Origin: Bryobacterales bacterium
GTDB taxonomy: Bacteria > Acidobacteriota > Terriglobia > Bryobacterales > UBA6623
Assembly: GCA_965263255.1 (NCBI GenBank)
Contig: CBDHHA010000008.1
Coordinates: forward strand, 3,461,987-3,525,986
Direction: 5' to 3'
DNA length: 64,000 bases
Shown: positions 1 through 64,000 of the stretch, one piece after another
Numbering within the stretch: the first letter of the stretch is position 1
Layout: every line of letters begins with the position of its first letter
Translations under genes and position numbers: made by a program
The notes under the pieces: generated by a model
Seen by the model: only the letters and a program-made list of their open reading frames with translations
Told to the model about the DNA's origin: nothing
The model's database searches: none

Positions 1-51
1 TCTCTCCGGCGCTGTGGCATACTCAGGGTGCGAGGGAAGCCGACCCTGGTC

Positions 52-1803
52 ATGCGCATTCCGCCGCTGCTGCCAGTCCTTCTGTCGGCCCTGATTCCCG
101 CATCGCTGCTCTCGCAGGGCGTTGCCAGCCCGAACGCTCGGCCCGTGAAGGCGCTGGACGCTTCGGGGCTCCCGTGGAATGCCAAGTTCGCCGATGTTGC
201 GGAGGAGGCCGGACTCGATCTTGTATTCACCTACGGCGGCAAGGACGAGAAGCGCTACATCATCGAGTCCAACGGTGCAGGCACGGCTCTCCTCGACTAC
301 GATGGCGACTCCAGGCTAGATGCCTTCTTGGTCAACGGCTCGACGCTGGAGGGTTTCGGGGACGGAGCAGCCCCAACGAACCGCCTGTACCGGAATACTG
401 GCGACGGCAGCTTCGAGGACACCACGCGGCAGAGCGGGCTCGGCCGATCCGGATGGGGCAGCGCAGTGTGCGCGGGCGACTTCGACAACGACGGCAACGT
501 AGACCTGTTTGTCGCCTATTGGGGCGAGGACGCGCTGTTTCGGAACAACGGGGACGGAACGTTCGAGGAGTCCGCGGCAGCGGCAGGAGTCGCCGGAGCC
601 GCGGATCAGTGGAGTTCCGGCTGCACCTTCGTGGACTACGACAGGGACGGGCTGCTTGACCTGCTTGTAACTCAGTACCAGCAGTTCGATCCGGAAACAG
701 CTCCCCCGCCCGGGAAGACGTCGAATTGCGAATGGAAGGGGATGCCGGTGTACTGCGGCCCGCGCGGCCTTCCGTTCGGCGGCGTGACGCTGTACCGGAA
801 CCTAGGGAACGGGTCGTTCGAGGACGCGAGCGAGACGGCGGGCGTGCGGGACGTGCGCGACTACTACGCATTCACTGCGGTAGCCGCGGACTTCGACGGG
901 GATGGCTGGCAGGACATCTACATCGCCTGCGACTCCACTCCAAGCATCCTGTTCGTCAACAACGGCGACGGGACGTTCACTGACTACGCCACGGAGACCG
1001 GTGTCGCGTTCAACGAGCACGGCTTCGAGCAGGGTGGCATGGGAGTCGGGGTCGGCGACTTCGACGGGGATGGCTGGCTGGACCTGGTGAAGACCAACTT
1101 CGCGGACGACTACCCGAATCTGTACCGGAACAACGACGGAGTGTTCTTCGAAGACATCTGCGTGCGAGCGGGGCTGGCCTCGAACCCTCAGTACGTGGGG
1201 TGGGGCGTGGACTTCGTGGACCTCGACAACGACGGCTGGCAGGATATCTTCCAAGTCAACGGTCACGTCTACCCGAAACTGGACCGCCAGCTCAAGGTGA
1301 CGGAAACGTACGTGCAGTCGAACCTCGTCTATCGCAACCTGAACGGGGAGCGATTCGAAGACGTGACGGCACTGGCCGGCGAGGCTCTGCTCCAGATCCG
1401 GTCCAGCCGAGGCGCGGCATTCGGGGACTACGACGGGGACGGCGACATCGATGTCCTGGTCATGAACATGGCGGACAGGGTCTCCCTGTTACGCAACGAC
1501 CTCCCTGGCGGGAGCAACTGGGTCCGCCTAACACTCCAAGGCACCGAATCGAACCGGGCGGCCATAGGCTCGACGGTGACCGTGCAGGCTTCCGGGAGGC
1601 GCCAGACAAGGGCCGTGGTGAGCCAGTCGAGCTACGTGTCCCACAGTGACTTGCGGGTCCACTTCGGCCTAGGCGATGCGGAGGGCGTCGACGCGATCTC
1701 CGTCCGCTGGCCGAGCGGCAAGGAAGAGGAGTTCCCGGGGGCCTCCGGCGGCCAGGGCTGGCTCCTAGTTGAGGGCTCGGGCAAGGTTGCGGCAATCCCG
1801 TGA
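52..1803 (+). CDS. CRTAC1-family secreted protein (FG-GAP/VCBS repeats + ASPIC/UnbV C-terminal domain)
   Basis: The ORF is 28..1803 with GTG at 28. ATG at 52 gives a signal-peptide-like start, MRIPPLLPVLLSALIPASLL. It has repeated Ca-binding FG-GAP/VCBS loops (DYDGDSRLD, DFDNDGNVD, DYDRDGLLD, DFDGDGWQD, DFDGDGWLD, DLDNDGWQD, DYDGDGDID). The C-terminus 'WVRLTLQGTESNRAAIGSTVTV...SYVSHSDLRVHFGLG' is typical of ASPIC/UnbV. Confidence 0.85.
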   Translation: MRIPPLLPVLLSALIPASLLSQGVASPNARPVKALDASGLPWNAKFADVAEEAGLDLVFTYGGKDEKRYIIESNGAGTALLDYDGDSRLDAFLVNGSTLEGFGDGAAPTNRLYRNTGDGSFEDTTRQSGLGRSGWGSAVCAGDFDNDGNVDLFVAYWGEDALFRNNGDGTFEESAAAAGVAGAADQWSSGCTFVDYDRDGLLDLLVTQYQQFDPETAPPPGKTSNCEWKGMPVYCGPRGLPFGGVTLYRNLGNGSFEDASETAGVRDVRDYYAFTAVAADFDGDGWQDIYIACDSTPSILFVNNGDGTFTDYATETGVAFNEHGFEQGGMGVGVGDFDGDGWLDLVKTNFADDYPNLYRNNDGVFFEDICVRAGLASNPQYVGWGVDFVDLDNDGWQDIFQVNGHVYPKLDRQLKVTETYVQSNLVYRNLNGERFEDVTALAGEALLQIRSSRGAAFGDYDGDGDIDVLVMNMADRVSLLRNDLPGGSNWVRLTLQGTESNRAAIGSTVTVQASGRRQTRAVVSQSSYVSHSDLRVHFGLGDAEGVDAISVRWPSGKEEEFPGASGGQGWLLVEGSGKVAAIP

Positions 1804-1814
1804 GTTCCGGGCGG

Positions 1815-2870
1815 ATGCGGCATATGGCGTTTGGAATTGCCCGTGCCGCGGCGATCGCGGCGTGCCTATGGCTGCCGGCAATGCTCCCGGGCCAGGGAGC
1901 GGAGGATGCCGCCGCTCTCACGGACAGCGGCCTTGAACTCGCCCAGCAAGGGCAGGTTTCGGCGGCAGCCGAACTCTGGAGGAAGGCGCTCGCTATCTCC
2001 CCGGAGTACTTCCCGGCGCTGTTCAACCTGGGCTACATGCATTTCTCGTCCGGGCAGTTGGGCGAAGCCGAGCCGCTGCTTGCACGAGCCGCTTCGGCAT
2101 CGCCGAACGACTTCAACGCGCACTACCTGCTTGGCGTCGTCCGCCAGAAGCGTGGCCGGGGCCAGGAGGCGTTGCAGGCATGGCGGCGCGCGCTGCAGAT
2201 TCAGCCCGGCCGCGTCCAGCTGATGCAGGTGATGGCGGTCGAGTACGGGAAGGGAAGGTTCCACCGCGAAGCGGCGGACGTGGCAACGCGCGCCCTGCGA
2301 CTGAGGCCGGACCAGGAGGATCTCCACTACATGGCGATCCATGCCTGCAGGGAGGCCGGGGACCTGCGGGCGGGCCTGAGGATTGCGTCAGATACAATTC
2401 GCCGATTCCCGGATTCGGCGCGAGCCAATTTCGAACACGCCTGGCACCTGCAAAAGGACGGCCGCTTCGAGGAGGCACTGCCGCTGTTGCGCAGGGCCGC
2501 GGAGCTGGACCCCGAATACGAGGAACCCCATTTCTTCTACGGGGACTGGTTGGTCAAGCAGGCCAGCTACGAGGAAGCTATCGCGCCACTGCAGAAAGCG
2601 ATCGACCTGCGAAGCGATTACATGCCCGCGCGCATTGCCCTTGCGCGCGCGCTAATGGGCCTGAGGAAATGGCCGGAAGCCGTTACGGCCTTAGAGGAGG
2701 CCGTGCGAATCGAACCCCGGCACCCCCAGCCTCACCTGATGCTGTCACAGGTCTACTTTCGACTTCGTGATCGCGAGAAGGCGCGTCAAGCGAAGGAACT
2801 CTCGCTGAAGCTGCGCAGGCAGAACCCCGCGTTCCTGGAGGCCGTGCAGTCCCGCCCGTTCCCGGAGTAG
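1815..2870 (+). CDS. TPR-repeat protein with N-terminal signal/anchor
   Basis: ORF 1800..2870. The GTG at 1800 overlaps the upstream stop, and ATG at 1815 gives MRHMAFGIARAAAIAACLWLPAML. It has multiple 34-aa TPR-like units (AxxxWxxALxxxPxxxxAxxNLG/YxxxG patterns). It probably forms an operon with the CRTAC1 gene. Confidence 0.8.
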   Translation: MRHMAFGIARAAAIAACLWLPAMLPGQGAEDAAALTDSGLELAQQGQVSAAAELWRKALAISPEYFPALFNLGYMHFSSGQLGEAEPLLARAASASPNDFNAHYLLGVVRQKRGRGQEALQAWRRALQIQPGRVQLMQVMAVEYGKGRFHREAADVATRALRLRPDQEDLHYMAIHACREAGDLRAGLRIASDTIRRFPDSARANFEHAWHLQKDGRFEEALPLLRRAAELDPEYEEPHFFYGDWLVKQASYEEAIAPLQKAIDLRSDYMPARIALARALMGLRKWPEAVTALEEAVRIEPRHPQPHLMLSQVYFRLRDREKARQAKELSLKLRRQNPAFLEAVQSRPFPE

Positions 2871-2982
2871 CGACCGAACAGCCGTCTTGGCCTATTCCGG
2901 CCAGGCGCGTACGGGTGAGAGGCGTCGCCCCGGCAGGATAGAAGCCTTGTGGCCGGCGGTCAGAGCGGGTGGGAACCGGGTC

Positions 2983-3864
2983 TCAGGCACCGCCGTGCTT
3001 CGCGGCCAGAGTGCGGAGCGTCGCGAGGTGGCGCGGCACCGCCTTGAAAGGATCCTCCTGCGCTTCGTACTCGAGTGCCATGTAGCCGCGATAGCCCGCC
3101 TTGGCGAACATCCCAACGATCCGGTCCCAGTCCGACTCCTCGTGGTTCCCCTCCTCGTCCCGGATGTGCACCTTGAACTGCGAGTTGACTGCGTACGGCA
3201 GGGCCAGCTCGATCTGATTGTACGGATCCGTTCGAAAGTTCCCGGTGTCGAGGTTGATTCCGACGTTGGGATGGTCGACGGCCGTCACGATCTGAATGAT
3301 TCTCTCGGCGCGGGCCGTAATGCCGCCGTGGTTCTCCAGCCCTAGGACCACGCCGCGATCGGCAGCATAGTCTGCTGTCCGCTTGAGGATCTCGGCGACC
3401 CAGGTCGCCGCTTCGTCTTCGGTGCTCCCTTCCGGGACTCGACCCCCAAAGACTCGGATGTGGCTGGAGCCAAGCCGATACGAAACATCGACCCAGTGGC
3501 GCAGCCAGGCAGCCTCCCTCTGCTGCTCGATGGGGCTCTTCCGGCAAAGGTCCGTCCGGATAGCGATGCTCGGGAGGTCAACGGCTGCCAAGTAGGCCTT
3601 CCTGCGGAACTCCGTAAGGAACGATTCCAGATTGTCCTGGGGAAACCAGTACACGGTCGAGTCGAGGCCGTCGACGCCGTTCTCGACCGCCATGTCGACG
3701 AGATCGAGGTAGCTGAGGGACCCGTCGCCGAGCGCCTTCCGGAACGAGTAGGCGCAGATCGCAGTCTTGAGGCGAGGGCCGTCGCCGGCAAGCTTCGGCG
3801 TTCCGGCCTGCAGTGCGGCTGGCAGCAGTGGAAGTGCGGATGTGAATTGGCGCCGTGTAACCAT
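2983..3864 (-). CDS. Sugar phosphate isomerase/epimerase (xylose isomerase-like TIM barrel, AP_endonuc_2 family), Tat-exported
   Basis: The track ORF 2983..4119 is over-extended. The internal ATG at 3864 gives a twin-arginine start, MVTRRQFTSALPLLPAALQAG. The body has the family pattern (IRVFGG..., LGLENHGGI, INLDTGNF, GYRGYMALEYE). Confidence 0.8.
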   Translation of the reverse strand: MVTRRQFTSALPLLPAALQAGTPKLAGDGPRLKTAICAYSFRKALGDGSLSYLDLVDMAVENGVDGLDSTVYWFPQDNLESFLTEFRRKAYLAAVDLPSIAIRTDLCRKSPIEQQREAAWLRHWVDVSYRLGSSHIRVFGGRVPEGSTEDEAATWVAEILKRTADYAADRGVVLGLENHGGITARAERIIQIVTAVDHPNVGINLDTGNFRTDPYNQIELALPYAVNSQFKVHIRDEEGNHEESDWDRIVGMFAKAGYRGYMALEYEAQEDPFKAVPRHLATLRTLAAKHGGA

Positions 3865-5010
3865 GGTCGAGATTATACCGGCTCGAACGTGCCCAGGAGT
3901 GATCGTGCAGCCCACGGGGGTACCAAATGCGAGTCCTGGGGCCTCAGATGACTGAACCCACGAGGCGAAGGGTCTGAGTTCTAAGGTTCGCGAGGATGCC
4001 CATGCCAAGGGACAGACGCTGGGTTCTTGATTGGGAGCATCCGGAGCCGATCGGTAAATCAATTTCGTATGCCGGGAATTCTCAGTGGGCATTGACATGC
4101 CGTTTCGGCACCACGCCACAAGGCATTAGCTCCGTCAGCACACGCTCGCAGCGCGATACACGCGGACGAGATCCAAGCGTTGTCGGCCAAAGCTAGCCTG
4201 GACTACGCTTCAGTCACCTCATTCACCGCAAGAATTCGGAGGACATGAAGCATATTCACCGTTCCCTACAACTTTTTTCACGAGCCCCCCTCGAGACTCC
4301 AAATTCCGCGCATGTGACCATTTTGGATTATCGTGTGGTACTCGGAATTGCTGCGAGATGCGGGCCAGCACCGGAGGCTGCGGCCTCACTGGCGCCCATA
4401 TTCGGGGAGCGCTGGAAGGACGGCCTCGGAGTGGCGCCAATCACGGAGCCAGATCCTGTCAGCAACGCTCAGGTAGGGGCCGGTGCGTGTCCACGTCTGC
4501 CGCGAGATTAGTGCCGTGCGGCGGTCGGGCGGTGGTCCTCTCGACGTGCTGTGGGCAAAGACCAGCCGCGGGGATACATTGGCGCTCCCCAACGGCTCCT
4601 TGTACGGGGCATTAGCCGTTCAGAACACAGGACTGGAGATACAAACTAGTCACGCACCTATCCCGGGATCGATCTAGGCCGAGGTGGAATCCGCACAAGT
4701 CCAGGTGAATCAGACAGTTGTGCGAGAGTTGCTTGCGGCAACCACCTGACCATGTTCGGAAATCAGTGACTTGGCGACAGCCCAATGTCGGGTACTTCAG
4801 CAATGCACTGGACTCAGTTGCTGGTCTACAACGAGAAGCGACCAGCTGTCGTGCAAGCCTGCCATCACAGTTACAATTGAGAATGATGTCGTTAATCACC
4901 CTGTACCATCGAACAGCCAGTTCCGAATCATGGCGTGGAGTACCGTTCGACCGCTCGAGAATCGACTTGGGACGCCATGAGAAGGACGGCTGGGTCGACT
5001 CGCGTGAGAA

Positions 5011-5437
5011 GATGGGCGAAAAGTACTCCGATTACTTGACGGGGAAGCTACCGGGCATAGACGAGTTGCACCCCAAGGGCCAACTCAGAGACCCAATCTG
5101 GAATTCTATTGCATCCTGTCAATCAGTTCTCGGCGGACATGTATTTGCCTCACCAAGGACCGACGGCAAATATTTCATTACAACCGAGGCGCGTGATATG
5201 CTCGCTAATCCTGATTCGTATACTGAGCCATTTCGTGCATGTCTCACCGCGTGGATGCTTGAACAACGAAGACTCGGTCAGTCAATTCCCAACGTCGACA
5301 AGGACATCATCCAGCAGATTCAGGATACTCACCGTTCAGAAAGGATTCAACAGCGGGCTGATCGTCTCCTCCAATTCATTGCATCCCTTTCCCAAGACTT
5401 CGAAAGGCCGTTATCATGCACCTTCCTGCGACCATGA
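5011..5437 (+). CDS. Hypothetical protein (islet gene A, partner or N-terminal part of the NDT/TIR-like protein)
   Basis: The frame is open from 4718. The first plausible ATG is at 5011 (MGEKYSDYLTG...). Its stop TGA (5435-5437) overlaps the ATG (5434-5436) of the next ORF as ATGA. The C-terminal 'CLTAWMLEQRRLGQSIPNVDKDIIQQIQ...RADRLLQFIASLSQ' reads like a helical adaptor region. I recognise no family. The start is uncertain. Confidence 0.4.
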
Positions 5438-6066
5438 TGCGAGCAATGGCGTGGTCACACTCGACAAATCCAATACACGTCACACAGCTCAGGAATCACT
5501 TGGCCGAACGTGGCTGGTTACAGTTCACGCACGACAAGGAATCCAGCGACACTAGTCTCTATGGTCAAGTACATCGTGAGTTCTTAATCACCGTAGACGG
5601 CTGGACACGACTCGAGGAAATTGAGAGTTCGGTCCCGGCACCGTCGACTCAAGCATTTGTCGCAATGTGGTTCGATACTGAGCTGGAAGACGCATGGGAC
5701 AACGGGATTCGGAAGGGAATCGAAGATGCCGGATACACCCCTGTACGTATCGATGAGAAGGAGCACAACGACAAAATCTGTGACCTAATAATTGCCGAGA
5801 TCCGCCGTTCGCGGTTCGTTGTGGCTGATTTTACTCATGGCGACACCGGAGCACGGGGAGGGGTGTACTTTGAAGCAGGCTTCGCAGGCGGTCTCGGCTT
5901 GGACGTAATTTACACCTGTCGACAAGACCAGAAGGATAAGATCCACTTTGACACGCGACAGTACAATCACATTCTATGGAGAGACAGTACAGATCTAAGG
6001 GAGAAGCTTTCAAATCGAATCTGCGCGACAATTGGAGAAGGCCCAATAGAGCACGGGCAGAGATAG
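5434..6066 (+). CDS. wHTH-like N-terminus + NDT/TIR-like (nucleoside 2-deoxyribosyltransferase-like Rossmannoid) domain protein
   Basis: The track ORF is 5416..6066, and ATG at 5434 is coupled to the upstream stop by ATGA. The N-terminal 'LRNHLAERGWLQF...ITVDGWTRLEEIE' is winged-helix-like. The C-terminal 'AFVAMWFDTELEDAWDNGIRKGIEDAGYTPVRID...ICDLIIAEIRRSRFVVADFTHGDTGARGGVYFEAGFAGGLGLDVIY' matches the beta-alpha pattern and conserved Glu motif of NDT/TIR-like domains. Confidence 0.6.
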   Translation: MMRAMAWSHSTNPIHVTQLRNHLAERGWLQFTHDKESSDTSLYGQVHREFLITVDGWTRLEEIESSVPAPSTQAFVAMWFDTELEDAWDNGIRKGIEDAGYTPVRIDEKEHNDKICDLIIAEIRRSRFVVADFTHGDTGARGGVYFEAGFAGGLGLDVIYTCRQDQKDKIHFDTRQYNHILWRDSTDLREKLSNRICATIGEGPIEHGQR

Positions 6067-6217
6067 CGTCAATTAGTTGGCAAGCGTGCAACTACGTTGC
6101 TCCCTACGTTCGTCAATGGATTGTGTTTGATCTCTCTCATACACTTGCCCAATCGAGTTGAGATTTGGAGCCGAGGCGAAGAGCGCCAAATGCTGGCAAT
6201 TTGAATGTGACCGACGA

Positions 6218-6253
6218 ACGGCCCGTCTGCCACGATCCCGGCAGACGGGCCGT
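6218..6253 (+). terminator. Perfect 14-bp GC-rich hairpin at the islet boundary (terminator-like, no U-tract)
   Basis: ACGGCCCGTCTGCC (6218-6231) pairs with GGCAGACGGGCCGT (6240-6253) across an 8-nt loop. It lies about 150 nt after the stop at 6066 and 14 nt before the kinase ATG at 6267. Confidence 0.4.
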
Positions 6254-6266
6254 ATCATGATATGGA

Positions 6267-7172
6267 ATGGACCTGTCGGGCCACCGCAAGCGCTCTGTGA
6301 TCTTCTGGATCGCGCTGGGCATCTGCTTGGTAGGGCTGGCCGTCGCGTTGAATGTCGGTTGGCTGGTCGCCAACTGGCGCAGCGAGGTCGTCCTAGGCCT
6401 TGGAATCGTGGCCGGGCTCCTTCTCATCGCAGGGCTTGTCCTGAACACGGTGTTCCTGGTTCGGGAAATCCGTCGGAACGAAAAGCACGACGAATTCATC
6501 AATGCCGTCACGCACGAGTTGAAGACGCCTGTCGCGTCGATCAAGCTCTATCTCGAAACGCTGCGGTCGAGGGATGTCGAGGAGAATCGCCGGCAGGAGT
6601 TCTTCGACACCATGCTGGCCGACATGGCTCGCCTGGAGGGGACGATCGAGCAAGTTCTCCGCGCCGGCGCCCTAGGCTCCCGGCGCAGGTCTCTGCGCAC
6701 GCAGCTCGACCTCCGGGAACTGGTCGGGGACTGCGTCGACCGGCTCCGGCGCAGCCATGACCTGCCCGAGGGCGTTCTCCGCTTTCGCAATCGGATTCCC
6801 GAGGGCGAGCCCGCTCTCGTGATGGGCAATGGCGAGGAGTTGCGAGCGGCGGTGTCGAATCTGATCGACAATGCCGTCAAGTATTCCGGCGACCACGCCC
6901 AGGTCTGGATCGAGGTCGCCAGGCGCGGGGCAGAGACGGTCTCGGTCAGCGTCCGAGACAACGGCATCGGAATCGCTCCTGACGAGCTCAAGCGAGTGTT
7001 CCGGCGCTTCTACAGGACGCCCGGAACGATGCGGTCAAAGGGCACGGGGCTCGGTCTCTACATCGTGCGGACCGTCGCAAGCAAGCACGGCGGGAGAGTT
7101 TTCGGGCACAGCGAGGGGAAGGGCCGCGGAAGCACGTTCACCATCGAGCTGCCGCTGCTGGCGACGGCATGA
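6267..7172 (+). CDS. Sensor histidine kinase (two TM helices, minimal extracytoplasmic loop)
   Basis: HisKA H-box 'FINAVTHELKTPVASI'. HATPase_c N-box 'NLIDNAVKYSG', 'DNGIGI' and 'GTGLGLYIV'. There are two N-terminal hydrophobic helices separated by only a few residues. Confidence 0.9.
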   Translation: MDLSGHRKRSVIFWIALGICLVGLAVALNVGWLVANWRSEVVLGLGIVAGLLLIAGLVLNTVFLVREIRRNEKHDEFINAVTHELKTPVASIKLYLETLRSRDVEENRRQEFFDTMLADMARLEGTIEQVLRAGALGSRRRSLRTQLDLRELVGDCVDRLRRSHDLPEGVLRFRNRIPEGEPALVMGNGEELRAAVSNLIDNAVKYSGDHAQVWIEVARRGAETVSVSVRDNGIGIAPDELKRVFRRFYRTPGTMRSKGTGLGLYIVRTVASKHGGRVFGHSEGKGRGSTFTIELPLLATA

Positions 7173-7930
7173 AGCGGGTGCTGATCGTCGAGGACGAAAC
7201 CCACCTCGCCAAAGGTCTCCAGTTCAACCTAGAAGCGGAGGGCTTCGCTACGCGGATCGCGGAGACGGGCGAGGAGGCCTTGCGGACGGTCCAGGACAGC
7301 CCGGCCTTCGACGCCCTGCTGGTAGACGTCATGCTGCCTGGCATGGATGGCTTCGAGGTCGTGCGCAAACTCCGATCACAGGGATGCTACGTGCCTGTGA
7401 TGATGCTCACGGCCAGGAAGAGACCCGGCGACATCGTCGAGGGACTGTCGGCCGGGGCGGACGACTACGTCCCAAAGCCGTTCGAGCTGGCGGTCTTGCT
7501 GGCCCGTATCCGCGGCCTTTTAAGGCGCCATCGCTGGAGCTCGAGGGAGCAGGACCCTCCGGTACCCGACACCTACGAGTTCAACGGCCGGACGGTGGAT
7601 TTTTCCAAGCAGCAGCTGCTGGTCGGCGGCGAGGTCCGTGACCTGACCCTGATGGAAGCCAAGCTCTTGCACCACCTGGTCGCGAACGAGGGTCGGAACG
7701 TGTCCCGCAAGAGCCTTCTGGAAGACGTGTGGGGAGTCAGGGAGGACACCGACACCCGGGCGATCGATAACTTCATCGTACGGCTGCGCCGATCGATTGA
7801 GCCGGATCCCGGCAAGCCCCGGCACCTCCTCACCGTTCGTGGCGTCGGATACCGGTTCGTCGCCGAGCCCGAGCCCGGGCTCAGTCGTCGTCTGTCGGGA
7901 GCGGCAGCGAGGCGGTTTCGCCGTCCGTGA
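7169..7930 (+). CDS. OmpR/PhoB-family response regulator
   Basis: Its start overlaps the kinase stop as ATGA. The receiver domain has 'VLIVEDE...DALLVDVMLPGMDG...MLTA...YVPKPF'. The winged-helix output domain has 'LTLMEAKLLHHL...VRLRRSIE...TVRGVGYRF'. Confidence 0.9.
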   Translation: MKRVLIVEDETHLAKGLQFNLEAEGFATRIAETGEEALRTVQDSPAFDALLVDVMLPGMDGFEVVRKLRSQGCYVPVMMLTARKRPGDIVEGLSAGADDYVPKPFELAVLLARIRGLLRRHRWSSREQDPPVPDTYEFNGRTVDFSKQQLLVGGEVRDLTLMEAKLLHHLVANEGRNVSRKSLLEDVWGVREDTDTRAIDNFIVRLRRSIEPDPGKPRHLLTVRGVGYRFVAEPEPGLSRRLSGAAARRFRRP

Positions 7931-8714
7931 TCCCAACCGCCCAGCGGAACGCCTCCAGCCACATCTGCTGGATCCCCGGATCGTCCCAGACGGAGTTGCG
8001 GTGACCCAGGACAGTTGAGAAGACCCGTCCCTTGCCGAAATCGCGGACCCAGGCCATGGCGAAATCCCTGTCCGCCCGCTGGACGCCGTCCTTCGTCAGG
8101 TCCACGCTCGCGGGATCCAAGCTGAGCAGCACGCGCACCTTGTCCCGGGAATAACGGTTCAGCTGGTAGATCTCGTCGGTGATCTCGAACGATGCCGGGA
8201 AGTGCCGGCTGATCGGGTGTGTCCGGTCGTCGACACGGACGCGGACCTTCTGGTGCCAAGGATGGTTGACGAAGGCCCCTCCAACCATGTCAATGTACTC
8301 GGGCCAGGTCTCGCGGAACGAGTCCGTGCCGCTGTGAGCGACTAGGATCGCCTTGCCGTCCTCCTTGACGAACCGCATCAGATCCGCCTTCTGCTCGGCA
8401 CCGAGCTCCAAGTCACCCTGCGTGTAGAACATCACCGCATCGAAGTAATCGAGGTTCTTGCGGTTGCCCCGCAGCTTCTGCTTGGTGACCAACTCCATGT
8501 CTGTCCGGAACCGCACGTCGAACAGTCCCGAACTCTCGCCGATCTTGGCCATGGTGAACATGGCGTGCGACACCGAGTCGTGGGCGAAGAAGTCGGATCC
8601 TCCTAGGAACAGCAGGTGCTTCCTTTCGTCTTGCTGTGCACTAGCAACCGTGGAGCTGGCGACAAGCAGGGCAGCGGCGACAAACGCAGTCTGGGCAATC
8701 TTCCCGAGTCTCAT
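7881..8714 (-). CDS. ThuA-domain (trehalose-utilisation-like) secreted protein
   Basis: It has a signal peptide, MRLGKIAQTAFVAAALLVASSTVASA. The ThuA-like pattern is 'FDAVMFYTQGDL...ILVAHSGTDSF...WPEY..MVGG.F..HPW...V.V.D..HPI....P..F.I.DE.Y...FAMAWVRDFGKGRVFSTVLGH'. Confidence 0.8.
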   Translation of the reverse strand: MRLGKIAQTAFVAAALLVASSTVASAQQDERKHLLFLGGSDFFAHDSVSHAMFTMAKIGESSGLFDVRFRTDMELVTKQKLRGNRKNLDYFDAVMFYTQGDLELGAEQKADLMRFVKEDGKAILVAHSGTDSFRETWPEYIDMVGGAFVNHPWHQKVRVRVDDRTHPISRHFPASFEITDEIYQLNRYSRDKVRVLLSLDPASVDLTKDGVQRADRDFAMAWVRDFGKGRVFSTVLGHRNSVWDDPGIQQMWLEAFRWAVGITDGETASLPLPTDDD

Positions 8715-8739
8715 GGGAACAAGTCTCGCACAGCCGGCC

Positions 8740-9486
8740 CTACAGCCGGTTGATCAGCGTGGCGACGTAGGCAGCGCCAAACCCGTTGTCGATATTGACG
8801 ACCGAGACGTTGCTCGCGCAGGAATTCAGCATTCCGAGCAGGGCTGATAGGCCGTTGAAGCTCGCCCCGTACCCGACGCTTGTTGGAACGGCGATCACCG
8901 GCACGGAGACCAAGCCTCCCAGAGCACTGGGCAGCGCCCCCTCCATGCCGGCGCAGCAGATCGCGACGCGCGCCTGCTGGATGCGCTCCATTCTCGAAAG
9001 GAGGCGATGGATGCCGGCGACCCCCACGTCGTAAATGGCGTCAACCTCGTTGCCCATCACCTCGGCCGTGACCCGCGCCTCTTCGGCGACCGGAATGTCA
9101 CTGGTGCCCGCGCACACCACCGCGATCCGACCCTTCCCCAGGGTCTTGGAATCCCGCTGCACGCGGATCGCGCCGGAACGACTGAAGTACTCGGCTGCCT
9201 CGTCGATGTCTCGAACCGCTTCGAACATCGCCTCGCTCGCCCGCGTGACGAGTAGGTTTGGCGACCGCTCGAGGAGCTTAGATGCGATCGCGCCCACCTC
9301 GTCCGCGGTTTTTCCCTGCCCCAGAATCACTTCGGGCATCCCGTGCCGCAACGCACGGTGGTGGTCCACCTTGGCGAATCCGAGATCCTCGAACGGCATG
9401 TGCCGCATTTCGCCGACGGCGTGATCGATGTCGCACCGCCCCTGCTGCACTTCTTCGAGGAGCGCGCGAAGCCGGGCCTCGTTCAT
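8740..9486 (-). CDS. larB: Nickel-pincer cofactor biosynthesis protein LarB (AIR-carboxylase-like NaAD carboxylase/hydrolase)
   Basis: There is near-motif-level agreement with LarB along the protein: '[28 protein letters not shown]', '[18 protein letters not shown]', '[12 protein letters not shown]', '[61 protein letters not shown]'. Confidence 0.85.
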
Positions 9487-10481
9487 GGCCTGGCTTTCGT
9501 CGGGAAGTAGGTGCCGATTTCCACGACGGGATCGGGGCCCATGCCGGGTGGCGTGTCAATCACCTGCACAACCTCGCGCTCCGGGACGGAAACGATCCAG
9601 ATCTGATCCTCGTCCTGGACTCCCGCGAACGCGTACATCCCGTCCTTGGAGAGGGAGATGGAGAGAGGAGCGCCGCCCAGCGGTATCCGGGCCACCTCCT
9701 TGCCGCTCGCGATGTCGGCGATCCCGACCGCGTGGCCGGTCTGGAGCGAATACACCAGAAGTTCCTCGCCGGGCGTCGCCACGATTCTGTTCACACCGTC
9801 GCCGGTGTCAATCGAGCCAATCCTCTGCTTCGAAGCCGTGTCTATGATGTCGATCCGGCCCTCATCCCGGCAGGTCACCCAGAGCTGCTTGCCGTCACGC
9901 GAAAGCAGGCTTCCCTGCGGTCCCTTGCCGACCCCGATCAGCTGGAGCTCACCGGTTACCGTGTGCACGGCTCCCACGGTCGCGCTCGCAGTGTTGGACA
10001 CGTAGCCCCAGATGCCGTCCCGGTCGAAGGTGACCATGTGCGGGTCCGTGCCGCCGTTGTCGAAGTCCTTGATCACGGCGCGGGCATCCAGGTCGACGAG
10101 CACGATCCGGTCCGGGTTCTCGGACGTGACGAGCGCCCGGCTCGACCCCGGATCGAGCGAAATGCCGTGCGGCCGGTGGAACTTGCCCATCGGCAGCACG
10201 CCGACACGCGTTTGCGCGTGGACGTCGATGATCGAGACCGTGTTGCCGCCAGGCCCGTCATAGTCCATCCAAAGGACGCCGTTGTCGGACACGTAGGCGA
10301 ATCTGCCGTCCCTGGATAGAACGACTTCGTGAGGGGTCTCGCCGATCGGCACTCCTCCCACCCTGGTCCCGGAAGACGCGTAGAATCCGACCGAATTGTT
10401 CTTCTTCTCGACAACGAGCAGGTCCGCCCGCTCTGCGGCGCCGAGAATTCCCGCAAGCCCGACGAGCAGCGCTATCAGCAA
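9483..10481 (-). CDS. YncE/YVTN-like beta-propeller repeat protein (secreted)
   Basis: The track ORF 9483..10766 would overlap the divergent ssb gene. The TTG at 10481 gives a hydrophobic N-terminus, [17 protein letters not shown], but the start is uncertain. It has repeated 'P.g...s.DG...yVs....' blades ([78 protein letters not shown]). Its stop overlaps the larB start as ATGA. Confidence 0.7.
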
Positions 10482-10563
10482 GTTAGGCTTCCGAGCAACA
10501 TCCCCGCATCCCCCCTGGCTCCCGCCTTGAACCGGGCGGGCTATTGATTGTACCGTGGATGCT

Positions 10564-11093
10564 ATGGCTAGCAGTCTGAACAAGGTCATGCTGATCGGCA
10601 ACCTAGGCAAGGACGCCGAGACCCGGCACACGCCCAGCGGGACAGCCGTCACCAACTTCAGCTCTGGCCACGACATACCGCACGAAGGATCAGAATTCGG
10701 GCGAGTGGAACGAGAGGACGGACTGGCACGACGTGGTCCTGTGGAAGGGTGAGAGGGTTGCACCATACCTCAAGAAGGGGAAGAAGGTCTTTGTCGAAGG
10801 CCGGCTGCAGACCCGCTCCTGGGAGGACCAGCAGGGCCAGAAGCGCTACCGAACGGAAGTCATCTGCGATTCGTTCGGCTTGATGCTGCTGAGGAGGCCG
10901 CGAGGGCGGTTCCGATTACAGTGGCGGACAGGGAGGGTTCCGGTCGAGTGGCGGAGGCGGCGGTTCCGGACAGGATTCGGATTACTCGCCCCCGCCCGAG
11001 GGAGGAAGCGGGCAACCGTCCGCTTCGGGCCAGTCCGAGGGGACCAGCGGCGGCGCAGCAGGGTCGTACGACGACGACGATATTCCGTTCTAG
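10564..11093 (+). pseudogene. ssb: Single-stranded DNA-binding protein gene interrupted by two 1-nt frame disruptions
   Basis: Frame 1 reads MASSLNKVMLIGNLGKDAETRHTPSGTAVTNFS. Frame 2, from about 10664, reads LATTYRTKDQNSGEWNERTDWHDVVLWKGERVAPYLKKGKKVFVEGRLQTRSWEDQQGQKRYRTEVICDSFGLMLL. Frame 3, from about 10893, reads GGREGGSDYSGG...SYDDDDIPF*. Joined, these give a canonical OB-fold SSB with a Gly-rich linker and the acidic DDDIPF tip. Confidence 0.85.
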
Positions 11094-11112
11094 GACGAGC
11101 CGGGATCGCGGC

Positions 11113-13029
<1,917 letters not shown>

Positions 13030-13065
13030 TTCGTAGCGCCTTCTTCCGCAGAATCCCGCTATCCG

Positions 13066-14547
13066 TTAAGACGCAATCCGGGTCGATTTAGATACAAAGC
13101 CGGCATCGGAGCCGCCCGGTTCGTCCAAGGCAAGGATGCGCCGCGTGGCCGCGGTCGGCGACAGTCCGTGCGCCGGGCCGAACTGACGGACCCAGACGAT
13201 CTGCTCGCGCGAGGCCGGTGTGTCGGACGCAGTGACGACGGGCCATCCCGCCCGTCTCCACGCGCTGACACGGGCGCTGTGGAACAGTTCCTTGACCTTC
13301 CGCGGCGCCCCGTGCCCGGCCGGGCGGTAACGATCGCCTGCCCGCCAGCTCCGCACGCGAAGCAGTCTCGGGACGCAATCCCAGTCGAGAAGTGCAGATT
13401 CCGCTTCATTGTACAGCGCTTGCGCTTCCGGGTGGGTTAGTAGGCGTGCGCGAAGTTCCCCGCCGTCGCCGCCAGGCACAACAGCATGACCGGGCACGGG
13501 CAGCGGAAGATCGAATGCGCCCGGGGGCTCTCCACCTCGGCGCGCGAAGCGGATGATGTCGAACGAGCGCTCGACGCGCAAGCCAGGCAGGTCTAGCGAA
13601 CCGCTGCCGGCGGGTGCGGCAACGAGAGCGCGGACTGCTTCGATATGCCCGAAGCTCGCACTTCCGCCGTCTAGGTACTGGGTTCTCACGATCGCGTCGA
13701 TAAGTCGCCGTTGCTCCGCAGGCAGCAGCTCTCGCACGGACTCGACCTGCAGGAGGACGGCGCCTTGCTCTTCCCGGACGCAGCGATTCATCAGTTCGCT
13801 CACCCGGCCCCGCCAGAAGCGCTCCTCCTCAAGGGCCCAGTCGGCGGTGTTGGCGAGGACTGACTCGATGTTCGGGTTCCAGTCACGGGCTAGCGCCGGC
13901 AGCAGCGAGTGACGGATCCGGTTACGGGCGAAGCTGGGGTCGGCATTGCTCGAATCCTCCCGCCAGTCCAGCCCCGACGCTCGCAGGTAGGCTAGGATCT
14001 CGTCGCGCGAGACGTCGAGCATCGGGCGGACAATGCCCGGATCCCGGACGGAATGGATCGCGCTGAGGCCGTGGCCGCCACTGCCCCTCAGCAAGCGGAA
14101 GAGTACGGTCTCGGCTTGGTCGGAGCGCGTGTGAGCGGTCGCGACGACGTTGACGGCCCCGGCCTCGACCAGTTCGCCGAAGTACCGGTAGCGGCTCCGA
14201 CGGCCATGCTCTTCGATATTGCCCCCTGCCAGGCGGGCCGCCGTGGCGATGTCGTCGCGACGGACGAACACGGGGACCGCAAGACTTGCCGCGAGGCTGC
14301 GGACAAGCTCCTCGTCGAGATCGGCTTCGGGTCCGCGGAGCGAGTGGTTGAGGTGGATCGCTGCGAGCGGGCAATCCGGGTACAGCTGCTTCAAGGCATG
14401 CAGGAGGGCGACCGAGTCGGCCCCGCCCGACACGGCGACGCCGATCCGCTGACAGCCTTCGAACATGCCGTCGCGGTCAACCCGCCTGGCAATCTTCGCC
14501 AGCACAGCTTCAATGTAGGCGATAAGGGTGGCGGAATCTCCGCCCAT
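13066..14547 (-). CDS. tilS: tRNA(Ile)-lysidine synthase TilS
   Basis: PP-loop 'VAVSGGADSVALLH' and 'ATAHTRSDQAETVLFRLLRGSG'. It sits immediately upstream of ftsH, the classic tilS-ftsH arrangement. Confidence 0.9.
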   Translation of the reverse strand: MGGDSATLIAYIEAVLAKIARRVDRDGMFEGCQRIGVAVSGGADSVALLHALKQLYPDCPLAAIHLNHSLRGPEADLDEELVRSLAASLAVPVFVRRDDIATAARLAGGNIEEHGRRSRYRYFGELVEAGAVNVVATAHTRSDQAETVLFRLLRGSGGHGLSAIHSVRDPGIVRPMLDVSRDEILAYLRASGLDWREDSSNADPSFARNRIRHSLLPALARDWNPNIESVLANTADWALEEERFWRGRVSELMNRCVREEQGAVLLQVESVRELLPAEQRRLIDAIVRTQYLDGGSASFGHIEAVRALVAAPAGSGSLDLPGLRVERSFDIIRFARRGGEPPGAFDLPLPVPGHAVVPGGDGGELRARLLTHPEAQALYNEAESALLDWDCVPRLLRVRSWRAGDRYRPAGHGAPRKVKELFHSARVSAWRRAGWPVVTASDTPASREQIVWVRQFGPAHGLSPTAATRRILALDEPGGSDAGFVSKSTRIAS

Positions 14548-14652
14548 CCGGGCTGAGAACTGGGCACGAGCCGCTGAGGACCCGTTTCGGAGTCTCGGCG
14601 CCGCCAGAGGGTCTCCCGAGCGTGGCCTGGATTCGCCCTAGCGTTTACGCTG

Positions 14653-16482
14653 ATGGGTAAGATGCGGTTGCTAATTCCAATCACGCTAGCCTTGGCGGCA
14701 GCCGCCGCCGCGGAGCCGTTTGAGGGCTGCGGAACCACCGCGGTCTACAGCCCTTGCGAGATCCGCATCGAGATCCCGGCCGATGAGGTCGAGAGCGGTT
14801 CGAACCTGTTCGCGAGCGTCACACTGAGGGCGGAGTTCCGTTCCCCCAAGGGCGGCCGCACGAAGGTCATGCCGGCCTTCTGGGACGGCGGCAGGGAATT
14901 CAAGATCCGGTTCTCGCCGGACTTCGCGGGTCGCTGGGACTTCCGCCTGATCTCGAACATCCTGTCGCTCGATCGCGCAACCGGCAGCTTCCAGGCAGTC
15001 GAGGCGCGGACGCCGGGCTTCATCGAGGTGTTCAACACCCGCTACTTCAAGTACCCGCTCACGAACAGTCCCCACTTCTGGCTCGGAGACACCGTGCTGG
15101 GCCTTTCCTCGATGCCATGGGAGGATTTCCAGGCCTTCGCTGATCGCCGATCGGAGCAGGGGTTCACCCACTTGCGCGCCTCCGTAATGGGCGCTCCGGG
15201 CGAGCCCTCCGAAGCCTTCTCCGAGCCGGAGGAGCCGGACCTGGAGCACTTCCGCGAGCTTGACCGCAGGATCGCGCACCTGCACGAGCTCGGCTTCGTG
15301 ACGGATCTGGTGCTCGCCAATTCTGGCAGCGAGCTGGAAGGCCTGTTCCCGCGCCGCCGGCAGAGAGACCGTTACGTCCAGTACGTCTGCTCGCGGTATG
15401 CGGCGTACAGCGTCACCTGGCTGATGCTGCTGGAGTGGGAGAGCCACGACGACGGAGCCCGGATAGCCGCCGACCTCGCGGCGTCGGTCTCCAAGTACGA
15501 CCCTTATGCGCACCCGAAGTCGACCGGCGCCACGGTGACCTCAGCGCCGCTGGCACAGGACGAGTGGCAAGACTACATCACTCAGAATCGCGTCGAGCCG
15601 TCCCTCGCGTCGATCGAGTACGAAACCCAGCGGGCTCCGTTCGTCAATACGGGTGTCGGCGCCGGGGCGGACGCCGCGGGAGCCCGCCGACAAGCATGGA
15701 CCGCAGCGACCCGGGGGCACTCGGTGACCCTGGCCGGTTCCGGGGGCTCGCCGGAGTCTCCGGTCGCGGAAGCGATGACTCACTTGGAGGGATTCTTCGC
15801 GCAGTCCAGGTACTTCGACCTCCAGCCCCACTACCGCGTCGTGGGCGGATCGGGCCTGGCGCTGCAGAGGGTGCCGCCCCGGCAGGAGCGGGCGGTGGGA
15901 ATCGAGTACATCGTCTACGCGGAGGACCCGGGGCTGATCGAACTGGTGATGCAGAAGCAGGAATACTCGGTCAGCTGGTACAACCCTGCCAACGGAGCTT
16001 GGTTCGACCAGAAGAAGAAATTCAAGGGGGACCGCTACCGCTCTCGGACGCCCGACGACGAGCACGACTGGGTCCTGTACCTGCGGCGCGAGGGCAAGAA
16101 GCAGGACTACAACAAGTCGTTCATCCTGGAGTCGAAACTGCCGAAGTTCCGGGAAGTGGAGCACTCCCCGTCGGAGCTGCCGTTCGAGATTCAGCTGCCC
16201 GAGGAGGGCGCGATCCGGATCGGTAGCGCGCGCGAATTCAATGCGACGCTGACCAAGAACACGATCGCGGCCAGGCGGATGCAGTGGCTCTGGACGGGCG
16301 AGGTCTCCGGCTCGGGACGGGGCTCGAGAGTCTTGGGCACGACACAGTCGGGGCGGTTCACGGTGCCCGCCAGCTTAGCGGCTTCGCTTCCCGCCACCCT
16401 GTCAGTCCGAGTGACCGGCCTGGACGGAGCCGGCCGCCTCTTCGAAGCATTCCGCCTCTACCCGCTCGAACCCGCTGAGTAA
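14653..16482 (+). CDS. DUF5060/DUF4038-type putative glycoside hydrolase (GH140-like TIM barrel), secreted
   Basis: It has a signal peptide, MGKMRLLIPITLALAAAAAA. The N-terminal Ig-like segment has 'FRSPKGGRTKVMPAFWDGGREFKIRFSPDFAGRWDF'. This is followed by 'HFWLGDTV...' and 'GFTHLRASV', typical of DUF4038. Confidence 0.65.
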   Translation: MGKMRLLIPITLALAAAAAAEPFEGCGTTAVYSPCEIRIEIPADEVESGSNLFASVTLRAEFRSPKGGRTKVMPAFWDGGREFKIRFSPDFAGRWDFRLISNILSLDRATGSFQAVEARTPGFIEVFNTRYFKYPLTNSPHFWLGDTVLGLSSMPWEDFQAFADRRSEQGFTHLRASVMGAPGEPSEAFSEPEEPDLEHFRELDRRIAHLHELGFVTDLVLANSGSELEGLFPRRRQRDRYVQYVCSRYAAYSVTWLMLLEWESHDDGARIAADLAASVSKYDPYAHPKSTGATVTSAPLAQDEWQDYITQNRVEPSLASIEYETQRAPFVNTGVGAGADAAGARRQAWTAATRGHSVTLAGSGGSPESPVAEAMTHLEGFFAQSRYFDLQPHYRVVGGSGLALQRVPPRQERAVGIEYIVYAEDPGLIELVMQKQEYSVSWYNPANGAWFDQKKKFKGDRYRSRTPDDEHDWVLYLRREGKKQDYNKSFILESKLPKFREVEHSPSELPFEIQLPEEGAIRIGSAREFNATLTKNTIAARRMQWLWTGEVSGSGRGSRVLGTTQSGRFTVPASLAASLPATLSVRVTGLDGAGRLFEAFRLYPLEPAE

Positions 16483-16777
16483 GCTGGCCCACCCGGGCGG
16501 TCCCCGGCGCGGAACCCCCCGGAAAGTCTCGGTGATCGACCACCACCGAAGGTGGTTCGGGCACCGGCAAGCCCCGAAACGCGCCCATTGCGGAGAAAAC
16601 CCGGCCATTTCTCCCGCATTTGGCAGGAATTCACGTTGACCAAGAGAGGCGTCGCGCGTACGATCGGGGCGCGGTGCGATTGAGATGTCGTTCTCGATGC
16701 CACGCCACAGGGGGCGGTGCTCTGACGGGCACGGGCGCAGAAAGCGGCCGGTCGACTCCGCAGGAAGGGAATTCTCC

Positions 16778-19700
16778 ATGATCCAGAGACTATGTCTCTT
16801 GCTCTGCACGGCAACGTGCCTGCTCGTCCCGGTGGGAGCCTTCGGACAGACATCCGACGGGTCCATTTCCGGACTTGTCACGGACACGACGGGAGCCGTG
16901 ATTCCAGGCGTCTCGCTCCAAGTGACCGACATCGACCGGAACGTGACGTTCGAGACCTCGACGAACGAAGCGGGGTTCTACCTCGTGGCTCCGCTGCCGC
17001 CCGGCGATTACCGCATCATGGCGGAGAGCGAGGGTTTCCGGCGATACATCCTGGAGCCCTTCCCGATCGCCACCCAGCAGAAGGCCGGCCTCGACATCGA
17101 GCTCGAGCTCGGCCAGGTCACGGAATCGATCACGGTCGAAGGCACGGCGCAGCTGATCGAGGCCACCAACTCCACACTCAGCGGTGTCGTCGAGAACCGG
17201 CAGATCATGGACCTGCCCCTGAACGGGCGGAACGTGTACTCGCTCGCCGTGCTGACGCCAGGCGTCTTCACGCGCGACCCGGCTCGGGGCAAGTTCCGGG
17301 AGGGCTTCCACTCGATCGGAATCTTCCAGGTAAACGGCGGCCGGGACTCGAGCAACATGATCATGATGGACGGCGTTCCGGTGACGATGAACTCCAACAC
17401 CAACAACATGAACGCCAACAGCGCCCTCCCGACCATCGAGGGCATCGAGGAGTTCCGCATCCAGACCAACTCGTACTCGGCGGAATACGGCCGCAGCGGC
17501 GGCGGTGTCCTCACCATGACCACCAAGTCGGGGACCAACGAGCTGCACGGCACCGCATTCAACTTCCTCCGCAATAACAAGATGGACTCGAACAACTTCT
17601 TCGCCAACCGGGCGGGGAACGATCTGGGAACCTTCCAGCGCAACGAGTTCGGGTTCAGCATCGGCGGTCCGGTGATCAAGAACCGGATGTTCTTCTTCGA
17701 GGCGTACGAGGGCCGTCGCCAGCGCACGCAGGCCGTCCTGCAAAGGACGCTCCCCACCGCCCTGCAGAAGGCCGGCGACTTCTCGGAGACGCTGAACACC
17801 AGAGGCGAGCTGCGGACGATCTACGATCCGTTCTCCACCAGCCCGGATCCGGAGCGGTCGGGAGAGTTCTACCGCGACCCGTTCCCGGGCAACAGGATTC
17901 CGAGCGCGATGATGGATCCGGTCTCGCTCGCCGTCGCGAGCTACTACGGTCCGGAGCCCAACCAGCCTGGCCAGCCGTTCACCGGTCGGAACAACTTCCA
18001 GTTCGCGGGCGGGCGGCCAAACAACTCGAACCGCAACGTCTTCAAGGTGGACAACCAGCTGGGCCAGAACCAGCGAATCTTCGTTCGCCACACAGTGCTG
18101 GACGTCGTGAGCTCGGCGCCGGAGATCTGGGAAGGGCCCGGCTGTCCCGACGGCGGCTGCTTCACCAACAACGAGGCGCTCAACAACGCCGCGCTGTCCT
18201 ACAGCAACACGCTCACGCCTACCTCACTGCTCAGCCTGCGATACGGCTTCGCGCGCTCGATCCTAGACCGCGGCTCGTGGTTCCAAGGCTTCGCGCCGTC
18301 CGAGCTCGGTCTCCCGAAACACCTGGAGAACGGCGCGGACTTGCTGGTGTTCCCCGAGTTCAACATCTCGGAGATGACGGCCCCGGGGCTGCGGCACCAC
18401 TGGAACTTCCGGTCCGCCAACATGTCCCACACGCTCAACGCCACCTACTCGAAGGTCATCGGCAGCCATAGCCTCAAGGCCGGCGGCGAGTGGCGCGTCA
18501 ACCTGATCAATCACATGCAAGCGTCCTGGCAGATGTTCTACCGGTTCACGGCTGGAATGACGCAGGGCCCGGATCCGAGGCAGGTCTCGGCGAACGCCGG
18601 CTTCGGCTATGCTTCGTTCCTGCTGGGCACGGGCGCCAACGGCCGAATCAACAACCGGATTCGACCGGCCTTCTCCAGCAAGTCCTTCGGCGGCTATATC
18701 CAGGACGACTGGAAGGTCTCCCGCAAGCTCACTCTCAACATCGGGGTGCGCTGGGATGCCGAAACGGGGCTCACGGAGCGTTACGACCGCTTCTCGATCT
18801 TCGACCCGGACATGCGCAGCCCTCTGGCCGATGCTTCCGGCCTGGACCTGCGCGGTGGCTGGCTATTCGCCGGACAGGACCTTCCCAGCGGACGGAACCT
18901 CCGCAGCCCCGAGTGGAACAACTTCGCGCCGCGCCTTGGCCTCGCATACCAGGCCCTGGACGGCACGGTCATTCGTGTCGGGTACGGCATGTTCTTCGCG
19001 ATGGCTCCGTGGGGGGCCAACTACTACCCAACCTCGCCGTTTGCGACGACCACGCCCTGGCTGGCATCGCTGGACGGCGTGACTCCGAACCACACCCTTA
19101 GCGACCCAATCCCGGACGGCGTCATCCTGCCGCCTGGTGCGAGTGGCGGAGTCCTGGCGGGGAACGGATTGAACGCGAACGGGCCGATCCCCTCGGTCAT
19201 GCGCACGCCATACAACCAGCAGTGGAACGTCACAATCGCTCAGCAGCTCGGTCCAAGGACCGCATTCGAAGTAGCGTACGCAGGCAACAAGGGGACTCAC
19301 ATCCCGTTCCGCAACGGATGGCAAATGGACCAGCTGGACCCTGTCCACATCAATCCGGAATCTGGAATCCTAGACTTGGTGGACAACCCGCTGCACGGCT
19401 TGGTCCCGGCCGGCGTGATGTCGCGTCCAAGGGTCCAGCGCGGCCAGCTGATGACACCGTACCCGCAGTACCCGGGAGCGGTGGTCTCGGCGCCGGGATG
19501 GGGCAACACCACCTACCACTCCCTGCAGGCCAAGTTCACGAAGCGGTTCGAGGGAGGAGGGAACGCCGTCGTCGCCTACACGTTCTCGAAGCTGATCTCG
19601 GATGGCAGCGACAACGCCTGGACTTCGGCGCTGTGGCGGAACTACTACTGCCGTCGCTGCGACCGCTCGATCTCGCCGTACGACCAGCGACACCGTCTGA

Positions 19701-20242
19701 TCACGAGCTACACCTACGAGCTGCCTTTCGGCACCGGCAAGCGATTCGGCAGCGGCTGGAACGGCACGTTGAACGCCATTCTCGGCCAGTGGCAGGTCAA
19801 CGGGATCCTGACGCTCAACAGCGGGCTGCCACTGCGGTTTAGCGTGCCCGGCAACACCAGCCACTCGTTCGGGGGCCGGCAGTACCCGGATGTCGCGGGT
19901 GGCGACGCCAGGATCGATCACAACAACTTCGACCCGACGACCCAGACCTGGTTCGACACGGACCAGTTCTCGATTCCCGAGCAATTCACCTTCGGCACGC
20001 TGGGCCGGGTGCATCCCAACCTCCGGTCTGACTTCGTCGAGTCGCTGGACCTCTCGATCTTCAAGAACTTCAAGTTCCGGGATCGGGTGACGGCGCAGTT
20101 CCGCGCGGAATGGTTCAATGCCATGAACCATCCGATATTCAACAATCCCGCCACGCAGGTCGGGCGGGGCGGCTTCGGCAGGATCGCCTCGCAGGCGAAC
20201 CTGCCGCGCCAGACCCAGCTTGCGCTGAAGATCATCTTCTAG
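16778..20242 (+). CDS. TonB-dependent receptor with N-terminal carboxypeptidase-regulatory-like domain
   Basis: ATG at 16778 gives the signal peptide MIQRLCLLLCTATCLLVPVGAFGQ. CarboxypepD_reg is shown by 'ISGLVTDTTGAVIPGVSLQVTD...EAGFYLVAPLPPGDYRI'. The plug-like region has 'VEGTAQLIEATNSTLSGVV...DLPLNGRNV'. The long beta-barrel ends in a terminal aromatic (...QLALKIIF*). Confidence 0.9.
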   Translation: MIQRLCLLLCTATCLLVPVGAFGQTSDGSISGLVTDTTGAVIPGVSLQVTDIDRNVTFETSTNEAGFYLVAPLPPGDYRIMAESEGFRRYILEPFPIATQQKAGLDIELELGQVTESITVEGTAQLIEATNSTLSGVVENRQIMDLPLNGRNVYSLAVLTPGVFTRDPARGKFREGFHSIGIFQVNGGRDSSNMIMMDGVPVTMNSNTNNMNANSALPTIEGIEEFRIQTNSYSAEYGRSGGGVLTMTTKSGTNELHGTAFNFLRNNKMDSNNFFANRAGNDLGTFQRNEFGFSIGGPVIKNRMFFFEAYEGRRQRTQAVLQRTLPTALQKAGDFSETLNTRGELRTIYDPFSTSPDPERSGEFYRDPFPGNRIPSAMMDPVSLAVASYYGPEPNQPGQPFTGRNNFQFAGGRPNNSNRNVFKVDNQLGQNQRIFVRHTVLDVVSSAPEIWEGPGCPDGGCFTNNEALNNAALSYSNTLTPTSLLSLRYGFARSILDRGSWFQGFAPSELGLPKHLENGADLLVFPEFNISEMTAPGLRHHWNFRSANMSHTLNATYSKVIGSHSLKAGGEWRVNLINHMQASWQMFYRFTAGMTQGPDPRQVSANAGFGYASFLLGTGANGRINNRIRPAFSSKSFGGYIQDDWKVSRKLTLNIGVRWDAETGLTERYDRFSIFDPDMRSPLADASGLDLRGGWLFAGQDLPSGRNLRSPEWNNFAPRLGLAYQALDGTVIRVGYGMFFAMAPWGANYYPTSPFATTTPWLASLDGVTPNHTLSDPIPDGVILPPGASGGVLAGNGLNANGPIPSVMRTPYNQQWNVTIAQQLGPRTAFEVAYAGNKGTHIPFRNGWQMDQLDPVHINPESGILDLVDNPLHGLVPAGVMSRPRVQRGQLMTPYPQYPGAVVSAPGWGNTTYHSLQAKFTKRFEGGGNAVVAYTFSKLISDGSDNAWTSALWRNYYCRRCDRSISPYDQRHRLITSYTYELPFGTGKRFGSGWNGTLNAILGQWQVNGILTLNSGLPLRFSVPGNTSHSFGGRQYPDVAGGDARIDHNNFDPTTQTWFDTDQFSIPEQFTFGTLGRVHPNLRSDFVESLDLSIFKNFKFRDRVTAQFRAEWFNAMNHPIFNNPATQVGRGGFGRIASQANLPRQTQLALKIIF

Positions 20243-20254
20243 CGCTGGCCGGAC

Positions 20255-20291
20255 CCGGGGCCGGGCTCGCTTCGCGCGGGCTCGGCCCCGG
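20255..20291 (+). terminator. GC-rich hairpin immediately downstream of the TonB-dependent receptor gene
   Basis: CCGGGGCCGGGCTCGC (20255-20270) pairs with GCGGGCTCGGCCCCGG (20276-20291). The stem is about 16 bp including G-U pairs, with a 5-nt loop. It starts 13 nt after the stop codon and has no obvious U-tract. Confidence 0.45.
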
Positions 20292-21043
20292 CGAACCCAG
20301 AAGGTGTTAGCACGGTCCGTGCGGCGGAATCCGAACGGGCCTCGCAATCGAATAGCCCCCCCTTGCGATGAGCGGGCGGCCTTGGGCCCAATGCGATCGG
20401 CGAGGATTCGCCGGGTGGAACGCTCGCAGGGGCTGCGCGTCCGAGGACGTCGACGGTCGTCCACGAGTCGCGAGCATTCCCCGCCCGACCAACGGCTTGC
20501 GTCGCGCCGCCGGGCCGCGCTTCGGCTCGCTTGATGATTGGCTCCAACCCGGAACCTGCCGTCTGGATCTCTCACCGCCACCGAGACCTGCTTGGCGGCC
20601 AAGACCGATCGCTGTTCTCGGCGGCTGCTATCACGTCCCTACCGACGTCACGGCCTGCTGACGACTGGACCGCACAGATCCTCCGGGCGGGGCCGCGATG
20701 CTACGCTTGCCGAGGGTGGGCAGCCTGCCTGCCGCGCTTGGCAGACGAAGAAACCATCATCAAGCGGCGTGCCGCTGCCATGGCGGTCGAGGCAATCGCA
20801 CTGGGACTCACCGACCACGTGTCCCTCCCAGACTGCCCGCACAAGTCTGCACGCGCCTGTGGCCGCAACCCACCGGGATCGCGAAGGGAATGCCTACCGA
20901 TCCGACCGCAAGCGGACCAGTAGTGATCAACAGGGATCCCCGACACACGGGCCGCCCCTGCGTGCGCCGGATCGCTGGAGTTGGCCTGTCATAATTTCAG
21001 TCAATTGCCCCGTCCCGGACATCGAGTTCGGGGAACGAGGGGC

Positions 21044-22270
21044 ATGGCGAAAGGCAGCTTGATGCGTCCTGGCTTACTCCTCATCTCCTTGCTCCTAGTC
21101 TCGACCGCTCCTGGCGAATGGAACCAGTGGCGCGGACCCAACCGGGACGGCAAGTCGCTGGAGTCCGGACTACTGGCCGCGTGGCCGGAAGGTGGCCCCT
21201 CGCTGACGTGGCGGATCGACTCCCTGGGCGCAGGCTACTCGTCATTCGCGGTCGGGGACGGCAAGCTCTACACCCAAGGGCTCGCGGACGGCAAGCAGTA
21301 CCTGCTGGCTCTCGACGCAGAGTCGGGCAAGATCCTGTGGAGAACGGATCACGGCCAGCCCTATTCCAACCGTCGCGGCGACGGGCCGCGCGGCACGCCG
21401 ACGGTAGACGGGGATCGAGTATACGCGCTCGGCGGCGACGGGAACCTCATTTGCGTGGACGCGCGAACCGGATCCAAGATCTGGGAAAAGAACCTTCTCA
21501 AGACCTATGGAGGCCGGAATATCCGCTGGGGGATCAGCGAGTCCCCCCTTGTCGACGGTGACCGGATCATCGTCAACGCCGGAGGCCGTCGCGGGTCAAT
21601 CGTCGCGCTGAACAAGCTAACGGGTGTTGAGATCTGGAAGACGCAGAGCGATGAAGCCGGGTACTCGTCGGCCGTCGCCGCGGAGATCCACGGCATCCGG
21701 CAGTACATCCTCTTCACGGGCGAGGGAGCGGTGGGGGTGCTGGCCAGGAACGGAGAGCTGCTTTGGCGCTACAGCACCGTTAGCAACTCGACGGCCAACA
21801 TCGCCACGCCAATCGTCGACGGCGACCGGGTCTTCCTCTCATCGGCCTACGGAACCGGTTGCGCGCTGCTTCGCCTGGAGAGCTCCGAAGGATCAATCAA
21901 GGCCTCCGAGGTCTATTTCAGCCGCAACATGATGAATCACTACGGCAGCTCGATTCTCATCGATGGCCACCTGTACGGCTTCTCGGGCCGGATCCTGACG
22001 GCGATGCGACTGGACACCGGCGAGGTGTCCTGGAAGGACCGTTCGGTGGGCAAGGGCCAGATCATCTATGCCGACGGCCTGCTCTACATACTCAGCGAGG
22101 ACGGCGTGGTGGGCCTGGTAGATCCCGATCCTGCCGGATACAGGGAGATCTCGCGGTTCGAGATCGGGCAGGGCGACTATCCGACCTGGACATTGCCTGT
22201 CATTTCGAACGGCAGGCTATACCTTCGCGACCAAGGCACACTCTACGCCTACAACATTGGTAGGCAGTAG
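21044..22270 (+). CDS. PQQ-like (BamB-like) beta-propeller repeat protein, secreted
   Basis: ATG at 21044 gives MAKGSLMRPGLLLISLLLVSTAPG, followed by 'WNQWRGPNRDGKS', a hallmark start of this family. The blades repeat as 'G.lY....dG.l.clda.tGk..W'. Confidence 0.8.
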   Translation: MAKGSLMRPGLLLISLLLVSTAPGEWNQWRGPNRDGKSLESGLLAAWPEGGPSLTWRIDSLGAGYSSFAVGDGKLYTQGLADGKQYLLALDAESGKILWRTDHGQPYSNRRGDGPRGTPTVDGDRVYALGGDGNLICVDARTGSKIWEKNLLKTYGGRNIRWGISESPLVDGDRIIVNAGGRRGSIVALNKLTGVEIWKTQSDEAGYSSAVAAEIHGIRQYILFTGEGAVGVLARNGELLWRYSTVSNSTANIATPIVDGDRVFLSSAYGTGCALLRLESSEGSIKASEVYFSRNMMNHYGSSILIDGHLYGFSGRILTAMRLDTGEVSWKDRSVGKGQIIYADGLLYILSEDGVVGLVDPDPAGYREISRFEIGQGDYPTWTLPVISNGRLYLRDQGTLYAYNIGRQ

Positions 22271-22406
22271 CACTTCGAAGGCATGATGCACGCAGCTGCC
22301 GCCTGCGTCCATAGCCCAACCAACGAGGGCCGCGGGATGCCGCAGGCCCTGCACGAGCATTCGCTGGCGAGCGAGAGCGGGATTCGCATCGACTGGCTGT
22401 AGAGGA

Positions 22407-23711
22407 TCATCGATTCGCTGCCGGCGGCACCGTTGCCCATTCAGGTTGCCGGCGACCGTACGATGCATTGGTTTCTCGAAGGAACGGATCCGGGTTCAAG
22501 GCCTGGTCGATCATGTACGCCGACCCCGTGACGACCAGGATCTCGTCTTCTTCGAGGCGCTCGCGTTCCTCGCGGAACGCCCGGACCGGATCACTCTCGA
22601 CCCTCACCGGCGCGAATTCGCCCGACAACGCGGCGGCCACCTCGCCGGCGTCGCTTCCGGTTCGGGTAGCCGAGGTCACCGTGATCGAGCTGGCCTGGCC
22701 GAACAGGGGACGCAGCACGGACAACGCGTCCCGCTCCCTCGACAGTCCCACGACGAAGCGGACGCGCTTGGCGGGGAACTCAGCGCGGAGCCGCTCGGCC
22801 AGAGCGGCGGTCTTGTCGGCATTGTGAGCCACATCCGCCACCACTCTGTCCGTAACGACAGCGAACCGAGCCGGCAGCTCCTCGCGCAAGTCGTCGAGCA
22901 CGGTAGCCAGTGGGCGCTCGGGGTAGAAGTGGCGGACGATTCGCGCAGCGAGAGCGCGGTTGCGAATCAGGTGATCGGGAGTGCCGGTGGGCAGCAAAGC
23001 CGCAACCGCGCGAAGGTCGTCCTGATCGACTGCCTGCACCTCGGCCCCTTCGCTGCGGGCCGTCTCGACCACGAAACGCAGCGCATCCCCCCGTGCCCCC
23101 GTGAAGAACGGAATCCCAGCCCTTGCCACCCCTGCCTTTTCGAGCGCACGCTGCCACAACTCTGTTCCGAGGGTCTTCAGATGGTCCGTGCCCACGTCCG
23201 TGACGACACTGGCCTTCACATCCAAGGCCATCAGGGGTGTGTAGCGCCCCCCGACACCGGACTCCATCGCGGCCCATTCGATGCCATGGCGATCGAACAG
23301 GCAAAGAGCCAGAAGGATTCCTAGCTGTGCGAAGGTCAGGGTCTCTCCTCCCGTCGTGGCTGCGAGCTGAGTCTGGTACGGCAGCAAGCGCCCGCGGTAG
23401 ATCTCCACGATCTCCTCCCGGCTTGCATTCTGCGTGTTGATGCGGATCCGCTCGGCGTAGTCAAAGACATGCGGGCCAGTCCACGATCCGGTTGGCCCTG
23501 CGAACCGGAGAGCCTGATCGAGCGCGCAGCACACCGATCCCTTCCCGTTCGTTCCGGATACGTGGATTAGCTTGCTCGGGTGCCCGTCGGGCCAGAATGA
23601 ATCGACCGCGGCCTTCAGCTGATCGATGCGCCGGCGCTTCTCCATGGCCCAATGAGAGTGATAGATCTCGTCGAGCGTCGTCAGGTACGCGGGATCGAAG
23701 TCTCCGGGCAA
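22407..23711 (-). CDS. folC: Folylpolyglutamate synthase/dihydrofolate synthase (Mur-ligase family)
   Basis: P-loop 'HVSGTNGKGSV' and 'VVTDVGTDHL'. The length and order of the Mur ligase middle and C-terminal domains fit. Confidence 0.85.
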   Translation of the reverse strand: MPGDFDPAYLTTLDEIYHSHWAMEKRRRIDQLKAAVDSFWPDGHPSKLIHVSGTNGKGSVCCALDQALRFAGPTGSWTGPHVFDYAERIRINTQNASREEIVEIYRGRLLPYQTQLAATTGGETLTFAQLGILLALCLFDRHGIEWAAMESGVGGRYTPLMALDVKASVVTDVGTDHLKTLGTELWQRALEKAGVARAGIPFFTGARGDALRFVVETARSEGAEVQAVDQDDLRAVAALLPTGTPDHLIRNRALAARIVRHFYPERPLATVLDDLREELPARFAVVTDRVVADVAHNADKTAALAERLRAEFPAKRVRFVVGLSRERDALSVLRPLFGQASSITVTSATRTGSDAGEVAAALSGEFAPVRVESDPVRAFREERERLEEDEILVVTGSAYMIDQALNPDPFLRETNASYGRRQPEWATVPPAANR

Positions 23712-23869
23712 GGCCGCATTGCTCCTGTCAATAGGATGCCCGGTTTGGGGCGGGGACAGCGGATTCCGGCCCGGTGGCGGGCCGACTCCGTGAACCCCGT
23801 GTCGGCGAGAGCAGCGCCTGGGCGTGCCGGCGAGCCAATCGTGGGGGCGATCCGTCTACCATGGGCGTC

Positions 23870-25507
23870 ATGAACCGCCCGGAGCAGCTGTCAGTTCGGC
23901 GCCGCGAGTTTCTGCTCGCCACAGCAGGAACCAGCCTGGCCCTCACCACGCACTGCGCAACGAGGAACCAGCGCCCCATCCAGACCGGGGGCGCGGACTT
24001 CGAACTGGCAGAAGTATCGGTCGAGGAACTGAGAGCTGGGCTGAGATCGGGCCGCTGGACGGTCCGGACCCTGGCAGAGGCGTACTTGGAGCGCATCGAT
24101 GCGATCGACAGGGCGGGCCCGGCCCTGAACTCCGTCATCGAGATCAATCCCGACGCCCTTCAGGAAGCCGAGCGGCTCGACGCGGAAATGCGGGGTGGCA
24201 AGGCACGCGGGCCACTTCACGGCATCCCCGTGATGCTGAAGGACAACATCGCCACTGACGACGCAATGCAGACCACTGCCGGCTCTCTGGCGCTGGCAGG
24301 CGCACGAGCGCCGCGGGACTCCGCAGTGGCAGCCCGGCTCAGGGAGGCAGGCGCCCTGCTGATTGCGAAGACGAACCTCAGCGAATGGGCGAACTTCCGT
24401 TCCCGCCAGTCAACCAGCGGCTGGAGCGGGCGTGGCGGGCTGACGCTCAATCCCTACTATCTGGAACGGAACCCGTGCGGATCGAGTTCGGGGTCGGGCG
24501 TGGCGGTGTCGGCTGGCATCGCGCCCCTTGCCGTAGGCACGGAGACCAACGGGTCTATCGTGTGCCCGTCGTCGATCAACGGAATCGTCGGCATCAAGCC
24601 CACCATCGGCTTGGTAAGCCGTTCCGGAATCGTGCCGATCGCCCACACCCAGGACACAGCGGGGCCGATGGCACGGACGGTAGCGGACGCGGCAGCGATG
24701 CTCGGAGCGATGACCGGGCCGGACCCTCGCGACCCTGCCACCCAACTTGCCAACGGACAGTCTCACTCGGACTACACGCAGTTTCTGGAGGCCGATTCCC
24801 TGCGCGGGGCGCGGATCGGCGTGCTGAGGGAGTACTGGGGGCGGCACGCCGGCATCGATGCCATGCTCGCGGAATCGGTCGCGGCGATGCGCGAGGCCGG
24901 AGCCGAGCTGATCGACATCGAGGAACTACCGGGGATCAGCGCAACGAACCGACCGGGCTTCGAACTGATGCTGTACGAGTTCAAGGCGGACCTGAACCTG
25001 TACCTGGCCGACCTCGGGCCCGATGCCGCCGTGGGGTCGCTGAGCGACGTGATCCGATTCAACGAAGAGCGCCGCGACGAGGAAATGCCATATTTCGGCC
25101 AGGACATCATGGAAGCGGCCCAGGAGAAAGGGCCCCTCACTGACGACGCCTATCTCGAAGCCCGCAAGCTGAGCCGTGATGCCGCGCGGGCCGCGATCGA
25201 CGCCACGGCCGAGAGCCATTCGGTGGATGCCTTCTTCGCTCCGACCACTGGCCCGGCCTGGGTGACGGATCTCGTGCACGGGGATCGCTCGTCGTTCCGC
25301 GGATGCTCTTCCGCGGCGGCCCGGGCCGGCTACCCGCACATCACGGTACCCGGCGGCTCGCTGTTCGGCCTGCCGGTCGGGGTTTCCTTCTTCGGCCAGG
25401 CCTGGTCGGAACCGCGCCTTATCGCGCTGGCTCACTCCTACGAGCGGGCCACGCAGCACCGGCGCCCCCCGAGGTTCCTGACCGGGCAGGCCGGACCGGC
25501 AACCTAG
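23870..25507 (+). CDS. Amidase (amidase-signature family), Tat signal
   Basis: ATG at 23870 gives MNRPEQLSVRRREFLLATAGTSLAL. The AS signature is 'GIPVMLKDNI...' and 'CGSSSGSGVAVSAGIAPLAVGTETNGSIVCPS'. Confidence 0.9.
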   Translation: MNRPEQLSVRRREFLLATAGTSLALTTHCATRNQRPIQTGGADFELAEVSVEELRAGLRSGRWTVRTLAEAYLERIDAIDRAGPALNSVIEINPDALQEAERLDAEMRGGKARGPLHGIPVMLKDNIATDDAMQTTAGSLALAGARAPRDSAVAARLREAGALLIAKTNLSEWANFRSRQSTSGWSGRGGLTLNPYYLERNPCGSSSGSGVAVSAGIAPLAVGTETNGSIVCPSSINGIVGIKPTIGLVSRSGIVPIAHTQDTAGPMARTVADAAAMLGAMTGPDPRDPATQLANGQSHSDYTQFLEADSLRGARIGVLREYWGRHAGIDAMLAESVAAMREAGAELIDIEELPGISATNRPGFELMLYEFKADLNLYLADLGPDAAVGSLSDVIRFNEERRDEEMPYFGQDIMEAAQEKGPLTDDAYLEARKLSRDAARAAIDATAESHSVDAFFAPTTGPAWVTDLVHGDRSSFRGCSSAAARAGYPHITVPGGSLFGLPVGVSFFGQAWSEPRLIALAHSYERATQHRRPPRFLTGQAGPAT

Positions 25508-25536
25508 GCGCTGAAGATCAGGACCGGGGCTTCCGG

Positions 25537-28350
25537 TCAGTTCGAGGTGACCCAGATCGGCGAAGACCACGCGACGTTCCCGTCGCTTTGCTCCACCCGA
25601 ACGTAGTAGTAGTCCTCGCCTGCTTCCTTCTCGGCATCCTCGTAGGTGAACTCAACATCCTGCGGGTGCTTCTGGCTCGTGTAGGCGAACTCCTGGTTCT
25701 TGATGACATCGATCTGCCGTATCGGGCTGGTTCCGAGAATCTTGACCTTCAGCCGGAACGGCCCGTCCACGGTGACGATGTCTCCCTGCAGGTGCTCCCT
25801 GCCGTCCGTCTCGAGACGGTAATCGAGCACGATATTGTCGGTCGCTCCGTAGCTGTGGCGCTGCTTCATCGCATCCAGCAGACCCTCTCGGGTGAAGTCC
25901 TCCGCGATCGTGCAGGCGTACGAGTAGTGAGTCGAGAGGTGGTCGGACGCCACCTGGACGCCGAGCTTGTAGCCCTTCGCCCACGCGTTCCACACGTAAC
26001 CGGCGGGCTCGAAGCCGCCGGCCTGGGTCGTGGGCCGCTCGCGGTGCGCGGCTAGCGGCGCCCCTTCGTATTCCGCGGACACCCTGTCGCCCTGGAAGAT
26101 CTCAACGAGCGGCTCGACTTCCGGGTCATTGTCCCGCCAGTCTGTTCCCATGCCCGTCGCGGAGGTGTGCGAGATGGCGATGCCCCCGTTCCCGCGGAGG
26201 TACTCGTACAGGCGAGCCGCGCCCTGCGCATGGCTCGACTCCTCCGGAAGGATTGGCAGGGTGGGCGTGCCGCGCTTCGGCAGCAGGATGTTGCGATGGC
26301 CGTCCGGATACCGCACGGACCGCTCGTAGCCGTAGAAGGGCTGGAAGGCCCCCGTGACACTGAACACATCGACCGCCTGCTGCAGCACCCAGTTGATGTA
26401 CTCGTTGTCGGGACCGCCCTGGAAGTTGTGCTCGCTGACGAGCAGGTAGTCGAGACTGGCCGCGTCCAGGGCGTATCGGTAGGTCTGGAACAGGGAGCCG
26501 TCGTTGTTGCCGTCCATCGAGAACTCCGTGTGGCGGTGAGTGTCGCCGCGATAGATCCGGTAGGTCTTGCCACCTGAATTGATTTCGTAGCCCCGCAAGC
26601 GCTCCAAGTCCCTGACCTCGGTTGGAGCGACGTTGAAGTACTGCACCGTCCGTTCGGGCCGGACGCGCAGGACTGGGGGCTCGGTAGCCCTCTCGAGGGC
26701 CGGCAGCTTTGCCGCGTAGACGTCCGCGTGCTCGTAGAGGAAATCGTAGAAGTCGCGGTTGTCCGATGCCCAGGTCGCGACAAGGTTCCCCGCCCCGTCC
26801 GACGCCACTCCCCAGCGCACGTCCTGGCGGCCGGCGCTGAACGGAATCTCGTAAGGCACCGTCCATTCGTCCCCGTCGAGGGTCGTCGCCCAGATCTGCC
26901 AGGCAGCCCGGTGCAAGGGAGTCAGGCTGGGCATGTCGCGCTGGCGGATCGTCCGGTGACGGCCGAAAACCCATGCGCGGCCCTCGGGGTCGACGGCCAA
27001 TTGGGGGAAGTCGTTGTGGAGCCTGTCCACGTGACCCGGCATCGCCGCATTGATGTCCGCGACCGGCTCCTTCCAGGCAATCCCGTCCAGCACGGCCACG
27101 CGAATCACGCGGTATTCGTACAGCAGGGTGGCTTCGACCTTGAGCAGGAATCCGGTGTCCTTGCCCCAGTTGAGGCCGCTCTCGTTCCATGCCGCCCAAA
27201 GACGGTTGTCGGAGTCGACGGCCAGCGAGACGTGGGCTTCGTACAGCGGCGTGGCTGCTATCGGCGCTGGACTGGCTGCCCATCGCTCGCCGTCCCAGGT
27301 GCGGAGCATGACGTCGTAGTTCCCGCTCTCGTAGGTGTCCCAGGCGATGTGGACCTCCCCGTTGTGCCCTGTCGCGACCACCGGCTCCCAGTCGTTGGCG
27401 TCCGAAGAGGACACGCGCTGGGCGCGGGTCCATTCCCCGTCCACATACCGAAGCGCGAATATGTCGGACTGGCCGTTCCGGAAACCTTGCCAGACTACCC
27501 ACAGGCTGCCGTCGGAGGCAGCGGCCACGTTGGGAAGGATGTCGGGCTGGGGCGCCTGGGTGAGCCTCATGCTCGGGGACCAAGTGCCGCCGTTCAGCGA
27601 TCGGCCGTACAGGTCGAAGTTCCCGTCTTCCTGATGCGACCAGATGAACCATGTCGAGCCGTCGCCCGAGCGGGCCATCTTGACCATGTGGATGTCCCCC
27701 GGCTCCTCGGTGACTGTCTGGACCGGCCCCCATGCGCTGCCGTCGAATTCCCTGGTCAGGATTACGTTGCCGCCATCCTTGTAGGCGACCCAGGCGGACC
27801 GGGCGCTCCCTTGGGTCCCGCCAAGCAGCGCCGCGAAGTCGTCTTCGTACTCGCCGGTTGACAGCTTCTCCACCGTAGGCACCCGCTCGACAACAGCAGC
27901 GCCTTCGAGGAATTCCACGGGCCTTCCCAGCCTGACGTCAGCCAGCGGGAACGCGAAGTCCCCTTGGGCGGTCGAAACGCGGACCTGCGCGCCAGGCGCA
28001 GCCTCGATGTCGAGGATCACACCGGGGGTCCAGTAGTAGATGTTGACGGGCCGGTCCGGGAGATTCTCGTAGGCGCGCCAACGGTAGTTGACGCCCTTGT
28101 GGGTGGAGAATTTCCACGTCCCGCCAGGATCGACTCGGTTCTCCGGACGCGGATGCCAGTCGCGGGCATTCAGGAGCTTGCCGTTGGTTACTGTGACGGA
28201 GCCGTCCCAACTGGTCTCCTTGGTGTCAAGAAGCCCGAACCGGACGCGGACGGAGACCGGGTCCTGCGCTGCTAGAGGGACCGCAGCGGCCCCGAGTCCG
28301 AACAAGCAAGACCAGATCAGGAGATTTGTGCGGGCAAGGTGTACTTTCAT
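25537..28350 (-). CDS. Large secreted protein: N-terminal repeat (BNR/propeller-like) modules fused to a PHP/CehA-McbA-like metallohydrolase domain
   Basis: ATG at 28350 gives MKVHLARTNLLIWSCLFGLGAAAVPLAAQ. The track start at 28362 is TTG. The repeated modules are 'SGDGSTWFIWSHQEDGNFDLYGRSL.GG.WS', 'ASDGSLWVVWQGFRNGQSDIFALRYVDGEWT' and 'GHNGEVHIAWDTYESGNYDVMLRTWDGERW'. The C-terminal half has 'YRGDTHRHTEFSMDG...LDYLLVSEHN' and ends 'DYYYVRVEQSDGNVAWSSPIWV'. Confidence 0.75.
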   Translation of the reverse strand: MKVHLARTNLLIWSCLFGLGAAAVPLAAQDPVSVRVRFGLLDTKETSWDGSVTVTNGKLLNARDWHPRPENRVDPGGTWKFSTHKGVNYRWRAYENLPDRPVNIYYWTPGVILDIEAAPGAQVRVSTAQGDFAFPLADVRLGRPVEFLEGAAVVERVPTVEKLSTGEYEDDFAALLGGTQGSARSAWVAYKDGGNVILTREFDGSAWGPVQTVTEEPGDIHMVKMARSGDGSTWFIWSHQEDGNFDLYGRSLNGGTWSPSMRLTQAPQPDILPNVAAASDGSLWVVWQGFRNGQSDIFALRYVDGEWTRAQRVSSSDANDWEPVVATGHNGEVHIAWDTYESGNYDVMLRTWDGERWAASPAPIAATPLYEAHVSLAVDSDNRLWAAWNESGLNWGKDTGFLLKVEATLLYEYRVIRVAVLDGIAWKEPVADINAAMPGHVDRLHNDFPQLAVDPEGRAWVFGRHRTIRQRDMPSLTPLHRAAWQIWATTLDGDEWTVPYEIPFSAGRQDVRWGVASDGAGNLVATWASDNRDFYDFLYEHADVYAAKLPALERATEPPVLRVRPERTVQYFNVAPTEVRDLERLRGYEINSGGKTYRIYRGDTHRHTEFSMDGNNDGSLFQTYRYALDAASLDYLLVSEHNFQGGPDNEYINWVLQQAVDVFSVTGAFQPFYGYERSVRYPDGHRNILLPKRGTPTLPILPEESSHAQGAARLYEYLRGNGGIAISHTSATGMGTDWRDNDPEVEPLVEIFQGDRVSAEYEGAPLAAHRERPTTQAGGFEPAGYVWNAWAKGYKLGVQVASDHLSTHYSYACTIAEDFTREGLLDAMKQRHSYGATDNIVLDYRLETDGREHLQGDIVTVDGPFRLKVKILGTSPIRQIDVIKNQEFAYTSQKHPQDVEFTYEDAEKEAGEDYYYVRVEQSDGNVAWSSPIWVTSN

Positions 28351-28676
28351 GGATTCTTCCAAGCTGCAATCGAGGCGCCCGCAATTCTATCAGGCACGGG
28401 AGCGTCGAAGGGCGGAATCCGGAAGGCTACGGCGAAACGGCGTCCTGCACCCGGATCCGTCGCCGAGGCAGGGCTCGTCACAGCGGTACGGCCCCGAATG
28501 CCTTGCCGGGCCAGTGCATTCGCAGCATCCTGAGGGACTGCCCGCGAGAGTGCCACCGGGCTGCGCGACAGTCGAATGATCGTTCGGGGAGCGTCCGGAG
28601 AACACCGCCTCCGACGCCTTCCGGCTGGATCTTTCCGGCTGCGATTCCGCTGGTACGATGGGCCTTGCCCCCATCC

Positions 28677-29945
28677 TTGCCATCGACTGTTCAGAAGACC
28701 GTGCTCGGCAACGGGCTGCGGGTGTTGAGCGAGTCCATGCCGTCGGTCCGGTCCGTGTCGCTGGGCGTGTGGCTGAACAGGGGCTCCCGTCACGAATCCG
28801 ACACCGAGAGCGGCATCACTCACTTCACCGAGCACATGGTCTTCAAGGGGACCGACCGCTACTCGGCACGCGAGATCGCTTACGAAGTGGACAGCCTGGG
28901 CGGCAATCTCGACGCCTTCACTTCGAAGGAGACCACAGCATTCACCGCGAAGGTCCTGGACGAACAATGGCCCCGGGCGTTCGACATCCTCGCCGACATG
29001 GTGCGGCACCCGAAGCTTGCCGAGGACGATATCGAGCGCGAGAAGGGCGTCGTGCTCGAAGAACTCAAGATGGACGAGGACAACCCCGATTACCTGCTGG
29101 GCACGATCTTCGCCCGCAGCTTCTGGTCACAGCACGGAATGGGCCGCCCCGTAATCGGCAGCCAGAACACGATCCGCGCATTCGACCGGGAGCAACTGCG
29201 CCGATTCTTTGGCGACTCCTTCAGTGCTCCCAACCTGATGGTGACTGCGGCGGGACATCTAGAGCACGACCAGCTCGTGCGGGAGGCTGAGGCGCGACTC
29301 GGGGACCTAGTCAGTGCCGGGCCCGGGCCCGCCGAGGCTGCCCCGCTTGCAACGCCCGAAATCGTGGCGCGCGACAAGCGGTCCCTGGAGCAGGTGCACC
29401 TTACGTTGGGAATCGAGGCGTTCCCGGCTCGGGACCCGCGGCGCTTCGCGGGCTTCGTGCTCAGCACCATGCTGGGCGGCGGCTTCAGCTCCCGCCTGTT
29501 CCAGAAGATCCGCGAGGAGGCCGGCCTCGCCTACAGCGTCTACTCCGACCTGAGCCTCTATTCCGACACAGGATGCCTTACGGTCGGCGCCGGCACCTCG
29601 CTCGATGGATTACCGCGCGTTCTGGAATACACTCTCAGGGAATTCACCGACCTCAAGGACAACCTCGCCGGTGAACCCGAGCTGCGCCGGGCCAAGGACC
29701 ACCTCAAGGGCAGCCTGATGCTGAGCCTGGAATCCACTGGCAGCCGGATGGCGAACCTAGCCCGCCAGGAGGCATATCACGGCCGAATTCGTACCCTTGA
29801 CGAGGTGATCGCGGCAGTCGAGGCCGTCAGGGCCGACGACGTGCGCAACCTGGCGAACGAGTGGTTCCAGCAGGACCAGATCGCCCTCAGCGTGCTCGGC
29901 AACCTGCAGGGCCTTGCCCTGGACCGCGATCAGCTCGCCTGCTGA
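28677..29945 (+). CDS. M16-family zinc peptidase (pitrilysin-like, active HxxEH)
   Basis: The track ORF 28326..29945 is over-extended. TTG at 28677 gives (M)PSTVQKTVLGNGLRVL, the usual M16 N-terminus. The motif is 'GITHFTEHMVFKGT' (HxxEH), and the downstream glutamate region is 'REKGVVLEELKM'. Confidence 0.85.
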   Translation: MPSTVQKTVLGNGLRVLSESMPSVRSVSLGVWLNRGSRHESDTESGITHFTEHMVFKGTDRYSAREIAYEVDSLGGNLDAFTSKETTAFTAKVLDEQWPRAFDILADMVRHPKLAEDDIEREKGVVLEELKMDEDNPDYLLGTIFARSFWSQHGMGRPVIGSQNTIRAFDREQLRRFFGDSFSAPNLMVTAAGHLEHDQLVREAEARLGDLVSAGPGPAEAAPLATPEIVARDKRSLEQVHLTLGIEAFPARDPRRFAGFVLSTMLGGGFSSRLFQKIREEAGLAYSVYSDLSLYSDTGCLTVGAGTSLDGLPRVLEYTLREFTDLKDNLAGEPELRRAKDHLKGSLMLSLESTGSRMANLARQEAYHGRIRTLDEVIAAVEAVRADDVRNLANEWFQQDQIALSVLGNLQGLALDRDQLAC

Positions 29946-30811
29946 CGACTGGGGCGTTCTCGCGGGGGGGCCACCTCAGTGCGACGCCTGGATGCCTTGA
30001 GCGGCCGCTTTCGCAATCGCGAGACATGGAAGCTGTCAGGGGTCGTTGAGCGAGCCGGTGGGCAACTTCGCTCGCGATTGGCAGCTTGTGGGCGGTAGCC
30101 AGGATCGCCGCCCTTGGCTGGTGCGGGCCTTCTCGGCTCCTCGGCAACCATGGAACTGGCTGTTCCGAGTGCAAGCCGCTCGGCGGGCGCATTCGGAGAG
30201 GGTCACACTGAGAGCCTAGGTGTCCCTTCAAGGCCGAGCGCGGCGGCGCATGCCGGGACAATCGGTGGTCCGAGACAAGCACCGGCATTGGCGGCCAAGA
30301 CGATCCCTGGAAGGCATCGCGGCTTACACACGTACACCGCGCTCGGCGAGCTGCGGGTCCGCCACGTCCCAATCTGCCGGAAAGGCGGGCAACGGGCTGA
30401 CCTCCTACGATTGCTGGTCGGCGGGTTCACGGTTCGGCCGTGCCGCTCCTTCTCGGTCTTGCTGAACACCGTCGAGCCGACCGTTGCTTGCCGGCGCTCG
30501 CGCACTGTAGTCGAAACGCTCATGCTTGTCCGAGCATCGGGTGGACCTGCACTGCTCGCCACACGATCCGATTCACAGTGATGCAGGACTTCATACCGCA
30601 CCCGGCCCCGCTTACCCGGTCCGCAATAGGCAATCGCATCCGCTCACGGCTAGCCACGGGACACGCATCCGGGCCAAGAATCGCCCCGCTTGCCGAATCT
30701 CCCTTAGATTTCTCTGCCCATGTGTTTGACAGGCGTTTGGCACGGGGCGAAACTTACATTCACCGTCGCCGCTGGCGGCCATGAAGGGATGTTCGCCTTG
30801 GAGGTGATTGC

Positions 30812-31129
30812 ATGCTTGTGAGTCGAGGACCTGCCTGGTGCTTGCTTCTCGCTGGTGGTGCTCTGGCAGTGGCACCTGACCTGTGTCTTGCGATTGAGCA
30901 GACTTGTTCGGGCTGCATCGATGCCTGCTGCGAGTGGTCGGTAGCGGGAGTAACGGAGTTTCCACACGATGAATTCGTCAGGCTCAACACCAAGACTCCA
31001 CTCACCCTGCATGGATGTCAGGCAGGCAGTACGGCCTACGACAGTCGGGAATTCAGCAGCTGCCAGATCGCCGCCTACAACCGTTGCCTAAAACGCAACT
31101 GCTCCAGACTGCGTGTATTCGTACATTGA
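30812..31129 (+). CDS. Hypothetical small Cys-rich secreted protein (orphan)
   Basis: There is a strong Shine-Dalgarno, GGAGGTGA, 7 nt upstream of the ATG. The N-terminus MLVSRGPAWCLLLAGGALAVA is signal-peptide-like. The predicted mature part of about 80 aa has 9 Cys (the 105-aa ORF has 10). Codon usage is atypical for the host. I recognise no homology. Confidence 0.3.
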   Translation: MLVSRGPAWCLLLAGGALAVAPDLCLAIEQTCSGCIDACCEWSVAGVTEFPHDEFVRLNTKTPLTLHGCQAGSTAYDSREFSSCQIAAYNRCLKRNCSRLRVFVH

Positions 31130-31837
31130 CGGCATTCCCTCTCCCGTCAACCTCTTCAAGCGGAAGCTTCCTGGCCATGTGGGTGTGAACGGCACCAAGC
31201 CGGTCAGGCTCACAGTTGGCGAGGTCAATGTTGTCGAGCCCGCAAGAGAACGAGAGAGGAAGGATGCGCACGGACTCGTGTCCCGTCAAGAGTCATTGCA
31301 AACGGTGGACTGACCACTGCGGTTCGATTGTATTTTTCCACCGACCTGTACGTTCACTAGCGACCTCTTGAGTACTTCGGAGACTCGGCACAACTCTTTA
31401 TTCTTGATTGACTTGCAAGAGGCTTCAGGGTTCTTCAGACTGGAAGCCCCGTACCATCCGGGCGCATCAGTCGGACCGGCGTCTGTTGCGTCGGGAACGC
31501 TTCCGCCCCCGAATGACCGTCAGCAGAGTCTGCTTCAACTGACAGTCATCATGCCGTGGCACGTCACGCCTTTCGTGCATTGGATCGTTCTCCTATTTGG
31601 CCAGCCAGGGATGTCCTGGCGTCACCGTGTGTTACAGTCGCCTAGCAATATCGCGCCGGCGGGTCCCCGGCAAGGCCATCATGGGGCGGGCACTGCCGCA
31701 GAGGACGTGGTTCTGCCGTCCCCCTGGAGGCGGTGCACTGCCCGTCGGGCGGATCCCTTCACGGAATTGGCGTACAGGCTACGTACGCAAGTTGCTGGGC
31801 CTGGAGCGGAGCCTGGATGAATGAGAGGACGACCAAG

Positions 31838-33430
31838 ATGACAAAGACCTTCTCGCGGCGGCATTTCTTCATGGGCAGCCTGCTGGCCGGAGCCGTTCCG
31901 ACCGGCGGCTACGGGACAGTCCCCTCGCTCAAGGCGCTCGGATTCAAGTCGCCGAATGAACGGCTCAACGTGGCCGCGATCGGCGCCGGCGGCCGGCCGG
32001 CCCTCGTCTTGACGGAGTGCGAGACCCAGAACATCGTCGCGCTGGCCGACGTGGACTGGGAGCGCGGCGCCGACGGCCTTGCCTACTGGCCGAAGGCCGC
32101 CCGGTACAAGGACTTTCGCGTCATGCTCGACAAGTCAGGGAAGGAGATTGACGCCGTCGTGATCGGCACCCCCGACCACATGCACGCGACTTGTGCCCTG
32201 GCGTGCATGCAGGCCGGAAAGCATGTCTATGTCGAGAAGCCCCTGACCCGCACAGCGTGGGAGGCACGGCTTCTCAAGAAGGCCTCCGCCCGGTACGGGG
32301 TGGCGACGCAGATGGGCAACCAGGGCTACTCGCACGACGCTACGCGCGTCGCCTGCGAGATCCTGTGGTCCGGCGAGATCGGGGACGTAACCGAGGTCCA
32401 TGCGTGGATGAGGCCCGCAATCTGGCCGCAGGGCATGCCAAAGGTCGCGGCCCCCAGCGCGGCTCCCGAAACCCTGGACTGGGATCTATGGCTCGGATGC
32501 GCCGCGGACAGGCCCTTCACTGCGGGTGACGAGAATTACAGGGAGTTCGCGGCCGCGCGTTCTGAGCGGCTCGGATACGCAGGGCGGCGTCCCCCCCGGC
32601 CTCCGGCGCCTAGCGGCGACGGCCCGGCACGGCCCCGCGGGGGCGGATTCGACCCGGCCAAGTACGGCTTCTACCTGCCCTTCAATTGGCGCGGCTTCCA
32701 CGATTTCGGATCCGGGCTCATCGGCGACTGGGGGATTCACATCCTGGGCCCCGCGAACTGGGGGCTGCAGCTGGGACCGGAGAGCCTGCTGAGCGTGGAA
32801 TGCGTCGAGAAGGACTCGTCGCCTCCGTTCACCTTCCCGGACAAGCTGACGCTGCGCTTCGATTTCGCAGCGCGCCGCAACATGCCACCGGTCTCCGTTT
32901 ACTGGCACAACACTTTCGGCGACGCGTATCTCCCGGAGGGAATGTCGGCGGAACAGGCCCGCAAGATCGACGGCGAGGGGCCTCAGGTCGGCCCGTCCAG
33001 GGGCCGGCGGCCCGGCGGGACGCCTGCGCGTCCGCCCCAGGGCAGCGGCTACAACTGCATCTTCGTGGGATCCAAGGGCTATCTCGGCACGAGTGGCCGC
33101 GGCGAAGGCGTCGGCCTGCTGCCGGGTTCCAGATGGGCCGAATACAAGCTGCCGACCGCGTACCTGTCGCGTTCTCCAGGAGCCTCTACCGGGAGCAACA
33201 CGACCGCTCACGTGAATGACTGGATCCGCGCATCGAAGGGCGGCGCCCCGGCCTGCTCCAACTTCGACCTAGCGGCACCCTTCACAGAGTGGCTGGTGCT
33301 GGGAGCGGCAGCCGTTCACTACGAAGGCAAGTTGATGTGGGACAACGAGGCGGGCGAGTTCACCAATGGTTCGGACGTGAACAGGTGGGTGAAGCCGCAA
33401 TACCGCAAGGGGTGGGAACTCCGCTTGTAG
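31838..33430 (+). CDS. Gfo/Idh/MocA-family oxidoreductase, Tat-exported, with Pro/Arg/Gly-rich insertions
   Basis: ATG at 31838, with GAGGA upstream, gives MTKTFSRRHFFMGSLLAGAV. The Rossmann motif is 'LNVAAIGAGGRP', followed by 'DAVVIGTPDHMHA...GKHVYVEKPL'. There are two low-complexity inserts (GRRPPRPPAPSGDGPARPRGGG; GPSRGRRPGGTPARPPQGSG). Confidence 0.85.
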   Translation: MTKTFSRRHFFMGSLLAGAVPTGGYGTVPSLKALGFKSPNERLNVAAIGAGGRPALVLTECETQNIVALADVDWERGADGLAYWPKAARYKDFRVMLDKSGKEIDAVVIGTPDHMHATCALACMQAGKHVYVEKPLTRTAWEARLLKKASARYGVATQMGNQGYSHDATRVACEILWSGEIGDVTEVHAWMRPAIWPQGMPKVAAPSAAPETLDWDLWLGCAADRPFTAGDENYREFAAARSERLGYAGRRPPRPPAPSGDGPARPRGGGFDPAKYGFYLPFNWRGFHDFGSGLIGDWGIHILGPANWGLQLGPESLLSVECVEKDSSPPFTFPDKLTLRFDFAARRNMPPVSVYWHNTFGDAYLPEGMSAEQARKIDGEGPQVGPSRGRRPGGTPARPPQGSGYNCIFVGSKGYLGTSGRGEGVGLLPGSRWAEYKLPTAYLSRSPGASTGSNTTAHVNDWIRASKGGAPACSNFDLAAPFTEWLVLGAAAVHYEGKLMWDNEAGEFTNGSDVNRWVKPQYRKGWELRL

Positions 33431-33479
33431 CCAGCTCGCCACACTTCACTGGCGGCGCCGGATCGCACGCTCCGGATGA

Positions 33480-33787
33480 ATCCGGAACGCCGTCCCGGGC
33501 GAGGGCCGGTGTGCGATGGCCTCGACACGAGAGTTCGGTCCCTATCGGACCGAACGCCTGGCCTTCCTCGGTCGGTCGTGGATGCGACGATGCCCCGATC
33601 GATTCATGCCCGTCGGTGGGAGTGGGAGCCGTCAGCGGCACGCCCTGCGCAGGATCTCGGCGCGGACCGGGGCGCAGACGGCCAAGCGCTTCGCCGCGAG
33701 CCATCGCTGCATCTTTCGGCCGACGGCGGCCTCGCCACGGGGACTCGAGGATTCGATCCAGCAGGACGTGCCCGGCAGGATCAGCAA
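33480..33787 (-). pseudogene. Decayed PIN-domain (VapC-like) toxin remnant
   Basis: A TTG at 33787 overlaps the vapB stop. That frame reads LLILPGTSCWIESSSPRGEAAVGRKMQRWLAAKRLAVCAPVRAEILRRACR*, which resembles the VapC N-terminus 'iLvDTSvWIe.lrg...l...El..Ga' with the first acidic residue replaced by Gly. After the stop, another frame reads IDRGIVASTTDRGRPGVRSDRDRTL, which resembles 'D.lIAatA...g..v.T.D.DF'. It is too short and frame-broken for an intact PIN domain. Confidence 0.3.
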
Positions 33788-33981
33788 TCCTCGAGACGCT
33801 CCAGATCCTCGTTCGTGTAACGAAGATCCACCTTCCCGGCCAGATCGCCGAGCCTGCGTAGCCTCTGCGTGCGCAGAAACTCGGTGAGCGCGAGCTCTAC
33901 AGCAGTCGCCTTGCGCGTCTCGCTTGTTTCGCGTTGGACCGCGCGAACAATTTCGGAGTCCAGCGTGACTGTCGTTGCCAT
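33781..33981 (-). CDS. vapB: Type II antitoxin, VapB-like
   Basis: The internal ATG at 33981 gives a 66-aa protein, MATTVTLDSEIVRAVQRETSETRKATAVELALTEFLRTQRLRRLGDLAGKVDLRYTNEDLERLEDC. This matches the 'M.T.i.lDdel...a...tg..tk...v..AL.e.l' pattern of small VapB-type antitoxins. Confidence 0.65.
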   Translation of the reverse strand: MATTVTLDSEIVRAVQRETSETRKATAVELALTEFLRTQRLRRLGDLAGKVDLRYTNEDLERLEDC

Positions 33982-34152
33982 CCTCAGGATCCTGCTACAG
34001 CTACGGACGTTCCACCAACAGCGTACTAGCATGCAACCGAATGCCGCAGCGGGTGGTGGTGGCCCGCCGACAGCGCCTGCACCGTTCGGGTGCCGCGGCA
34101 TTCGGCCAGGGGTACAATCAGGCGTTCCGTGTCCCCTGAACCGGAGAGCGCA

Positions 34153-35667
34153 ATGACCACCAGCCCCGTTTCGTCCCGCAAGTCAGCCTTCGTGCTAGCG
34201 CTTCTTGCGATGTCCGTCACGGCAAGTGCCGCCGGGACACCCGAGCGCCCTAACGTCCTGTTCATCTACACCGACGACCATTCCTACAGGACAGTCGGAG
34301 CCTACCCGGAGTCGTATCCATGGGTCCGCACGCCGGCCATGGACCGCCTCGCCTCTCAGGGCGTTCGCTTCGAGTACGCCTACATCGGCACTTGGTGCAT
34401 GCCCTCCAGAGCCACCCTGCTGACCGGGCTGCATCAGTTCGGCGTGGAGTCCATGCGCATGGTGGGGGATTACCCGGGCAGCACCTACGACCCGGAGAAG
34501 AGCCCGTTCTGGCCCAAGGTCTTCCGGCAGAACGGCTATTTCACAGCCCAGATCGGCAAGTGGCACACAGGCGTTGACACCGGCTACGGGCGCGACTGGG
34601 ACTACCAGATCGTCTGGAACCGGCCCAAGTACACGGCGACGAGCGGGAACTACTACTACAACCAGCCGATCACCTACCAGGGCGGCGAGACCAAGGTGCT
34701 CGAACGCTACTCCTCGGACCAGTACACCGACTGGGCGGTGGACCTTATCAAGGGCAGCGGCCGCGATGAGGACAAGCCCTGGTACCTCTGGCTCTGCTAC
34801 GGGGCGGTGCATGGCCCCTTCACGCCGGCCGACCGCCACTTGGACGAGTACCCCGGCATCGACTTCGACACGCCGAAGGACATCTTCCCTCCGCGCCCGG
34901 GGAAGCCGGACTGGGCCCAGAAGATCAGCTTCTGGCGGCGGGGCCCGGACGGGACTCCAATGCACCAGGGTCGCTCGCTGACTTCCTGGACGCGCCAGTA
35001 CCACCAAGGCGTCCTGGCTCTGGACGAAGGCATCGACCGCGTGATGAAGGCCCTGGAGGAGACCGGCCAGCGCGAGAACACGCTGGTCATCTGGACATCG
35101 GACCAGGGATTCGCCTGGGGGCAGCACGGATTCCGGCAGAAGGTGGCGCCTTACGACGCGACGATACGGTCGCCCCTGGTGATTTCGTTCCCCGGCCGGA
35201 TTCCGGAGGGCGCGGTGAGCCCGAGGCCGGTCGCAGGAGTGGACATCGTGCCCACGATCTTCCGTTTCGCCGGAATCGACCTGCCCTGGGAGATGCACGG
35301 GGAGGATCTCTCGCCGCTGCTGGAGGATCCGGACCGTGAGTGGCCGCACCCGGTCCTGCTTGCAGCGACCGGCCGGAAGTACGGCTCGGACACGAACACG
35401 ATTCCAACGGGCGAGGACGTCATCCACTCCAACGTCCCGTGGTACGTGATGCTGGTCGAGGGTCGCTACAAGTACGTTCGGCCCTTGGTGCATGACCTCG
35501 AAGAGCTGTATGACCTGAAGAGCGATCCGGACGAACTCGACAACCTTGCCGTCAAGCCGGAGTTCCGTCCCACTCTGGACCGCCTGCGGGCGCTGGCTAT
35601 CGCCGAGCTCCGCGAGGACGGCGCAGGATTCGTGGACAACATGCCCGCAGTTAGGATGCCCCGCTGA
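34153..35667 (+). CDS. Sulfatase (arylsulfatase family, Cys-type formylglycine site)
   Basis: It has a signal peptide, MTTSPVSSRKSAFVLALLAMSVTASAA. 'PNVLFIYTDDHS' and the 'CMPSRATLLTGL' (CxPxR) active-site motif are present, as is 'IWTSDQGF'. Confidence 0.9.
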   Translation: MTTSPVSSRKSAFVLALLAMSVTASAAGTPERPNVLFIYTDDHSYRTVGAYPESYPWVRTPAMDRLASQGVRFEYAYIGTWCMPSRATLLTGLHQFGVESMRMVGDYPGSTYDPEKSPFWPKVFRQNGYFTAQIGKWHTGVDTGYGRDWDYQIVWNRPKYTATSGNYYYNQPITYQGGETKVLERYSSDQYTDWAVDLIKGSGRDEDKPWYLWLCYGAVHGPFTPADRHLDEYPGIDFDTPKDIFPPRPGKPDWAQKISFWRRGPDGTPMHQGRSLTSWTRQYHQGVLALDEGIDRVMKALEETGQRENTLVIWTSDQGFAWGQHGFRQKVAPYDATIRSPLVISFPGRIPEGAVSPRPVAGVDIVPTIFRFAGIDLPWEMHGEDLSPLLEDPDREWPHPVLLAATGRKYGSDTNTIPTGEDVIHSNVPWYVMLVEGRYKYVRPLVHDLEELYDLKSDPDELDNLAVKPEFRPTLDRLRALAIAELREDGAGFVDNMPAVRMPR

Positions 35668-35788
35668 TCTTCGGATCTCGGCCCGCGAGGCCAGGCAGGA
35701 GATGACTCCCGCGAACCCTGCTGGCGGCGGTGACGTCCTGCGGAACGCGCTGGTAGCCTAGAATCCGGCTCGCCGATCCCAAGAAGCC

Positions 35789-36442
35789 ATGCCACCGGAC
35801 CCACTCCTGGACGCTTTCTGGGAACGCGGCCTGATCCTGCTGGGCGACCGCGTGCGGGAAGAGTACGCGCTGCGGACTCCGATATTCATCGACCTGCGGC
35901 ACGGACTGTACGACGACCTCGACCTTCTCCATGCCCTGGGCCAGGCATTGCACCGCAGGATCTTCGAACTCGCCGGCGATTCGCCCAGTCGGCAGCAGGT
36001 CGTCGGGATCCCGGACACCGCCACGCCACTAGCCCTGGCAGCGGCCCTCGCCTCCCGCGGCACCGACCAGCGGCTGGCTTACGGACAGCTCCGCAAGCGT
36101 CCTGCCGACTATCCGGGCGGCCATTCGGGCACGAGCGCCTACATGGGCGTGTGCGACGAGGGCCGCGAGATCACGTTGGTGGACGATGTCATCGCGTCCG
36201 GGGCGACGAAGGTCTGGTCGACCCGCTACCTGAAGGAAGCGGGCCTCGACGTCACGCGGATCCTGGTGGTCGTCGACCGGGAACAGGGCGGCGACCAACC
36301 GCTGCGGGAGCGGGGCTACCCGGTTCACAGCCTGTACCGGATTCGGGAGGTTGTCTCCTACTACCGGCACCGCAGGATGGTCGACGAGCGGACGGCAGCG
36401 GCGGCCCTTGCCCACGTGGAGCGCAACAAGCACTCCGCCTGA
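35789..36442 (+). CDS. pyrE: Orotate phosphoribosyltransferase-like (type I PRTase)
   Basis: 'TPIFIDLR', 'VVGIPDTATPLALAAAL', the PRPP loop 'ITLVDDVIASGATK' and 'VVVDREQGG' resemble the UMPS-type OPRTase layout. The substrate loop is divergent, so the assignment is moderate. Confidence 0.7.
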   Translation: MPPDPLLDAFWERGLILLGDRVREEYALRTPIFIDLRHGLYDDLDLLHALGQALHRRIFELAGDSPSRQQVVGIPDTATPLALAAALASRGTDQRLAYGQLRKRPADYPGGHSGTSAYMGVCDEGREITLVDDVIASGATKVWSTRYLKEAGLDVTRILVVVDREQGGDQPLRERGYPVHSLYRIREVVSYYRHRRMVDERTAAAALAHVERNKHSA

Positions 36443-36469
36443 CGCCCCTGCGGGCTGCAATCCGGCAGG

Positions 36470-37696
36470 TCAGGCTCCGAAGAAGCCCTGCAGGGCGATG
36501 GAGCACATGTAGAACGAGAACAGGACCGTGATTCCGAGGCCGGCGTTGAGCGCGAGCGAGGGAGGCCGGTTCGAAGTCACCTCGCGCTTGTTGAGCAGGA
36601 TCAGCACGAACAGCGCTAGCAACGGCATCGCGATCGGGCTGAGCGCCTGCGAGGCGATCATGATCTGGACCGGGCTACCGCCGAGCACGGGCACCACCAG
36701 CCCGAACAGCGAGGCGGCGACCACCATGGCCCGGAAGGCGAGCCGAGCCATGTTGCGCGGCAAGCCGAGGTAGTCGGCCGCCATCCAGGGACCTAGCAGG
36801 TAGTTCGGGAAGAGGGACGACAGCCCGGCCGCCAGGATGCCGATCACGAAACCGCCCGTGGCCAGGCCGCCGGCCAGCGGCTCGAGGGTCTTGACCATGT
36901 CGATCGCGGCCTCGATCCGCATCCCCTGCCGGTGCAGCGTGCCGGCCGCGCAGGCCATGATCGCCGCGTTGAGGAAGAAGAGCAGGGTCATCGAGAACGC
37001 CGAGTCGCGCGTTACAAGCGGCAGGTCGGACGGCTTCCAGCCCTCTTCCTTCACGAGGACGCTGCGGGTGAACAGCACGACGGAGGCCATGGTCGTGCCG
37101 ACCATTCCGGCGATCAGAAGACGCGGATTGCCGGCTTCCGGTATCCCTGGCACGAAGCCGCCGAGGAGTTCTCTCGGCTCCGGCAGCACGAGTCCTGCGG
37201 TGAAGAAGAACGCCACCCCCATCACCGCGACCAGCGACGCCAGGACCTTGAGGAAGAAGCCATGGCGGCCGACCCAGTACAGGGTCAGCAGGAAGAGGGT
37301 GAAGAACACGGCGGCCCCGAGGGGATTGACCGCCAGGCCGAGCGCCGAGCCGGCCCACTCCCGCAGCACGTCGACGACGATCGCCATGACCCCGATGATC
37401 GAAGTCAGCTGCGTCGCGGCGAGCGAGGCGACCAGCAGCAGCGTGACAGGCGCGCCGAAGTGCGTCCGGAACAAATGCAGGAGGGTCTCGCCGGACAGGA
37501 TTGTCAGACGACTGATCCCGACGATCATCAGGTGCGTGAAGAGCGAGGCCAGCGCGAGGGTCCACGTCAACGACATGCCGTAGCTGGCACCGGCCGAACT
37601 CATCGTGGTGACGCTCCCGGTCCCGATGACGTAGCCGATGATGAAAATTCCGGGCGCGAGGCTCGCCGCAAGGCGCTTGATCAGGTTCCAGTCCAC
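36470..37696 (-). CDS. Nramp-related membrane transporter (divergent, lacks canonical DPGN motif)
   Basis: It is 408 aa with about 11 hydrophobic segments. The Nramp-like N-terminus 'LAPGIFIIGYVIGTGSVTTMSSAGASYGMSLTWTLAL' has GTGS where MntH has DPGN. 'GMVGTTMASVVLF' sits where canonical proteins have 'xxMPH'. Confidence 0.8.
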   Translation of the reverse strand: MDWNLIKRLAASLAPGIFIIGYVIGTGSVTTMSSAGASYGMSLTWTLALASLFTHLMIVGISRLTILSGETLLHLFRTHFGAPVTLLLVASLAATQLTSIIGVMAIVVDVLREWAGSALGLAVNPLGAAVFFTLFLLTLYWVGRHGFFLKVLASLVAVMGVAFFFTAGLVLPEPRELLGGFVPGIPEAGNPRLLIAGMVGTTMASVVLFTRSVLVKEEGWKPSDLPLVTRDSAFSMTLLFFLNAAIMACAAGTLHRQGMRIEAAIDMVKTLEPLAGGLATGGFVIGILAAGLSSLFPNYLLGPWMAADYLGLPRNMARLAFRAMVVAASLFGLVVPVLGGSPVQIMIASQALSPIAMPLLALFVLILLNKREVTSNRPPSLALNAGLGITVLFSFYMCSIALQGFFGA

Positions 37697-37783
37697 GGTG
37701 GCGCAAGGATATCACCCGGCGCGCAACGGGCGCGAGCGGGGGGAACCACTCTCAGCGCGCTGCGTCATACTTGGGAGGGACCC

Positions 37784-39355
37784 ATGGGCTATCGACTGTC
37801 ACGCGTGCTGTGGTGCACGCTGCTCCTTGCCATCCCGCTGGCCGGCCAGCGGGTGGAAGTCGAGGAGTTCACGCTCGACAACGGGATGACATTCCTGCTG
37901 CTGCCGCAGCCCGGAGACCCGAACGTCGCCGCCGGATGGATCGCGAAGTTCGGCTCGGTCAACGAGAGGCCCGGCGCCACCGGGGTGGCGCACCTGTTCG
38001 AGCACATGATGTTCAAGGGAACGAAGACGATCGGGACCAAGGACATCGAGCGGGACGGGCAGATCATCGAGGAGCTCGACGCGCTGCGCGAGCGGATCCA
38101 GGCGGAGCGGGCGGCCCTGCTGGAGAAGCAGCGCCGGGGCCTGATTGACGACGCGGCAAACCCGGCCCATCGGAGCCCGGAGCACAGCGCGCTGCTCGAG
38201 CAGTTCAACCAGCTGCTCGCGGAGCAGCGCGAGCTGATCGTCAAGGACGAGTTCTCGCAGGTCTACACGACCAACGGCGGGTCCGGCATGAACGCCGGGA
38301 CGACCAGCGACTTTACGATCTACTTCATCAACGTTCCGTCGAACAAGCTGGAGCTCTGGTTCTGGATGGAGTCGGACCGTCTCAGCAATCCGGTGTTCCG
38401 GGAATTCTATGCCGAGCGCGATGTCGTGCGGGAAGAGCGTCGGCTGCGGACCGACTCGACGCCCACCGGCAAGCTCAACGAGCAACTGGAGGCGATGTTC
38501 TGGGTCTCCTCCCCGTACGGCTGGCCGGTGATCGGGTGGCCGAGCGATCTCGACGCGATCACCCGGGCCGAGGCGATGGAGTACTTCGACCGCTACTACT
38601 CCCCGAACAACCTTGTGGCTTCGTTGGTGGGCGATTTCGACATCGAGCAAGTCAAGGACCTCGCGAAGAAGTACTTCGGACGCTTGGAGCGCAGGGGCCC
38701 AGCCCCGGAGGCCGTCCGCACCCGCGAAGTGCCGCAGCAGGCCGAGCAGCGGCTCATCGGGCACGCCGAGACCCGCCCCCAAGCGTCGATCCGGTTCCAC
38801 ACGGTTCCGGACGCGCATGTGGACGAGCCTGCGCTGATCGTGCTCTCGGCGATCCTGAACGGCCGGACGGGCCGGCTGTACAAGTCCCTTGTCCTCGAGC
38901 AGCAAGTCGCCGTGCAGGCGGGAGCGGGAGTTGACGGGCGCAAGTACGACGGCTCGTTCCAGGTGAGCGGCGTCGCCGCCCCCGGAAAGTCGCCGGAAGA
39001 CGTCGAGGCCGCACTGCTGGAGGAACTCAGCTTGCTGGGCCGCGAGCCTGTCGGCGAGCGCGAGCTCCAGAAGGTCAAGAACCAGCAGCTCGCGGGCGAC
39101 TTCCGCAAGCTGCAGTCCAAGTTCGGCCTGATGCTCCAGCTGCTCACCTACGAGGCACTGGGAGAGTGGAGCAACATCAACGCGTTCTCGGACCGCATCC
39201 AGGCCGTCACGCCCGACGACATCCAGCGCGTCGCCAATAGCTATTTCACCGAGACCAACCGGACGGTCGCGCTGTACTACACGAAGGAAGGGGCGGGACC
39301 TCCCGGAGGCCGGCCGCCGGGCCCGGGACGGCCCTCGCAAGGAGGTGCGCGATGA
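37784..39355 (+). CDS. M16-family zinc peptidase (active subunit, HxxEH), secreted
   Basis: The track ORF 36932..39355 is over-extended across the antisense Nramp gene. ATG at 37784, with GGGAGGGA upstream, gives MGYRLSRVLWCTLLLAIPLAG. The motif is 'GVAHLFEHMMFKGT' and the glutamate region is 'RDVVREERRLR'. Confidence 0.9.
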   Translation: MGYRLSRVLWCTLLLAIPLAGQRVEVEEFTLDNGMTFLLLPQPGDPNVAAGWIAKFGSVNERPGATGVAHLFEHMMFKGTKTIGTKDIERDGQIIEELDALRERIQAERAALLEKQRRGLIDDAANPAHRSPEHSALLEQFNQLLAEQRELIVKDEFSQVYTTNGGSGMNAGTTSDFTIYFINVPSNKLELWFWMESDRLSNPVFREFYAERDVVREERRLRTDSTPTGKLNEQLEAMFWVSSPYGWPVIGWPSDLDAITRAEAMEYFDRYYSPNNLVASLVGDFDIEQVKDLAKKYFGRLERRGPAPEAVRTREVPQQAEQRLIGHAETRPQASIRFHTVPDAHVDEPALIVLSAILNGRTGRLYKSLVLEQQVAVQAGAGVDGRKYDGSFQVSGVAAPGKSPEDVEAALLEELSLLGREPVGERELQKVKNQQLAGDFRKLQSKFGLMLQLLTYEALGEWSNINAFSDRIQAVTPDDIQRVANSYFTETNRTVALYYTKEGAGPPGGRPPGPGRPSQGGAR

Positions 39356-40848
39356 AGCGCCGGGACTGGCTGAAGGCTGCTGTCGGCAGCGCATTCGCAA
39401 CCGGGGCAATAGCGCAGGAAAGGCTGCCCGACCATCCCCGGAACCTATCGTTTCCCAAGCTGGACTTCGATCCGCCCGAGCCGTCCGCCTACCGGCGCGA
39501 GCTAGCGTCCGGCTCGATCGCCTACCTCGTCGAGGACCATCAGCTCCCGCTGGTGAGCGTGTCCCTGACGCTGCGGGCCGGGTCCTACCAGCTGCCGGCC
39601 GAGCAGGCCGGGCTGGCATCCTTCACCGGCAGCCAGATGCGCTCGGGCGGCACAGCGACGCGCAGCGCCGCCGATTTCGACGAGGAGGCCGCCTTCCTGG
39701 CGACACAGCTGGCGACTAGCATCGGCTCGACATCTGGGCGCGCCTCGGTCAACTGCCTGGCGCAGAACCTCGACGCCTCTCTAGACCTGTTCTTCGACAT
39801 GCTCAAGAACCCGGGCTTCGACGCGGAGCGGCTCGAGATCGCCCGGGCGCGGACGCTGCAGGGGCTGGCCCGCCGCAACGACCGCTTGGATGCGATTCTG
39901 AGCCGCGAGTTCGCGAGGCTGATGCGCGGAAGCCACTTCAGCACGGTTCAATCGACGCAATCCTCGATCGAGTCGATCACGCCGGAGGCCATGCGGCAAG
40001 TCCACGGCAGCAGCCTCGATCCCGGTCGGATGTACTTCTCCGTGGCCGGGGACTTCGACACGGACGACATGGTTCGCCGTCTCGACGCAGCACTGGCCGA
40101 GGGCTGGCCGGCCGCCAGCGGGAGCCCGCCCGCAATCCCGGCACCGACCCACGAGCCGCAGCCAGGAGTCTACGTGGTCGACAAGTCGAGCCGGGAGGTG
40201 AACCAGTCGCATGTCCGGCTAGGACATGTCGGCATCCAGCGGGACCACCCGGACGCGTTCAAGGTCCGGATCATGAATTCCGTGCTGGGCGGCGGCGGAT
40301 TCACGTCGCGCATCATGACGCGGATCCGCTCGGACGAAGGGCTGGCGTACAGCGCGTACTCGCGGTACCAGCCGGGGACATACTATCCGGGCACGTTCAG
40401 TGCCGGCTTCCAGTCCCGCAACGCCACCTGCGCGCAAGCTGCGGCGATCCTCGTGGAGGAGATCCGCCGGATGCAGGAAGGGAAGGTCACGGCGCAGGAG
40501 CTGGACACAGCGAAGAACTACCAGGTCGAGATATTCCCCCGGTTCTTCGCCACCGCGGGCCAGGTGGCGGGCACGTTCGCGGAAGACGAGTTCACAGGCC
40601 GCGAAGAGGACTACTGGAAGACCTACAGGGAGCGCATCGCGGACGTGAGCGCGGAGGACGTGCTGGAGGCCGCGCAGAACCACCTCCATCCGGAGAAGCT
40701 CGTCGTGCTGGTGGCCGGTGCCAGGGACGCCGTGCTGGCAGGCAACCCGGACCGGCCCGAATTCTCGTTCGAGTCGCTGGCGGGGGAAGGGGGGATTCGT
40801 TCGATCCCCCTGCCGGACCCGCTCACGATGGAGTACCCGGAAGGCTGA
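39352..40848 (+). CDS. M16-family peptidase-like protein (no HxxEH, probable non-catalytic partner), Tat-like signal
   Basis: It overlaps the upstream M16 gene as ATGA. The start is MKRRDWLKAAVGSAFATGAIA. It has M16 fold-like length and C-terminal domain patterns ('RIRSDEGLAYSAYS') but no zinc-binding HxxEH. Confidence 0.85.
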   Translation: MKRRDWLKAAVGSAFATGAIAQERLPDHPRNLSFPKLDFDPPEPSAYRRELASGSIAYLVEDHQLPLVSVSLTLRAGSYQLPAEQAGLASFTGSQMRSGGTATRSAADFDEEAAFLATQLATSIGSTSGRASVNCLAQNLDASLDLFFDMLKNPGFDAERLEIARARTLQGLARRNDRLDAILSREFARLMRGSHFSTVQSTQSSIESITPEAMRQVHGSSLDPGRMYFSVAGDFDTDDMVRRLDAALAEGWPAASGSPPAIPAPTHEPQPGVYVVDKSSREVNQSHVRLGHVGIQRDHPDAFKVRIMNSVLGGGGFTSRIMTRIRSDEGLAYSAYSRYQPGTYYPGTFSAGFQSRNATCAQAAAILVEEIRRMQEGKVTAQELDTAKNYQVEIFPRFFATAGQVAGTFAEDEFTGREEDYWKTYRERIADVSAEDVLEAAQNHLHPEKLVVLVAGARDAVLAGNPDRPEFSFESLAGEGGIRSIPLPDPLTMEYPEG

Positions 40849-40850
40849 GA

Positions 40851-41741
40851 TCAGGCGGCCGGCGACCCGGCAGGCAATTGTCCACGGATGCTGCGGTAGA
40901 TCGCGATCGTGGCAGTCGAGCGGTTCAGCGTGTAGAAGTGGAGGCCTGAAACCCCCTCCGCGAGCAAGTCCCGGCACTGGTGCGTCGCGTGGTCGATGCC
41001 TACCCGCCGGACCTCCGACGGACTGTCCCGGACAGCCTCGAGCCGCTGCAGCAGGTCCGACGGTATGCGGGCTCCGCACATGCTCGCGAAACGCTGCGTC
41101 TGCGCCAGGCTGCGAACCGGCATGATCCCGGCCAGGATGGGAACGCCGATGCCAATCGCCGAGGCGCGGTCCCGGAAGCGCAGGAAGTCTTGGTTGTCGA
41201 AGAACAGCTGCGTGATCAGGAACTCCGCGCCGGAATCGACCTTGCGCTTGAGGTTGGCGAGATCCGAATCGGGACTGGAGGCCTCCGGATGGGTCTCCGG
41301 ATAGCAGGCGCCGCCGAGGCAGAAACGCTGGCGCTGGCGGATGAATGCGACCAGTTCGCTGGCGTAGCGGAAGCCACCGGCAACAGGCTCGAAGCGGTCC
41401 TGGCCCTGCGGGGGATCGCCGCGGAGCGGCAGCACGTTCTCGATGCCCCCTTCCTCCAGCCTGTCCAGCACTTCGTCGATCTCCGCGCGTGAGGCGCCCA
41501 CGCAGGTCAGGTGCGCCATGGACTCGATGCCGATCTCGTGCTTGATGCGGCGAACCAGCTCGATCGTCTTCCTGCGGGTGGAGCCGCCCGCGCCGTACGT
41601 GACCGATACGTAACTCGGCTGCAGGGGCCGCAACGCGTCGATCGTCTGGAAGAGATTGTCGAAACCCGCGTCGTCTCTCGGCGGGAAGAACTCGAAGGAG
41701 ATCGTCGGCGATCCAGCCGCGAGCATCTGGCTGATTCGCAT
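40851..41741 (-). CDS. metF: 5,10-methylenetetrahydrofolate reductase
   Basis: ATG at 41741 gives MRISQMLAAGSPTISFEFFPPRDD. 'VSVTYGAGGSTR', 'AHLTCVG' and 'NVLPLRGDPP' are MetF hallmarks. Confidence 0.9.
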   Translation of the reverse strand: MRISQMLAAGSPTISFEFFPPRDDAGFDNLFQTIDALRPLQPSYVSVTYGAGGSTRRKTIELVRRIKHEIGIESMAHLTCVGASRAEIDEVLDRLEEGGIENVLPLRGDPPQGQDRFEPVAGGFRYASELVAFIRQRQRFCLGGACYPETHPEASSPDSDLANLKRKVDSGAEFLITQLFFDNQDFLRFRDRASAIGIGVPILAGIMPVRSLAQTQRFASMCGARIPSDLLQRLEAVRDSPSEVRRVGIDHATHQCRDLLAEGVSGLHFYTLNRSTATIAIYRSIRGQLPAGSPAA

Positions 41742-41761
41742 TACGGGAATAGCCAGACTAG

Positions 41762-41814
41762 CACGGGCAGTCGGAGCGCCTGAGGCGCATTCGTGCCGTG
41801 CCTGGCTGCCCGTG
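41762..41814 (-). promoter_or_regulatory. Structured element in the metF 5' leader (nested hairpins, possible pseudoknot)
   Basis: In RNA sense the element is CACGGGCAG...(35 nt containing the GCGCC-UCA-GGCGC mini-hairpin)...CUGCCCGUG, a 9-bp outer stem. The loop-proximal AGCCAG is complementary to CUGGCU, which lies 10 nt upstream of the metF ATG. I could not match a known riboswitch consensus by eye. Confidence 0.2.
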
Positions 41815-41943
41815 GATGGAACCTCTGGGTGACATCGGCGACTTGGTCCTGTTCCTCTTCCGTCTCGCATTCTGCCTCATGGCAGCGACCGCGCTCGTCC
41901 CGGCGTGCACTTGGGTGGGCGCCCCCCCTGTTAATCTGGAGCG

Positions 41944-43029
41944 ATGCGAGCCCCGGCTGAGCTGCTGAGCAGGGCGACGCTCGAGCGGCTCGAACGGCTG
42001 ACGATTCGCTGGAGCCAGTCATTTCAGGGCCGTATCGGAGGGGACATCGTCTCGCGGTACGCAGGGGTCGGCCACGAATTCCTAGATCACCGTCACTTCC
42101 AGCGCGGCGATGACCTCAGAGCGGTCAACTGGAGAGCCTTCATGCGGCTGGAGCGCCTGTTCCTGATGCTCTTCCGGTCCGAGCCCCGGATCCCGGTGCG
42201 GATCCTCATCGACACGAGCGAGTCAATGGCCTGCGGGGGGCACGGAGATTCCGAATCCAAGTTCGCCTTCGCATGCCGCCTCGCCGCGGCGCTCTGCTAT
42301 GTCGGACTGGTGCGCTTGGAGACGATCGTCCTCCAGCCGTTCGGCAGCCAGTTGGCGGAATCTTTCCGCGCGCACGGTGGCAGACTCCGCTATGCCCAGG
42401 CAGCCCGCTACATTTCCGCCCTCGAGACCGGCGGCGAGACATCGTTCCAGCGGCCGGTCCGCGATTATCTGATGAAGTACCGGGTACCGGGGCTGACGTT
42501 CGTGCTGAGTGATTTCCTCGACCCGGCGGGAGAGCCCCTGCCGCTGGAACACCTGGCCAACGAGGGGCACGAAGTGCACTTGCTGCAACTGGCCGGGCCG
42601 GCGGACCGCGATCCGCCCTGGCGCGGCGACCTCGAGTTGCACGATGCGGAATCGGGCACGGTGATGCAGGTCAGCCTCGACGACTCCTCGGCCCGCGAGT
42701 TCCGGGAAGCCTACGACGACTTCTGCGCGGGACTCGAGCGCCACGCGCTTCGCTCGCGTGCACACTATCTCCACATTTCGACTTCCACTCCCTTGGAGCA
42801 GGCTCTGTTCCGGCAGATTACCAGCGACCCAGCTGAGCGGCGGGCGGCACCTGGAACGCGGACGGGCCTAGGGCCGTGGGACTCCTCAATCTCGCGCTTG
42901 GCCAACTGCTGGGGCTCTTCCTGCCCATCGCCGGCCTGCTGGTCGCGCTCTACTTCTACGACCGCTCCCGCCGCCAGGTGCTGGTCTCCACGCTCCGCTT
43001 CTGGCCCAGGCGGCCCGCTCCAGCGGTGA
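41944..43029 (+). CDS. DUF58-domain protein (MoxR-associated family)
   Basis: 'GVGHEFLDHRHFQRGDDLRAVNWRAFMRLERLFLMLFRSEPRIPVRILIDTSESM' is the DUF58 core. The last 150 nt or so overlap the next gene, so the 3' end is questionable. Confidence 0.8.
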   Translation: MRAPAELLSRATLERLERLTIRWSQSFQGRIGGDIVSRYAGVGHEFLDHRHFQRGDDLRAVNWRAFMRLERLFLMLFRSEPRIPVRILIDTSESMACGGHGDSESKFAFACRLAAALCYVGLVRLETIVLQPFGSQLAESFRAHGGRLRYAQAARYISALETGGETSFQRPVRDYLMKYRVPGLTFVLSDFLDPAGEPLPLEHLANEGHEVHLLQLAGPADRDPPWRGDLELHDAESGTVMQVSLDDSSAREFREAYDDFCAGLERHALRSRAHYLHISTSTPLEQALFRQITSDPAERRAAPGTRTGLGPWDSSISRLANCWGSSCPSPACWSRSTSTTAPAARCWSPRSASGPGGPLQR

Positions 43030-44792
43030 GGCAGCGGCACAAACGAATCCAGCATCCCCTTTCGCTGCTGCTCCAGCTTGTCGCGCTGTTGCTCCTCCTG
43101 CTCGCCATCGCAGACCCGAGGCCGGACATCGCCGGAGCGGGACCGGTCCATCGTGTGCTGCTGCTCGACACTTCCGCAGCGATGGCACTTGCTGACGAGG
43201 ACGGGAACCCGCTGATGGATGAGGCGAAGGCCCTGGCGCTGCGTTACCTGCAGCGGATCCCGGCATCCGACCGCGTCGTGCTGATCGAAGCAGACGGGGC
43301 CCCGGCCGTGCACGTGCCGTTCACCCAGGACCGGCAGCGGCTGCGGGAAGCCATCGCAGCGGCCGAGCCCGGAAGGACGGCGCTGGACCTGCAGGCGGCG
43401 TTCGACCTGGCGGAGGGCACGCTGCGGCTTGCGCTTGACAGCGGGGCCGGCCTGCCTGCCGAGTCGGCCCGGTTCTCCGAGACGGTCTATGTGGGTCCCG
43501 GACGCCAGCATCGCAGTGCGGTCCGCACCGGGAACCTGGCTAGAATCCGCCACCTGGCGACCGGCGAGCCCGTCGACTCGCACGGCCTGCTGACGCTGCG
43601 CGCCACTGCGGACGCAAGCACGGCCGGGAGGTGGACCGTCGAACTGGCCGCGCGAAATTACACGGACTCCGACTCCACGATCCGCCTCGCCTTCTTCTTC
43701 GAGGACAAGGAACTGGGACACCGTGACATTTCGATCGGGCCCGGCGGCGACTCCGAAATGGAGTTCACGCTCACGACCCAGAGTCCCGGCCGGCTGACCG
43801 CGCGGATTGTCGAGACCGACTCCTACGCGGCCAACAATCAAGCCGAGATCGCAATCCCCTCTGTACGGCGCACGCGCCTCCAGGTCGTCGGGGGAGCGGA
43901 GGATGCTTTCGCACCCCTGCTGGCGGCCGGCGTCCGTGTGGACGCGAGCTTCGTGGACTCGAGCAACGACCTCGATCAGGATGCCATCCACGTCTGGGCC
44001 GGCGGCACAGAGGGGGGCGGGTCCGCGAAGGCGGTCTACCTGCTGCCGCCGGGCAGTCCCTCGCCGATGGTGGAGGCAGCCACCGTTCGCGACCTACCGA
44101 TCGAGAAATGGTCGCCCTCCCACCCTCTCGCAATGGGTGTTCGGGACCCGGACCTGACGCCCTCAAGCGCTCGGGTGTTCGAGACACAGGAGCTGGACGA
44201 CGTCGTTGCAAGCACGTCACGGGGGCCGGTCATCGTGGCGCGCGAGACCGAGAGCAGCCGGATGGTGGCCTTCGGCTTCGATCTGGCCGGGGAGGCCGTC
44301 AGGAACCGGCTGGCCGCCCCGCTGCTGTTCGCCAATGCGATCGCGTGGCTGGACTCGAACGCATTCCGCGCCGACTCGGTAGAGGCCCGGGCGCCGGGGC
44401 CAGTGCAGGTCGACGCCTCTGGCGCGCCGCGGGAGCGGATCTCTGTCAGCACGGCTGGCGGCGAGCCCGTTCCTTGGATCCTCGCAGGGGACAGCATACG
44501 GTTCTACGCGGGTCAGGAGGGGACCTACCGCGTGGCAACCGAGAACCGCCGCATGACGTTCTTCCTGCGCCAGCCCGACATTCCCTCGACCCGGTGGGAG
44601 CCCGCCGACGACGTGGGGATTGGCCTGCCGGCGGCGGTATCGGGCGGCGGCGCGCCATGGCTGCCCTGGCCTTGGCTGGCTTCGATCGCAGCCCTGATCC
44701 TGCTGTACGACTGGATCCGATTCGGCCGGGGCCGCCGGCTCGCATTGGACCCGGGGCAGGCCGCGAGCATGGGTTCCGGGAGCGGCCAATGA
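42876..44792 (+). CDS. BatA-N-terminal (aerotolerance regulator N-terminal) TM domain + degenerate VWA-like protein
   Basis: It starts at GTG. The N-terminus 'LLGLFLPIAGLLVALYFYDRSRRQVLVSTLRFW...LLLLLAIADP' has the BatA_N TM pattern. It is followed by 'HRVLLLDTSAAMAL...DRVVLIEADG', a VWA-like region with an incomplete MIDAS (DTSAA). There is a C-terminal TM helix. Confidence 0.75.
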   Translation: MGLLNLALGQLLGLFLPIAGLLVALYFYDRSRRQVLVSTLRFWPRRPAPAVRQRHKRIQHPLSLLLQLVALLLLLLAIADPRPDIAGAGPVHRVLLLDTSAAMALADEDGNPLMDEAKALALRYLQRIPASDRVVLIEADGAPAVHVPFTQDRQRLREAIAAAEPGRTALDLQAAFDLAEGTLRLALDSGAGLPAESARFSETVYVGPGRQHRSAVRTGNLARIRHLATGEPVDSHGLLTLRATADASTAGRWTVELAARNYTDSDSTIRLAFFFEDKELGHRDISIGPGGDSEMEFTLTTQSPGRLTARIVETDSYAANNQAEIAIPSVRRTRLQVVGGAEDAFAPLLAAGVRVDASFVDSSNDLDQDAIHVWAGGTEGGGSAKAVYLLPPGSPSPMVEAATVRDLPIEKWSPSHPLAMGVRDPDLTPSSARVFETQELDDVVASTSRGPVIVARETESSRMVAFGFDLAGEAVRNRLAAPLLFANAIAWLDSNAFRADSVEARAPGPVQVDASGAPRERISVSTAGGEPVPWILAGDSIRFYAGQEGTYRVATENRRMTFFLRQPDIPSTRWEPADDVGIGLPAAVSGGGAPWLPWPWLASIAALILLYDWIRFGRGRRLALDPGQAASMGSGSGQ

Positions 44793-47173
44793 CCCTTGCG
44801 AACGGATGGCCGGTCCTGCTGCTCGTTCCCTTGGCAGCGTGGCTCACGTGGGAGTGGGGTCGCAGCGCGAGGAAGCTCGGCTTGCTCCTCAAGGCGCTGG
44901 CCTTGGCTGCCGTGTGCCTGGCGCTAAGCCGGCCCCAATGGCAAATCCTGGAGACCTACTCGGCCGTTGCGATCCTGAATGACGCCTCGGCAAGCATCCC
45001 TGCGGAGCAGCGTACCCTGCAGGCAGAGTGGACGAGCGCTGCTCGGGCTGCGCGCAGCGGCCACGCGCTGCGGGAACTCGAGTTCGGCACGATTCCGCTC
45101 CGCAGGCTCCGCGAGCCCGACGCGGGCCGCTCCACGAACATCGAGGCGGCGGTCACGAGCGCCCTGAGCGCCCTTCCTGCGGACCGTGTCCCGAGACTCG
45201 TCCTGCTCAGCGACGGCCTCGAGAACGAGGGAGCCGTCGAGCGGGCAGTTTACCAGGCATGGAGAAGGAAAGTGCCGGTCGACACGGTCGCGCTGCAGGG
45301 TCGCACCGAGCCGCAGCTCCGCGTCGCTGGTCTCCGCTTGCCGCGGCAGGCCTTCACGGGAGAACAGTTCCCGATCGAGTTCGATGTCGAGAGCCCCGAG
45401 GCGGCCGAAGCGAGGCTCGAGCTGCGCGCCGAGGGCCGGCCGATCGGGAGCGACACGATTCGCCTCTCCCGGGGGCGCAACTCCGTCACCGCCAGGGCCC
45501 GCATCGACTCGCCGGGCGCAACCCTGGTGGAAGGAATCCTGAGCGGGGCCGGGCCTGGCGACCTCCATTTCGCCGGTTCCGTGACGATCCGCACGCCGCG
45601 GGCGCTGCTGGTGTCACCCGACACGCCCGACCACAACGCCCCGCTCGCGAACGTGGCGCTTGCCGCCGGGTTCGAACTCGACCGGGCCGCGACCCCGGCC
45701 ATGCTGGCAGAGGCCGGCGGACCGGAGTATGACATCGTCATCGGCTCCAACGAGGATTTCGAAGCCTGGCCGGAAGCCGTGAAGGAGCGGCTCGGCTCTT
45801 TCGTGAGCCAGGGCGGGGGCTTCCTGCTCATTGCCGGCGAGAGGAACCTCTACCGGGATCGCGAGGACGGTCCCGAGGATGCTCTCCAAGCCATGCTGCC
45901 GGCAACGCTGGCGCCGCCGCGGACCCCGGAGGGCACCGCCGTCGTCCTGGTGGTGGACAAGTCGTCCTCGATGGAAGGCAAGAAGATGCACCTGGCCCGC
46001 CAGTCGGCCCTAGGCGTGGTCGAGAACCTGCGCCCGATCGACAGCGTCGGCGTCCTGGCGTTCGACAACTCGTTCGAATGGGCGGTCCCGCTGATGCGGA
46101 ACGAGACCCCCGCGCAAACGAAGCAGCTGATCAGCGGGATCGTCGCCGACGGCGGGACGCAGATCGCGCCCGCGCTGGCCGAAGCCTTCCGCATGATCAA
46201 GCCCCAGGACGCGGTGTACAAGCACATCCTGCTGCTTACCGACGGCATCTCCGAGGAGGGGGACAGCATCGCCCTCGCCCGGGAGGCTGCCGCGAACGAG
46301 GTCACGATCTCCACGATCGGCCTGGGCCAGGACGTGAACCGGTCGTACTTGGAACGCGTGGCGCGCAGCGCGGAAGGCCGGTCCTACTTCCTGCTCGACA
46401 TCTCGTCCCTGGAGCAGATCGTGCTCAAGGACGTGATGGAGCATACCGGCACGTCCGTCACCGAGCGGGAGTTCGTGCCGGCCGCAGAGCGGGAGTTCGA
46501 GGTCACGGCCGGCCTGGACCTGGCCGAGCCGGGTCCGCTGCTGGGCTGGGTCAAGTTCGAGGCCAAGGAGGATGCGGAGACGATTCTCAAGGCTGCTGAG
46601 GACGACCCTCTCTTCGTGCGATGGCAGTACGGGCTGGGACGCTCCGCCGTCTTCTGCTCCGACGCCAAGGACCGCTGGGCCACCAACTGGGTGGCGTGGG
46701 ACGGCTTCGACACGTTCTGGTCCAACGTCCTGCGCGACATCCTCCCGCGAGCGTCGTCAACCGAGACGGAAGCCGCCTATGACGCGGGAAGCGGCGAGAT
46801 CGTGGTTCGCTACGACCATTCCGGAATCTCGGGACCCGGTCCCTTGCCGGAACTCTACGCCCTCGGCCCATCGGGCTACCGCCGCGTTGCGACGCCGACT
46901 CGCGTGCGCGGCGGATTCGAGGCGCGATTCCCGGCAGAGGGCCAGTACGGACTGTTTCGCATTGCCGAGGTGTCGCGGGAGCCGGAGGTGGCGTACTACC
47001 GGGAGTCATCCGAGATGGTCCGGTGGGGAGCGGATCCCGACCTGATGCACTCCATCGCGGCGGCGACCGGAGGCAGGGCGGACCCCTCACCGGAAAGCGT
47101 GTTCGAGACCGGCGGCAGGACCGTCAACCGCAGCATGGACCTGTGGCCGCTGCTGCTGGCACTGGGCTGCTGA
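44789..47173 (+). CDS. Membrane-anchored VWA-domain protein with class-I glutamine-amidotransferase-like (ThuA/DUF1355-like) module
   Basis: It overlaps the upstream gene as ATGA. The track ORF 44108.. is over-extended. The N-terminal TM helices begin at MTLANGWPVLLLVPLAAWL. 'ALLVSPDTP...YDIVIGSNEDF...GGGFLLIAGE' is GATase1-like. The VWA domain has an intact MIDAS, 'VVLVVDKSSSMEG...ADGGTQIAPAL...ILLLTDG'. Confidence 0.8.
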   Translation: MTLANGWPVLLLVPLAAWLTWEWGRSARKLGLLLKALALAAVCLALSRPQWQILETYSAVAILNDASASIPAEQRTLQAEWTSAARAARSGHALRELEFGTIPLRRLREPDAGRSTNIEAAVTSALSALPADRVPRLVLLSDGLENEGAVERAVYQAWRRKVPVDTVALQGRTEPQLRVAGLRLPRQAFTGEQFPIEFDVESPEAAEARLELRAEGRPIGSDTIRLSRGRNSVTARARIDSPGATLVEGILSGAGPGDLHFAGSVTIRTPRALLVSPDTPDHNAPLANVALAAGFELDRAATPAMLAEAGGPEYDIVIGSNEDFEAWPEAVKERLGSFVSQGGGFLLIAGERNLYRDREDGPEDALQAMLPATLAPPRTPEGTAVVLVVDKSSSMEGKKMHLARQSALGVVENLRPIDSVGVLAFDNSFEWAVPLMRNETPAQTKQLISGIVADGGTQIAPALAEAFRMIKPQDAVYKHILLLTDGISEEGDSIALAREAAANEVTISTIGLGQDVNRSYLERVARSAEGRSYFLLDISSLEQIVLKDVMEHTGTSVTEREFVPAAEREFEVTAGLDLAEPGPLLGWVKFEAKEDAETILKAAEDDPLFVRWQYGLGRSAVFCSDAKDRWATNWVAWDGFDTFWSNVLRDILPRASSTETEAAYDAGSGEIVVRYDHSGISGPGPLPELYALGPSGYRRVATPTRVRGGFEARFPAEGQYGLFRIAEVSREPEVAYYRESSEMVRWGADPDLMHSIAAATGGRADPSPESVFETGGRTVNRSMDLWPLLLALGC

Positions 47174-47972
47174 ACCTGGTCGAGCTGGTCGCACGCAACT
47201 GGCTGCCCGTCCTCGGACGGTGGGCGTAGCGCCTTCCTTCTCGGTCGGAGGATGTGCCTCAAGCGAACCAAGCAGGGAGAGAAACCGGGCCCCCGTGTCT
47301 CACTTGCTGTGGACGGGAATTGACGTTTGGGCGCTGGATGGGCCATGCCAGTGTCTCAGCGCAGCATCCAGGCCGAAGTATGCCCAAACTAGGCGCACGG
47401 CCCCTAGGCTAGCGATGCCGAAACTCGGCACCTCTCCGGGGTCCGCGGACTGAAGGATCAACGTCGAAATCCTGAGATGGCTGGAGCGTCTCTGAGCCCT
47501 CGGCCGCGCCATGCATACCCTGGAGTCTCTGTCCTCCAGGTCATGGCGAATTGGTGACCTGCGGATCAAGAGTGGCGATCCCCATGGGACCGAGCTCGAT
47601 AGCGTACACGCCGGTTGGGTCGGCGTGGGAGCGAGGAGCGTCCGGCGATCCTCGCGTAATCTCCAGCAGGCGGCCGATGCAGCTAGCCTTCGGGCAGGGG
47701 AGGACCGGATCCTTAGGATGGGGGACGCTGCTGAGAAACCGGTATGGTGTGGAAGGGAAGGGAGCGCAATAGTCCTCTTCTTGGCCGTAGCTACAGTTGT
47801 CCTCATGAGGATCTTCATTCCAATCAGGACGTGCATGAATCACACTCACCGCACCATCCACAGGAGGGCCACATATACTGAATGGGCGCCAATCCGGCAA
47901 GGCACTCTTGAAGTCTGATGGCAGTGCTGCGTCGGCAGCGATGAATCTGCTAGCCCAGACCGGTCCTTTGGG

Positions 47973-48333
47973 TCAGACTACGGGCGACTTCGCATTGCCT
48001 TCCGCAACTGGACCTTCTTCGCTGCCTTGGTCGCGCCTTCTTCCTCGCATTGCGATGGCAGTCCCTGCGGATGCAGCCCATATGATCCTGCCGCTACGGA
48101 TTTCCACGAGTTCGACGCCGGCAGACAAGTACTGGTCCGCGCAAAGCGTAGTCTGCAGCATCAGGATCCGTAACCAGACTCAGTGGCAGCTTCTGCTTTA
48201 GTATCTGCGCACGAACCAGCTCGTCAAAGTGACCCATGTCCTCGACATAGACACTGGCCTCGGATGGGAGGGGCGCAGCTCGGACAAGCCCGGCGCTTGC
48301 TAACAGCAAAGAGACGACGATCCAGTTCCGCAT
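47973..48333 (-). pseudogene. Small signal-peptide protein apparently split by a frameshift
   Basis: GGAGGAGGC lies directly upstream of the ATG at 48333. The ORF reads MRNWIVVSLLLASAGLVRAAP...DPDAADYALRG and then runs into a stop. The overlapping frame continues as DQYLSAGVELVEIRSGRIIWAASAG.... The joined text, 'ADY.L.G...v.lv.i.sG.iiWa.s', resembles small periplasmic or lipoprotein-like domains. Confidence 0.35.
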
Positions 48334-48419
48334 GCCTCCTCCATCGTAGGCGGAGCACGACTACCTGAGCAATCACTATCACCGCCCGGTTCTTGGCCGC
48401 TGGTATTCTGGGAGCGGCA

Positions 48420-48659
48420 ATGCGGATTCAGGTCTACACAACCAACTGGTGCTCGGACTGCTGGCGGGCGAAGCGATTCCTCCGGGAGCACGACGTCGCG
48501 TTCGAAGAGACCGATATCGAGCAGGATGACAGTGCCGCGCAGCTCGTCATCGAGAAGAACGGCGGCAAACGCAGGGTGCCGACGTTCGAAATCGACGGCA
48601 CGTACTACGGGAATCCGACGATCCCCGAACTCGCTCGGATCGTGGGCATTGCAACCTGA
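48420..48659 (+). CDS. Glutaredoxin/NrdH/mycoredoxin-like small redoxin
   Basis: MRIQVYTTNWCSDCWRAKRFLREHDVAFEETDIEQD...RRVPTFEIDG contains a CxxC motif (CSDC) in a thioredoxin-fold context. Confidence 0.75.
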   Translation: MRIQVYTTNWCSDCWRAKRFLREHDVAFEETDIEQDDSAAQLVIEKNGGKRRVPTFEIDGTYYGNPTIPELARIVGIAT

Positions 48660-48728
48660 GGCTGGACCGAACGCGAACACTGATCCCGCTGCTGTCCTGA
48701 CTCGGGCGTCCAGATCCGATTCCTGTTC

Positions 48729-49682
48729 ATGACAGAGCGCGGGAACGATTTCGTCGCCTTCGCCAAGCGGACGGTGGCGAGCCGGGTCTCGACTCTTGGC
48801 GGCGAGTTGGGGCGGGCCCGGCTGGACCGGGGCGTGGAGGAAGTCCACGATCTTCGGGTCGCCGCCCGTCGCACCGTCTATGCACTCGATGCGTTCCGCA
48901 CCATGCTGGAGTGCCGGGACTGGTTGCGCTTGCGGCGCAGGGCGAAGTCGATCCTAGCGGTCGGAGGTTCGGTGCGGGATCGGGACATTGCCGTCGGGCT
49001 CGCATCGGATGCCGGAGTGGGACCGGAATCCGGAGTCGTCGAATCTCTGGCGGCGCAGCGTGAGACCGCCGAGGCGAACCTGTGCACCGAACTGGAGCGA
49101 AAGCGCTACGGCGCGTTCGCGGATCGCTGGACCGACCGGATCGGCCGGATCCAGCCGAATGGAGCCTCCGCAACGGGGAGCAGCGCGGCGCAGGGCCGAG
49201 ACACCACTCGCTACCTCGAGTGGGATCCGGCGGCCTCCTGCGTTGGCAACGCAATGCTGGTACTGCCCAGCGAGGCCGAGCGATACCTAGCGACGCGACG
49301 CAAGACTTGCGACGGCGATCGGACGCCCGACCAGCTGCATCGGCTGCGGCTGGAGGGAAAGCGGCTCCGCTACACCCTGGAACTCTTCGCCGAGTTCTAC
49401 GGAACCGGCTTGCGGGAAATCCTGGCTCAGCTCAAGTCGACCCAGCAACTGCTCGGGGCCATCAGCGACTGCGATGCAACCGAGGAACTGGTCCGCAAGG
49501 CGGGCCTTGTCTCGGCTGGCGGCGCATCCGAACTACTCAAGGCGCTGCGGGCAGCCCGCGAGCAGAGCGTGCTGGCCTTCCTAGCCAGCCGCCACGCCTT
49601 CGAGGGCGAGTCCGGTGCGGAGCGGCTGTGGCCGCGAGTACTCAAGGAACCGGAAGCGGCGCACGAGGCCGAAGGCCCTTGA
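48729..49682 (+). CDS. CHAD-domain protein
   Basis: It has the CHAD helical-repeat signatures 'VHDLRVAARRTVYALDAF' and 'LHRLRLEGKRLRYTLELF...LKSTQQLLGAISDCD'. Confidence 0.8.
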   Translation: MTERGNDFVAFAKRTVASRVSTLGGELGRARLDRGVEEVHDLRVAARRTVYALDAFRTMLECRDWLRLRRRAKSILAVGGSVRDRDIAVGLASDAGVGPESGVVESLAAQRETAEANLCTELERKRYGAFADRWTDRIGRIQPNGASATGSSAAQGRDTTRYLEWDPAASCVGNAMLVLPSEAERYLATRRKTCDGDRTPDQLHRLRLEGKRLRYTLELFAEFYGTGLREILAQLKSTQQLLGAISDCDATEELVRKAGLVSAGGASELLKALRAAREQSVLAFLASRHAFEGESGAERLWPRVLKEPEAAHEAEGP

Positions 49683-49711
49683 GGCAGCACCGGATTGAAT
49701 CCGCCGGCCGC

Positions 49712-50659
49712 TCACGGCGCGCAGACGGTCGTGAGAAACAGATCGAGGAATCTCTCGACATCGATGTCCACCGCTCCCGTCACGGCCGAGCCGGCCTCGC
49801 CGTTCGAATCGGTCACCACCGTCCCCCGCGTCGGACCCTGGGACGTCACAACGTCGCAGGTGGCTCCGGCTGTCGAGACCAGGCCGGGGTCGATCGCCAC
49901 AGCGACGGCCAGCGGATCGTGCAGCGCGCACGAGTCCCCGCCTCCCGCCTTGCGGCAGAAGTCGAAGTACGGACCGGCGATGTCGCCAAGGAACGAACCG
50001 AGCTCCCCGCGAGGCATGGCCGCCCGGCACCGTTCGAAACGCTTGCGGCCGAGGCGGGCCCGCTCGGTCACATTGAGACCGACGACCGTCACCGGGAGGC
50101 CGGACCGGATCACCGCTTGCGCCGCCAGCGGATCCGAGTAGAAATTGAACTCCGCGGTCGGCGTAACGTTTCCCCGGCCGTCCAAAGACCCGCCCATGAC
50201 AATCACCTCGCGCACCCGGGCCATGGCGCGCGCGTCCCGCTCGAGGGCCGCGGCGAGGTTGGTGAGCGGCCCGAGCGTGATGATCGAGAGGTCGCTGCCG
50301 TGCCGTCGGGCCATCGACACCATCTGGTCGGCAGCGTGGCCAGTCCGAAGCGATAGGCCCTTGACGGGATACTTGCTGGACGCGCCGCCGAGGCCGTCAC
50401 CGCCGTGGACGTGCTCGGCCCTGGCCACGCGCGGGCTCAGCGGCCCGGCACAGCCCTCGAATACGGGCGGCACTGCGGCCAGCTGAAGGACGCCTAGGAT
50501 CCGAAGGACGTTTTCCGAGCAGGTCCTCAACGAGACGTTTCCGGCAACGACCGTAATGGCCCGCACGTCCAGCGCCGGAGAGCGGATCGCGAGCACAAGC
50601 GCCAAGGCATCGTCGAGTCCCGGATCGGTGTCGATCAGAACTGGCTTCGGTGCAGTCAC
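49712..50659 (-). CDS. Nucleoside hydrolase (inosine/uridine-preferring family)
   Basis: The N-terminal fingerprint is 'VLIDTDPGLDDALALVLA'. 'TLGPLTNLA' and 'EFNFYSDPLAA' are also present. Confidence 0.9.
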   Translation of the reverse strand: MTAPKPVLIDTDPGLDDALALVLAIRSPALDVRAITVVAGNVSLRTCSENVLRILGVLQLAAVPPVFEGCAGPLSPRVARAEHVHGGDGLGGASSKYPVKGLSLRTGHAADQMVSMARRHGSDLSIITLGPLTNLAAALERDARAMARVREVIVMGGSLDGRGNVTPTAEFNFYSDPLAAQAVIRSGLPVTVVGLNVTERARLGRKRFERCRAAMPRGELGSFLGDIAGPYFDFCRKAGGGDSCALHDPLAVAVAIDPGLVSTAGATCDVVTSQGPTRGTVVTDSNGEAGSAVTGAVDIDVERFLDLFLTTVCAP

Positions 50660-50813
50660 GGTCCTCGCCTTCCGGCCGAGCCGGTCGACAGAAAGACAGC
50701 GGGACGGAGTCCGGCTCGACGGACCGCAGGCCCCAGGGCCTGCCTGCCGGTCGCCCGCTGCCTAGGGAGAGACCGAGGATAGCAGCCCGTTCCCGGCCGG
50801 TCGCCGGACTCTC

Positions 50814-53135
50814 CTAGCGGTCCCTGGAAGAGGACGAGGACGAGCTGCTCCGGGAACTTCCGGATGAGCTCGAGCTGCCGCGGGAGCTTCCAGATGAGCT
50901 CGAGCTGCTGCGGGAACTCCCGAACGACCCGCTGGAACTCGAGCGGCTACCGCCGTAGGACGGGCTGGCGGACCTCGACGACGAACTGCTGCTGCTTCCT
51001 CGCGTAGAGCCACTGTAGGAAGGGCTCGAGCTGCGGTAACCGCCGTAACTCGAGCTGCTCCCCGAAGAAGATCGCGGCGAGTACGCAGGACCGCCTCCGC
51101 CTCGGCTGCTGCCGAATCCACCCGCCGATCGCGACGCTCCAGCAGTGCGGGAACTCGTTCTGGGAACGTAGACCGGGGAAGACCGCGACGTGCGGGACGC
51201 TGTTCTCGGTGCGGAGGCCGAAGATGCCGCCCGCGTCGATCGCGAGCTGGATCCCGCGGATCCGCCGATGCGCGAGCTCGTCCGGGGCGTAAAGACCGTC
51301 GTGCGGCTCGATTGGCCGGAACCCGGCGAGCGTACGGTGGCGGTCGAGCCGATAGTGGCGCGGCTCGCCTGCCGCTGCCTCGCGCTCCGCGGCAGAGTGC
51401 GGGCCTGCGGCTCGGCTGTCCGAGAGTTCCCGCGGGCCACGGACCCTTGCCGGATCGAGCCCTGGGACACGGACGTGCGGATCCGGGACTGAGTCCGCGG
51501 GGCGTACACCGGAGACGCCACCCTGGACTGCGCGGAACGCGTTCGCACGCTGGCGCCGGCACGGGGAGCCGATCCCCGTGCGGCGGTCGAGGTGGCCGGA
51601 TTCCGCGCAGAGAGGGAACCGGTCGAGGCCGCCCGCGGCTGCTGGCGGGTGCTGGAACCGGACCTCGGCGCCGTTCCGGCTTGATAGGCTCTCTGGAACT
51701 CTTCGACAGACGCTCGCACACGGCTTCTCTGGGCATCGAACGAAACGCGCGAGGTGCCATCCCGCAGGACGGTCGAGCCTCCCCGCCGCATTGCCGTCAG
51801 GCCGGCTCGGCCCAGAGCAGTCGAACGGGACTGCAGCACATCCCCTTGGCTCGCGCGGTCAGGAACGACCGGCAGCGGGCCGCGAATCGCAAACGGCGCT
51901 GCGGTGCCCGCCAGGCGCAGGGCCCTCGGAGTCTGCGAGGCTCCCCTGCCGAAATTGCTCGCGGCGAGATGCGACACGCCGACCGCAGCGCGGGCATTGC
52001 GGTACGTGTTGTAGATGCGAACGCTGTTGTCCGCGATGATGACGTTGCGGGCAGAGCCGTTGTATAATCGCCGCCCGTACCAAGGGTCGTACCGCTCGCC
52101 CGGCCCCAGCGGGCACCAGCCGATCGAGTTGATGGCGAGTTGCGAGCCGTACCCGAAGAATGTCACCAAGGCGGGTCGCCAGACGTGGCTCAGCGTCGGC
52201 GCGCCCGGATACCAGCCCCAGCCGTAGATCGAGTGGCGATACCAGCGGCCCCAGTGATACGGCGACCAGCCCCAAGGCTCGGCGCCGACCCAGGACCAGC
52301 CATAGTAGTCCAGCCAGACCCATCGGCCGTGCCTGTACGGGACCCAGGACGCTGTGACGTACGGGAACCAGGAATGGCCCATGCCGGGAACGTATCGCCA
52401 TTCGCCGTAGTAGTCGAGCTCACCGGCGCCATAGATGTCCTGGCTGACGAACCGATACGAAGTCGCCCTGCTGGCTTCCTTGTCCCTTGCCGCCGCCCAT
52501 TCCTCGAGCACTGACGCCGGATCGGCCCGGCGGATCTCGTACTCCGTCCCGGACGGAGCGGCCCGGACGACCATCATCCGGCCCGCTTCCAGCGAGCGCG
52601 ATTGATCCCGGAACGCAACCTCCGTCTTGCCCTTGCGAACGCTGATGTACGTGGCCTCAGGCCCTACCTTGACCTGGTAGCGGCCGGGCTTCATCGGGCG
52701 GGCCGCCGCGAGAGGTGTCTCGATGTCCACGTCGGCCTCGCTCTTGGCAAGCTCGCTGTAGACCACGGTGCCCTGAAGCACGCGGAACCGGAACTTCTTC
52801 CGCCCGAGTTCCAGGAACACGACCTCGGCATAGCCGCCGAGTCGCACGAAGTTGCCGTACGCCAGCTGGATCTCGGCCCTGGAGTCGCCGCGAGTGTGGA
52901 CGGCGTCGCCCTCGACGATCGGAAGATTCTGCGTCGCGGCGATCCAGTCGCCGGAATCGCCGCGCATCGTAGCGACGTCTCCCTGGACGATGCTGATTCG
53001 CGCCACGCCCAGCGCCGGACCGGTACTGTCGTCGGCGGCGAGCGCGATCGGTGCCAGTGGGGAAAGGGCAATGATTGCCGTGGCGGCGGCGAAGCCGATT
53101 GACGCGCGCATGGGCCTGTACCTCCTCGCTCTCAT
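50814..53135 (-). CDS. FecR-like/DUF6600-like secreted protein with long Ser/Arg/Gly-rich disordered C-terminal tail
   Basis: It has a signal peptide (MRASIGFAAATAIIALSPLAPIALA) and a FecR-like beta region ('ARISIVQGDVATMRGDSGDWIAA..N.PIVEGDAV.T...SRAEIQL'). The Trp/Tyr-rich block is 'YYGEWRYVPGMGHSWFPY...WVPYRHGRWVWLDYYGWSWVGAEPWGWSPYHWGRWY'. About 330 aa of S/R/T/G/A low complexity follow, ending ...SSSSSGSSRSSSSSSSSRDR. Confidence 0.75.
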   Translation of the reverse strand: MRARRYRPMRASIGFAAATAIIALSPLAPIALAADDSTGPALGVARISIVQGDVATMRGDSGDWIAATQNLPIVEGDAVHTRGDSRAEIQLAYGNFVRLGGYAEVVFLELGRKKFRFRVLQGTVVYSELAKSEADVDIETPLAAARPMKPGRYQVKVGPEATYISVRKGKTEVAFRDQSRSLEAGRMMVVRAAPSGTEYEIRRADPASVLEEWAAARDKEASRATSYRFVSQDIYGAGELDYYGEWRYVPGMGHSWFPYVTASWVPYRHGRWVWLDYYGWSWVGAEPWGWSPYHWGRWYRHSIYGWGWYPGAPTLSHVWRPALVTFFGYGSQLAINSIGWCPLGPGERYDPWYGRRLYNGSARNVIIADNSVRIYNTYRNARAAVGVSHLAASNFGRGASQTPRALRLAGTAAPFAIRGPLPVVPDRASQGDVLQSRSTALGRAGLTAMRRGGSTVLRDGTSRVSFDAQRSRVRASVEEFQRAYQAGTAPRSGSSTRQQPRAASTGSLSARNPATSTAARGSAPRAGASVRTRSAQSRVASPVYAPRTQSRIRTSVSQGSIRQGSVARGNSRTAEPQARTLPRSARQRQASRATIGSTATVRSPGSGQSSRTTVFTPRTSSRIGGSAGSSSRSTRAASSASAPRTASRTSRSSPVYVPRTSSRTAGASRSAGGFGSSRGGGGPAYSPRSSSGSSSSYGGYRSSSPSYSGSTRGSSSSSSSRSASPSYGGSRSSSSGSFGSSRSSSSSSGSSRGSSSSSGSSRSSSSSSSSRDR
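50841..50930 (-). repeat. Three tandem 30-nt imperfect repeats inside the Ser-rich tail coding region
   Basis: The units are cgagctgctccgggaacttccggatgagct, cgagctgccgcgggagcttccagatgagct and cgagctgctgcgggaactcccgaacgaccc. They encode reiterated SSSGSSR(G/S)SS units on the minus strand. Confidence 0.6.
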
Positions 53136-53382
53136 CCGTGCGGAACCTTAGATGCTCCCGGGCACCGTCCGGTTTCGGTCCGGACACGATTATCTCGAAT
53201 TTGAGGGCTCGGTGCGCGGTCTCGACCGCCCCGAGCCAGCGAATTCCGGCTGCCTTCGCCGGGGCCGAACCCCCGGCGAGGGACGGAATCGGACTGCAGG
53301 AGGCCTATCCCTGCCGGGCCGCGCAGCCTCGCTACGAGGCGGGAATCACCCTGCCGGCGGCTCGAGTGCCATAATCGACGCC

Positions 53383-54837
53383 GTGACACGCATCGTCCCT
53401 TTGCTGGCAATGCTGGCCGCCCCTCTGCTGGCCCAGCCCGCGTTCGACCTGGTCGTGCGCGGGGGCACAGTGATCGATCCGGAATCAGGCCTCAATGCCG
53501 TCCGAGACCTCGGGATCGTTGCCGGCCGCATCGCCGCGGTCAGCGAGCAGCGTCTTGAGGGCAGGCGCGTCGTCGATGCATCCGGGCTGGTCGTCGCTCC
53601 GGGCTTCATCGACCTGCACCAGCACGGGCAGAGCCTCGCCAACTACGAGGCGCAGGTGCGTGACGGAATCACCACCTCGCTGGAACTGGAAATCGGCGTC
53701 GAGGACATCGACGCTTGGTACAGGGACAGGCAGGGCAGAGCGCTCGTCAACTACGGGGCCAGCATCTCTCATCCGTACTCGCGGCAAATGGCAACGCTGG
53801 GCCGGAATCCCGGCCTGGCCGGGGAGTCGCTGGCCCGCGAGCTGACCGAGGGCCAGATGGACCTGCTGCGGAGGAGGATCGAGCGCGGGCTGGAGGAGGG
53901 CGCGGTGGCTGTGGGCTTCGGCCTCGCATACACGCCCGGCGCGACGCGCGACGAAATCGTCGAGATGTTCCGCATCGCGACGCGGTTCGGTGCCAGCTGC
54001 CACGTGCACATGCGCACGGACCACTCGACGTTCGCCAATCTGGAGGAAGTGATCGACGCGGCCCGGGAGACGGGCGCGCAGGCGCATGTCGTTCACCTCA
54101 ACAGCAGCGCTCGAGACCGCGTGCTGGACTACCTGGCACTGATCGAGAAGGCGCAGGCCTCGGGCATCGACATCACCACGGAGGCCTACCCCTACAACCG
54201 GGGCTCGACATTGATCCAGTCCCACCTGTTCAACGAGTGGCAGGAGTACACGGACGAGCAGCTCTCCCAGTTCATCTGGGTTCGCACGGGCGAGACCCTC
54301 ACGCGCGAGACATTCCCCGAGCGGCGCCGGATGGGAGGCACCATCATCCTCCCGCCCCTCTACAAGGAGGAGAGCGTCCGGCACGCAATCGCAAGCCCGA
54401 TCGTGATGATCGCCAGCGACGGGATGTTTCTGAGCGGCGAGCGGGCGCACCCGCGGACGTTCGGGACGTTTTCCAGGGTTCTCGGCCGCTACGTTCGCGA
54501 GGAACGGGCGCTGACGCTGGCGGAAGCGATTCGGAAGATGACGCTCATGCCCGCGGAGCGACTCGAGCGGAGAGTGCCTGCGATGCGGAACAAGGGCCGG
54601 CTGCGCCCGGGGGCGGACGCGGATGTCGTCATCTTCGACGCCGACACGGTGATCGACAAGGGCACGTACTCGGACCCGGCCCGGAGCCCGGAGGGAATCC
54701 ACCACGTGATCGTCAACGGCTCGCTTGTGCTGGAGGACGGCAACCTCACCGGCGATGCACGGCCCGGACGCGCGGTCCGGGCGGAACGATCCTACCCGCT
54801 GGCACCCGGCACGACCTGGCACTGGCCCGGCCAGTAA
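53383..54837 (+). CDS. Amidohydrolase, N-acyl-D-amino-acid deacylase (D-aminoacylase) family, secreted
   Basis: GTG at 53383 gives VTRIVPLLAMLAAPLLAQ. 'DLVVRGGTVIDPESG...GRIAAV...VVDASGLVVAPGFIDLHQHG' is the metal-binding N-terminal pattern of this family. The C-terminal 'GRLRPGADADVVIFD' is also typical. Confidence 0.85.
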   Translation: MTRIVPLLAMLAAPLLAQPAFDLVVRGGTVIDPESGLNAVRDLGIVAGRIAAVSEQRLEGRRVVDASGLVVAPGFIDLHQHGQSLANYEAQVRDGITTSLELEIGVEDIDAWYRDRQGRALVNYGASISHPYSRQMATLGRNPGLAGESLARELTEGQMDLLRRRIERGLEEGAVAVGFGLAYTPGATRDEIVEMFRIATRFGASCHVHMRTDHSTFANLEEVIDAARETGAQAHVVHLNSSARDRVLDYLALIEKAQASGIDITTEAYPYNRGSTLIQSHLFNEWQEYTDEQLSQFIWVRTGETLTRETFPERRRMGGTIILPPLYKEESVRHAIASPIVMIASDGMFLSGERAHPRTFGTFSRVLGRYVREERALTLAEAIRKMTLMPAERLERRVPAMRNKGRLRPGADADVVIFDADTVIDKGTYSDPARSPEGIHHVIVNGSLVLEDGNLTGDARPGRAVRAERSYPLAPGTTWHWPGQ

Positions 54838-54955
54838 CGTCGTCCGGCAACGGCCTGCGAGAAATCCGCGAAAGCAAGCGTCGAAACTGCCGTCAGCGGC
54901 GCTCACCGCCAACGGAGTGTCGTTGGCCGGGCGGGCACAGGTACGGTCTTGGGGG

Positions 54956-55031
54956 TGGTGAGGCGGCTGGGAATCGAACCCAGGACCCACGGCTTAAAAG
55001 GCCGTTGCTCTACCAACTGAGCTACCGCCCC
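54956..55031 (-). tRNA. tRNA-Lys (anticodon UUU), CCA encoded
   Basis: The reverse complement is GGGGCGGTAGCTCAGTTGGTAGAGCAACGGCCTTTTAAGCCGTGGGTCCTGGGTTCGATTCCCAGCCGCCTCACCA. It has a 7-bp acceptor stem with one G-U pair, the D-arm GCTC/GAGC, the anticodon stem ACGGC/GCCGT with loop CTTTTAA, the T-arm CTGGG-TTCGATT-CCCAG, and is 76 nt long. Confidence 0.95.
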
Positions 55032-55326
55032 ACGGACTCGGAGTGCAGCCCGGGAAGGCACCTGCCGGCCGGGACCCAGCGAAACTAGCCGGCCGGTAGG
55101 CCGCCGGGCCCCGATGCCAACTCGCCGTCCCGGCAAGCGATCACCCTCAGCGTAACAGCCGATGACGCCCCAAGGGAACGCTCGCAACTGAGGCTGCGCC
55201 CGATCGCCCGACTGGGTGTCCGGCGGCCTCAGGCGAATCCCGGACCGGGTCCTTGTCCGGAGACCGTTCCATCCAGCCGGCATTGGAAGTGGTACATTCC
55301 ACGGTTAAAGCGACCGGGCCATCCCC

Positions 55327-56688
55327 ATGTCAACGATGCAACGCAGGCTGGGCCTGCTCAACGCCACGACCATCAACATGTCCAACATGGTCGGGATCGG
55401 GCCGTTCATTGCGATCGCCCTGATCCTGAAGACGCTGGGAGGCCCCCAGGCGTACCTCGCCTGGGTCGTGGGCACGCTGATCGCGCTGGCGGACGGCCTT
55501 GTGGTCGCTGAGCTCGGCGCGGCCAGGCCGGCCGCCGGCGGGACCTACGTATTCCTGAGGGAAGGGTTCGGTGCACGCACATGGGGGCGCATGCTGGCGT
55601 TCCTATTCGTGTGGCAGATCCTGTTCGCCGGGCCGCTGGAAATCGCCAGCGGGAACATCGGCCTGGTCCAGTACCTCCGCGTGTTCCTGCCCGACATGGG
55701 CGAGCTGGAGGGCAAGCTGCTCGCGGCAGGCATCTGCGTGCTGCTGGTCTACGCGCTGTATCGCCGAATCGACGACATCGCGAAGCTCATGTTCTGCCTC
55801 TGGTCGGTGATGCTCGTGACCACGGGTTGGGTGATCGTGACGGGCATCCTCCACTTCGATCCCGCACTCGCCTTCGACCTTCCCGAGGATGCGTTCCGCT
55901 TCGACCTCGCGTTCCTGCGGAGCCTCGGCGAGGGCTCGGCGGAGGTGCTGTACCTGTTCCTGGGCTACTACCAGGTCTGCTACCTCGGCGCCGAAGTCAA
56001 GGATCCGGGACGGACCATTCCGAGAGCCGTGCTGTACTCCATCCTCGGGGTGGCCGTGATCGACATTGCGATCTCCTTCAGCTTCATCGGCGTCGTGCCT
56101 TGGAGGGAGGCGATGGAGTCGCAGTTTCTCGGAGCCCTGTTCATCGAGCGCGTCTACGGCCCCTGGGCGGGCAAGCTCCTGGCAGGCATGATTGTCGTCA
56201 CCGCGTTCGGATCCATCTTCGCCCTGCTGCTCGGCTACTCCAGGGTCCCGTACGCGGCGGCCAGGGACGGCGTCTTCTTCCAGCAGCTGGCACAGCTGCA
56301 TCCGACCAAGGAATTCCCCCACCGCTCCCTGCTGCTGATCGGGGCGGGCGCGGTCGCGGCGAGCTTCTTTAGCCTCGACAACGTCATCAAGGCCCTGATG
56401 GCGGCCCGCATCCTGATCCAGTTCATCGGGCACACGATCGCGCTGTTCCTGATTCGCCGCAGGTCCGGAGCCGAAGACAGGCCGTTCAGCATGTGGGGCT
56501 ACCCGCTTCCGGCGATCATTTCGCTGGTGGGCTATATTTATGTGTTCCTGTCGCTCGGCACGGCATTCGTGCTGTTCGGAGTCGGGACGCTGCTGCTGGG
56601 CGCCGCCGTGTACCTTGTGATCGCGCGCAGGCAGGGCGAGTGGCCGTTCACAGCCGAAGCCGGAAGCCGCCGAGGAACACCGCAATGA
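55327..56688 (+). CDS. APC-superfamily amino acid/polyamine permease
   Basis: It is 453 aa with about 12 TM segments. The N-terminus 'LGLLNATTINMSNMVGIGPFIA' is typical of APC transporters. Confidence 0.9.
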   Translation: MSTMQRRLGLLNATTINMSNMVGIGPFIAIALILKTLGGPQAYLAWVVGTLIALADGLVVAELGAARPAAGGTYVFLREGFGARTWGRMLAFLFVWQILFAGPLEIASGNIGLVQYLRVFLPDMGELEGKLLAAGICVLLVYALYRRIDDIAKLMFCLWSVMLVTTGWVIVTGILHFDPALAFDLPEDAFRFDLAFLRSLGEGSAEVLYLFLGYYQVCYLGAEVKDPGRTIPRAVLYSILGVAVIDIAISFSFIGVVPWREAMESQFLGALFIERVYGPWAGKLLAGMIVVTAFGSIFALLLGYSRVPYAAARDGVFFQQLAQLHPTKEFPHRSLLLIGAGAVAASFFSLDNVIKALMAARILIQFIGHTIALFLIRRRSGAEDRPFSMWGYPLPAIISLVGYIYVFLSLGTAFVLFGVGTLLLGAAVYLVIARRQGEWPFTAEAGSRRGTPQ

Positions 56689-57548
56689 CCGCCCGCATCC
56701 TTCTTGCACTGACCATGACCGCTGCTCCACAACTCGCCGCCGAACCGATCCGCGTCATAGCGATCGGAGCCCATCCCGACGACTGCGACATCAAGGCGGG
56801 TGGCATCGCCGCCAAGTACGCTGCCGCCGGGCACAAGGTCAAGTTCGTGTCCGTGACGAACGGCGATGCCGGACACCAGGCCGAAGGCGGCGGGATGCTC
56901 GCCGCCCGACGGCGCGCCGAAGCGCGGGAATCCGGTCGACGGCTGGGCATCGAGTACATCACGCTCGAGAATCACGACGGCGAGCTCGTCCCCAGCCTGG
57001 ACGTGCGCCTGCAGGTCATCCGCCAGATCCGCGGATGGGACGCCGACATTGTCATCGCTCCCCGGCCGAACGACTACCATCCCGATCACCGGTACACCGG
57101 GATCCTCGTCCAGGACGCGTCCTACATGGTCACGGTCCCGAACATCGCCAGCGATACGCCAGCGATTCGGAAGAACCCGCTGTTCCTGTACTTCTCGGAC
57201 CGATTCACGCGGCCGCAGCCGTTCCGGCCCGACATCGTGGTTTCGATCGATGACGTGATCGAGAAGAAGTACGCAGCGCTCGATGCCCATGTCTCGCAGT
57301 TCTACGAGTGGCTGCCCTGGCACGCCGGCATCCTGGACCAGGTGCCGAAGGATCCCGCAGGACGGCTCGCGTGGCTCAAGTCCAACCGGAGCTTTGCGAT
57401 CCGCGACGCGTGGCGGGAGGCAGCGAGGAAGCGCTACGGCGACGCAGCGGACAGCATCCAGGCAGCCGAAGCCTTCGAGATCACGGAGTACGGGAGGCAG
57501 CCGGACGAAGAGGATATCCGCCGACTGGTGCCGTTCTTCCCTGAGTGA
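56685..57548 (+). CDS. PIG-L/LmbE-family N-acetylglucosaminyl deacetylase, secreted
   Basis: It overlaps the permease gene as ATGA. The start is MTARILLALTMTAAPQLAA, followed by 'VIAIGAHPDDCDIKAGG' (AHPDD motif) and 'HPDHR'. Confidence 0.85.
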   Translation: MTARILLALTMTAAPQLAAEPIRVIAIGAHPDDCDIKAGGIAAKYAAAGHKVKFVSVTNGDAGHQAEGGGMLAARRRAEARESGRRLGIEYITLENHDGELVPSLDVRLQVIRQIRGWDADIVIAPRPNDYHPDHRYTGILVQDASYMVTVPNIASDTPAIRKNPLFLYFSDRFTRPQPFRPDIVVSIDDVIEKKYAALDAHVSQFYEWLPWHAGILDQVPKDPAGRLAWLKSNRSFAIRDAWREAARKRYGDAADSIQAAEAFEITEYGRQPDEEDIRRLVPFFPE

Positions 57549-57638
57549 CCCCAGCCAGTACCGTCATCGCCGCCGCACCGTTCCGAATGTCGCGCTGAGC
57601 CTCGCGGGCCCCGGCATCGCTCGTTACAATGTTGAGCG

Positions 57639-60600
57639 GTGCCCTGCAAGCGTTTGCGCGCAGTTCCGCTCATCGTACTGGGCTCCGCGGCGGCGCTGCG
57701 GGCGGCCCCTGTCGACTTCAACGCGGACGTGCGGCCGATTCTGTCGGACCGCTGCTACACCTGCCACGGCCCGGACGAGGCAACGCGGATGTCGCCGCTG
57801 CGGCTCGATACCGAGGACGGCGCGTTCGCCCCGCTGGCCGGTGGCGGCTTCGCGATCGTCCGTGGCGTGCCCGGCGAAAGCGAGCTGATCCGCCGTATCG
57901 ATGCTGCTGACGAGTCCCGTCGCATGCCGCCGGCCGCCATGGGGCACGCGCCTCTGACGACGGCGGAGATCGCGACGCTCCGCACTTGGGTCGCGGAAGG
58001 CGCGCCCTGGGCGAAGCACTGGGCATTCGAGCCGCCGCGCGAACCGGCCCGGGAAGCGGACCGACCGGACAGCTGGGTTCGCAACCCCATCGATCGGTTC
58101 GTGCTGGATCGGCTGCGCGGGGCGGGCATGGAGCCGGCGGGCGCAGCGGAGCGCGCCAAGTTGCATCGGAGAGCATCACTTGACCTCACCGGGCTGCCCC
58201 CGACCCCGGACGAGGTCCTCGAGTTCCTCAGCGACGATTCCCCGCAAGCGTACGAGAGGGCTGTCGACAGGCTGCTTTCCTCGCCGAGGTTCGGCGAGCG
58301 CATGGCGTTCCGGTGGCTGGATGCCGCGCGCTACGCCGACACGAACGGCTACCAGAACGACCAGGAGCGGGACATGTGGAGATGGCGCGACTGGGTCATC
58401 GACGCATTCAACGCCAACATGCCCTTCGACCGGTTCACCGTCGAGCAGCTGGCCGGCGACCTGCTTCCGGAACCGACCCTGTCGCAACGGATCGCAACCG
58501 GCTTCAATCGCAATCACCGGGGCAACGCGGAGAACGGCACGGACCCGGACGAGTACCAGGTCGAGTACGCGGTGGACCGGCTGGAGACGACAGCGACGGT
58601 CTGGATGGGCCTGACGCTCGGATGCGCACGCTGCCACGATCACAAGTACGACCCGATCTCGCAGAAGGAGTTCTACCGGTTCTTCGCCTACTTCAACAAC
58701 GTCTCCGACCGGGGGCGGTACTACAAGTACGGCAACACGCCGCCGATCGTGCACGCGCCGACACTCGAGCAGCAGGAGCGGCTCGACGAGATGGACCGGC
58801 AGATCGCGGCGCTGCAGGCGAAGCTGTCGGACCGTGACGCCGAAATCGAAGCGGGGCTCGCTGGCGACGCCCTGCCCGCAAGCATCGACGAATGGGCCTA
58901 TGCCGACCGGATGGCCGTCCGGCGGACCTTCGACACTGCCGGCGGAGCCGAGCATGGGCGGCGGGGCCGCGCCGCGCTGCTGGACGGACAGCGGCATTTC
59001 AACCTCGGCGACGAGGCGAACCTGGACTTCTACGACCCGTTCACGCTGTCCGCGTGGATTCGGCCGGAGGCCGCCACGGGAGGAATCCTGGCGCGCTACA
59101 ACGCCGCCGGCCCGAAAGGGTACGGACTGTTCCTAGTCGACGGCAAGCTGCAGCTCCGGGTCGACACGAGTAGCATCTCCGACCGGACGCGCATCGAATC
59201 CGCCGAGCCAATCCCCCTTGGGGAGTGGACGCATGTGGCGGGAGTGTACGACGGCTCGCGCAACACGACGGGCATGAGCCTGTTCGTTGACGGCTCCCGG
59301 GTCGAGTCGGTCAGCCTGATCGACGAGTCCCTGAATTCCACCAAGACGCCAGAGCCCCTGCGGATCGGCTACGGACCGGACCCGAAGGGCAGGTTCCGCG
59401 GGCTGATCGACGATGCTCGCGTCTATCTGCGACCACTCAGCGACCAGCAGGTCGCGGTCGTGGCGGTCGGCGAGACGCCGCGGGAAATCGCACGGATACC
59501 TGCCGGGCAGCGAACGGCCGCCCAGCATACGAAGCTGCGCTGGGCCTTCCTCGACACGGCAGCGCCGGAGGACATCCGCTCCGCCTGGCAGGACCTGGAG
59601 CGGCTTCGCCTGGCGCGCGAGGACTTCGTGGCAACGCTCCCCAGCGTGATGGTCATGGACGAGCGCCAGGACACGCGGCCGACGCATGTCCTGTTCCGCG
59701 GGTCGTTCGACGCTCCCCGGGACGAAGTCTCCCCCGGCCTGCCCGCCGCGCTGCCCGCGCTGCCGGCCGGCCAGCCGAACAACCGGCTCGGACTCGCCCG
59801 CTGGCTGACGGACCCGTCCCACCCGCTGACGTCCCGCGTCACGGTCAACCGGTTCTGGCAGATGCTGTTCGGCCGAGGTATCGTGGCCACGGTCGAGGAC
59901 TTCGGCTCCCAGGGCGCCGCCCCGACCCATCCGGAACTCCTGGACTGGCTGGCTTCCGAGTTCATCGAGAGCGGCTGGGACGTCAAGGGCCTCCTGCGTA
60001 CGATCGTGACGAGCGCGACCTACCGGCAAGCGTCCAAGGTCTCCCCGGAGGCGCTCGAGAGGGATCCCGAGAACCTGCTCCTTGCCCGGGCCCCGCGGGA
60101 GCGGCTGCCGGCGGAGGCCATTCGGGACCAGGCGCTCTCGATTGCGGGCTTGCTGTCGGGCCGGGCCGGCGGCCCCTCGGTCAAGCCCTACCAGCCGGCC
60201 GGGCTGTGGAAGGAACTCTCCAACTGGCGCGCCTACAAGCACGACCGGGACGACGGCCTGTACCGGCGGAGCCTGTACACGTTCTGGAAGCGGACCCTGG
60301 GGCCGCCGGCGATGCTGGCGTTCGACGCAGCCCCGAGAGAGACCTGCGTCGTGCGGGAGGTCCGCACCAACACGCCCATCCAAGCGCTCAACCTGATGAA
60401 CGATCCCACCTACACCGAGGCCGCCAGGCTCTACGCGGAGCGCATGCTGCGGGAAGGGGGAGACAGCGACGAGGCCCGGCTCGGCTACGGATTCCTGCTG
60501 GCGACCTCCCGCCGTCCGGGCAGCGAGGAGTCGGAAATCCTCCGATCCAGCCTGAATCGCTTCCGGGACCGCTACCGCACAAGTCCGGAAGACGCGGATC

Positions 60601-60719
60601 GTTACCTGTCGTCCGGCGAATACCCGCGCGACAGTTCGCTCGAGGTGCCCGACCTGGCCGCGTACACCGCGGTTGCGAGCATGCTGCTGAATCTCGACGA
60701 GACCATCACCAGGGAGTGA
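57639..60719 (+). CDS. PSCyt1 (CxxCH) - DUF1549 - LamG-like - DUF1553 multidomain protein
   Basis: It starts at GTG and has a signal peptide. 'VRPILSDRCYTCHGPDE' is the planctomycete-type cytochrome c motif. 'NPIDRFVLDRL' is DUF1549. 'FTLSAWIRPEAATGGILARY...GYGLFLVDGKLQL...WTHVAGVYDG...LIDDARVY' is LamG/ConA-like. 'LGLTLGCARCHDHKYDPISQKEFY' and the C-terminal 'LNLDETITRE' are DUF1553. Confidence 0.9.
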   Translation: MPCKRLRAVPLIVLGSAAALRAAPVDFNADVRPILSDRCYTCHGPDEATRMSPLRLDTEDGAFAPLAGGGFAIVRGVPGESELIRRIDAADESRRMPPAAMGHAPLTTAEIATLRTWVAEGAPWAKHWAFEPPREPAREADRPDSWVRNPIDRFVLDRLRGAGMEPAGAAERAKLHRRASLDLTGLPPTPDEVLEFLSDDSPQAYERAVDRLLSSPRFGERMAFRWLDAARYADTNGYQNDQERDMWRWRDWVIDAFNANMPFDRFTVEQLAGDLLPEPTLSQRIATGFNRNHRGNAENGTDPDEYQVEYAVDRLETTATVWMGLTLGCARCHDHKYDPISQKEFYRFFAYFNNVSDRGRYYKYGNTPPIVHAPTLEQQERLDEMDRQIAALQAKLSDRDAEIEAGLAGDALPASIDEWAYADRMAVRRTFDTAGGAEHGRRGRAALLDGQRHFNLGDEANLDFYDPFTLSAWIRPEAATGGILARYNAAGPKGYGLFLVDGKLQLRVDTSSISDRTRIESAEPIPLGEWTHVAGVYDGSRNTTGMSLFVDGSRVESVSLIDESLNSTKTPEPLRIGYGPDPKGRFRGLIDDARVYLRPLSDQQVAVVAVGETPREIARIPAGQRTAAQHTKLRWAFLDTAAPEDIRSAWQDLERLRLAREDFVATLPSVMVMDERQDTRPTHVLFRGSFDAPRDEVSPGLPAALPALPAGQPNNRLGLARWLTDPSHPLTSRVTVNRFWQMLFGRGIVATVEDFGSQGAAPTHPELLDWLASEFIESGWDVKGLLRTIVTSATYRQASKVSPEALERDPENLLLARAPRERLPAEAIRDQALSIAGLLSGRAGGPSVKPYQPAGLWKELSNWRAYKHDRDDGLYRRSLYTFWKRTLGPPAMLAFDAAPRETCVVREVRTNTPIQALNLMNDPTYTEAARLYAERMLREGGDSDEARLGYGFLLATSRRPGSEESEILRSSLNRFRDRYRTSPEDADRYLSSGEYPRDSSLEVPDLAAYTAVASMLLNLDETITRE

Positions 60720-60722
60720 CCC

Positions 60723-62156
60723 ATGACCTGCGAACCCGCACTTGACCTCACCCGCAGGCAGCTCTTCTCGCGAACCTCCGGAGGCCTGGGCATCGCCGCC
60801 CTCGCGAACCTGCTCAGCGAGGACCTGGTCGCCTCCTCCGGCCAGCCGCAACTTCCGGGCCTGCCCCACTTCGCTCCCAAGGCGAAGCGGGTGATCTACC
60901 TCTTCCAGTCCGGCGGCCCGTCGCAGATGGACCTGTTCGACCCGAAGCCGGCCTTGCGCGAGCGGCAGGGGTCGGAGCTGCCCGATTCGGTCCGGGGCGG
61001 GCAGCGGCTCACCGGCATGACGGCCGCGCAGACAAGCTTCCCGGTTGCGGCGTCCAAGTTCTCCTTCGCCCAGCATCCCGAAACGGGCCAGCAGTTCGGG
61101 GAGCTCATTCCCCACATCGCCTCCATCGGCGACCGGATCGCCGTGGTGCGCTCGATGCACACGGAGCAGATCAACCACGATCCGGCAATCACGTTCCTGC
61201 AGACCGGCCATCAGCTTGCCGGGCGTCCCAGCCTCGGCTCCTGGCTCTCGTACGGGCTCGGCAGCGAGACGAGCAGCCTGCCCGCGTACGTGGTGATGGT
61301 GTCGCTTGGGAGTTCCGGCCAGCCGCTGTATTCGAGGCTGTGGGGAAGCGGCTTCCTGCCCACCCGCTACCAAGCGGTGAAGTTCCGGGCCGGACGCGAG
61401 CCTGTCCTGTATCTCAACGATCCGGAGGGCTTCACTCGCGACGATCGCCGCCAGTTCCTCGACGGCCTTTCCGATCTCAACCGCGTCCGGCTCAGTGAGT
61501 ACGGGGATCCGGAGATCGAGAACCGCATCGCGCAGTACGAGATGGCCTACCGCATGCAGGCCTCGGTCCCCGAGCTGACCGACCTGTCGTCCGAGCCCGA
61601 GCATGTCTTCGAGATGTACGGCGAGGATTCGCGCAAGCCGGGAACCTACGCCAGCAACTGCCTGCTGGCACGCCGGCTCGTAGAGCGCGGCGTCCGCTGC
61701 GTGCAGCTGTTCCATCGCGGCTGGGACCATCACAACGGGCTGCCGAAGCGCCTTGCCGAGAAGTGCTCCCAGACTGACCAAGCATCCGCGGCCCTGGTGA
61801 AGGACCTGGAGCAGCGCGGCATGCTTGACGACACTCTGGTCGTCTGGGGCGGCGAGTTCGGCCGGACAGTCTACTGCCAGGGCAAGCTCACCCCGCAGGC
61901 CTACGGCCGGGACCACCACCCGCGCTGCTTCTCGATCTGGCTTGCCGGCGGCGGAGTCCGAGGCGGCGTCACGCACGGAGCGACCGACGACTACTCGTAC
62001 AACATCGCCGAGGATGCCGTGAGCGTTCACGACCTGCACGCAACGATCCTGCACCTGCTGGGCGTGGACCACAAGCGGCTGACCTTCAAGTACCAGGGGC
62101 GCCACTTCCGGCTCACGGACGTGCATGGCGAGGTCGTGAACGACATCCTCGCCTGA
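60723..62156 (+). CDS. DUF1501-domain protein (sulfatase-fold), Tat signal
   Basis: The Tat signal is 'TRRQLFSRTSGGLGIAALANLL'. 'VIYLFQSGGPSQMDLFDPKP', 'VVWGGEFGRT' and 'GRDHHP' are DUF1501 hallmarks. It sits immediately downstream of its usual DUF1553 partner. Confidence 0.9.
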   Translation: MTCEPALDLTRRQLFSRTSGGLGIAALANLLSEDLVASSGQPQLPGLPHFAPKAKRVIYLFQSGGPSQMDLFDPKPALRERQGSELPDSVRGGQRLTGMTAAQTSFPVAASKFSFAQHPETGQQFGELIPHIASIGDRIAVVRSMHTEQINHDPAITFLQTGHQLAGRPSLGSWLSYGLGSETSSLPAYVVMVSLGSSGQPLYSRLWGSGFLPTRYQAVKFRAGREPVLYLNDPEGFTRDDRRQFLDGLSDLNRVRLSEYGDPEIENRIAQYEMAYRMQASVPELTDLSSEPEHVFEMYGEDSRKPGTYASNCLLARRLVERGVRCVQLFHRGWDHHNGLPKRLAEKCSQTDQASAALVKDLEQRGMLDDTLVVWGGEFGRTVYCQGKLTPQAYGRDHHPRCFSIWLAGGGVRGGVTHGATDDYSYNIAEDAVSVHDLHATILHLLGVDHKRLTFKYQGRHFRLTDVHGEVVNDILA

Positions 62157-62224
62157 CCGCGGCGCTCCCGCCCACCCCCGCCTCCGCCCGCAGCAGCCGA
62201 CCGCGGACAGCACCCAGACCCACC

Positions 62225-62968
62225 ATGCCCGAGCAACTTCCCATCGCACTCGTCACCGGCGCAAGCCGCGGCATCGGCCGCTCGATCGCGATCGAGCTGT
62301 CAGAAACACACCATGTCATCGGCACCTACCGAGGCAACCGGGCCGCAGCGGAGAGCCTGAGAGCGGAAACCGGTGCCGAGATATTTCAGCTGGACATCGC
62401 CAGCAAGGCGGACCGCGAAGCGGTCATGCAGTTCGTGCGGGACCGGCACGGCCGCCTGGACCTGCTGGTGAACAACGCGGGGATCGCCCCGCGCGAGCGG
62501 AATGACATTCTCGTCGCGACCGAGGAGAGCTTTGCGGAGGTTCTCGACACCAACCTCCGCGGACCATACTTCCTGACCCAGGCCGCGGCCAACCTGATGC
62601 TCGCTGCCGGCGGCGGCCGGATCGTCTTCGTCACCTCGATCTCCTCGTACACGGCTTCTACGAACCGCGGCGAATACTGCGTGTCAAAGGCCGGGCTGAG
62701 CATGGCAGTCCAGCTATTCGCGTCGCGGCTCGCCGGGGAGGGGATCGGCGTCTTCGAGATCCGGCCCGGCATCATCGAGACCGACATGGTCGCGCCCGTG
62801 CTCGAGAAGTACCGGAAGCTCGCGGCCGACGGCCTGCTGCCCCAGGGCCGCCTGGGCAAGCCTCAGGATGTCGCCAACGCCGTGCGGGCGATCGCGGATG
62901 GCAGGCTGGACTACTCGGCCGGTCAAGTGCTCGACGTGGATGGAGGATTCAGCCTCCGCAGCCTTTGA
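62225..62968 (+). CDS. Short-chain dehydrogenase/reductase (FabG-like)
   Basis: The cofactor motif is 'ALVTGASRGIGRSIA'. 'LVNNAGI' and the catalytic 'YCVSKAG' (YxxxK) are present. Confidence 0.9.
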   Translation: MPEQLPIALVTGASRGIGRSIAIELSETHHVIGTYRGNRAAAESLRAETGAEIFQLDIASKADREAVMQFVRDRHGRLDLLVNNAGIAPRERNDILVATEESFAEVLDTNLRGPYFLTQAAANLMLAAGGGRIVFVTSISSYTASTNRGEYCVSKAGLSMAVQLFASRLAGEGIGVFEIRPGIIETDMVAPVLEKYRKLAADGLLPQGRLGKPQDVANAVRAIADGRLDYSAGQVLDVDGGFSLRSL

Positions 62969-63122
62969 GTCACGGGGGGGCAGCCAACGCGCCAGCAGGT
63001 TCCGCCGGACCGGCGCTGCACTGCCGGCAAGCGCTTTTCCCGCTCCTATTGCACGATCCCGACAGCGTCGCTTGTAGCGGCGGGCAGAGTAGGATGAAGC
63101 CACACGGGGAGATCCCTGAGAG

Positions 63123-64000
63123 ATGACGACCAGAAGAACCCTCGCCAAGGCTGCAGCGCTAACGGCGCTCTCCTACAAGCGGATTCTCGGCGCCAACGAC
63201 CGGGTGCGCCTGGGATTCATCGGCGTGGGCAACCGCGGCACCTCCCTGCTGCGGGCCAGCAAGGAGTATGCCGACCAGCAGGTCGTCGCAGTGTGCGACA
63301 TCCGTCGCGACTACATGGAAAATGCGGCGCAAATTGCCGACACGTCGCCCGCCCTGGTGGAAGACTATCGCAACCTGGTTGCCCGGCCCGACATCGATGC
63401 CGTCGTCATCGCGAGCCCGGACCACTGGCACGCCCTGATGATGATCGCCGCCTGCGAGGCAGGAAAGGATGTCTACGTAGAGAAGCCGCTCTCGCTGACG
63501 GTCCGCGAGGGACGCCGCATGATCGAGACCGCGGAATCGACGAAGCGCTTGGTTCAAGTGGGCATCCACCGCCGGTCCGCCCGGTACTGCGGGGACGCGG
63601 CGAACTTCGTCCGGTCCGGGGGCATCGGGCACGTAACCGTTGCCCGCGCGGCACGAGTCGCCAATGAGTACCCGCTCGGGATCGGCAGCACTCCTGACGA
63701 CGGCCCACCCTCTGGAGTCGACTGGGATCTCTACCTCGGCCCGGCACCCGCGGTCCCGTACAACCGCAACCGGTTCAGCTACAAGTTCCGGTGGTTCTAC
63801 GAGTACTCGGGCGGCCAGCTCACCGACAACGGCGTGCACTTCCTGGACCTCATCCAGTGGGGGCTCGACAGGGACGCCCCGATGTCGGTCACGGCCATCG
63901 GCGGCAAGTACGCGGTCAAGGACAACCGCCAGACCGTCGACACCATGGAAGCGATCTGGGAGTTCCCGGACGCCACGATGGTCACCTTCTCCGATTTCGG
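63123..64000 (+). CDS. Gfo/Idh/MocA-family oxidoreductase, Tat-exported (3' end beyond window)
   Basis: This ORF is not in the supplied track because it runs off the window. ATG at 63123 gives MTTRRTLAKAAALTALSY. 'VRLGFIGVGNRG', 'DAVVIASPDHWHA' and 'GKDVYVEKPL' are present. The frame stays open to position 64000. Confidence 0.8.
   Translation, partial: MTTRRTLAKAAALTALSYKRILGANDRVRLGFIGVGNRGTSLLRASKEYADQQVVAVCDIRRDYMENAAQIADTSPALVEDYRNLVARPDIDAVVIASPDHWHALMMIAACEAGKDVYVEKPLSLTVREGRRMIETAESTKRLVQVGIHRRSARYCGDAANFVRSGGIGHVTVARAARVANEYPLGIGSTPDDGPPSGVDWDLYLGPAPAVPYNRNRFSYKFRWFYEYSGGQLTDNGVHFLDLIQWGLDRDAPMSVTAIGGKYAVKDNRQTVDTMEAIWEFPDATMVTFSDF

Follow-up and report, generated by a model that had tools for sequence, protein, structure and literature searches.

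According to earlier reports, the NDT-like effector of retron Ec86 exerts its defense through depletion of adenine derivatives (bioRxiv 10.1101/2023.08.16.553469; PMC7736814), and TIR-like DUF4062 proteins have been described as NADases (bioRxiv 10.64898/2026.05.01.722283). In a third described arrangement, listed by Anantharaman et al. in 2013, an AbiJ-NTD1 domain is fused to a nucleoside deoxyribosyltransferase domain (PMC3710099). We analyzed a 64-kb stretch of bacterial DNA (hereafter the window) in which a gene comparable to these lies between two genes that are neighbors in related genomes. We consider the DNA that separates them to be, most probably, a small foreign islet lacking mobility genes and carrying a frameshifted defense-type gene, a decaying relic of gene transfer.

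A family with an NDT/TIR-like domain

The gene belongs to a family of at least 7,900 clusters, typically of about 320 amino acids and distributed over many phyla. The family has no Pfam or NCBIfam model, and the literature that we searched contained no paper describing it. Among the 120 best homologues, 103 are single ORFs of 300–350 amino acids; intact members include P0002 and the Pelagibacterium halotolerans protein P0086. Members consist of an N-terminal domain, a MarR-like winged helix and a C-terminal domain with an NDT/TIR-like N-glycosidase fold. A Foldseek search with the model of a homologue returned NDT, DNPH1 and BcmB as well as the TIR domains of SPARTA, SARM1 and AbTir. The matches to NDT, DNPH1 and BcmB (probability 1.0, TM relative to target 0.5–0.74, E ∼1e-3 to 1e-2) identify the C-terminal domain as an NDT/flavodoxin-like fold. 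The Pfam family Nuc_deoxyrib_tr (PF05014) scored 19.6 bits against the window ORF and 21.3–25.4 bits against five homologues, all short of the gathering threshold of 28.8 bits. The PADLOC profile PDLC00733 (“Effector TIR”) matched the 3′ half of the window copy with an E-value of 5.9e-8, in a range extending to 1.8e-12, and this match covered the core of the effector domain alone (profile positions 259–364 of 388). A glutamate in the motif YYEAGF, which reads YFEAGF in the window copy, is invariant in the family; we infer that it is the equivalent of the NDT nucleophile and that the domain would have N-glycosidase or transferase activity. For the N-terminal domain, a fold search against the PDB gave no match (best E 0.29). 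At the sequence level, PDB searches with a homologue (phmmer) and with the profile of the whole family returned no hit under E 0.1.

These properties place the family near several described systems and set it apart from each. Like the NDT-like effectors of type II retrons (Retron-Eco1/Ec86, Sen2), its members have about 300 amino acids, an NDT-like N-glycosidase fold, a catalytic-type glutamate and a winged helix. However, the NDT domain is N-terminal in the retron effectors and C-terminal in the family, which has an additional N-terminal domain and for which neither phmmer nor the family profile detected a similar sequence among PDB chains. Type II retrons also comprise a reverse transcriptase and an msr/msd RNA, neither of which was present in the islet or in the homologue loci examined: no reverse transcriptase was found in the islet or at eight homologue loci, and the islet had no Rfam match. 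The family likewise superposes on TIR effectors (CBASS, SPARTA TIR-APAZ, SARM1, AbTir) with a Foldseek probability of 1.0 and an rmsd of 3.5–4 Å over about 145 columns, and it shares with TIR and TIR-like NADase effectors a residence in defense islands. In contrast to TIR effectors, only a core of about 100 residues matches, and Pfam TIR_2 reached an E-value of 0.012, below the cut-off. No CD-NTase, Argonaute, ThsA or other partner of the kind found in TIR systems lies nearby, and no CBASS cyclase was found in the islet or at the homologue loci. DUF4062/Swarozyc (PF13271) was not among the Pfam matches of five family members at E ≤ 1.

The best Pfam and fold matches were to the N-glycosidases NDT, DNPH1 and BcmB (PF05014, clan Nribosyltransf); relative to these, the family has a sub-threshold Pfam score, two added N-terminal modules, and neighborhoods of conflict systems instead of salvage operons. 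Its layout is also that of the single-protein Abi systems in which a variable recognition module is fused to an enzymatic toxin (PMC3710099), although it differs from the AbiJ-NTD fusions in having no AbiJ_NTD Pfam match and an N-terminal domain without a structural relative in the PDB.

The neighborhoods of other members were sampled at eight chromosomal and two plasmid loci. Of the seven chromosomal loci at which the member is full-length, five contain restriction-modification-like, AbiE, RmuC, TIR, DUF87 or KAP genes. At three loci (L002, L003 and L063) Eco57I-type/SNF2-PLD or MTase/ResIII/AbiJ_NTD4 genes are followed by RmuC; elsewhere AbiEi/AbiEii (L004) or an MTase-DUF87 pair (L066) stands beside the family member. 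At one of the two plasmid loci (L070), the copy, WP_192505173.1 of a Leptospira plasmid, is flanked by a SEFIR-domain gene and by a methyltransferase gene. The other picture is given by two of the eight chromosomal contexts (L064, L065), which are ordinary housekeeping neighborhoods. In this small sample, known defense genes thus recur beside the family in unrelated genomes. The family is present on 22 plasmids, where some copies are annotated by NCBI as “nucleoside 2-deoxyribosyltransferase,” and on 24 IMG/VR contigs; no member was found in the INPHARED phage genomes. In other genomes, the family is carried, alone or within an operon, by defense islands, plasmids and viral or prophage contigs.

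By analogy, the most likely role of the family is that of an Abi-type sensor-effector: the N-terminal domain and the winged helix would detect an infection cue, and the C-terminal domain would then starve the phage by cleaving NAD+ or a nucleotide at its N-glycosidic bond. This enzymatic mechanism is modeled on the NDT-like effectors of retron Ec86, the DUF4062 NADases and the Abi architecture of N-terminal domain plus toxin. Tentatively, we suggest as one possibility that the family is an unrecognized single-protein anti-phage system, in which the N-terminal module would sense infection and the N-glycosidase would deplete NAD+ or nucleotides or excise DNA bases, and of which the window would hold either a defunct remnant or an uncommon version split into two proteins.

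One gene in two reading frames

An earlier note on this DNA had counted two ORFs in the islet (4718–5437 and 5416–6066). These turned out to be the halves of one gene, the family HMM running collinearly through both in two different frames; collinear homology to a single family in two frames is the pattern of a frameshifted pseudogene. The 5′ half (5012–5425, plus strand) encodes the N-terminal domain in the frame of ORF 4718–5437; HMM positions 8–111 match nucleotides ∼5093–5410 (E 1.7e-20), with residues DPIWNS...SPRTDGKYFIT...AWMLEQRRLG...RADRLLQFI. Candidate starts are ATG at 5012 and TTG at 5066, and the in-frame segment from 4718 to 5011 has no coding signature. A word-based protein search with this upstream ORF (ORF A) retrieved only itself; its homology was recovered by alignment and HMM. 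The 3′ half (5425–6066, plus strand), called as ORF 5416–6066 (ORF B), encodes the MarR-like winged helix and the C-terminal NDT/TIR-like domain, matches HMM positions 121–318 (E 5.5e-95) and keeps the conserved glutamate motif as GVYFEAGFA. From the switch in frame of the HMM match and from codon tables, the break was placed at 5410–5428 on the plus strand, with the downstream frame at −1 relative to the upstream one. Most likely, a single base has been deleted from TTCC(C)TG at about 5424–5427, between the N-terminal domain and the winged helix, and this deletion would have produced the two overlapping ORFs. Programmed −1 frameshifting was considered and rejected because no slippery heptamer occurs at 5405–5435.

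In the family alignment, 84 columns show a conservation of 95% or more. The window copy deviates at 6 of them, whereas members do so at 1.5 on average; this count is biased by the position of the window sequence as outgroup. Among the changes are KIDD to KICD and CPIW to DPIW; the putative catalytic glutamate is intact. Since it is split into two overlapping ORFs, the window copy is, as judged from its sequence, most likely a pseudogene.

It is unlikely that the two ORFs instead form a functional split pair, in which ORF A would be the N-terminal sensor and ORF B, carrying the winged helix and the NDT-like domain, would use a separate start codon (ATG, 5416), its translation being coupled to the end of ORF A. 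Such a pair would be consistent with the position of the break in a linker between independently folding domains, with the 22-nt overlap of the ORF B ATG and the ORF A stop, and with an AF2 model in which the window N-terminal domain is still predicted confidently (pLDDT 83.9). Against it, HMM positions 112–120 have been lost, several near-invariant residues are changed, and the family is overwhelmingly single-ORF. Short members of about 200 amino acids do exist (P0004, P0005), but those examined were a member on a contig of 2× coverage (L068), with its N-terminal domain in another frame and split near the same place as the window copy, and a 5′-truncated copy behind an unrelated Sel1-like fragment (L067).

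The comparable split in the 2× contig, together with the fact that many of the loci compared derive from long-read metagenome assemblies, would fit a sequencing or assembly error in a genome that encodes an intact protein of about 340 amino acids. We regard this as quite improbable. The identical frameshifted sequence recurs in L001, a second assembly with 227.37x in its contig name and with 26 mismatches and 3 gaps relative to the window elsewhere, and the site is a CC dinucleotide, with no long homopolymer. A systematic error could be common to both assemblies, an NCBI contig of 5.3 Mb and ENA ERZ25072258 ctg8053, if they were made with the same long-read chemistry. An exact-pattern scan of metagenomes matched neither intact nor frameshifted alleles.

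Probable foreign DNA in a divergent spacer

The window has a mean GC content of 65.6% (1-kb windows, mean 0.656, sd 0.031), and its deepest 1-kb minimum, 0.512, lies at 5001–6000 (z = −4.6); the runner-up dips reach z = −2.5 and −2.2 only, so that the sliding-window analysis proposed in the earlier note made this dip the strongest compositional anomaly in the 64 kb. A maximum-likelihood segmentation with two change points, run on 2000–9000, delimited an islet at 4610–6209 with 51.4% GC against 63.5% in the remainder of the segment (2ΔLL = 74.8). These bounds are almost the same as the 4600–6260 that had been claimed from hand counts of G+C, which were themselves exact (30/60 in the line starting at 5761, 44/60 in that starting at 7261). 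The mixed third codon positions remarked on at the same time correspond to a GC3 of 0.52–0.56 in the islet ORFs, compared with 0.79–0.83 in seven flanking genes. Tetranucleotide analysis, likewise suggested earlier, ranked 4501–6500 as the top outlier in the window (z = 5.6), with a correlation to the window profile of 0.50 versus a mean of 0.92. Taken together, the GC, GC3 and tetranucleotide statistics support the foreign nature of this stretch.

On its left lies a gene for a xylose-isomerase-like TIM-barrel sugar isomerase/epimerase (2983–3864, minus strand; Pfam AP_endonuc_2, E 1e-27). Its true start is the ATG at 3864, giving a twin-arginine-like N-terminus (MVTRRQF...); a 378-aa ORF reaching 4119 is an artefact of ORF listing, as homology with relatives, which covers residues 1–293 in 58 of them, stops at 3877–3880. 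A TATAAT box at 3872–3877 (minus strand), 7 nt upstream of this ATG and invariant in six relatives (L005, L006, L007, L010, L019, L021), is the final native element ahead of the break in synteny. On the right lie a histidine kinase (6267–7172, plus strand; Pfam HisKA/HATPase_c) and an OmpR-type response regulator (7169–7930, plus strand; Pfam Response_reg/Trans_reg_C), both syntenic in 11 relatives. Just 5′ of the kinase start, on the plus strand at 6251–6259, alignment with L006, L007, L010, L019 and L021 revealed a conserved CGTATCATG, within which TATCAT may, by its sequence, be a −10 element.

In 11 related Bryobacterales genomes, with isomerase identities of 69–85%, the kinase and isomerase genes are direct divergent neighbors separated by 73–456 bp, compared with 2402 bp in the present genome. 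Homology with the relatives breaks off sharply at 3877–3880 and returns at 6250–6251. The islet genes are absent from all 11 syntenic relatives, and the DNA at 3880–6250 has no match at any relative's locus; this synteny break (2.37 kb) exceeds the compositional islet at 4610–6209. The synteny comparison that the earlier note had called for thus found the two genes adjoining without the islet, and no relative carries the islet ORFs at this locus with host-like composition. Atypical composition and an empty site in 11 relatives together support horizontal acquisition, as the note had proposed. In two further genomes (L022 and L023) the same spacer is filled otherwise, with 7 kb and 1.4 kb, respectively, of host-like GC.

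Between the isomerase gene and the compositional islet, the left flank (3878–4609) has no counterpart in relatives. Its GC content is 57% at 3880–4320 and 65% at 4321–4600, and from 3880 to 4720 it holds just short overlapping ORFs without frame periodicity, much as first described. Neither blastn nor tblastx found anything significant for it in 58 related loci, the rest of the window, 35 family loci or PLSDB plasmids; a tblastx hit to L081 (E 6e-5) was discarded as a sum over non-collinear HSPs of about 32 bits each. The 85 bp upstream in the closest relative (L005) resemble the flank no better than shuffled sequences do. When ORF 4245–4508 was compared by HMMER with 1.84 billion proteins, two marginal matches appeared (E 7–8e-5). 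P0123, one of the two, derives from translation of a tandem repeat (unit of the match, 273 bp; contig, 665 bp) with loose similarity over only ∼45 nt, and was judged to be chance; the other, P0122 (2228 aa), aligns with query residues 55–79 only and was treated likewise. The flank may be a decayed older insert or a hypervariable native spacer.

The six-frame Pfam search recommended for this flank (run on 3865–5030) turned up no recombinase or transposase remnant; its one immunoglobulin-domain match, at E 0.065, is meaningless. No integrase, transposase, tRNA, or direct or inverted boundary repeat was found in 3800–6300, where Rfam at a permissive E-value and Tandem Repeats Finder were both empty, and the sole tRNA in the window is at 54956. 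The absence of mobility genes from islet and left flank, asserted at the outset, therefore stands. In its atypical composition, its empty site in relatives and the differing fills at that site (the window, L022, L023), the islet resembles other mobility-less islets and defense “hotspots.” It differs from these in being very small, with one broken gene as its content and neither integrase nor tRNA nor repeats, and in that the L022 and L023 fills have host-like GC.

The perfect 14-bp hairpin noted at the right edge (6218–6253) is present as described, GC-rich, with an 8-nt loop and ending 14 nt upstream of the kinase ATG. The surrounding 86 nt (6190–6275) fold at ΔG −35.3 kcal/mol (z = −3.6 versus shuffles), and the stem sequence occurs once in the window. 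A canonical intrinsic terminator was rejected because a T-tract is absent on either strand. Since homology with relatives restarts within its last 3–4 nt, the hairpin may be part of the native upstream region of the kinase and not cargo.

We regard it as highly improbable that this DNA was inherited from an ancestor and lost by deletion from the relatives, or that it represents a native gene of low GC content: although the clade's spacer is hypervariable (about 60–450 bp), unconserved and otherwise filled in L022 and L023, no trace of the stretch remains in 11 relatives spanning 69–85% isomerase identity, its GC3 of 0.52–0.56 versus 0.80 reflects almost no amelioration, and its nearest homologues, from other phyla, are just 55–58% identical.

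Consequences for the locus and the family

We propose that, in this uncultured soil member of the Bryobacterales (Acidobacteriota), foreign DNA would have entered a short hypervariable spacer between divergent promoters, with a core sugar-isomerase gene on one side and a core two-component operon on the other. Judged by composition the insert would be 1.6 kb long, and synteny allows a length of up to 2.37 kb; its sole recognizable cargo is the one gene of the large unnamed family. Insertion would most likely have occurred by illegitimate or homology-facilitated recombination, and the insert would now be decaying.

For the annotation of this genome, two “hypothetical proteins” become one broken gene in a small foreign insert. 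The insert would have pushed apart the divergent promoters, so that the upstream control region of the kinase is now replaced by foreign DNA. Beyond the locus, the islet leads to a very large, taxonomically scattered family that pairs an NDT/TIR-like enzyme with an N-terminal domain lacking a structural relative in the PDB. This family is a reasonable candidate for experimental screens of defense systems, by way of its intact members rather than the window copy.

Foreign DNA between the isomerase and kinase genes

The earlier note had described a lower-GC islet at 4600–6260, acquired horizontally between the gene for a xylose-isomerase-like TIM-barrel protein (2983–3864, minus strand) and a histidine kinase gene (6267–7172, plus strand). 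Its hand counts were exact (30/60 G+C for the line at 5761 and 44/60 for the line at 7261), and the dip proved to be by far the deepest in the window, whose mean GC is 65.6%. Across 1-kb windows (mean 0.656, sd 0.031), GC was lowest at 5001–6000 (0.512, z = −4.6), with runners-up at z = −2.5 and −2.2. Two-change-point likelihood segmentation of 2000–9000 returned a low-GC segment at 4610–6209, essentially identical to the proposed bounds, with 51.4% GC inside versus 63.5% outside (2*dLL = 74.8). Codon third positions are indeed mixed in the islet ORFs (GC3 of 0.53–0.56 versus 0.79–0.83 in seven flanking genes), and 4501–6500 is the strongest tetranucleotide outlier of the window (z = 5.6), its profile correlating 0.50 with that of the window, against a mean correlation of 0.92. 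The left flank contains solely short overlapping ORFs without codon periodicity. Together with the hairpin described below, the observation was confirmed as a whole.

The two weaker GC dips, at ~30000–31800 and ~47300–48800, contain only ORFs of 97–182 aa without a Pfam match; each may be another small islet or a long stretch of non-coding spacer. The sole tRNA gene in the window, for tRNA-Lys (TTT) at 54956–55031 (minus strand), is distant from and unrelated to the islet.

A search of GTDB species representatives with the isomerase protein gave 58 loci, led by those from Bryobacterales (Acidobacteriota) MAGs, with identity up to 89%. The window's order of histidine kinase, response regulator, ThuA and AIRC genes was kept in 11 of the 58 (L006, L007, L009, L010, L011, L012, L015, L019, L021, L052 and L055). 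In these 11 loci the kinase and isomerase starts are divergent and 73–456 bp apart, versus 2402 bp in the window, and the islet ORFs match nothing in any of the 11. At the DNA level, homology with the relatives ends at 3877–3880, right past a conserved TATAAT 7 nt from the isomerase ATG, and restarts at 6250–6251, at a conserved CGTATCATG lying 8 nt upstream of the kinase ATG; therefore, the synteny break spans 3880–6250, or 2.37 kb. The spacer between both conserved elements is unalignable even among the relatives themselves, and the 85 bp upstream in the closest relative (L005) did not match the left flank of the window beyond shuffled sequences. The compositional islet accounts for 1.6 kb of the break. 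The remaining 730 bp on its left, with a GC of 57% and then 65%, could be an older decayed piece of the insert or an expanded native spacer. Foreign DNA has been inserted here between two core genes, in support of the earlier interpretation of a horizontally acquired islet, with its cargo corrected to one frameshifted gene.

The conserved TATAAT (within 3862–3877, minus strand) and a conserved TATCAT 8–9 nt before the kinase start codon (within 6251–6269, plus strand) mark the points right beyond which homology with the relatives stops, and their spacing fits leaderless or near-leaderless divergent transcripts. A mechanically called 378-aa ORF (2983–4119, minus strand) runs 85 codons too far, into the islet; translation of the isomerase from its conserved start codon, the ATG at 3864, gives 293 aa with a twin-arginine-like N-terminus, MVTRRQF. 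The hairpin at 6218–6253 is real, with a perfect 14-bp stem whose sequence is unique within the window. The 86-nt stretch around it has a dG of −35.3 kcal/mol (z = −3.6), and no T-tract accompanies the hairpin. Lying 14 nt from the kinase ATG, at the point where homology with the relatives restarts, it may belong to the native upstream region of the kinase, act as a factor-dependent or U-less terminator that shields the kinase from read-through, or mark the recombination junction.

The same kinase-isomerase spacer is filled differently in two other loci. L022:2994–10001 holds a 7 kb fill of host-like GC with an AAA_22 ATPase, a YhgA-like Transposase_31 protein and a duplicated isomerase 5′ fragment (8709–8950), and L023:8594–10001 holds 1.4 kb, also of host-like GC, encoding a 361-aa protein without a Pfam match. 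The differing fills make the spacer a recurrent landing place and thus suggest an insertion hotspot.

One broken gene as cargo

The two islet ORFs of the earlier note, here ORF A (4718–5437) and ORF B (5416–6066), are halves of one gene. ORF B encodes 216 aa; its homologues form more than 7,900 90%-identity clusters, nearly all of ~320 aa, the best being 58% identical. Word search found no homologues of ORF A, whose C-terminal ~110 residues (DPIWNS...SPRTDGKYFIT...AWMLEQRRLG...RADRLLQFI) align with the N-terminal domain of the 320-aa proteins. A family HMM built from 43 full-length members, searched against all six-frame stop-to-stop pieces of the window, matched exactly two: 4709–5434 in frame +1 (HMM 8–111, E 1.7e-20, nt ~5093–5410) and 5362–6063 in frame +0 (HMM 121–318, E 5.5e-95, nt ~5428–6054). 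ORF A and ORF B thus belong to a single gene whose frame shifts by −1 between 5410 and 5428. Comparison with homologues placed the lesion at TTCC(C)TG, ~5424–5427, where one base is missing, and no slippery heptamer lies at the break.

The frameshift recurs with the same sequence in ENA ERZ25072258, a second assembly, on a 2.38-Mb contig with 227.37x in its name, which argues against a random assembly error. In the alignment of window 1–16067 with this assembly (L001:4586–20651), the first 9.58 kb (1–9580) are 100% identical, and the following 6.5 kb, from 9581 on, show 26 mismatches and 3 gaps; such uneven divergence between two very close strains is possibly a recombination tract.

Of 84 columns conserved at ≥95%, 6 are changed in the window copy (family leave-one-out mean 1.5), including invariant KIDD to KICD, CPIW to DPIW and YYEAGF to YFEAGF; the copy still has the conserved Glu. 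Since the set has the window sequence as its outgroup, these departures argue only weakly for decay. The window copy is most likely inactive. Another family member, at L068:1034–1998, is split between N-domain and winged helix at almost the same place; its contig name reads 2x, making a sequencing error likely there. A marginal match of window ORF 4245–4508 to P0123, the translation of a 273-bp tandem repeat with (GAGTAC)n inverted motifs on a metagenome contig (L095:1–665), was judged to be chance.

Architecture and neighbourhoods of the family

Neither Pfam nor NCBIfam has a model for the family. Its C-terminal domain matches the core of PADLOC profile PDLC00733 ('Effector TIR'; E 5.9e-8 to 1.8e-12). 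In an AlphaFold2 model of P0002, the closest full-length homologue (pLDDT 83.5), this domain superposes on nucleoside 2′-deoxyribosyltransferases (NDTs), DNPH1 and the CMP N-glycosidase BcmB, and also on the TIR domains of SPARTA, SARM1 and AbTir (Foldseek probability 1.0, E 1e-3 to 1e-2). For the middle ~60 residues, weak profile matches (E 0.1–0.7) suggest a MarR-type winged helix. The N-terminal domain, modeled from the window's own sequence (pLDDT 83.9, pTM 0.70), is a four-stranded beta-meander with four helices and had no match in the PDB (best E 0.29).

Several family genes sit among defence genes. In L002 and L063, an Eco57I-type or uncalled large gene and a SNF2-PLD helicase lie upstream, and in L003 N6_N4_Mtase, AbiJ_NTD4 and ResIII genes do; downstream in all three are a ~260-aa protein without a Pfam match and RmuC. 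Together with the family gene, these two form a conserved block of three genes (L002:7001–10087, L003:7001–10054, L063:6001–9016) that each time follows helicase and methylase genes of RM-like or BREX-like type and may work as a multi-gene system; its 254–275-aa protein matched nothing in Pfam or NCBIfam. In L004 the family gene follows AbiEi/AbiEii. In L066:1493–6993 it comes last in an operon of an N6_N4 methyltransferase, a 386-aa unknown protein and a DUF87 (HerA-like) ATPase, which it overlaps by 14 nt, with an IS3 transposase and a KAP NTPase on the flanks. In L064 and L065 the gene stands alone amid housekeeping genes, like the window copy. Family members occur on 22 PLSDB plasmids, among them a Leptospira plasmid copy adjoining a SEFIR-domain protein and a methyltransferase, and on 24 IMG/VR contigs; none was found in INPHARED phage genomes. 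Homologues of ~55% identity are scattered over Alphaproteobacteria, Chloroflexi, Gemmatimonadetes and Poribacteria, as is typical of horizontally exchanged genes. The islet thus carries one broken gene of NDT/TIR-like fold with defence-island relatives.

Proposed mode of action

The islet is not a CBASS, because it lacks a cyclase, nor a retron, because it has no RT and no ncRNA; the family is not DUF4062, and its scores against Pfam Nuc_deoxyrib_tr (19.6–25.4 bits) fall below the 28.8-bit cut-off for membership. The family shares the fold of retron NDT-like, CBASS TIR, DUF4062 and Pfam NDT systems, and probably their chemistry; retron NDT-like effectors also combine this fold with a winged helix. 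The retron Ec86 NDT-like effector is reported to deplete adenine derivatives (bioRxiv 10.1101/2023.08.16.553469; PMC7736814), and TIR-like DUF4062 proteins are NADases switched on by a phage portal (bioRxiv 10.64898/2026.05.01.722283). Anantharaman et al. described Abi N-terminal domains fused to nucleoside deoxyribosyltransferase domains, a toxin proposed to cleave glycosidic bonds (PMC3710099). By analogy with these three precedents, intact family members would be single-protein Abi-type sensor-effectors. We put a defence role at roughly even odds on this analogy, and any particular substrate would be a less probable guess.

As a feature of the genome, this small islet and its decaying cargo gene are ordinary. 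Only the family itself stands somewhat apart, being large and unnamed and having an N-terminal domain with no fold match in the PDB.

What the first reader, a model, noticed from the sequence alone, without database searches (positions are those of the whole stretch)
5011..6066. Candidate orphan NDT/TIR-like nucleotide-targeting (defence-type) cassette, ATGA-coupled to an unknown partner
The 5434-6066 ORF has two parts.

- **N-terminus:** a winged-helix-like segment (LRNHLAERGWLQF...ITVDGWTRLEEIE).
- **C-terminus:** a Rossmannoid domain reading AFVAMWF...GYTPVRID...IIAEIRRSRFVVADFT...GGVYFEAGFAGGLGLDVIY.

The C-terminal order is beta-strand, helix, 'VVAD-x-T', then '(Y/F)FE-x-G-x-A' with a conserved Glu. 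That order characterises nucleoside 2-deoxyribosyltransferase-like and TIR-like domains. Such domains act on NAD+ or nucleotides in several bacterial conflict systems.

The upstream ORF ends in a helical 'RADRLLQFIASLSQ' segment. Its stop overlaps the downstream ATG as ATGA. Two readings are possible:

- a translationally coupled two-gene module;
- one longer gene split by a frame error, because the +1 frame is open from 5362.

No other known defence genes are nearby, so this is an orphan module in a foreign-composition islet.
Basis: partly seen in the sequence, partly recalled or inferred. Interest (0 to 1): 0.7.

Follow-up and report, generated by a model that had tools for sequence, protein, structure and literature searches.

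The report
Frameshifted NDT/TIR-like defence-type gene
The two overlapping ORFs are one horizontally acquired gene broken by a single-base frameshift; it belongs to a large, uncharacterised family of single-chain sensor plus NDT/TIR-like enzyme proteins that often sit next to restriction-modification genes and probably act in phage defence.

Summary
The sequence features are real. A low-GC islet (about 51% against 65%) holds two ORFs joined by ATGA, and the second ORF carries a winged helix and a Rossmannoid NDT/TIR-like domain.

It is not a two-gene cassette.
- More than 7,900 homologues exist, and most are single proteins of about 315-335 aa.
- A family profile is covered at positions 8-114 by ORF1 and 121-319 by ORF2.
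- Inserting one base anywhere in the 5362-5437 overlap restores one ORF. With the true start at ATG 4883, the product is 394 aa.
- The ATGA junction is a by-product: the ancestral codons ...ACC ATG ATG... are now read as CCA TGA.
- The frameshift is identical in an independent 227x assembly, so it is probably real. The gene is then a recent pseudogene or, less likely, a tolerated split.

The family is patchy across phyla and occurs on plasmids.
- Its immediate neighbours are enriched for type I, III and ISP restriction-modification genes and UvrD-like helicases.
- The N-terminal module is also found fused to canonical TIR and PF10137 domains.

The likeliest function is a self-contained abortive-infection NADase or nucleotide N-glycosidase. 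This is inferred, not shown.

The class is known, but I found no description of this family. The copy in the window is broken. Interest is moderate.

The parts
4700..6150 (.). Low-GC islet (about 0.51-0.57 GC against 0.63-0.68 in the flanks) that carries the gene
   Evidence: Composition profile. The islet is 100% identical in an independent assembly, L086.
4883..5437 (+). 5' segment of the single gene, in the ORF1 frame. It holds an N-terminal extension (about 4883-5090, LYH..GWVD..YLTG.LPGI). It then holds the family's N-domain (about 5093-5420: PIW, SPRTDGKYFI, W..EQRRLG..IP, RADRLLQFI). It ends at TGA 5435-5437.
   Evidence: Aligns to P0002 residues 7-114 (E 5e-16) and to profile positions 8-114. 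The extension aligns with P0165, P0199, P0164, P0182 and P0201. The AlphaFold model has pLDDT 80.6, with a four-strand beta-meander and three helices.
5362..5437 (+). Stretch where both frames are open, containing the single-base frameshift (equivalent to a 1-nt deletion). The most likely site is near 5420-5428, but it is not resolvable.
   Evidence: An N inserted at most positions from about 5385 to 5430 restores one ORF scoring 392-394 bits. The 62 nt between the Ile codon (5378-5380) and GCA 5443 equal 21 codons minus one base, and P0165 has 21 residues there (read directly). No X XXY YYZ slippery heptamer is present.
5434..5439 (+). ATGATG. These are ancestral Met-Met codons of the linker (..PATMMRAMAWS..). 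In the shifted upstream frame they read CCA TGA, which produces the apparent ATGA stop/start overlap.
   Evidence: Sequence. Homologues have Met at this point..ATAMAWSES (P0027)..TFMAWAWSES (P0003), MCTAMAWSES (P0005).
5434..6066 (+). 3' segment of the gene, in the ORF2 frame: winged helix plus NDT/TIR-like domain. Stop codon at 6064-6066.
   Evidence: 55% identical to P0002 residues 125-320 (E 5e-81). Covers profile positions 121-319 at 310 bits. Identical to P0001, as called in NCBI and ENA.
5443..5640 (+). MarR-like winged helix-turn-helix (AWSHS..LRNHLAERGWLQF..ITVDGWTRLEEIE)
   Evidence: Foldseek hits to BpsR (6pcp/6pco) and MftR (8ylg). A weak profile hit to a MarR regulator, 9qdr.
5653..6040 (+). 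NDT/TIR-class Rossmannoid domain (AFVAMWF, RID, KICDLIIAEIRRSRFVVADFT, ARGGVYFEAGFA, HFDTRQYNHILW)
   Evidence: PF05014 at 19.6 bits, below the threshold of 28.8. PADLOC PDLC00733 'Effector TIR' at E 5.6e-8. Foldseek: BcmB 4jen_B (TMt 0.74, rmsd 3.2), NDTs, DNPH1, SPARTA TIR, AbTir, SARM1 and SpbK.
5827..5829 (+). GAT, the invariant Asp of the VADFT motif at the end of strand 3
   Evidence: Invariant D245 in alignment A1. Codon read.
5872..5874 (+). GAA, the invariant Glu of GGVY(Y/F)EAGFA and the predicted catalytic residue
   Evidence: Invariant E260 in A1 and E75 in A4. It aligns with the Glu of NVIFELGY in the PF10137 domain of P0145, but that alignment is weak (E 0.052).

Best explanation
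Window 4883-6066 is one horizontally acquired gene. It encodes a protein of about 394 aa from a large, uncharacterised family.

**Architecture**
- An N-terminal module made of a short extension plus a beta-meander/helical 'C-x-IW / SPRAGG' domain with no recognisable solved fold.
- A MarR-like winged helix.
- A C-terminal NDT/TIR-class (TIR-DrHyd-SLOG clade) Rossmannoid domain with an invariant Asp (VADFT) and Glu (GGVYYEAG).

**State of this copy.** In this genome a single-base frameshift in the poorly conserved linker between the N-module and the winged helix breaks the gene into two overlapping ORFs. The copy is most likely a recently inactivated pseudogene. At best it is expressed as two chains by accidental stop/start overlap.

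**Proposed mechanism for the intact family (inferred).** The protein is a self-contained abortive-infection sensor-effector.
- The N-module and winged helix keep the enzyme domain off and recognise an infection cue. The cue may be a nucleic acid or a phage protein, and it may be linked to restriction activity, since the gene is often embedded in R-M operons.
- Activation, probably by oligomerisation as in other TIR/NDT effectors, lets the Glu-dependent N-glycosidase domain cleave NAD+ or a (deoxy)nucleotide. This depletes an essential metabolite and arrests the infected cell.
For: **Single gene (shown)**
- More than 7,900 homologues exist, most of them 315-335 aa.
- P0002 residues 7-114 align with ORF1 and residues 125-320 with ORF2.
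- The family profile is covered at 8-114 and 121-319 in two frames.
- Any 1-nt insertion in the overlap restores one ORF at about 393 bits.
- Other split copies are broken at other places. L001 has a T deleted after RGDRLLQ, and L009, P0137, P0142 and P0149 are broken elsewhere.

**Frameshift probably real**
- The islet is 100% identical in L086, a different sample assembled at 227x. L086 has an intact ssb where the window's ssb is broken.
- No homopolymer longer than 3 lies in the overlap.

**Fold**
- The model of P0002 has pLDDT 83.9.
- It gives local matches to TIR and NDT-class enzymes and to MarR regulators.

**Defence context (shown for homologues)**
- 24 of 75 loci have R-M or UvrD-like genes within 10 kb, and 14 of 75 have one within 300 bp.
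- Representatives are confirmed as N6_N4_Mtase, ResIII, UvrD, Type_ISP_C, HsdM, HsdS and HsdR.
- The commonest Pfam families among immediate neighbours are UvrD, N6_N4_Mtase, ResIII, HsdR, DUF499/DUF1156, AAA_21, HEPN_Swt1 and HerA.
- Genes at least 6.5 kb away are housekeeping.
- Locus L083 sits among Eco57I-like, PLD-SNF2, RmuC, TIR_2 and integrase genes.
- Locus L002 lies next to ApeA_NTD1.
- Copies occur on plasmids and none in phages.

**Modularity**
- The same N-module plus winged helix is fused to TIR_2 (P0240, P0205), to PF10137 (P0145) and to NDT plus HARE-HTH (P0242).

**Precedent**
- The NDT-like retron-Ec86 effector depletes NAD+ (PMC13276650).
- DrHyd and TIR domains act as NADase effectors (PMC9503650).
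Against: - No biochemical or phage-challenge data exist for any member that I could find.
- The substrate is unknown.
- The window protein fails Pfam's PF05014 threshold, and TIR_2 is hit only weakly in 7 of 52 homologues.
- Sequence-profile searches of the PDB find no NDT or TIR chain.
- About two thirds of homologue loci show no R-M gene among my clustered families. Some, such as L084, have purely housekeeping neighbours.
- The window locus itself has no defence neighbours.
- The window assembly has indel problems elsewhere: ssb carries two 1-nt insertions. A systematic sequencing error shared by both assemblies is therefore not excluded.
Confidence: 0.62

Rival explanations
1. Assembly artefact. 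The organism's gene is intact, about 394 aa and functional. The missing base is a sequencing or consensus error reproduced in both assemblies, for example a systematic long-read error.
For: - The collection holds many frameshift-truncated fragments of this family on long contigs (P0137, P0142, P0149) and on a 2x-coverage contig (L001).
- The window's essential ssb carries two 1-nt insertions relative to L086.
- All catalytic and structural motifs of the gene are intact.
Against: - The frameshift is identical in L086, a different sample at 227x coverage. L086 differs from the window at 29 other positions and has a clean ssb.
- The overlap has no homopolymer longer than 3.
Confidence: 0.25
2. 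Functional two-chain system. The split is tolerated or selected. ORF1 (the N-module) and ORF2 (winged helix plus NDT-like domain) are made separately by ATGA-coupled reinitiation and assemble non-covalently.
For: - The break lies exactly in the variable inter-domain linker.
- ORF1's stop overlaps an in-frame ATG of ORF2.
- Both halves keep the family's conserved residues.
- The split is the same in two assemblies.
- Short wHTH-NDT-only homologues without the N-module exist, such as P0005 in L002.
Against: - The overwhelming majority of homologues are single chains.
- The ATGATG is the ancestral Met-Met, so the overlap is a by-product of the frameshift.
- Other split copies break at different sites.
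- No conserved two-gene version was found.
- The restored protein deviates at 8 of 99 highly conserved columns, against a mean of 2.6 in homologues. That is compatible with relaxed constraint.
Confidence: 0.1
3. Non-enzymatic regulator. The winged helix binds DNA, and the NDT/TIR-like domain only senses a nucleotide ligand, as some SLOG and TIR-like domains do. The protein would control transcription of neighbouring (R-M) genes.
For: - The middle domain is MarR-like.
- The TIR-DrHyd-SLOG clade includes non-catalytic nucleotide sensors (PMC9503650).
- The gene frequently sits inside R-M operons.
Against: - Acidic residues at the catalytic positions are invariant (VADFT Asp, YYEAG Glu).
- The domain is swapped for canonical TIR_2 and PF10137 domains, which act as enzymes in known systems.
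- There is no constant neighbour that it could regulate.
Confidence: 0.1
4. Housekeeping nucleoside 2-deoxyribosyltransferase or dNMP N-hydrolase for nucleotide salvage. PGAP names the plasmid homologues this way.
For: - Weak PF05014 similarity.
- RefSeq product names on Leptospira and Bacillus mycoides plasmids.
Against: - The matches are below Pfam's threshold.
- The gene is patchy across phyla, sits on plasmids and in a low-GC islet, and has no salvage genes as conserved neighbours.
- It has extra sensor and wHTH domains, and its effector domain is swapped with TIR domains.
Confidence: 0.03

Closest known systems
Retron type II NDT-like effectors (retron-Ec86/Eco1 effector; RcaT of Retron-Sen2)
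   Same: Both combine an NDT-like Rossmannoid domain with a DNA-binding domain in one toxic effector used for abortive infection. The Ec86 effector depletes NAD+ (PMC13276650; PMC8632793).
   Different: - No reverse transcriptase or ncRNA partner appears among the neighbours.
- No PADLOC retron-effector model is hit.
- The domain order is reversed, with the wHTH before the NDT-like domain.
- There is an extra N-terminal module of unknown fold.
Single-chain bacterial TIR NADase defence proteins (SpbK; the TIR of SPARTA TIR-APAZ; AbTir)
   Same: - The C-terminal domain superposes locally on these TIR domains.
- An N-terminal sensor is fused to a TIR-class effector.
- Sister architectures of this family carry a genuine TIR_2 domain on the same N-module (P0240, P0205).
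   Different: - The window protein's domain scores as NDT-like rather than TIR.
- It has no Argonaute/APAZ partner.
- The trigger and the oligomeric state are unknown.
NDT-superfamily N-glycosidases (nucleoside 2-deoxyribosyltransferase PF05014, DNPH1/Rcl, CMP N-glycosidase BcmB/MilB)
   Same: - The best global domain superposition is to BcmB 4jen_B (TMt 0.74, rmsd 3.2 A).
- NDTs and DNPH1 also match.
- The motif order is the same: strand, then Asp, then a loop, then Glu at a helix N-terminus.
   Different: - The sequence match is below the family threshold.
- The protein is multidomain and lies in mobile, R-M-linked contexts, not biosynthetic or salvage ones.
Restriction-linked accessory genes embedded in R-M operons (for example PrrC in a type Ic hsd locus; named from my own knowledge, not tested here)
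   Same: In 5 homologue loci the gene lies among hsdM, hsdS and hsdR. In 7-8 loci it lies between a type III-like mod gene and a UvrD-like helicase, with gaps of only a few bases.
   Different: - The effector chemistry is different: an N-glycosidase-like domain rather than an anticodon nuclease.
- The association is facultative, in about one third of loci.
- It is absent in the window.
CBASS/Pycsar TIR-type effectors (PADLOC PDLC00733; PF10137 TIR-like)
   Same: - There is a local profile match at E 5.6e-8 for the window protein, reaching 1.8e-12 in homologues.
- One homologue (P0145) carries PF10137 in place of the NDT-like domain.
   Different: - The match covers only about 93 of 388 profile positions.
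- There is no cyclase or nucleotide-sensor (SAVED/STING/CARF) partner or domain.

Membership tests
Pfam PF05014 Nuc_deoxyrib_tr (nucleoside 2-deoxyribosyltransferase) | Profile match at or above the curated gathering score (28.8 bits) | tested here: not met
   Window ORF2 scores 19.6 bits. All 52 aligned homologues hit the model, but with E-values no better than 1.6e-5, and P0002 scores 22.9 bits. Only a few relatives pass, such as P0242 at 30.6 bits and precomputed PF05014 hits on 3 of 120.
Pfam PF05014 / NDT superfamily | Rossmannoid fold superposable on solved NDT-class enzymes | tested here: met
   Foldseek of the P0002 model gives 4jen_B (TMt 0.74, rmsd 3.2), 7o62_C, 8pqr_A, 6qai, 2a0k and 8os9_D. 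This was tested on a 55%-identical homologue, not on the window protein itself.
NDT superfamily / TIR | Catalytic Glu correctly placed in the active site | not testable with these tools
TIR domain (PF13676 / PF01582) | Profile match above threshold | tested here: not met
   There is no TIR hit for the window protein at E <= 1. TIR_2 is hit weakly in 7 of 52 homologues, best E 0.0038. Fold-level similarity to TIR domains is present.
Retron type II (RT + msr/msd + NDT effector) | Adjacent reverse transcriptase and ncRNA; effector matches retron NDT models | tested here: not met
   No RT family appears among recurrent neighbours. PADLOC gives only PDLC00733 for 52 of 52 members. Rfam finds nothing in window 3900-6500.
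Thoeris (ThsB TIR + ThsA-type effector) | A conserved partner effector gene next to the TIR-like gene | tested here: not met
   There is no universal neighbour. The best neighbour cluster occurs in 15 of 80 loci and is a DNA methylase.
CBASS/Pycsar TIR effector (PADLOC PDLC00733) | Full-length match plus a cyclase gene and a signal-sensing domain | tested here: not met
   The match is local only (profile 271-363 of 388). No cyclase or SAVED/STING families occur in the protein or among its recurrent neighbours.
Translationally coupled two-gene module (toxin-antitoxin-like cassette) | Two separately conserved genes whose products are distinct proteins in relatives | tested here: not met
   Relatives encode both halves in one ORF. 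A single inserted base restores the ORF.
Programmed -1 ribosomal frameshift gene | A slippery heptamer in phase, and conservation of the two-frame arrangement in relatives | tested here: not met
   No X XXY YYZ site lies in 5362-5437. Relatives are single-frame.
Defence-island / restriction-linked gene (operational class) | Neighbourhood enriched in known defence genes relative to background | tested here: met
   This holds for the family. Immediate neighbours are dominated by R-M, helicase and other defence families, while the distal control from the same loci is housekeeping. It does not hold for the window copy, which is an orphan. Gene calls were crude (longest ORFs), so the counts are approximate.

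The most novel reading that the evidence does not exclude
The N-module (extension plus 'C-x-IW/SPRAGG' domain, with no detectable solved fold) together with the winged helix may be a new, portable infection-sensor cassette. It would couple restriction-modification activity to metabolite depletion by interchangeable NDT-like, TIR or PF10137 enzymes, forming an R-M-linked second line of abortive defence. The cue could be, for example, sensing DNA ends or unmodified or foreign DNA produced during restriction. Under this reading the split form in this genome may still work as a two-chain version.
Probability: 0.15. Interest if true: 0.7.

Novelty: new variant of a known kind. Interest (0 to 1): 0.4.

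Why it matters
**For the scan.** An apparent 'ATGA-coupled two-gene cassette' can be a single frameshifted gene. The test is whether relatives encode both halves in one frame.

**For biology.**
- The family is large. It has more than 7,900 clusters at 90% identity, and relatives in at least 577 stretches of species-representative genomes across many phyla.
- It is absent from PADLOC v2 as its own model, is named 'nucleoside 2-deoxyribosyltransferase' or 'hypothetical' in RefSeq, and was not described in any paper I could find.
- Three features make it a good candidate single-gene defence system: it is embedded in type I/III/ISP R-M operons, its sensor module has an unrecognised fold, and its effector domain is swapped with bona fide TIR domains.
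- It could also be a route to asking how R-M systems are backed up by metabolite-depleting effectors.
- Cultured hosts exist for testing: Pelagibacterium halotolerans, Alloalcanivorax balearicus, Iodidimonas muriae, Bacillus mycoides and Leptospira interrogans.

The window's own copy is broken and is of little interest in itself.

Tried and rejected
- **Programmed frameshift.** Rejected. There is no slippery heptamer, and relatives are single-frame.
- **Natural split at the linker.** I examined the short homologues.
  - L001 is a 1-nt deletion on a 2x-coverage contig, and its shifted frame matches P0003 exactly.
  - L002 lacks the N-module altogether.
  - Other fragments break at scattered sites.
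- **Sequence searches of the PDB.** The protein, the full profile and a C-domain-only profile found nothing relevant.
- **hhalign of the C-domain profile.** Against the PF10137 domain of P0145 it gave E 0.052 with the Glu aligned. Against the TIR_2 domain of P0240 it gave E 0.67. Both are too weak to use.
- **Insertion scars.** Repeat search around the islet found only short chance-level repeats and one hairpin. No tRNA lies nearby.
- **Promoters, terminators and RNAs.** The promoter/terminator scan was at background. Rfam found nothing.
- **The roughly 1 kb upstream gap (3865-4882).** No Pfam hit for any ORF there.
- **Islet-free relative.** Attempts to delimit the insertion failed. P0124 is not on record, and the L087 contig ends before the site.
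- **Artefacts.** The antisense-ORF 'neighbour' cluster (L016_7 and others) and L027_14 were recognised as artefacts of my longest-ORF gene calling in high-GC DNA.
- **Literature.** Searches for the family found only class-level background.
Full report
**1. What is in the sequence**

Between about 4750 and 6250 the GC content drops to 0.51-0.52, against 0.63-0.68 on both sides. Two + strand ORFs lie there.
- ORF1 runs 4718-5437, with codons starting at positions congruent to 2 mod 3.
- ORF2 runs 5416/5434-6066, with codons starting at positions congruent to 1 mod 3.
- The sequence at 5434-5439 is ATGATG. ORF1's TGA (5435-5437) therefore overlaps two in-frame ATGs of ORF2.
- ORF2's frame is open back to 5362.

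**2. One gene, not two**

ORF2 has more than 7,900 homologues at E <= 1e-3. Almost all of the best 120 are 315-335 aa, about 115 residues longer than ORF2.

The extra residues correspond to ORF1.
- P0002 (324 aa) aligns through residues 7-114 with ORF1 (36% identity, E 5e-16) and through residues 125-320 with ORF2 (55% identity, E 5e-81).
- An HMM built from 52 full-length homologues (A1) matches ORF1's frame over profile positions 8-114. It matches ORF2's frame over positions 121-319. Only six poorly conserved linker positions are left uncovered.
- An N inserted at most positions from about 5385 to 5430 restores one uninterrupted ORF scoring 392-394 bits. The score is flat, so the exact site cannot be placed.

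Counting bases supports a one-base deletion. Between the Ile codon of RADRLLQFI (5378-5380) and GCA 5443 there are 62 nt, which is 21 codons minus one base. The close relative P0165 has exactly 21 residues there.

The residues S-x-T in ORF1's frame (PLSCT, against FSLTD in P0165) suggest that the shift lies near 5420-5428. In that case ORF1 runs only about four codons out of frame. It then meets TGA inside the ancestral Met-Met codons (..PATMMRAMAWS..). Homologues commonly have Met at this point. The 'ATGA coupling' is therefore a by-product of the frameshift.

No X XXY YYZ slippery site is present, and relatives are single-frame, so programmed frameshifting is not supported.

**3. True extent**

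A phmmer search with ORF1's C-terminal 141 residues against 1.84 billion representatives found 208 relatives. Several of them (P0164, P0165, P0180, P0182, P0201) also align with the residues upstream of the family's C-x-IW motif.

An alignment shows a shared N-terminal extension, (M)LYH..AP.G..F....L....GWVDD..KIG....YLSG.IPGI. It starts in the window at ATG 4883. The gene is therefore 4883-6066, and the repaired product is 394 aa, like P0165 (391 aa) and P0199 (403 aa).

**4. Is the frameshift real?**

Evidence that it is real:
- The exact ORF2 protein (P0001) is also encoded on a second contig from another sample, ERZ25072258, at 227x coverage (L086).
- Window 1-16000 and L086 are 99.82% identical. 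All 29 differences lie at 9582-13209, and the islet is base-for-base identical.
- L086 has an intact 175-aa ssb, whereas the window's ssb carries two 1-nt insertions. L086 is the cleaner assembly and still has the frameshift.
- The overlap contains no homopolymer longer than 3.

Evidence for caution:
- The collection holds many frameshift fragments of this family. L001 is on a 2x contig, and P0137, P0142 and P0149 are on Mb-scale contigs.
- A systematic error common to both assemblies cannot be excluded.

I put about 0.7 on a real mutation and about 0.25 on an artefact.

The repaired protein keeps every catalytic and core motif. It deviates at 8 of 99 columns that are at least 90% conserved, against a mean of 2.6 (sd 2.2, max 9) in 103 homologues. 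The deviations include the N-module's Cys (C-x-IW becomes DPIW). This is at most weak evidence of relaxed constraint. The comparison set is also not the protein's own subfamily.

**5. What the protein is**

The AlphaFold model of P0002, built with A1, has pLDDT 83.9 and three parts.
- Residues 1-103: a beta-meander plus helices.
- Residues 117-180: a winged helix.
- Residues 186-312: a Rossmannoid alpha/beta domain.

Foldseek against the PDB gave these matches.
- *C-domain, TIR domains.* It superposes locally on SPARTA TIR-APAZ (8i88_C, rmsd 3.6 over 137 columns), AbTir (7uxu), SARM1 and SpbK.
- *C-domain, NDT-class N-glycosidases.* It also superposes on BcmB (4jen_B, TMt 0.74, rmsd 3.2), NDTs (6qai, 2a0k, 7o62, 8pqr) and DNPH1 (8os9).
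- *Middle domain.* It matches the MarR-type regulators BpsR and MftR.

Sequence profiles agree, but weakly.
- PF05014 scores 19.6 bits against a cut-off of 28.8.
- PF05014 is hit by all 52 homologues but with E-values no better than 1.6e-5, and TIR_2 is hit by 7 of 52.
- PADLOC 'Effector TIR' (PDLC00733) matches at E 5.6e-8 for the window and in 52 of 52 homologues, over only about a quarter of that model.

The family's invariant residues include FVAMWF (strand 1), the Asp of VADFT (strand 3), the Glu of GGVYYEAGFA (helix N-terminus) and HFDTRQYNHI-W. The window retains the Asp (5827-5829) and the Glu (5872-5874).

This is the motif order of the TIR-DrHyd(NDT)-SLOG clade. Members of that clade act as NADases, ADP-ribosyl cyclases or nucleotide N-glycosidases in conflict systems (PMC9503650).

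The N-module of the window protein, modelled at pLDDT 80.6, has no match in the PDB. The best Foldseek E-value is 0.49.

**6. Context of relatives**

A scan of species-representative genomes found at least 577 coding stretches. They fall in Latescibacterota, Alpha- and Gammaproteobacteria, Acidobacteriota (Vicinamibacterales, Bryobacterales), Dehalococcoidia, Binatia, Thermodesulfobacteriota, Gemmatimonadota and others. The distribution is patchy.

I clustered crude ORF calls from 80 loci. There is no universal neighbour, so the gene is self-contained. There are, however, recurrent restriction-modification neighbours, and I confirmed representatives by Pfam and PADLOC.
- A type III-like N6_N4 methylase of about 1,000 aa occurs in 15 loci. 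It is often directly upstream, with gaps of -13 to +3 nt.
- A UvrD-like helicase lies directly downstream in 8 loci.
- A ResIII protein occurs in 7 loci.
- Type ISP enzymes occur in 5 loci.
- hsdM, hsdS and hsdR occur in 5 loci, with the gene between hsdS and hsdR.

Overall, 24 of 75 loci have such a gene within 10 kb, and 14 of 75 have one within 300 bp.

The commonest Pfam families among 110 immediate neighbours are the following.
- UvrD (7 members)
- N6_N4_Mtase (6)
- ResIII (5)
- Polbeta (3)
- HsdR, DUF559, DUF499/DUF1156, AAA_21, HEPN_Swt1 and HerA (2 each)

In a control set of 110 genes at least 6.5 kb away in the same loci, no family recurs more than twice. The list is housekeeping: CoA-transferase, fumarase, HSP90, ArgG, SufBD, Obg, SmpB and RNase PH.

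Individual loci agree.
- P0002 follows an Eco57I-like enzyme and a PLD-SNF2 helicase with a 4-nt overlap. RmuC, a TIR_2 protein and integrase fragments lie downstream.
- P0064 precedes an MmeI/Eco57I-like enzyme.
- P0005 lies next to an ApeA_NTD1 protein.
- P0039 has only housekeeping neighbours.

Relatives occur on 22 plasmids, where PGAP calls them 'nucleoside 2-deoxyribosyltransferase' or 'hypothetical protein'. In Leptospira interrogans p4 the gene lies between a SEFIR protein and a large SAM methyltransferase. No relative occurs in 50,697 phage records.

**7. Modularity**

The N-module plus winged helix is also found joined to other effector domains.
- A canonical TIR_2 domain: P0240 (E 4.4e-19) and P0205 (TIR_2/SEFIR).
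- A PF10137 TIR-like domain: P0145. Its sequence departs from the family exactly at the GFVA boundary.
- NDT plus HARE-HTH: P0242.

Conversely, the wHTH-NDT core occurs with other N-termini. Bacillus mycoides has a CPVC..CENC Zn-ribbon-like N-terminus, and Leptospira has another. A fixed module with swappable partners is the usual layout of defence sensor-effectors.

**8. Mechanism (inferred)**

I propose that the intact protein is a single-chain abortive-infection effector.
- The N-module and winged helix sense a cue and hold the enzyme domain off.
- Activation lets the Glu-dependent N-glycosidase cleave NAD+ or a (deoxy)nucleotide.

What is shown: the single-gene structure, the fold class, the conserved acidic residues, the R-M and defence neighbourhood, and the domain swapping. 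What is inferred: catalysis, the substrate, the trigger, oligomerisation and the phenotype.

The nearest mechanistic precedents are two.
- The NDT-like retron-Ec86 effector, which depletes NAD+ (PMC13276650), and RcaT, which combines an NDT domain with a DNA-binding domain (PMC8632793).
- Single-chain TIR NADases such as SpbK, which is a fold hit.

Membership of each of the following was tested and is not met: retron effectors, Thoeris, CBASS effectors and Pfam NDT.

**9. The window copy**

It is an orphan. No defence genes lie within 10 kb, and no integrase, tRNA or flanking repeats were found. It sits in a low-GC islet and is broken by a frameshift. The most likely state is a recent pseudogene. 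A tolerated two-chain form (confidence 0.1) or an intact gene masked by an assembly error (0.25) remain possible.

**10. Verdict**

The kind of system, a TIR/NDT-class effector fused to a sensor, is well known. This particular family, its N-module and its R-M embedding are, as far as I could find, undescribed. Interest is moderate for the family and low for this copy.

Noticed in passing
window 10555-11100 (+), compared with L086 15150-15677: The ssb gene is broken in the window by two 1-nt insertions (about 10664 and 10896). In the 99.8%-identical assembly L086 it is an intact 175-aa ORF ending DDDIPF. Of the 29 differences between the two assemblies, 24 cluster in 10299-10995. This looks like a low-quality or recombinant patch of the window assembly.
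   Followed up: yes
window 3865-4882: About 1 kb of intermediate GC (0.58-0.60) lies between the AP_endonuc_2-family gene and the islet gene with no recognisable gene. No ORF there has a Pfam hit, there is no Rfam hit, and the other assembly has no gene call there.
   Followed up: partly
window 6218-6253: A perfect 14-bp inverted repeat (ACGGCCCGTCTGCC / GGCAGACGGGCCGT) with an 8-nt loop lies in the gap before the histidine-kinase gene. It has no T-run, so it is not a canonical terminator.
   Followed up: no
P0240, P0205, P0145, P0242 (homologues from other sources): The same N-module plus winged helix is fused to a canonical TIR_2 domain (with a long C-terminal tail in P0240), to TIR_2/SEFIR, to PF10137, or to NDT plus HARE-HTH. 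The effector domain is swapped at a fixed boundary.
   Followed up: partly
L013, L017, L029, L030, L036, L049, L074, L078 (for example L049 3000-13100): A recurrent four-gene block occurs in Alphaproteobacteria, Alloalcanivorax and Nitrosomonas-type genomes: ResIII-like, type III-like methylase, this gene, then a UvrD-like helicase with an N-terminal extra domain. Gene junctions are only a few bases, which suggests one operon and possibly a composite system.
   Followed up: partly
L083 579-16957: A dense defence islet surrounds P0002. It holds an Eco57I-like enzyme, a PLD-SNF2 helicase, the family member, RmuC, a DUF6884 protein, a 524-aa TIR_2 protein, CoiA_N, integrase fragments and an AAA-ATPase/PDDEXK_9 protein.
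   Followed up: no
L088 5123-9935 (Leptospira interrogans plasmid p4): The family member lies between a 480-aa SEFIR-domain protein and a 772-aa class I SAM methyltransferase, on a phage-like plasmid that has a baseplate J gene nearby.
   Followed up: no
L089 6488-7441 (Bacillus mycoides p400): The Bacillus version replaces the C-x-IW N-domain with a CPVC...CENC zinc-ribbon-like N-terminus and keeps the wHTH and NDT-like core. It is conserved on 16 B. mycoides megaplasmids.
   Followed up: partly
L068 8352-9983 and L062 8244-9962: The HsdS proteins directly upstream of the family member carry an N-terminal Polbeta nucleotidyltransferase domain fused to the specificity subunit.
   Followed up: no
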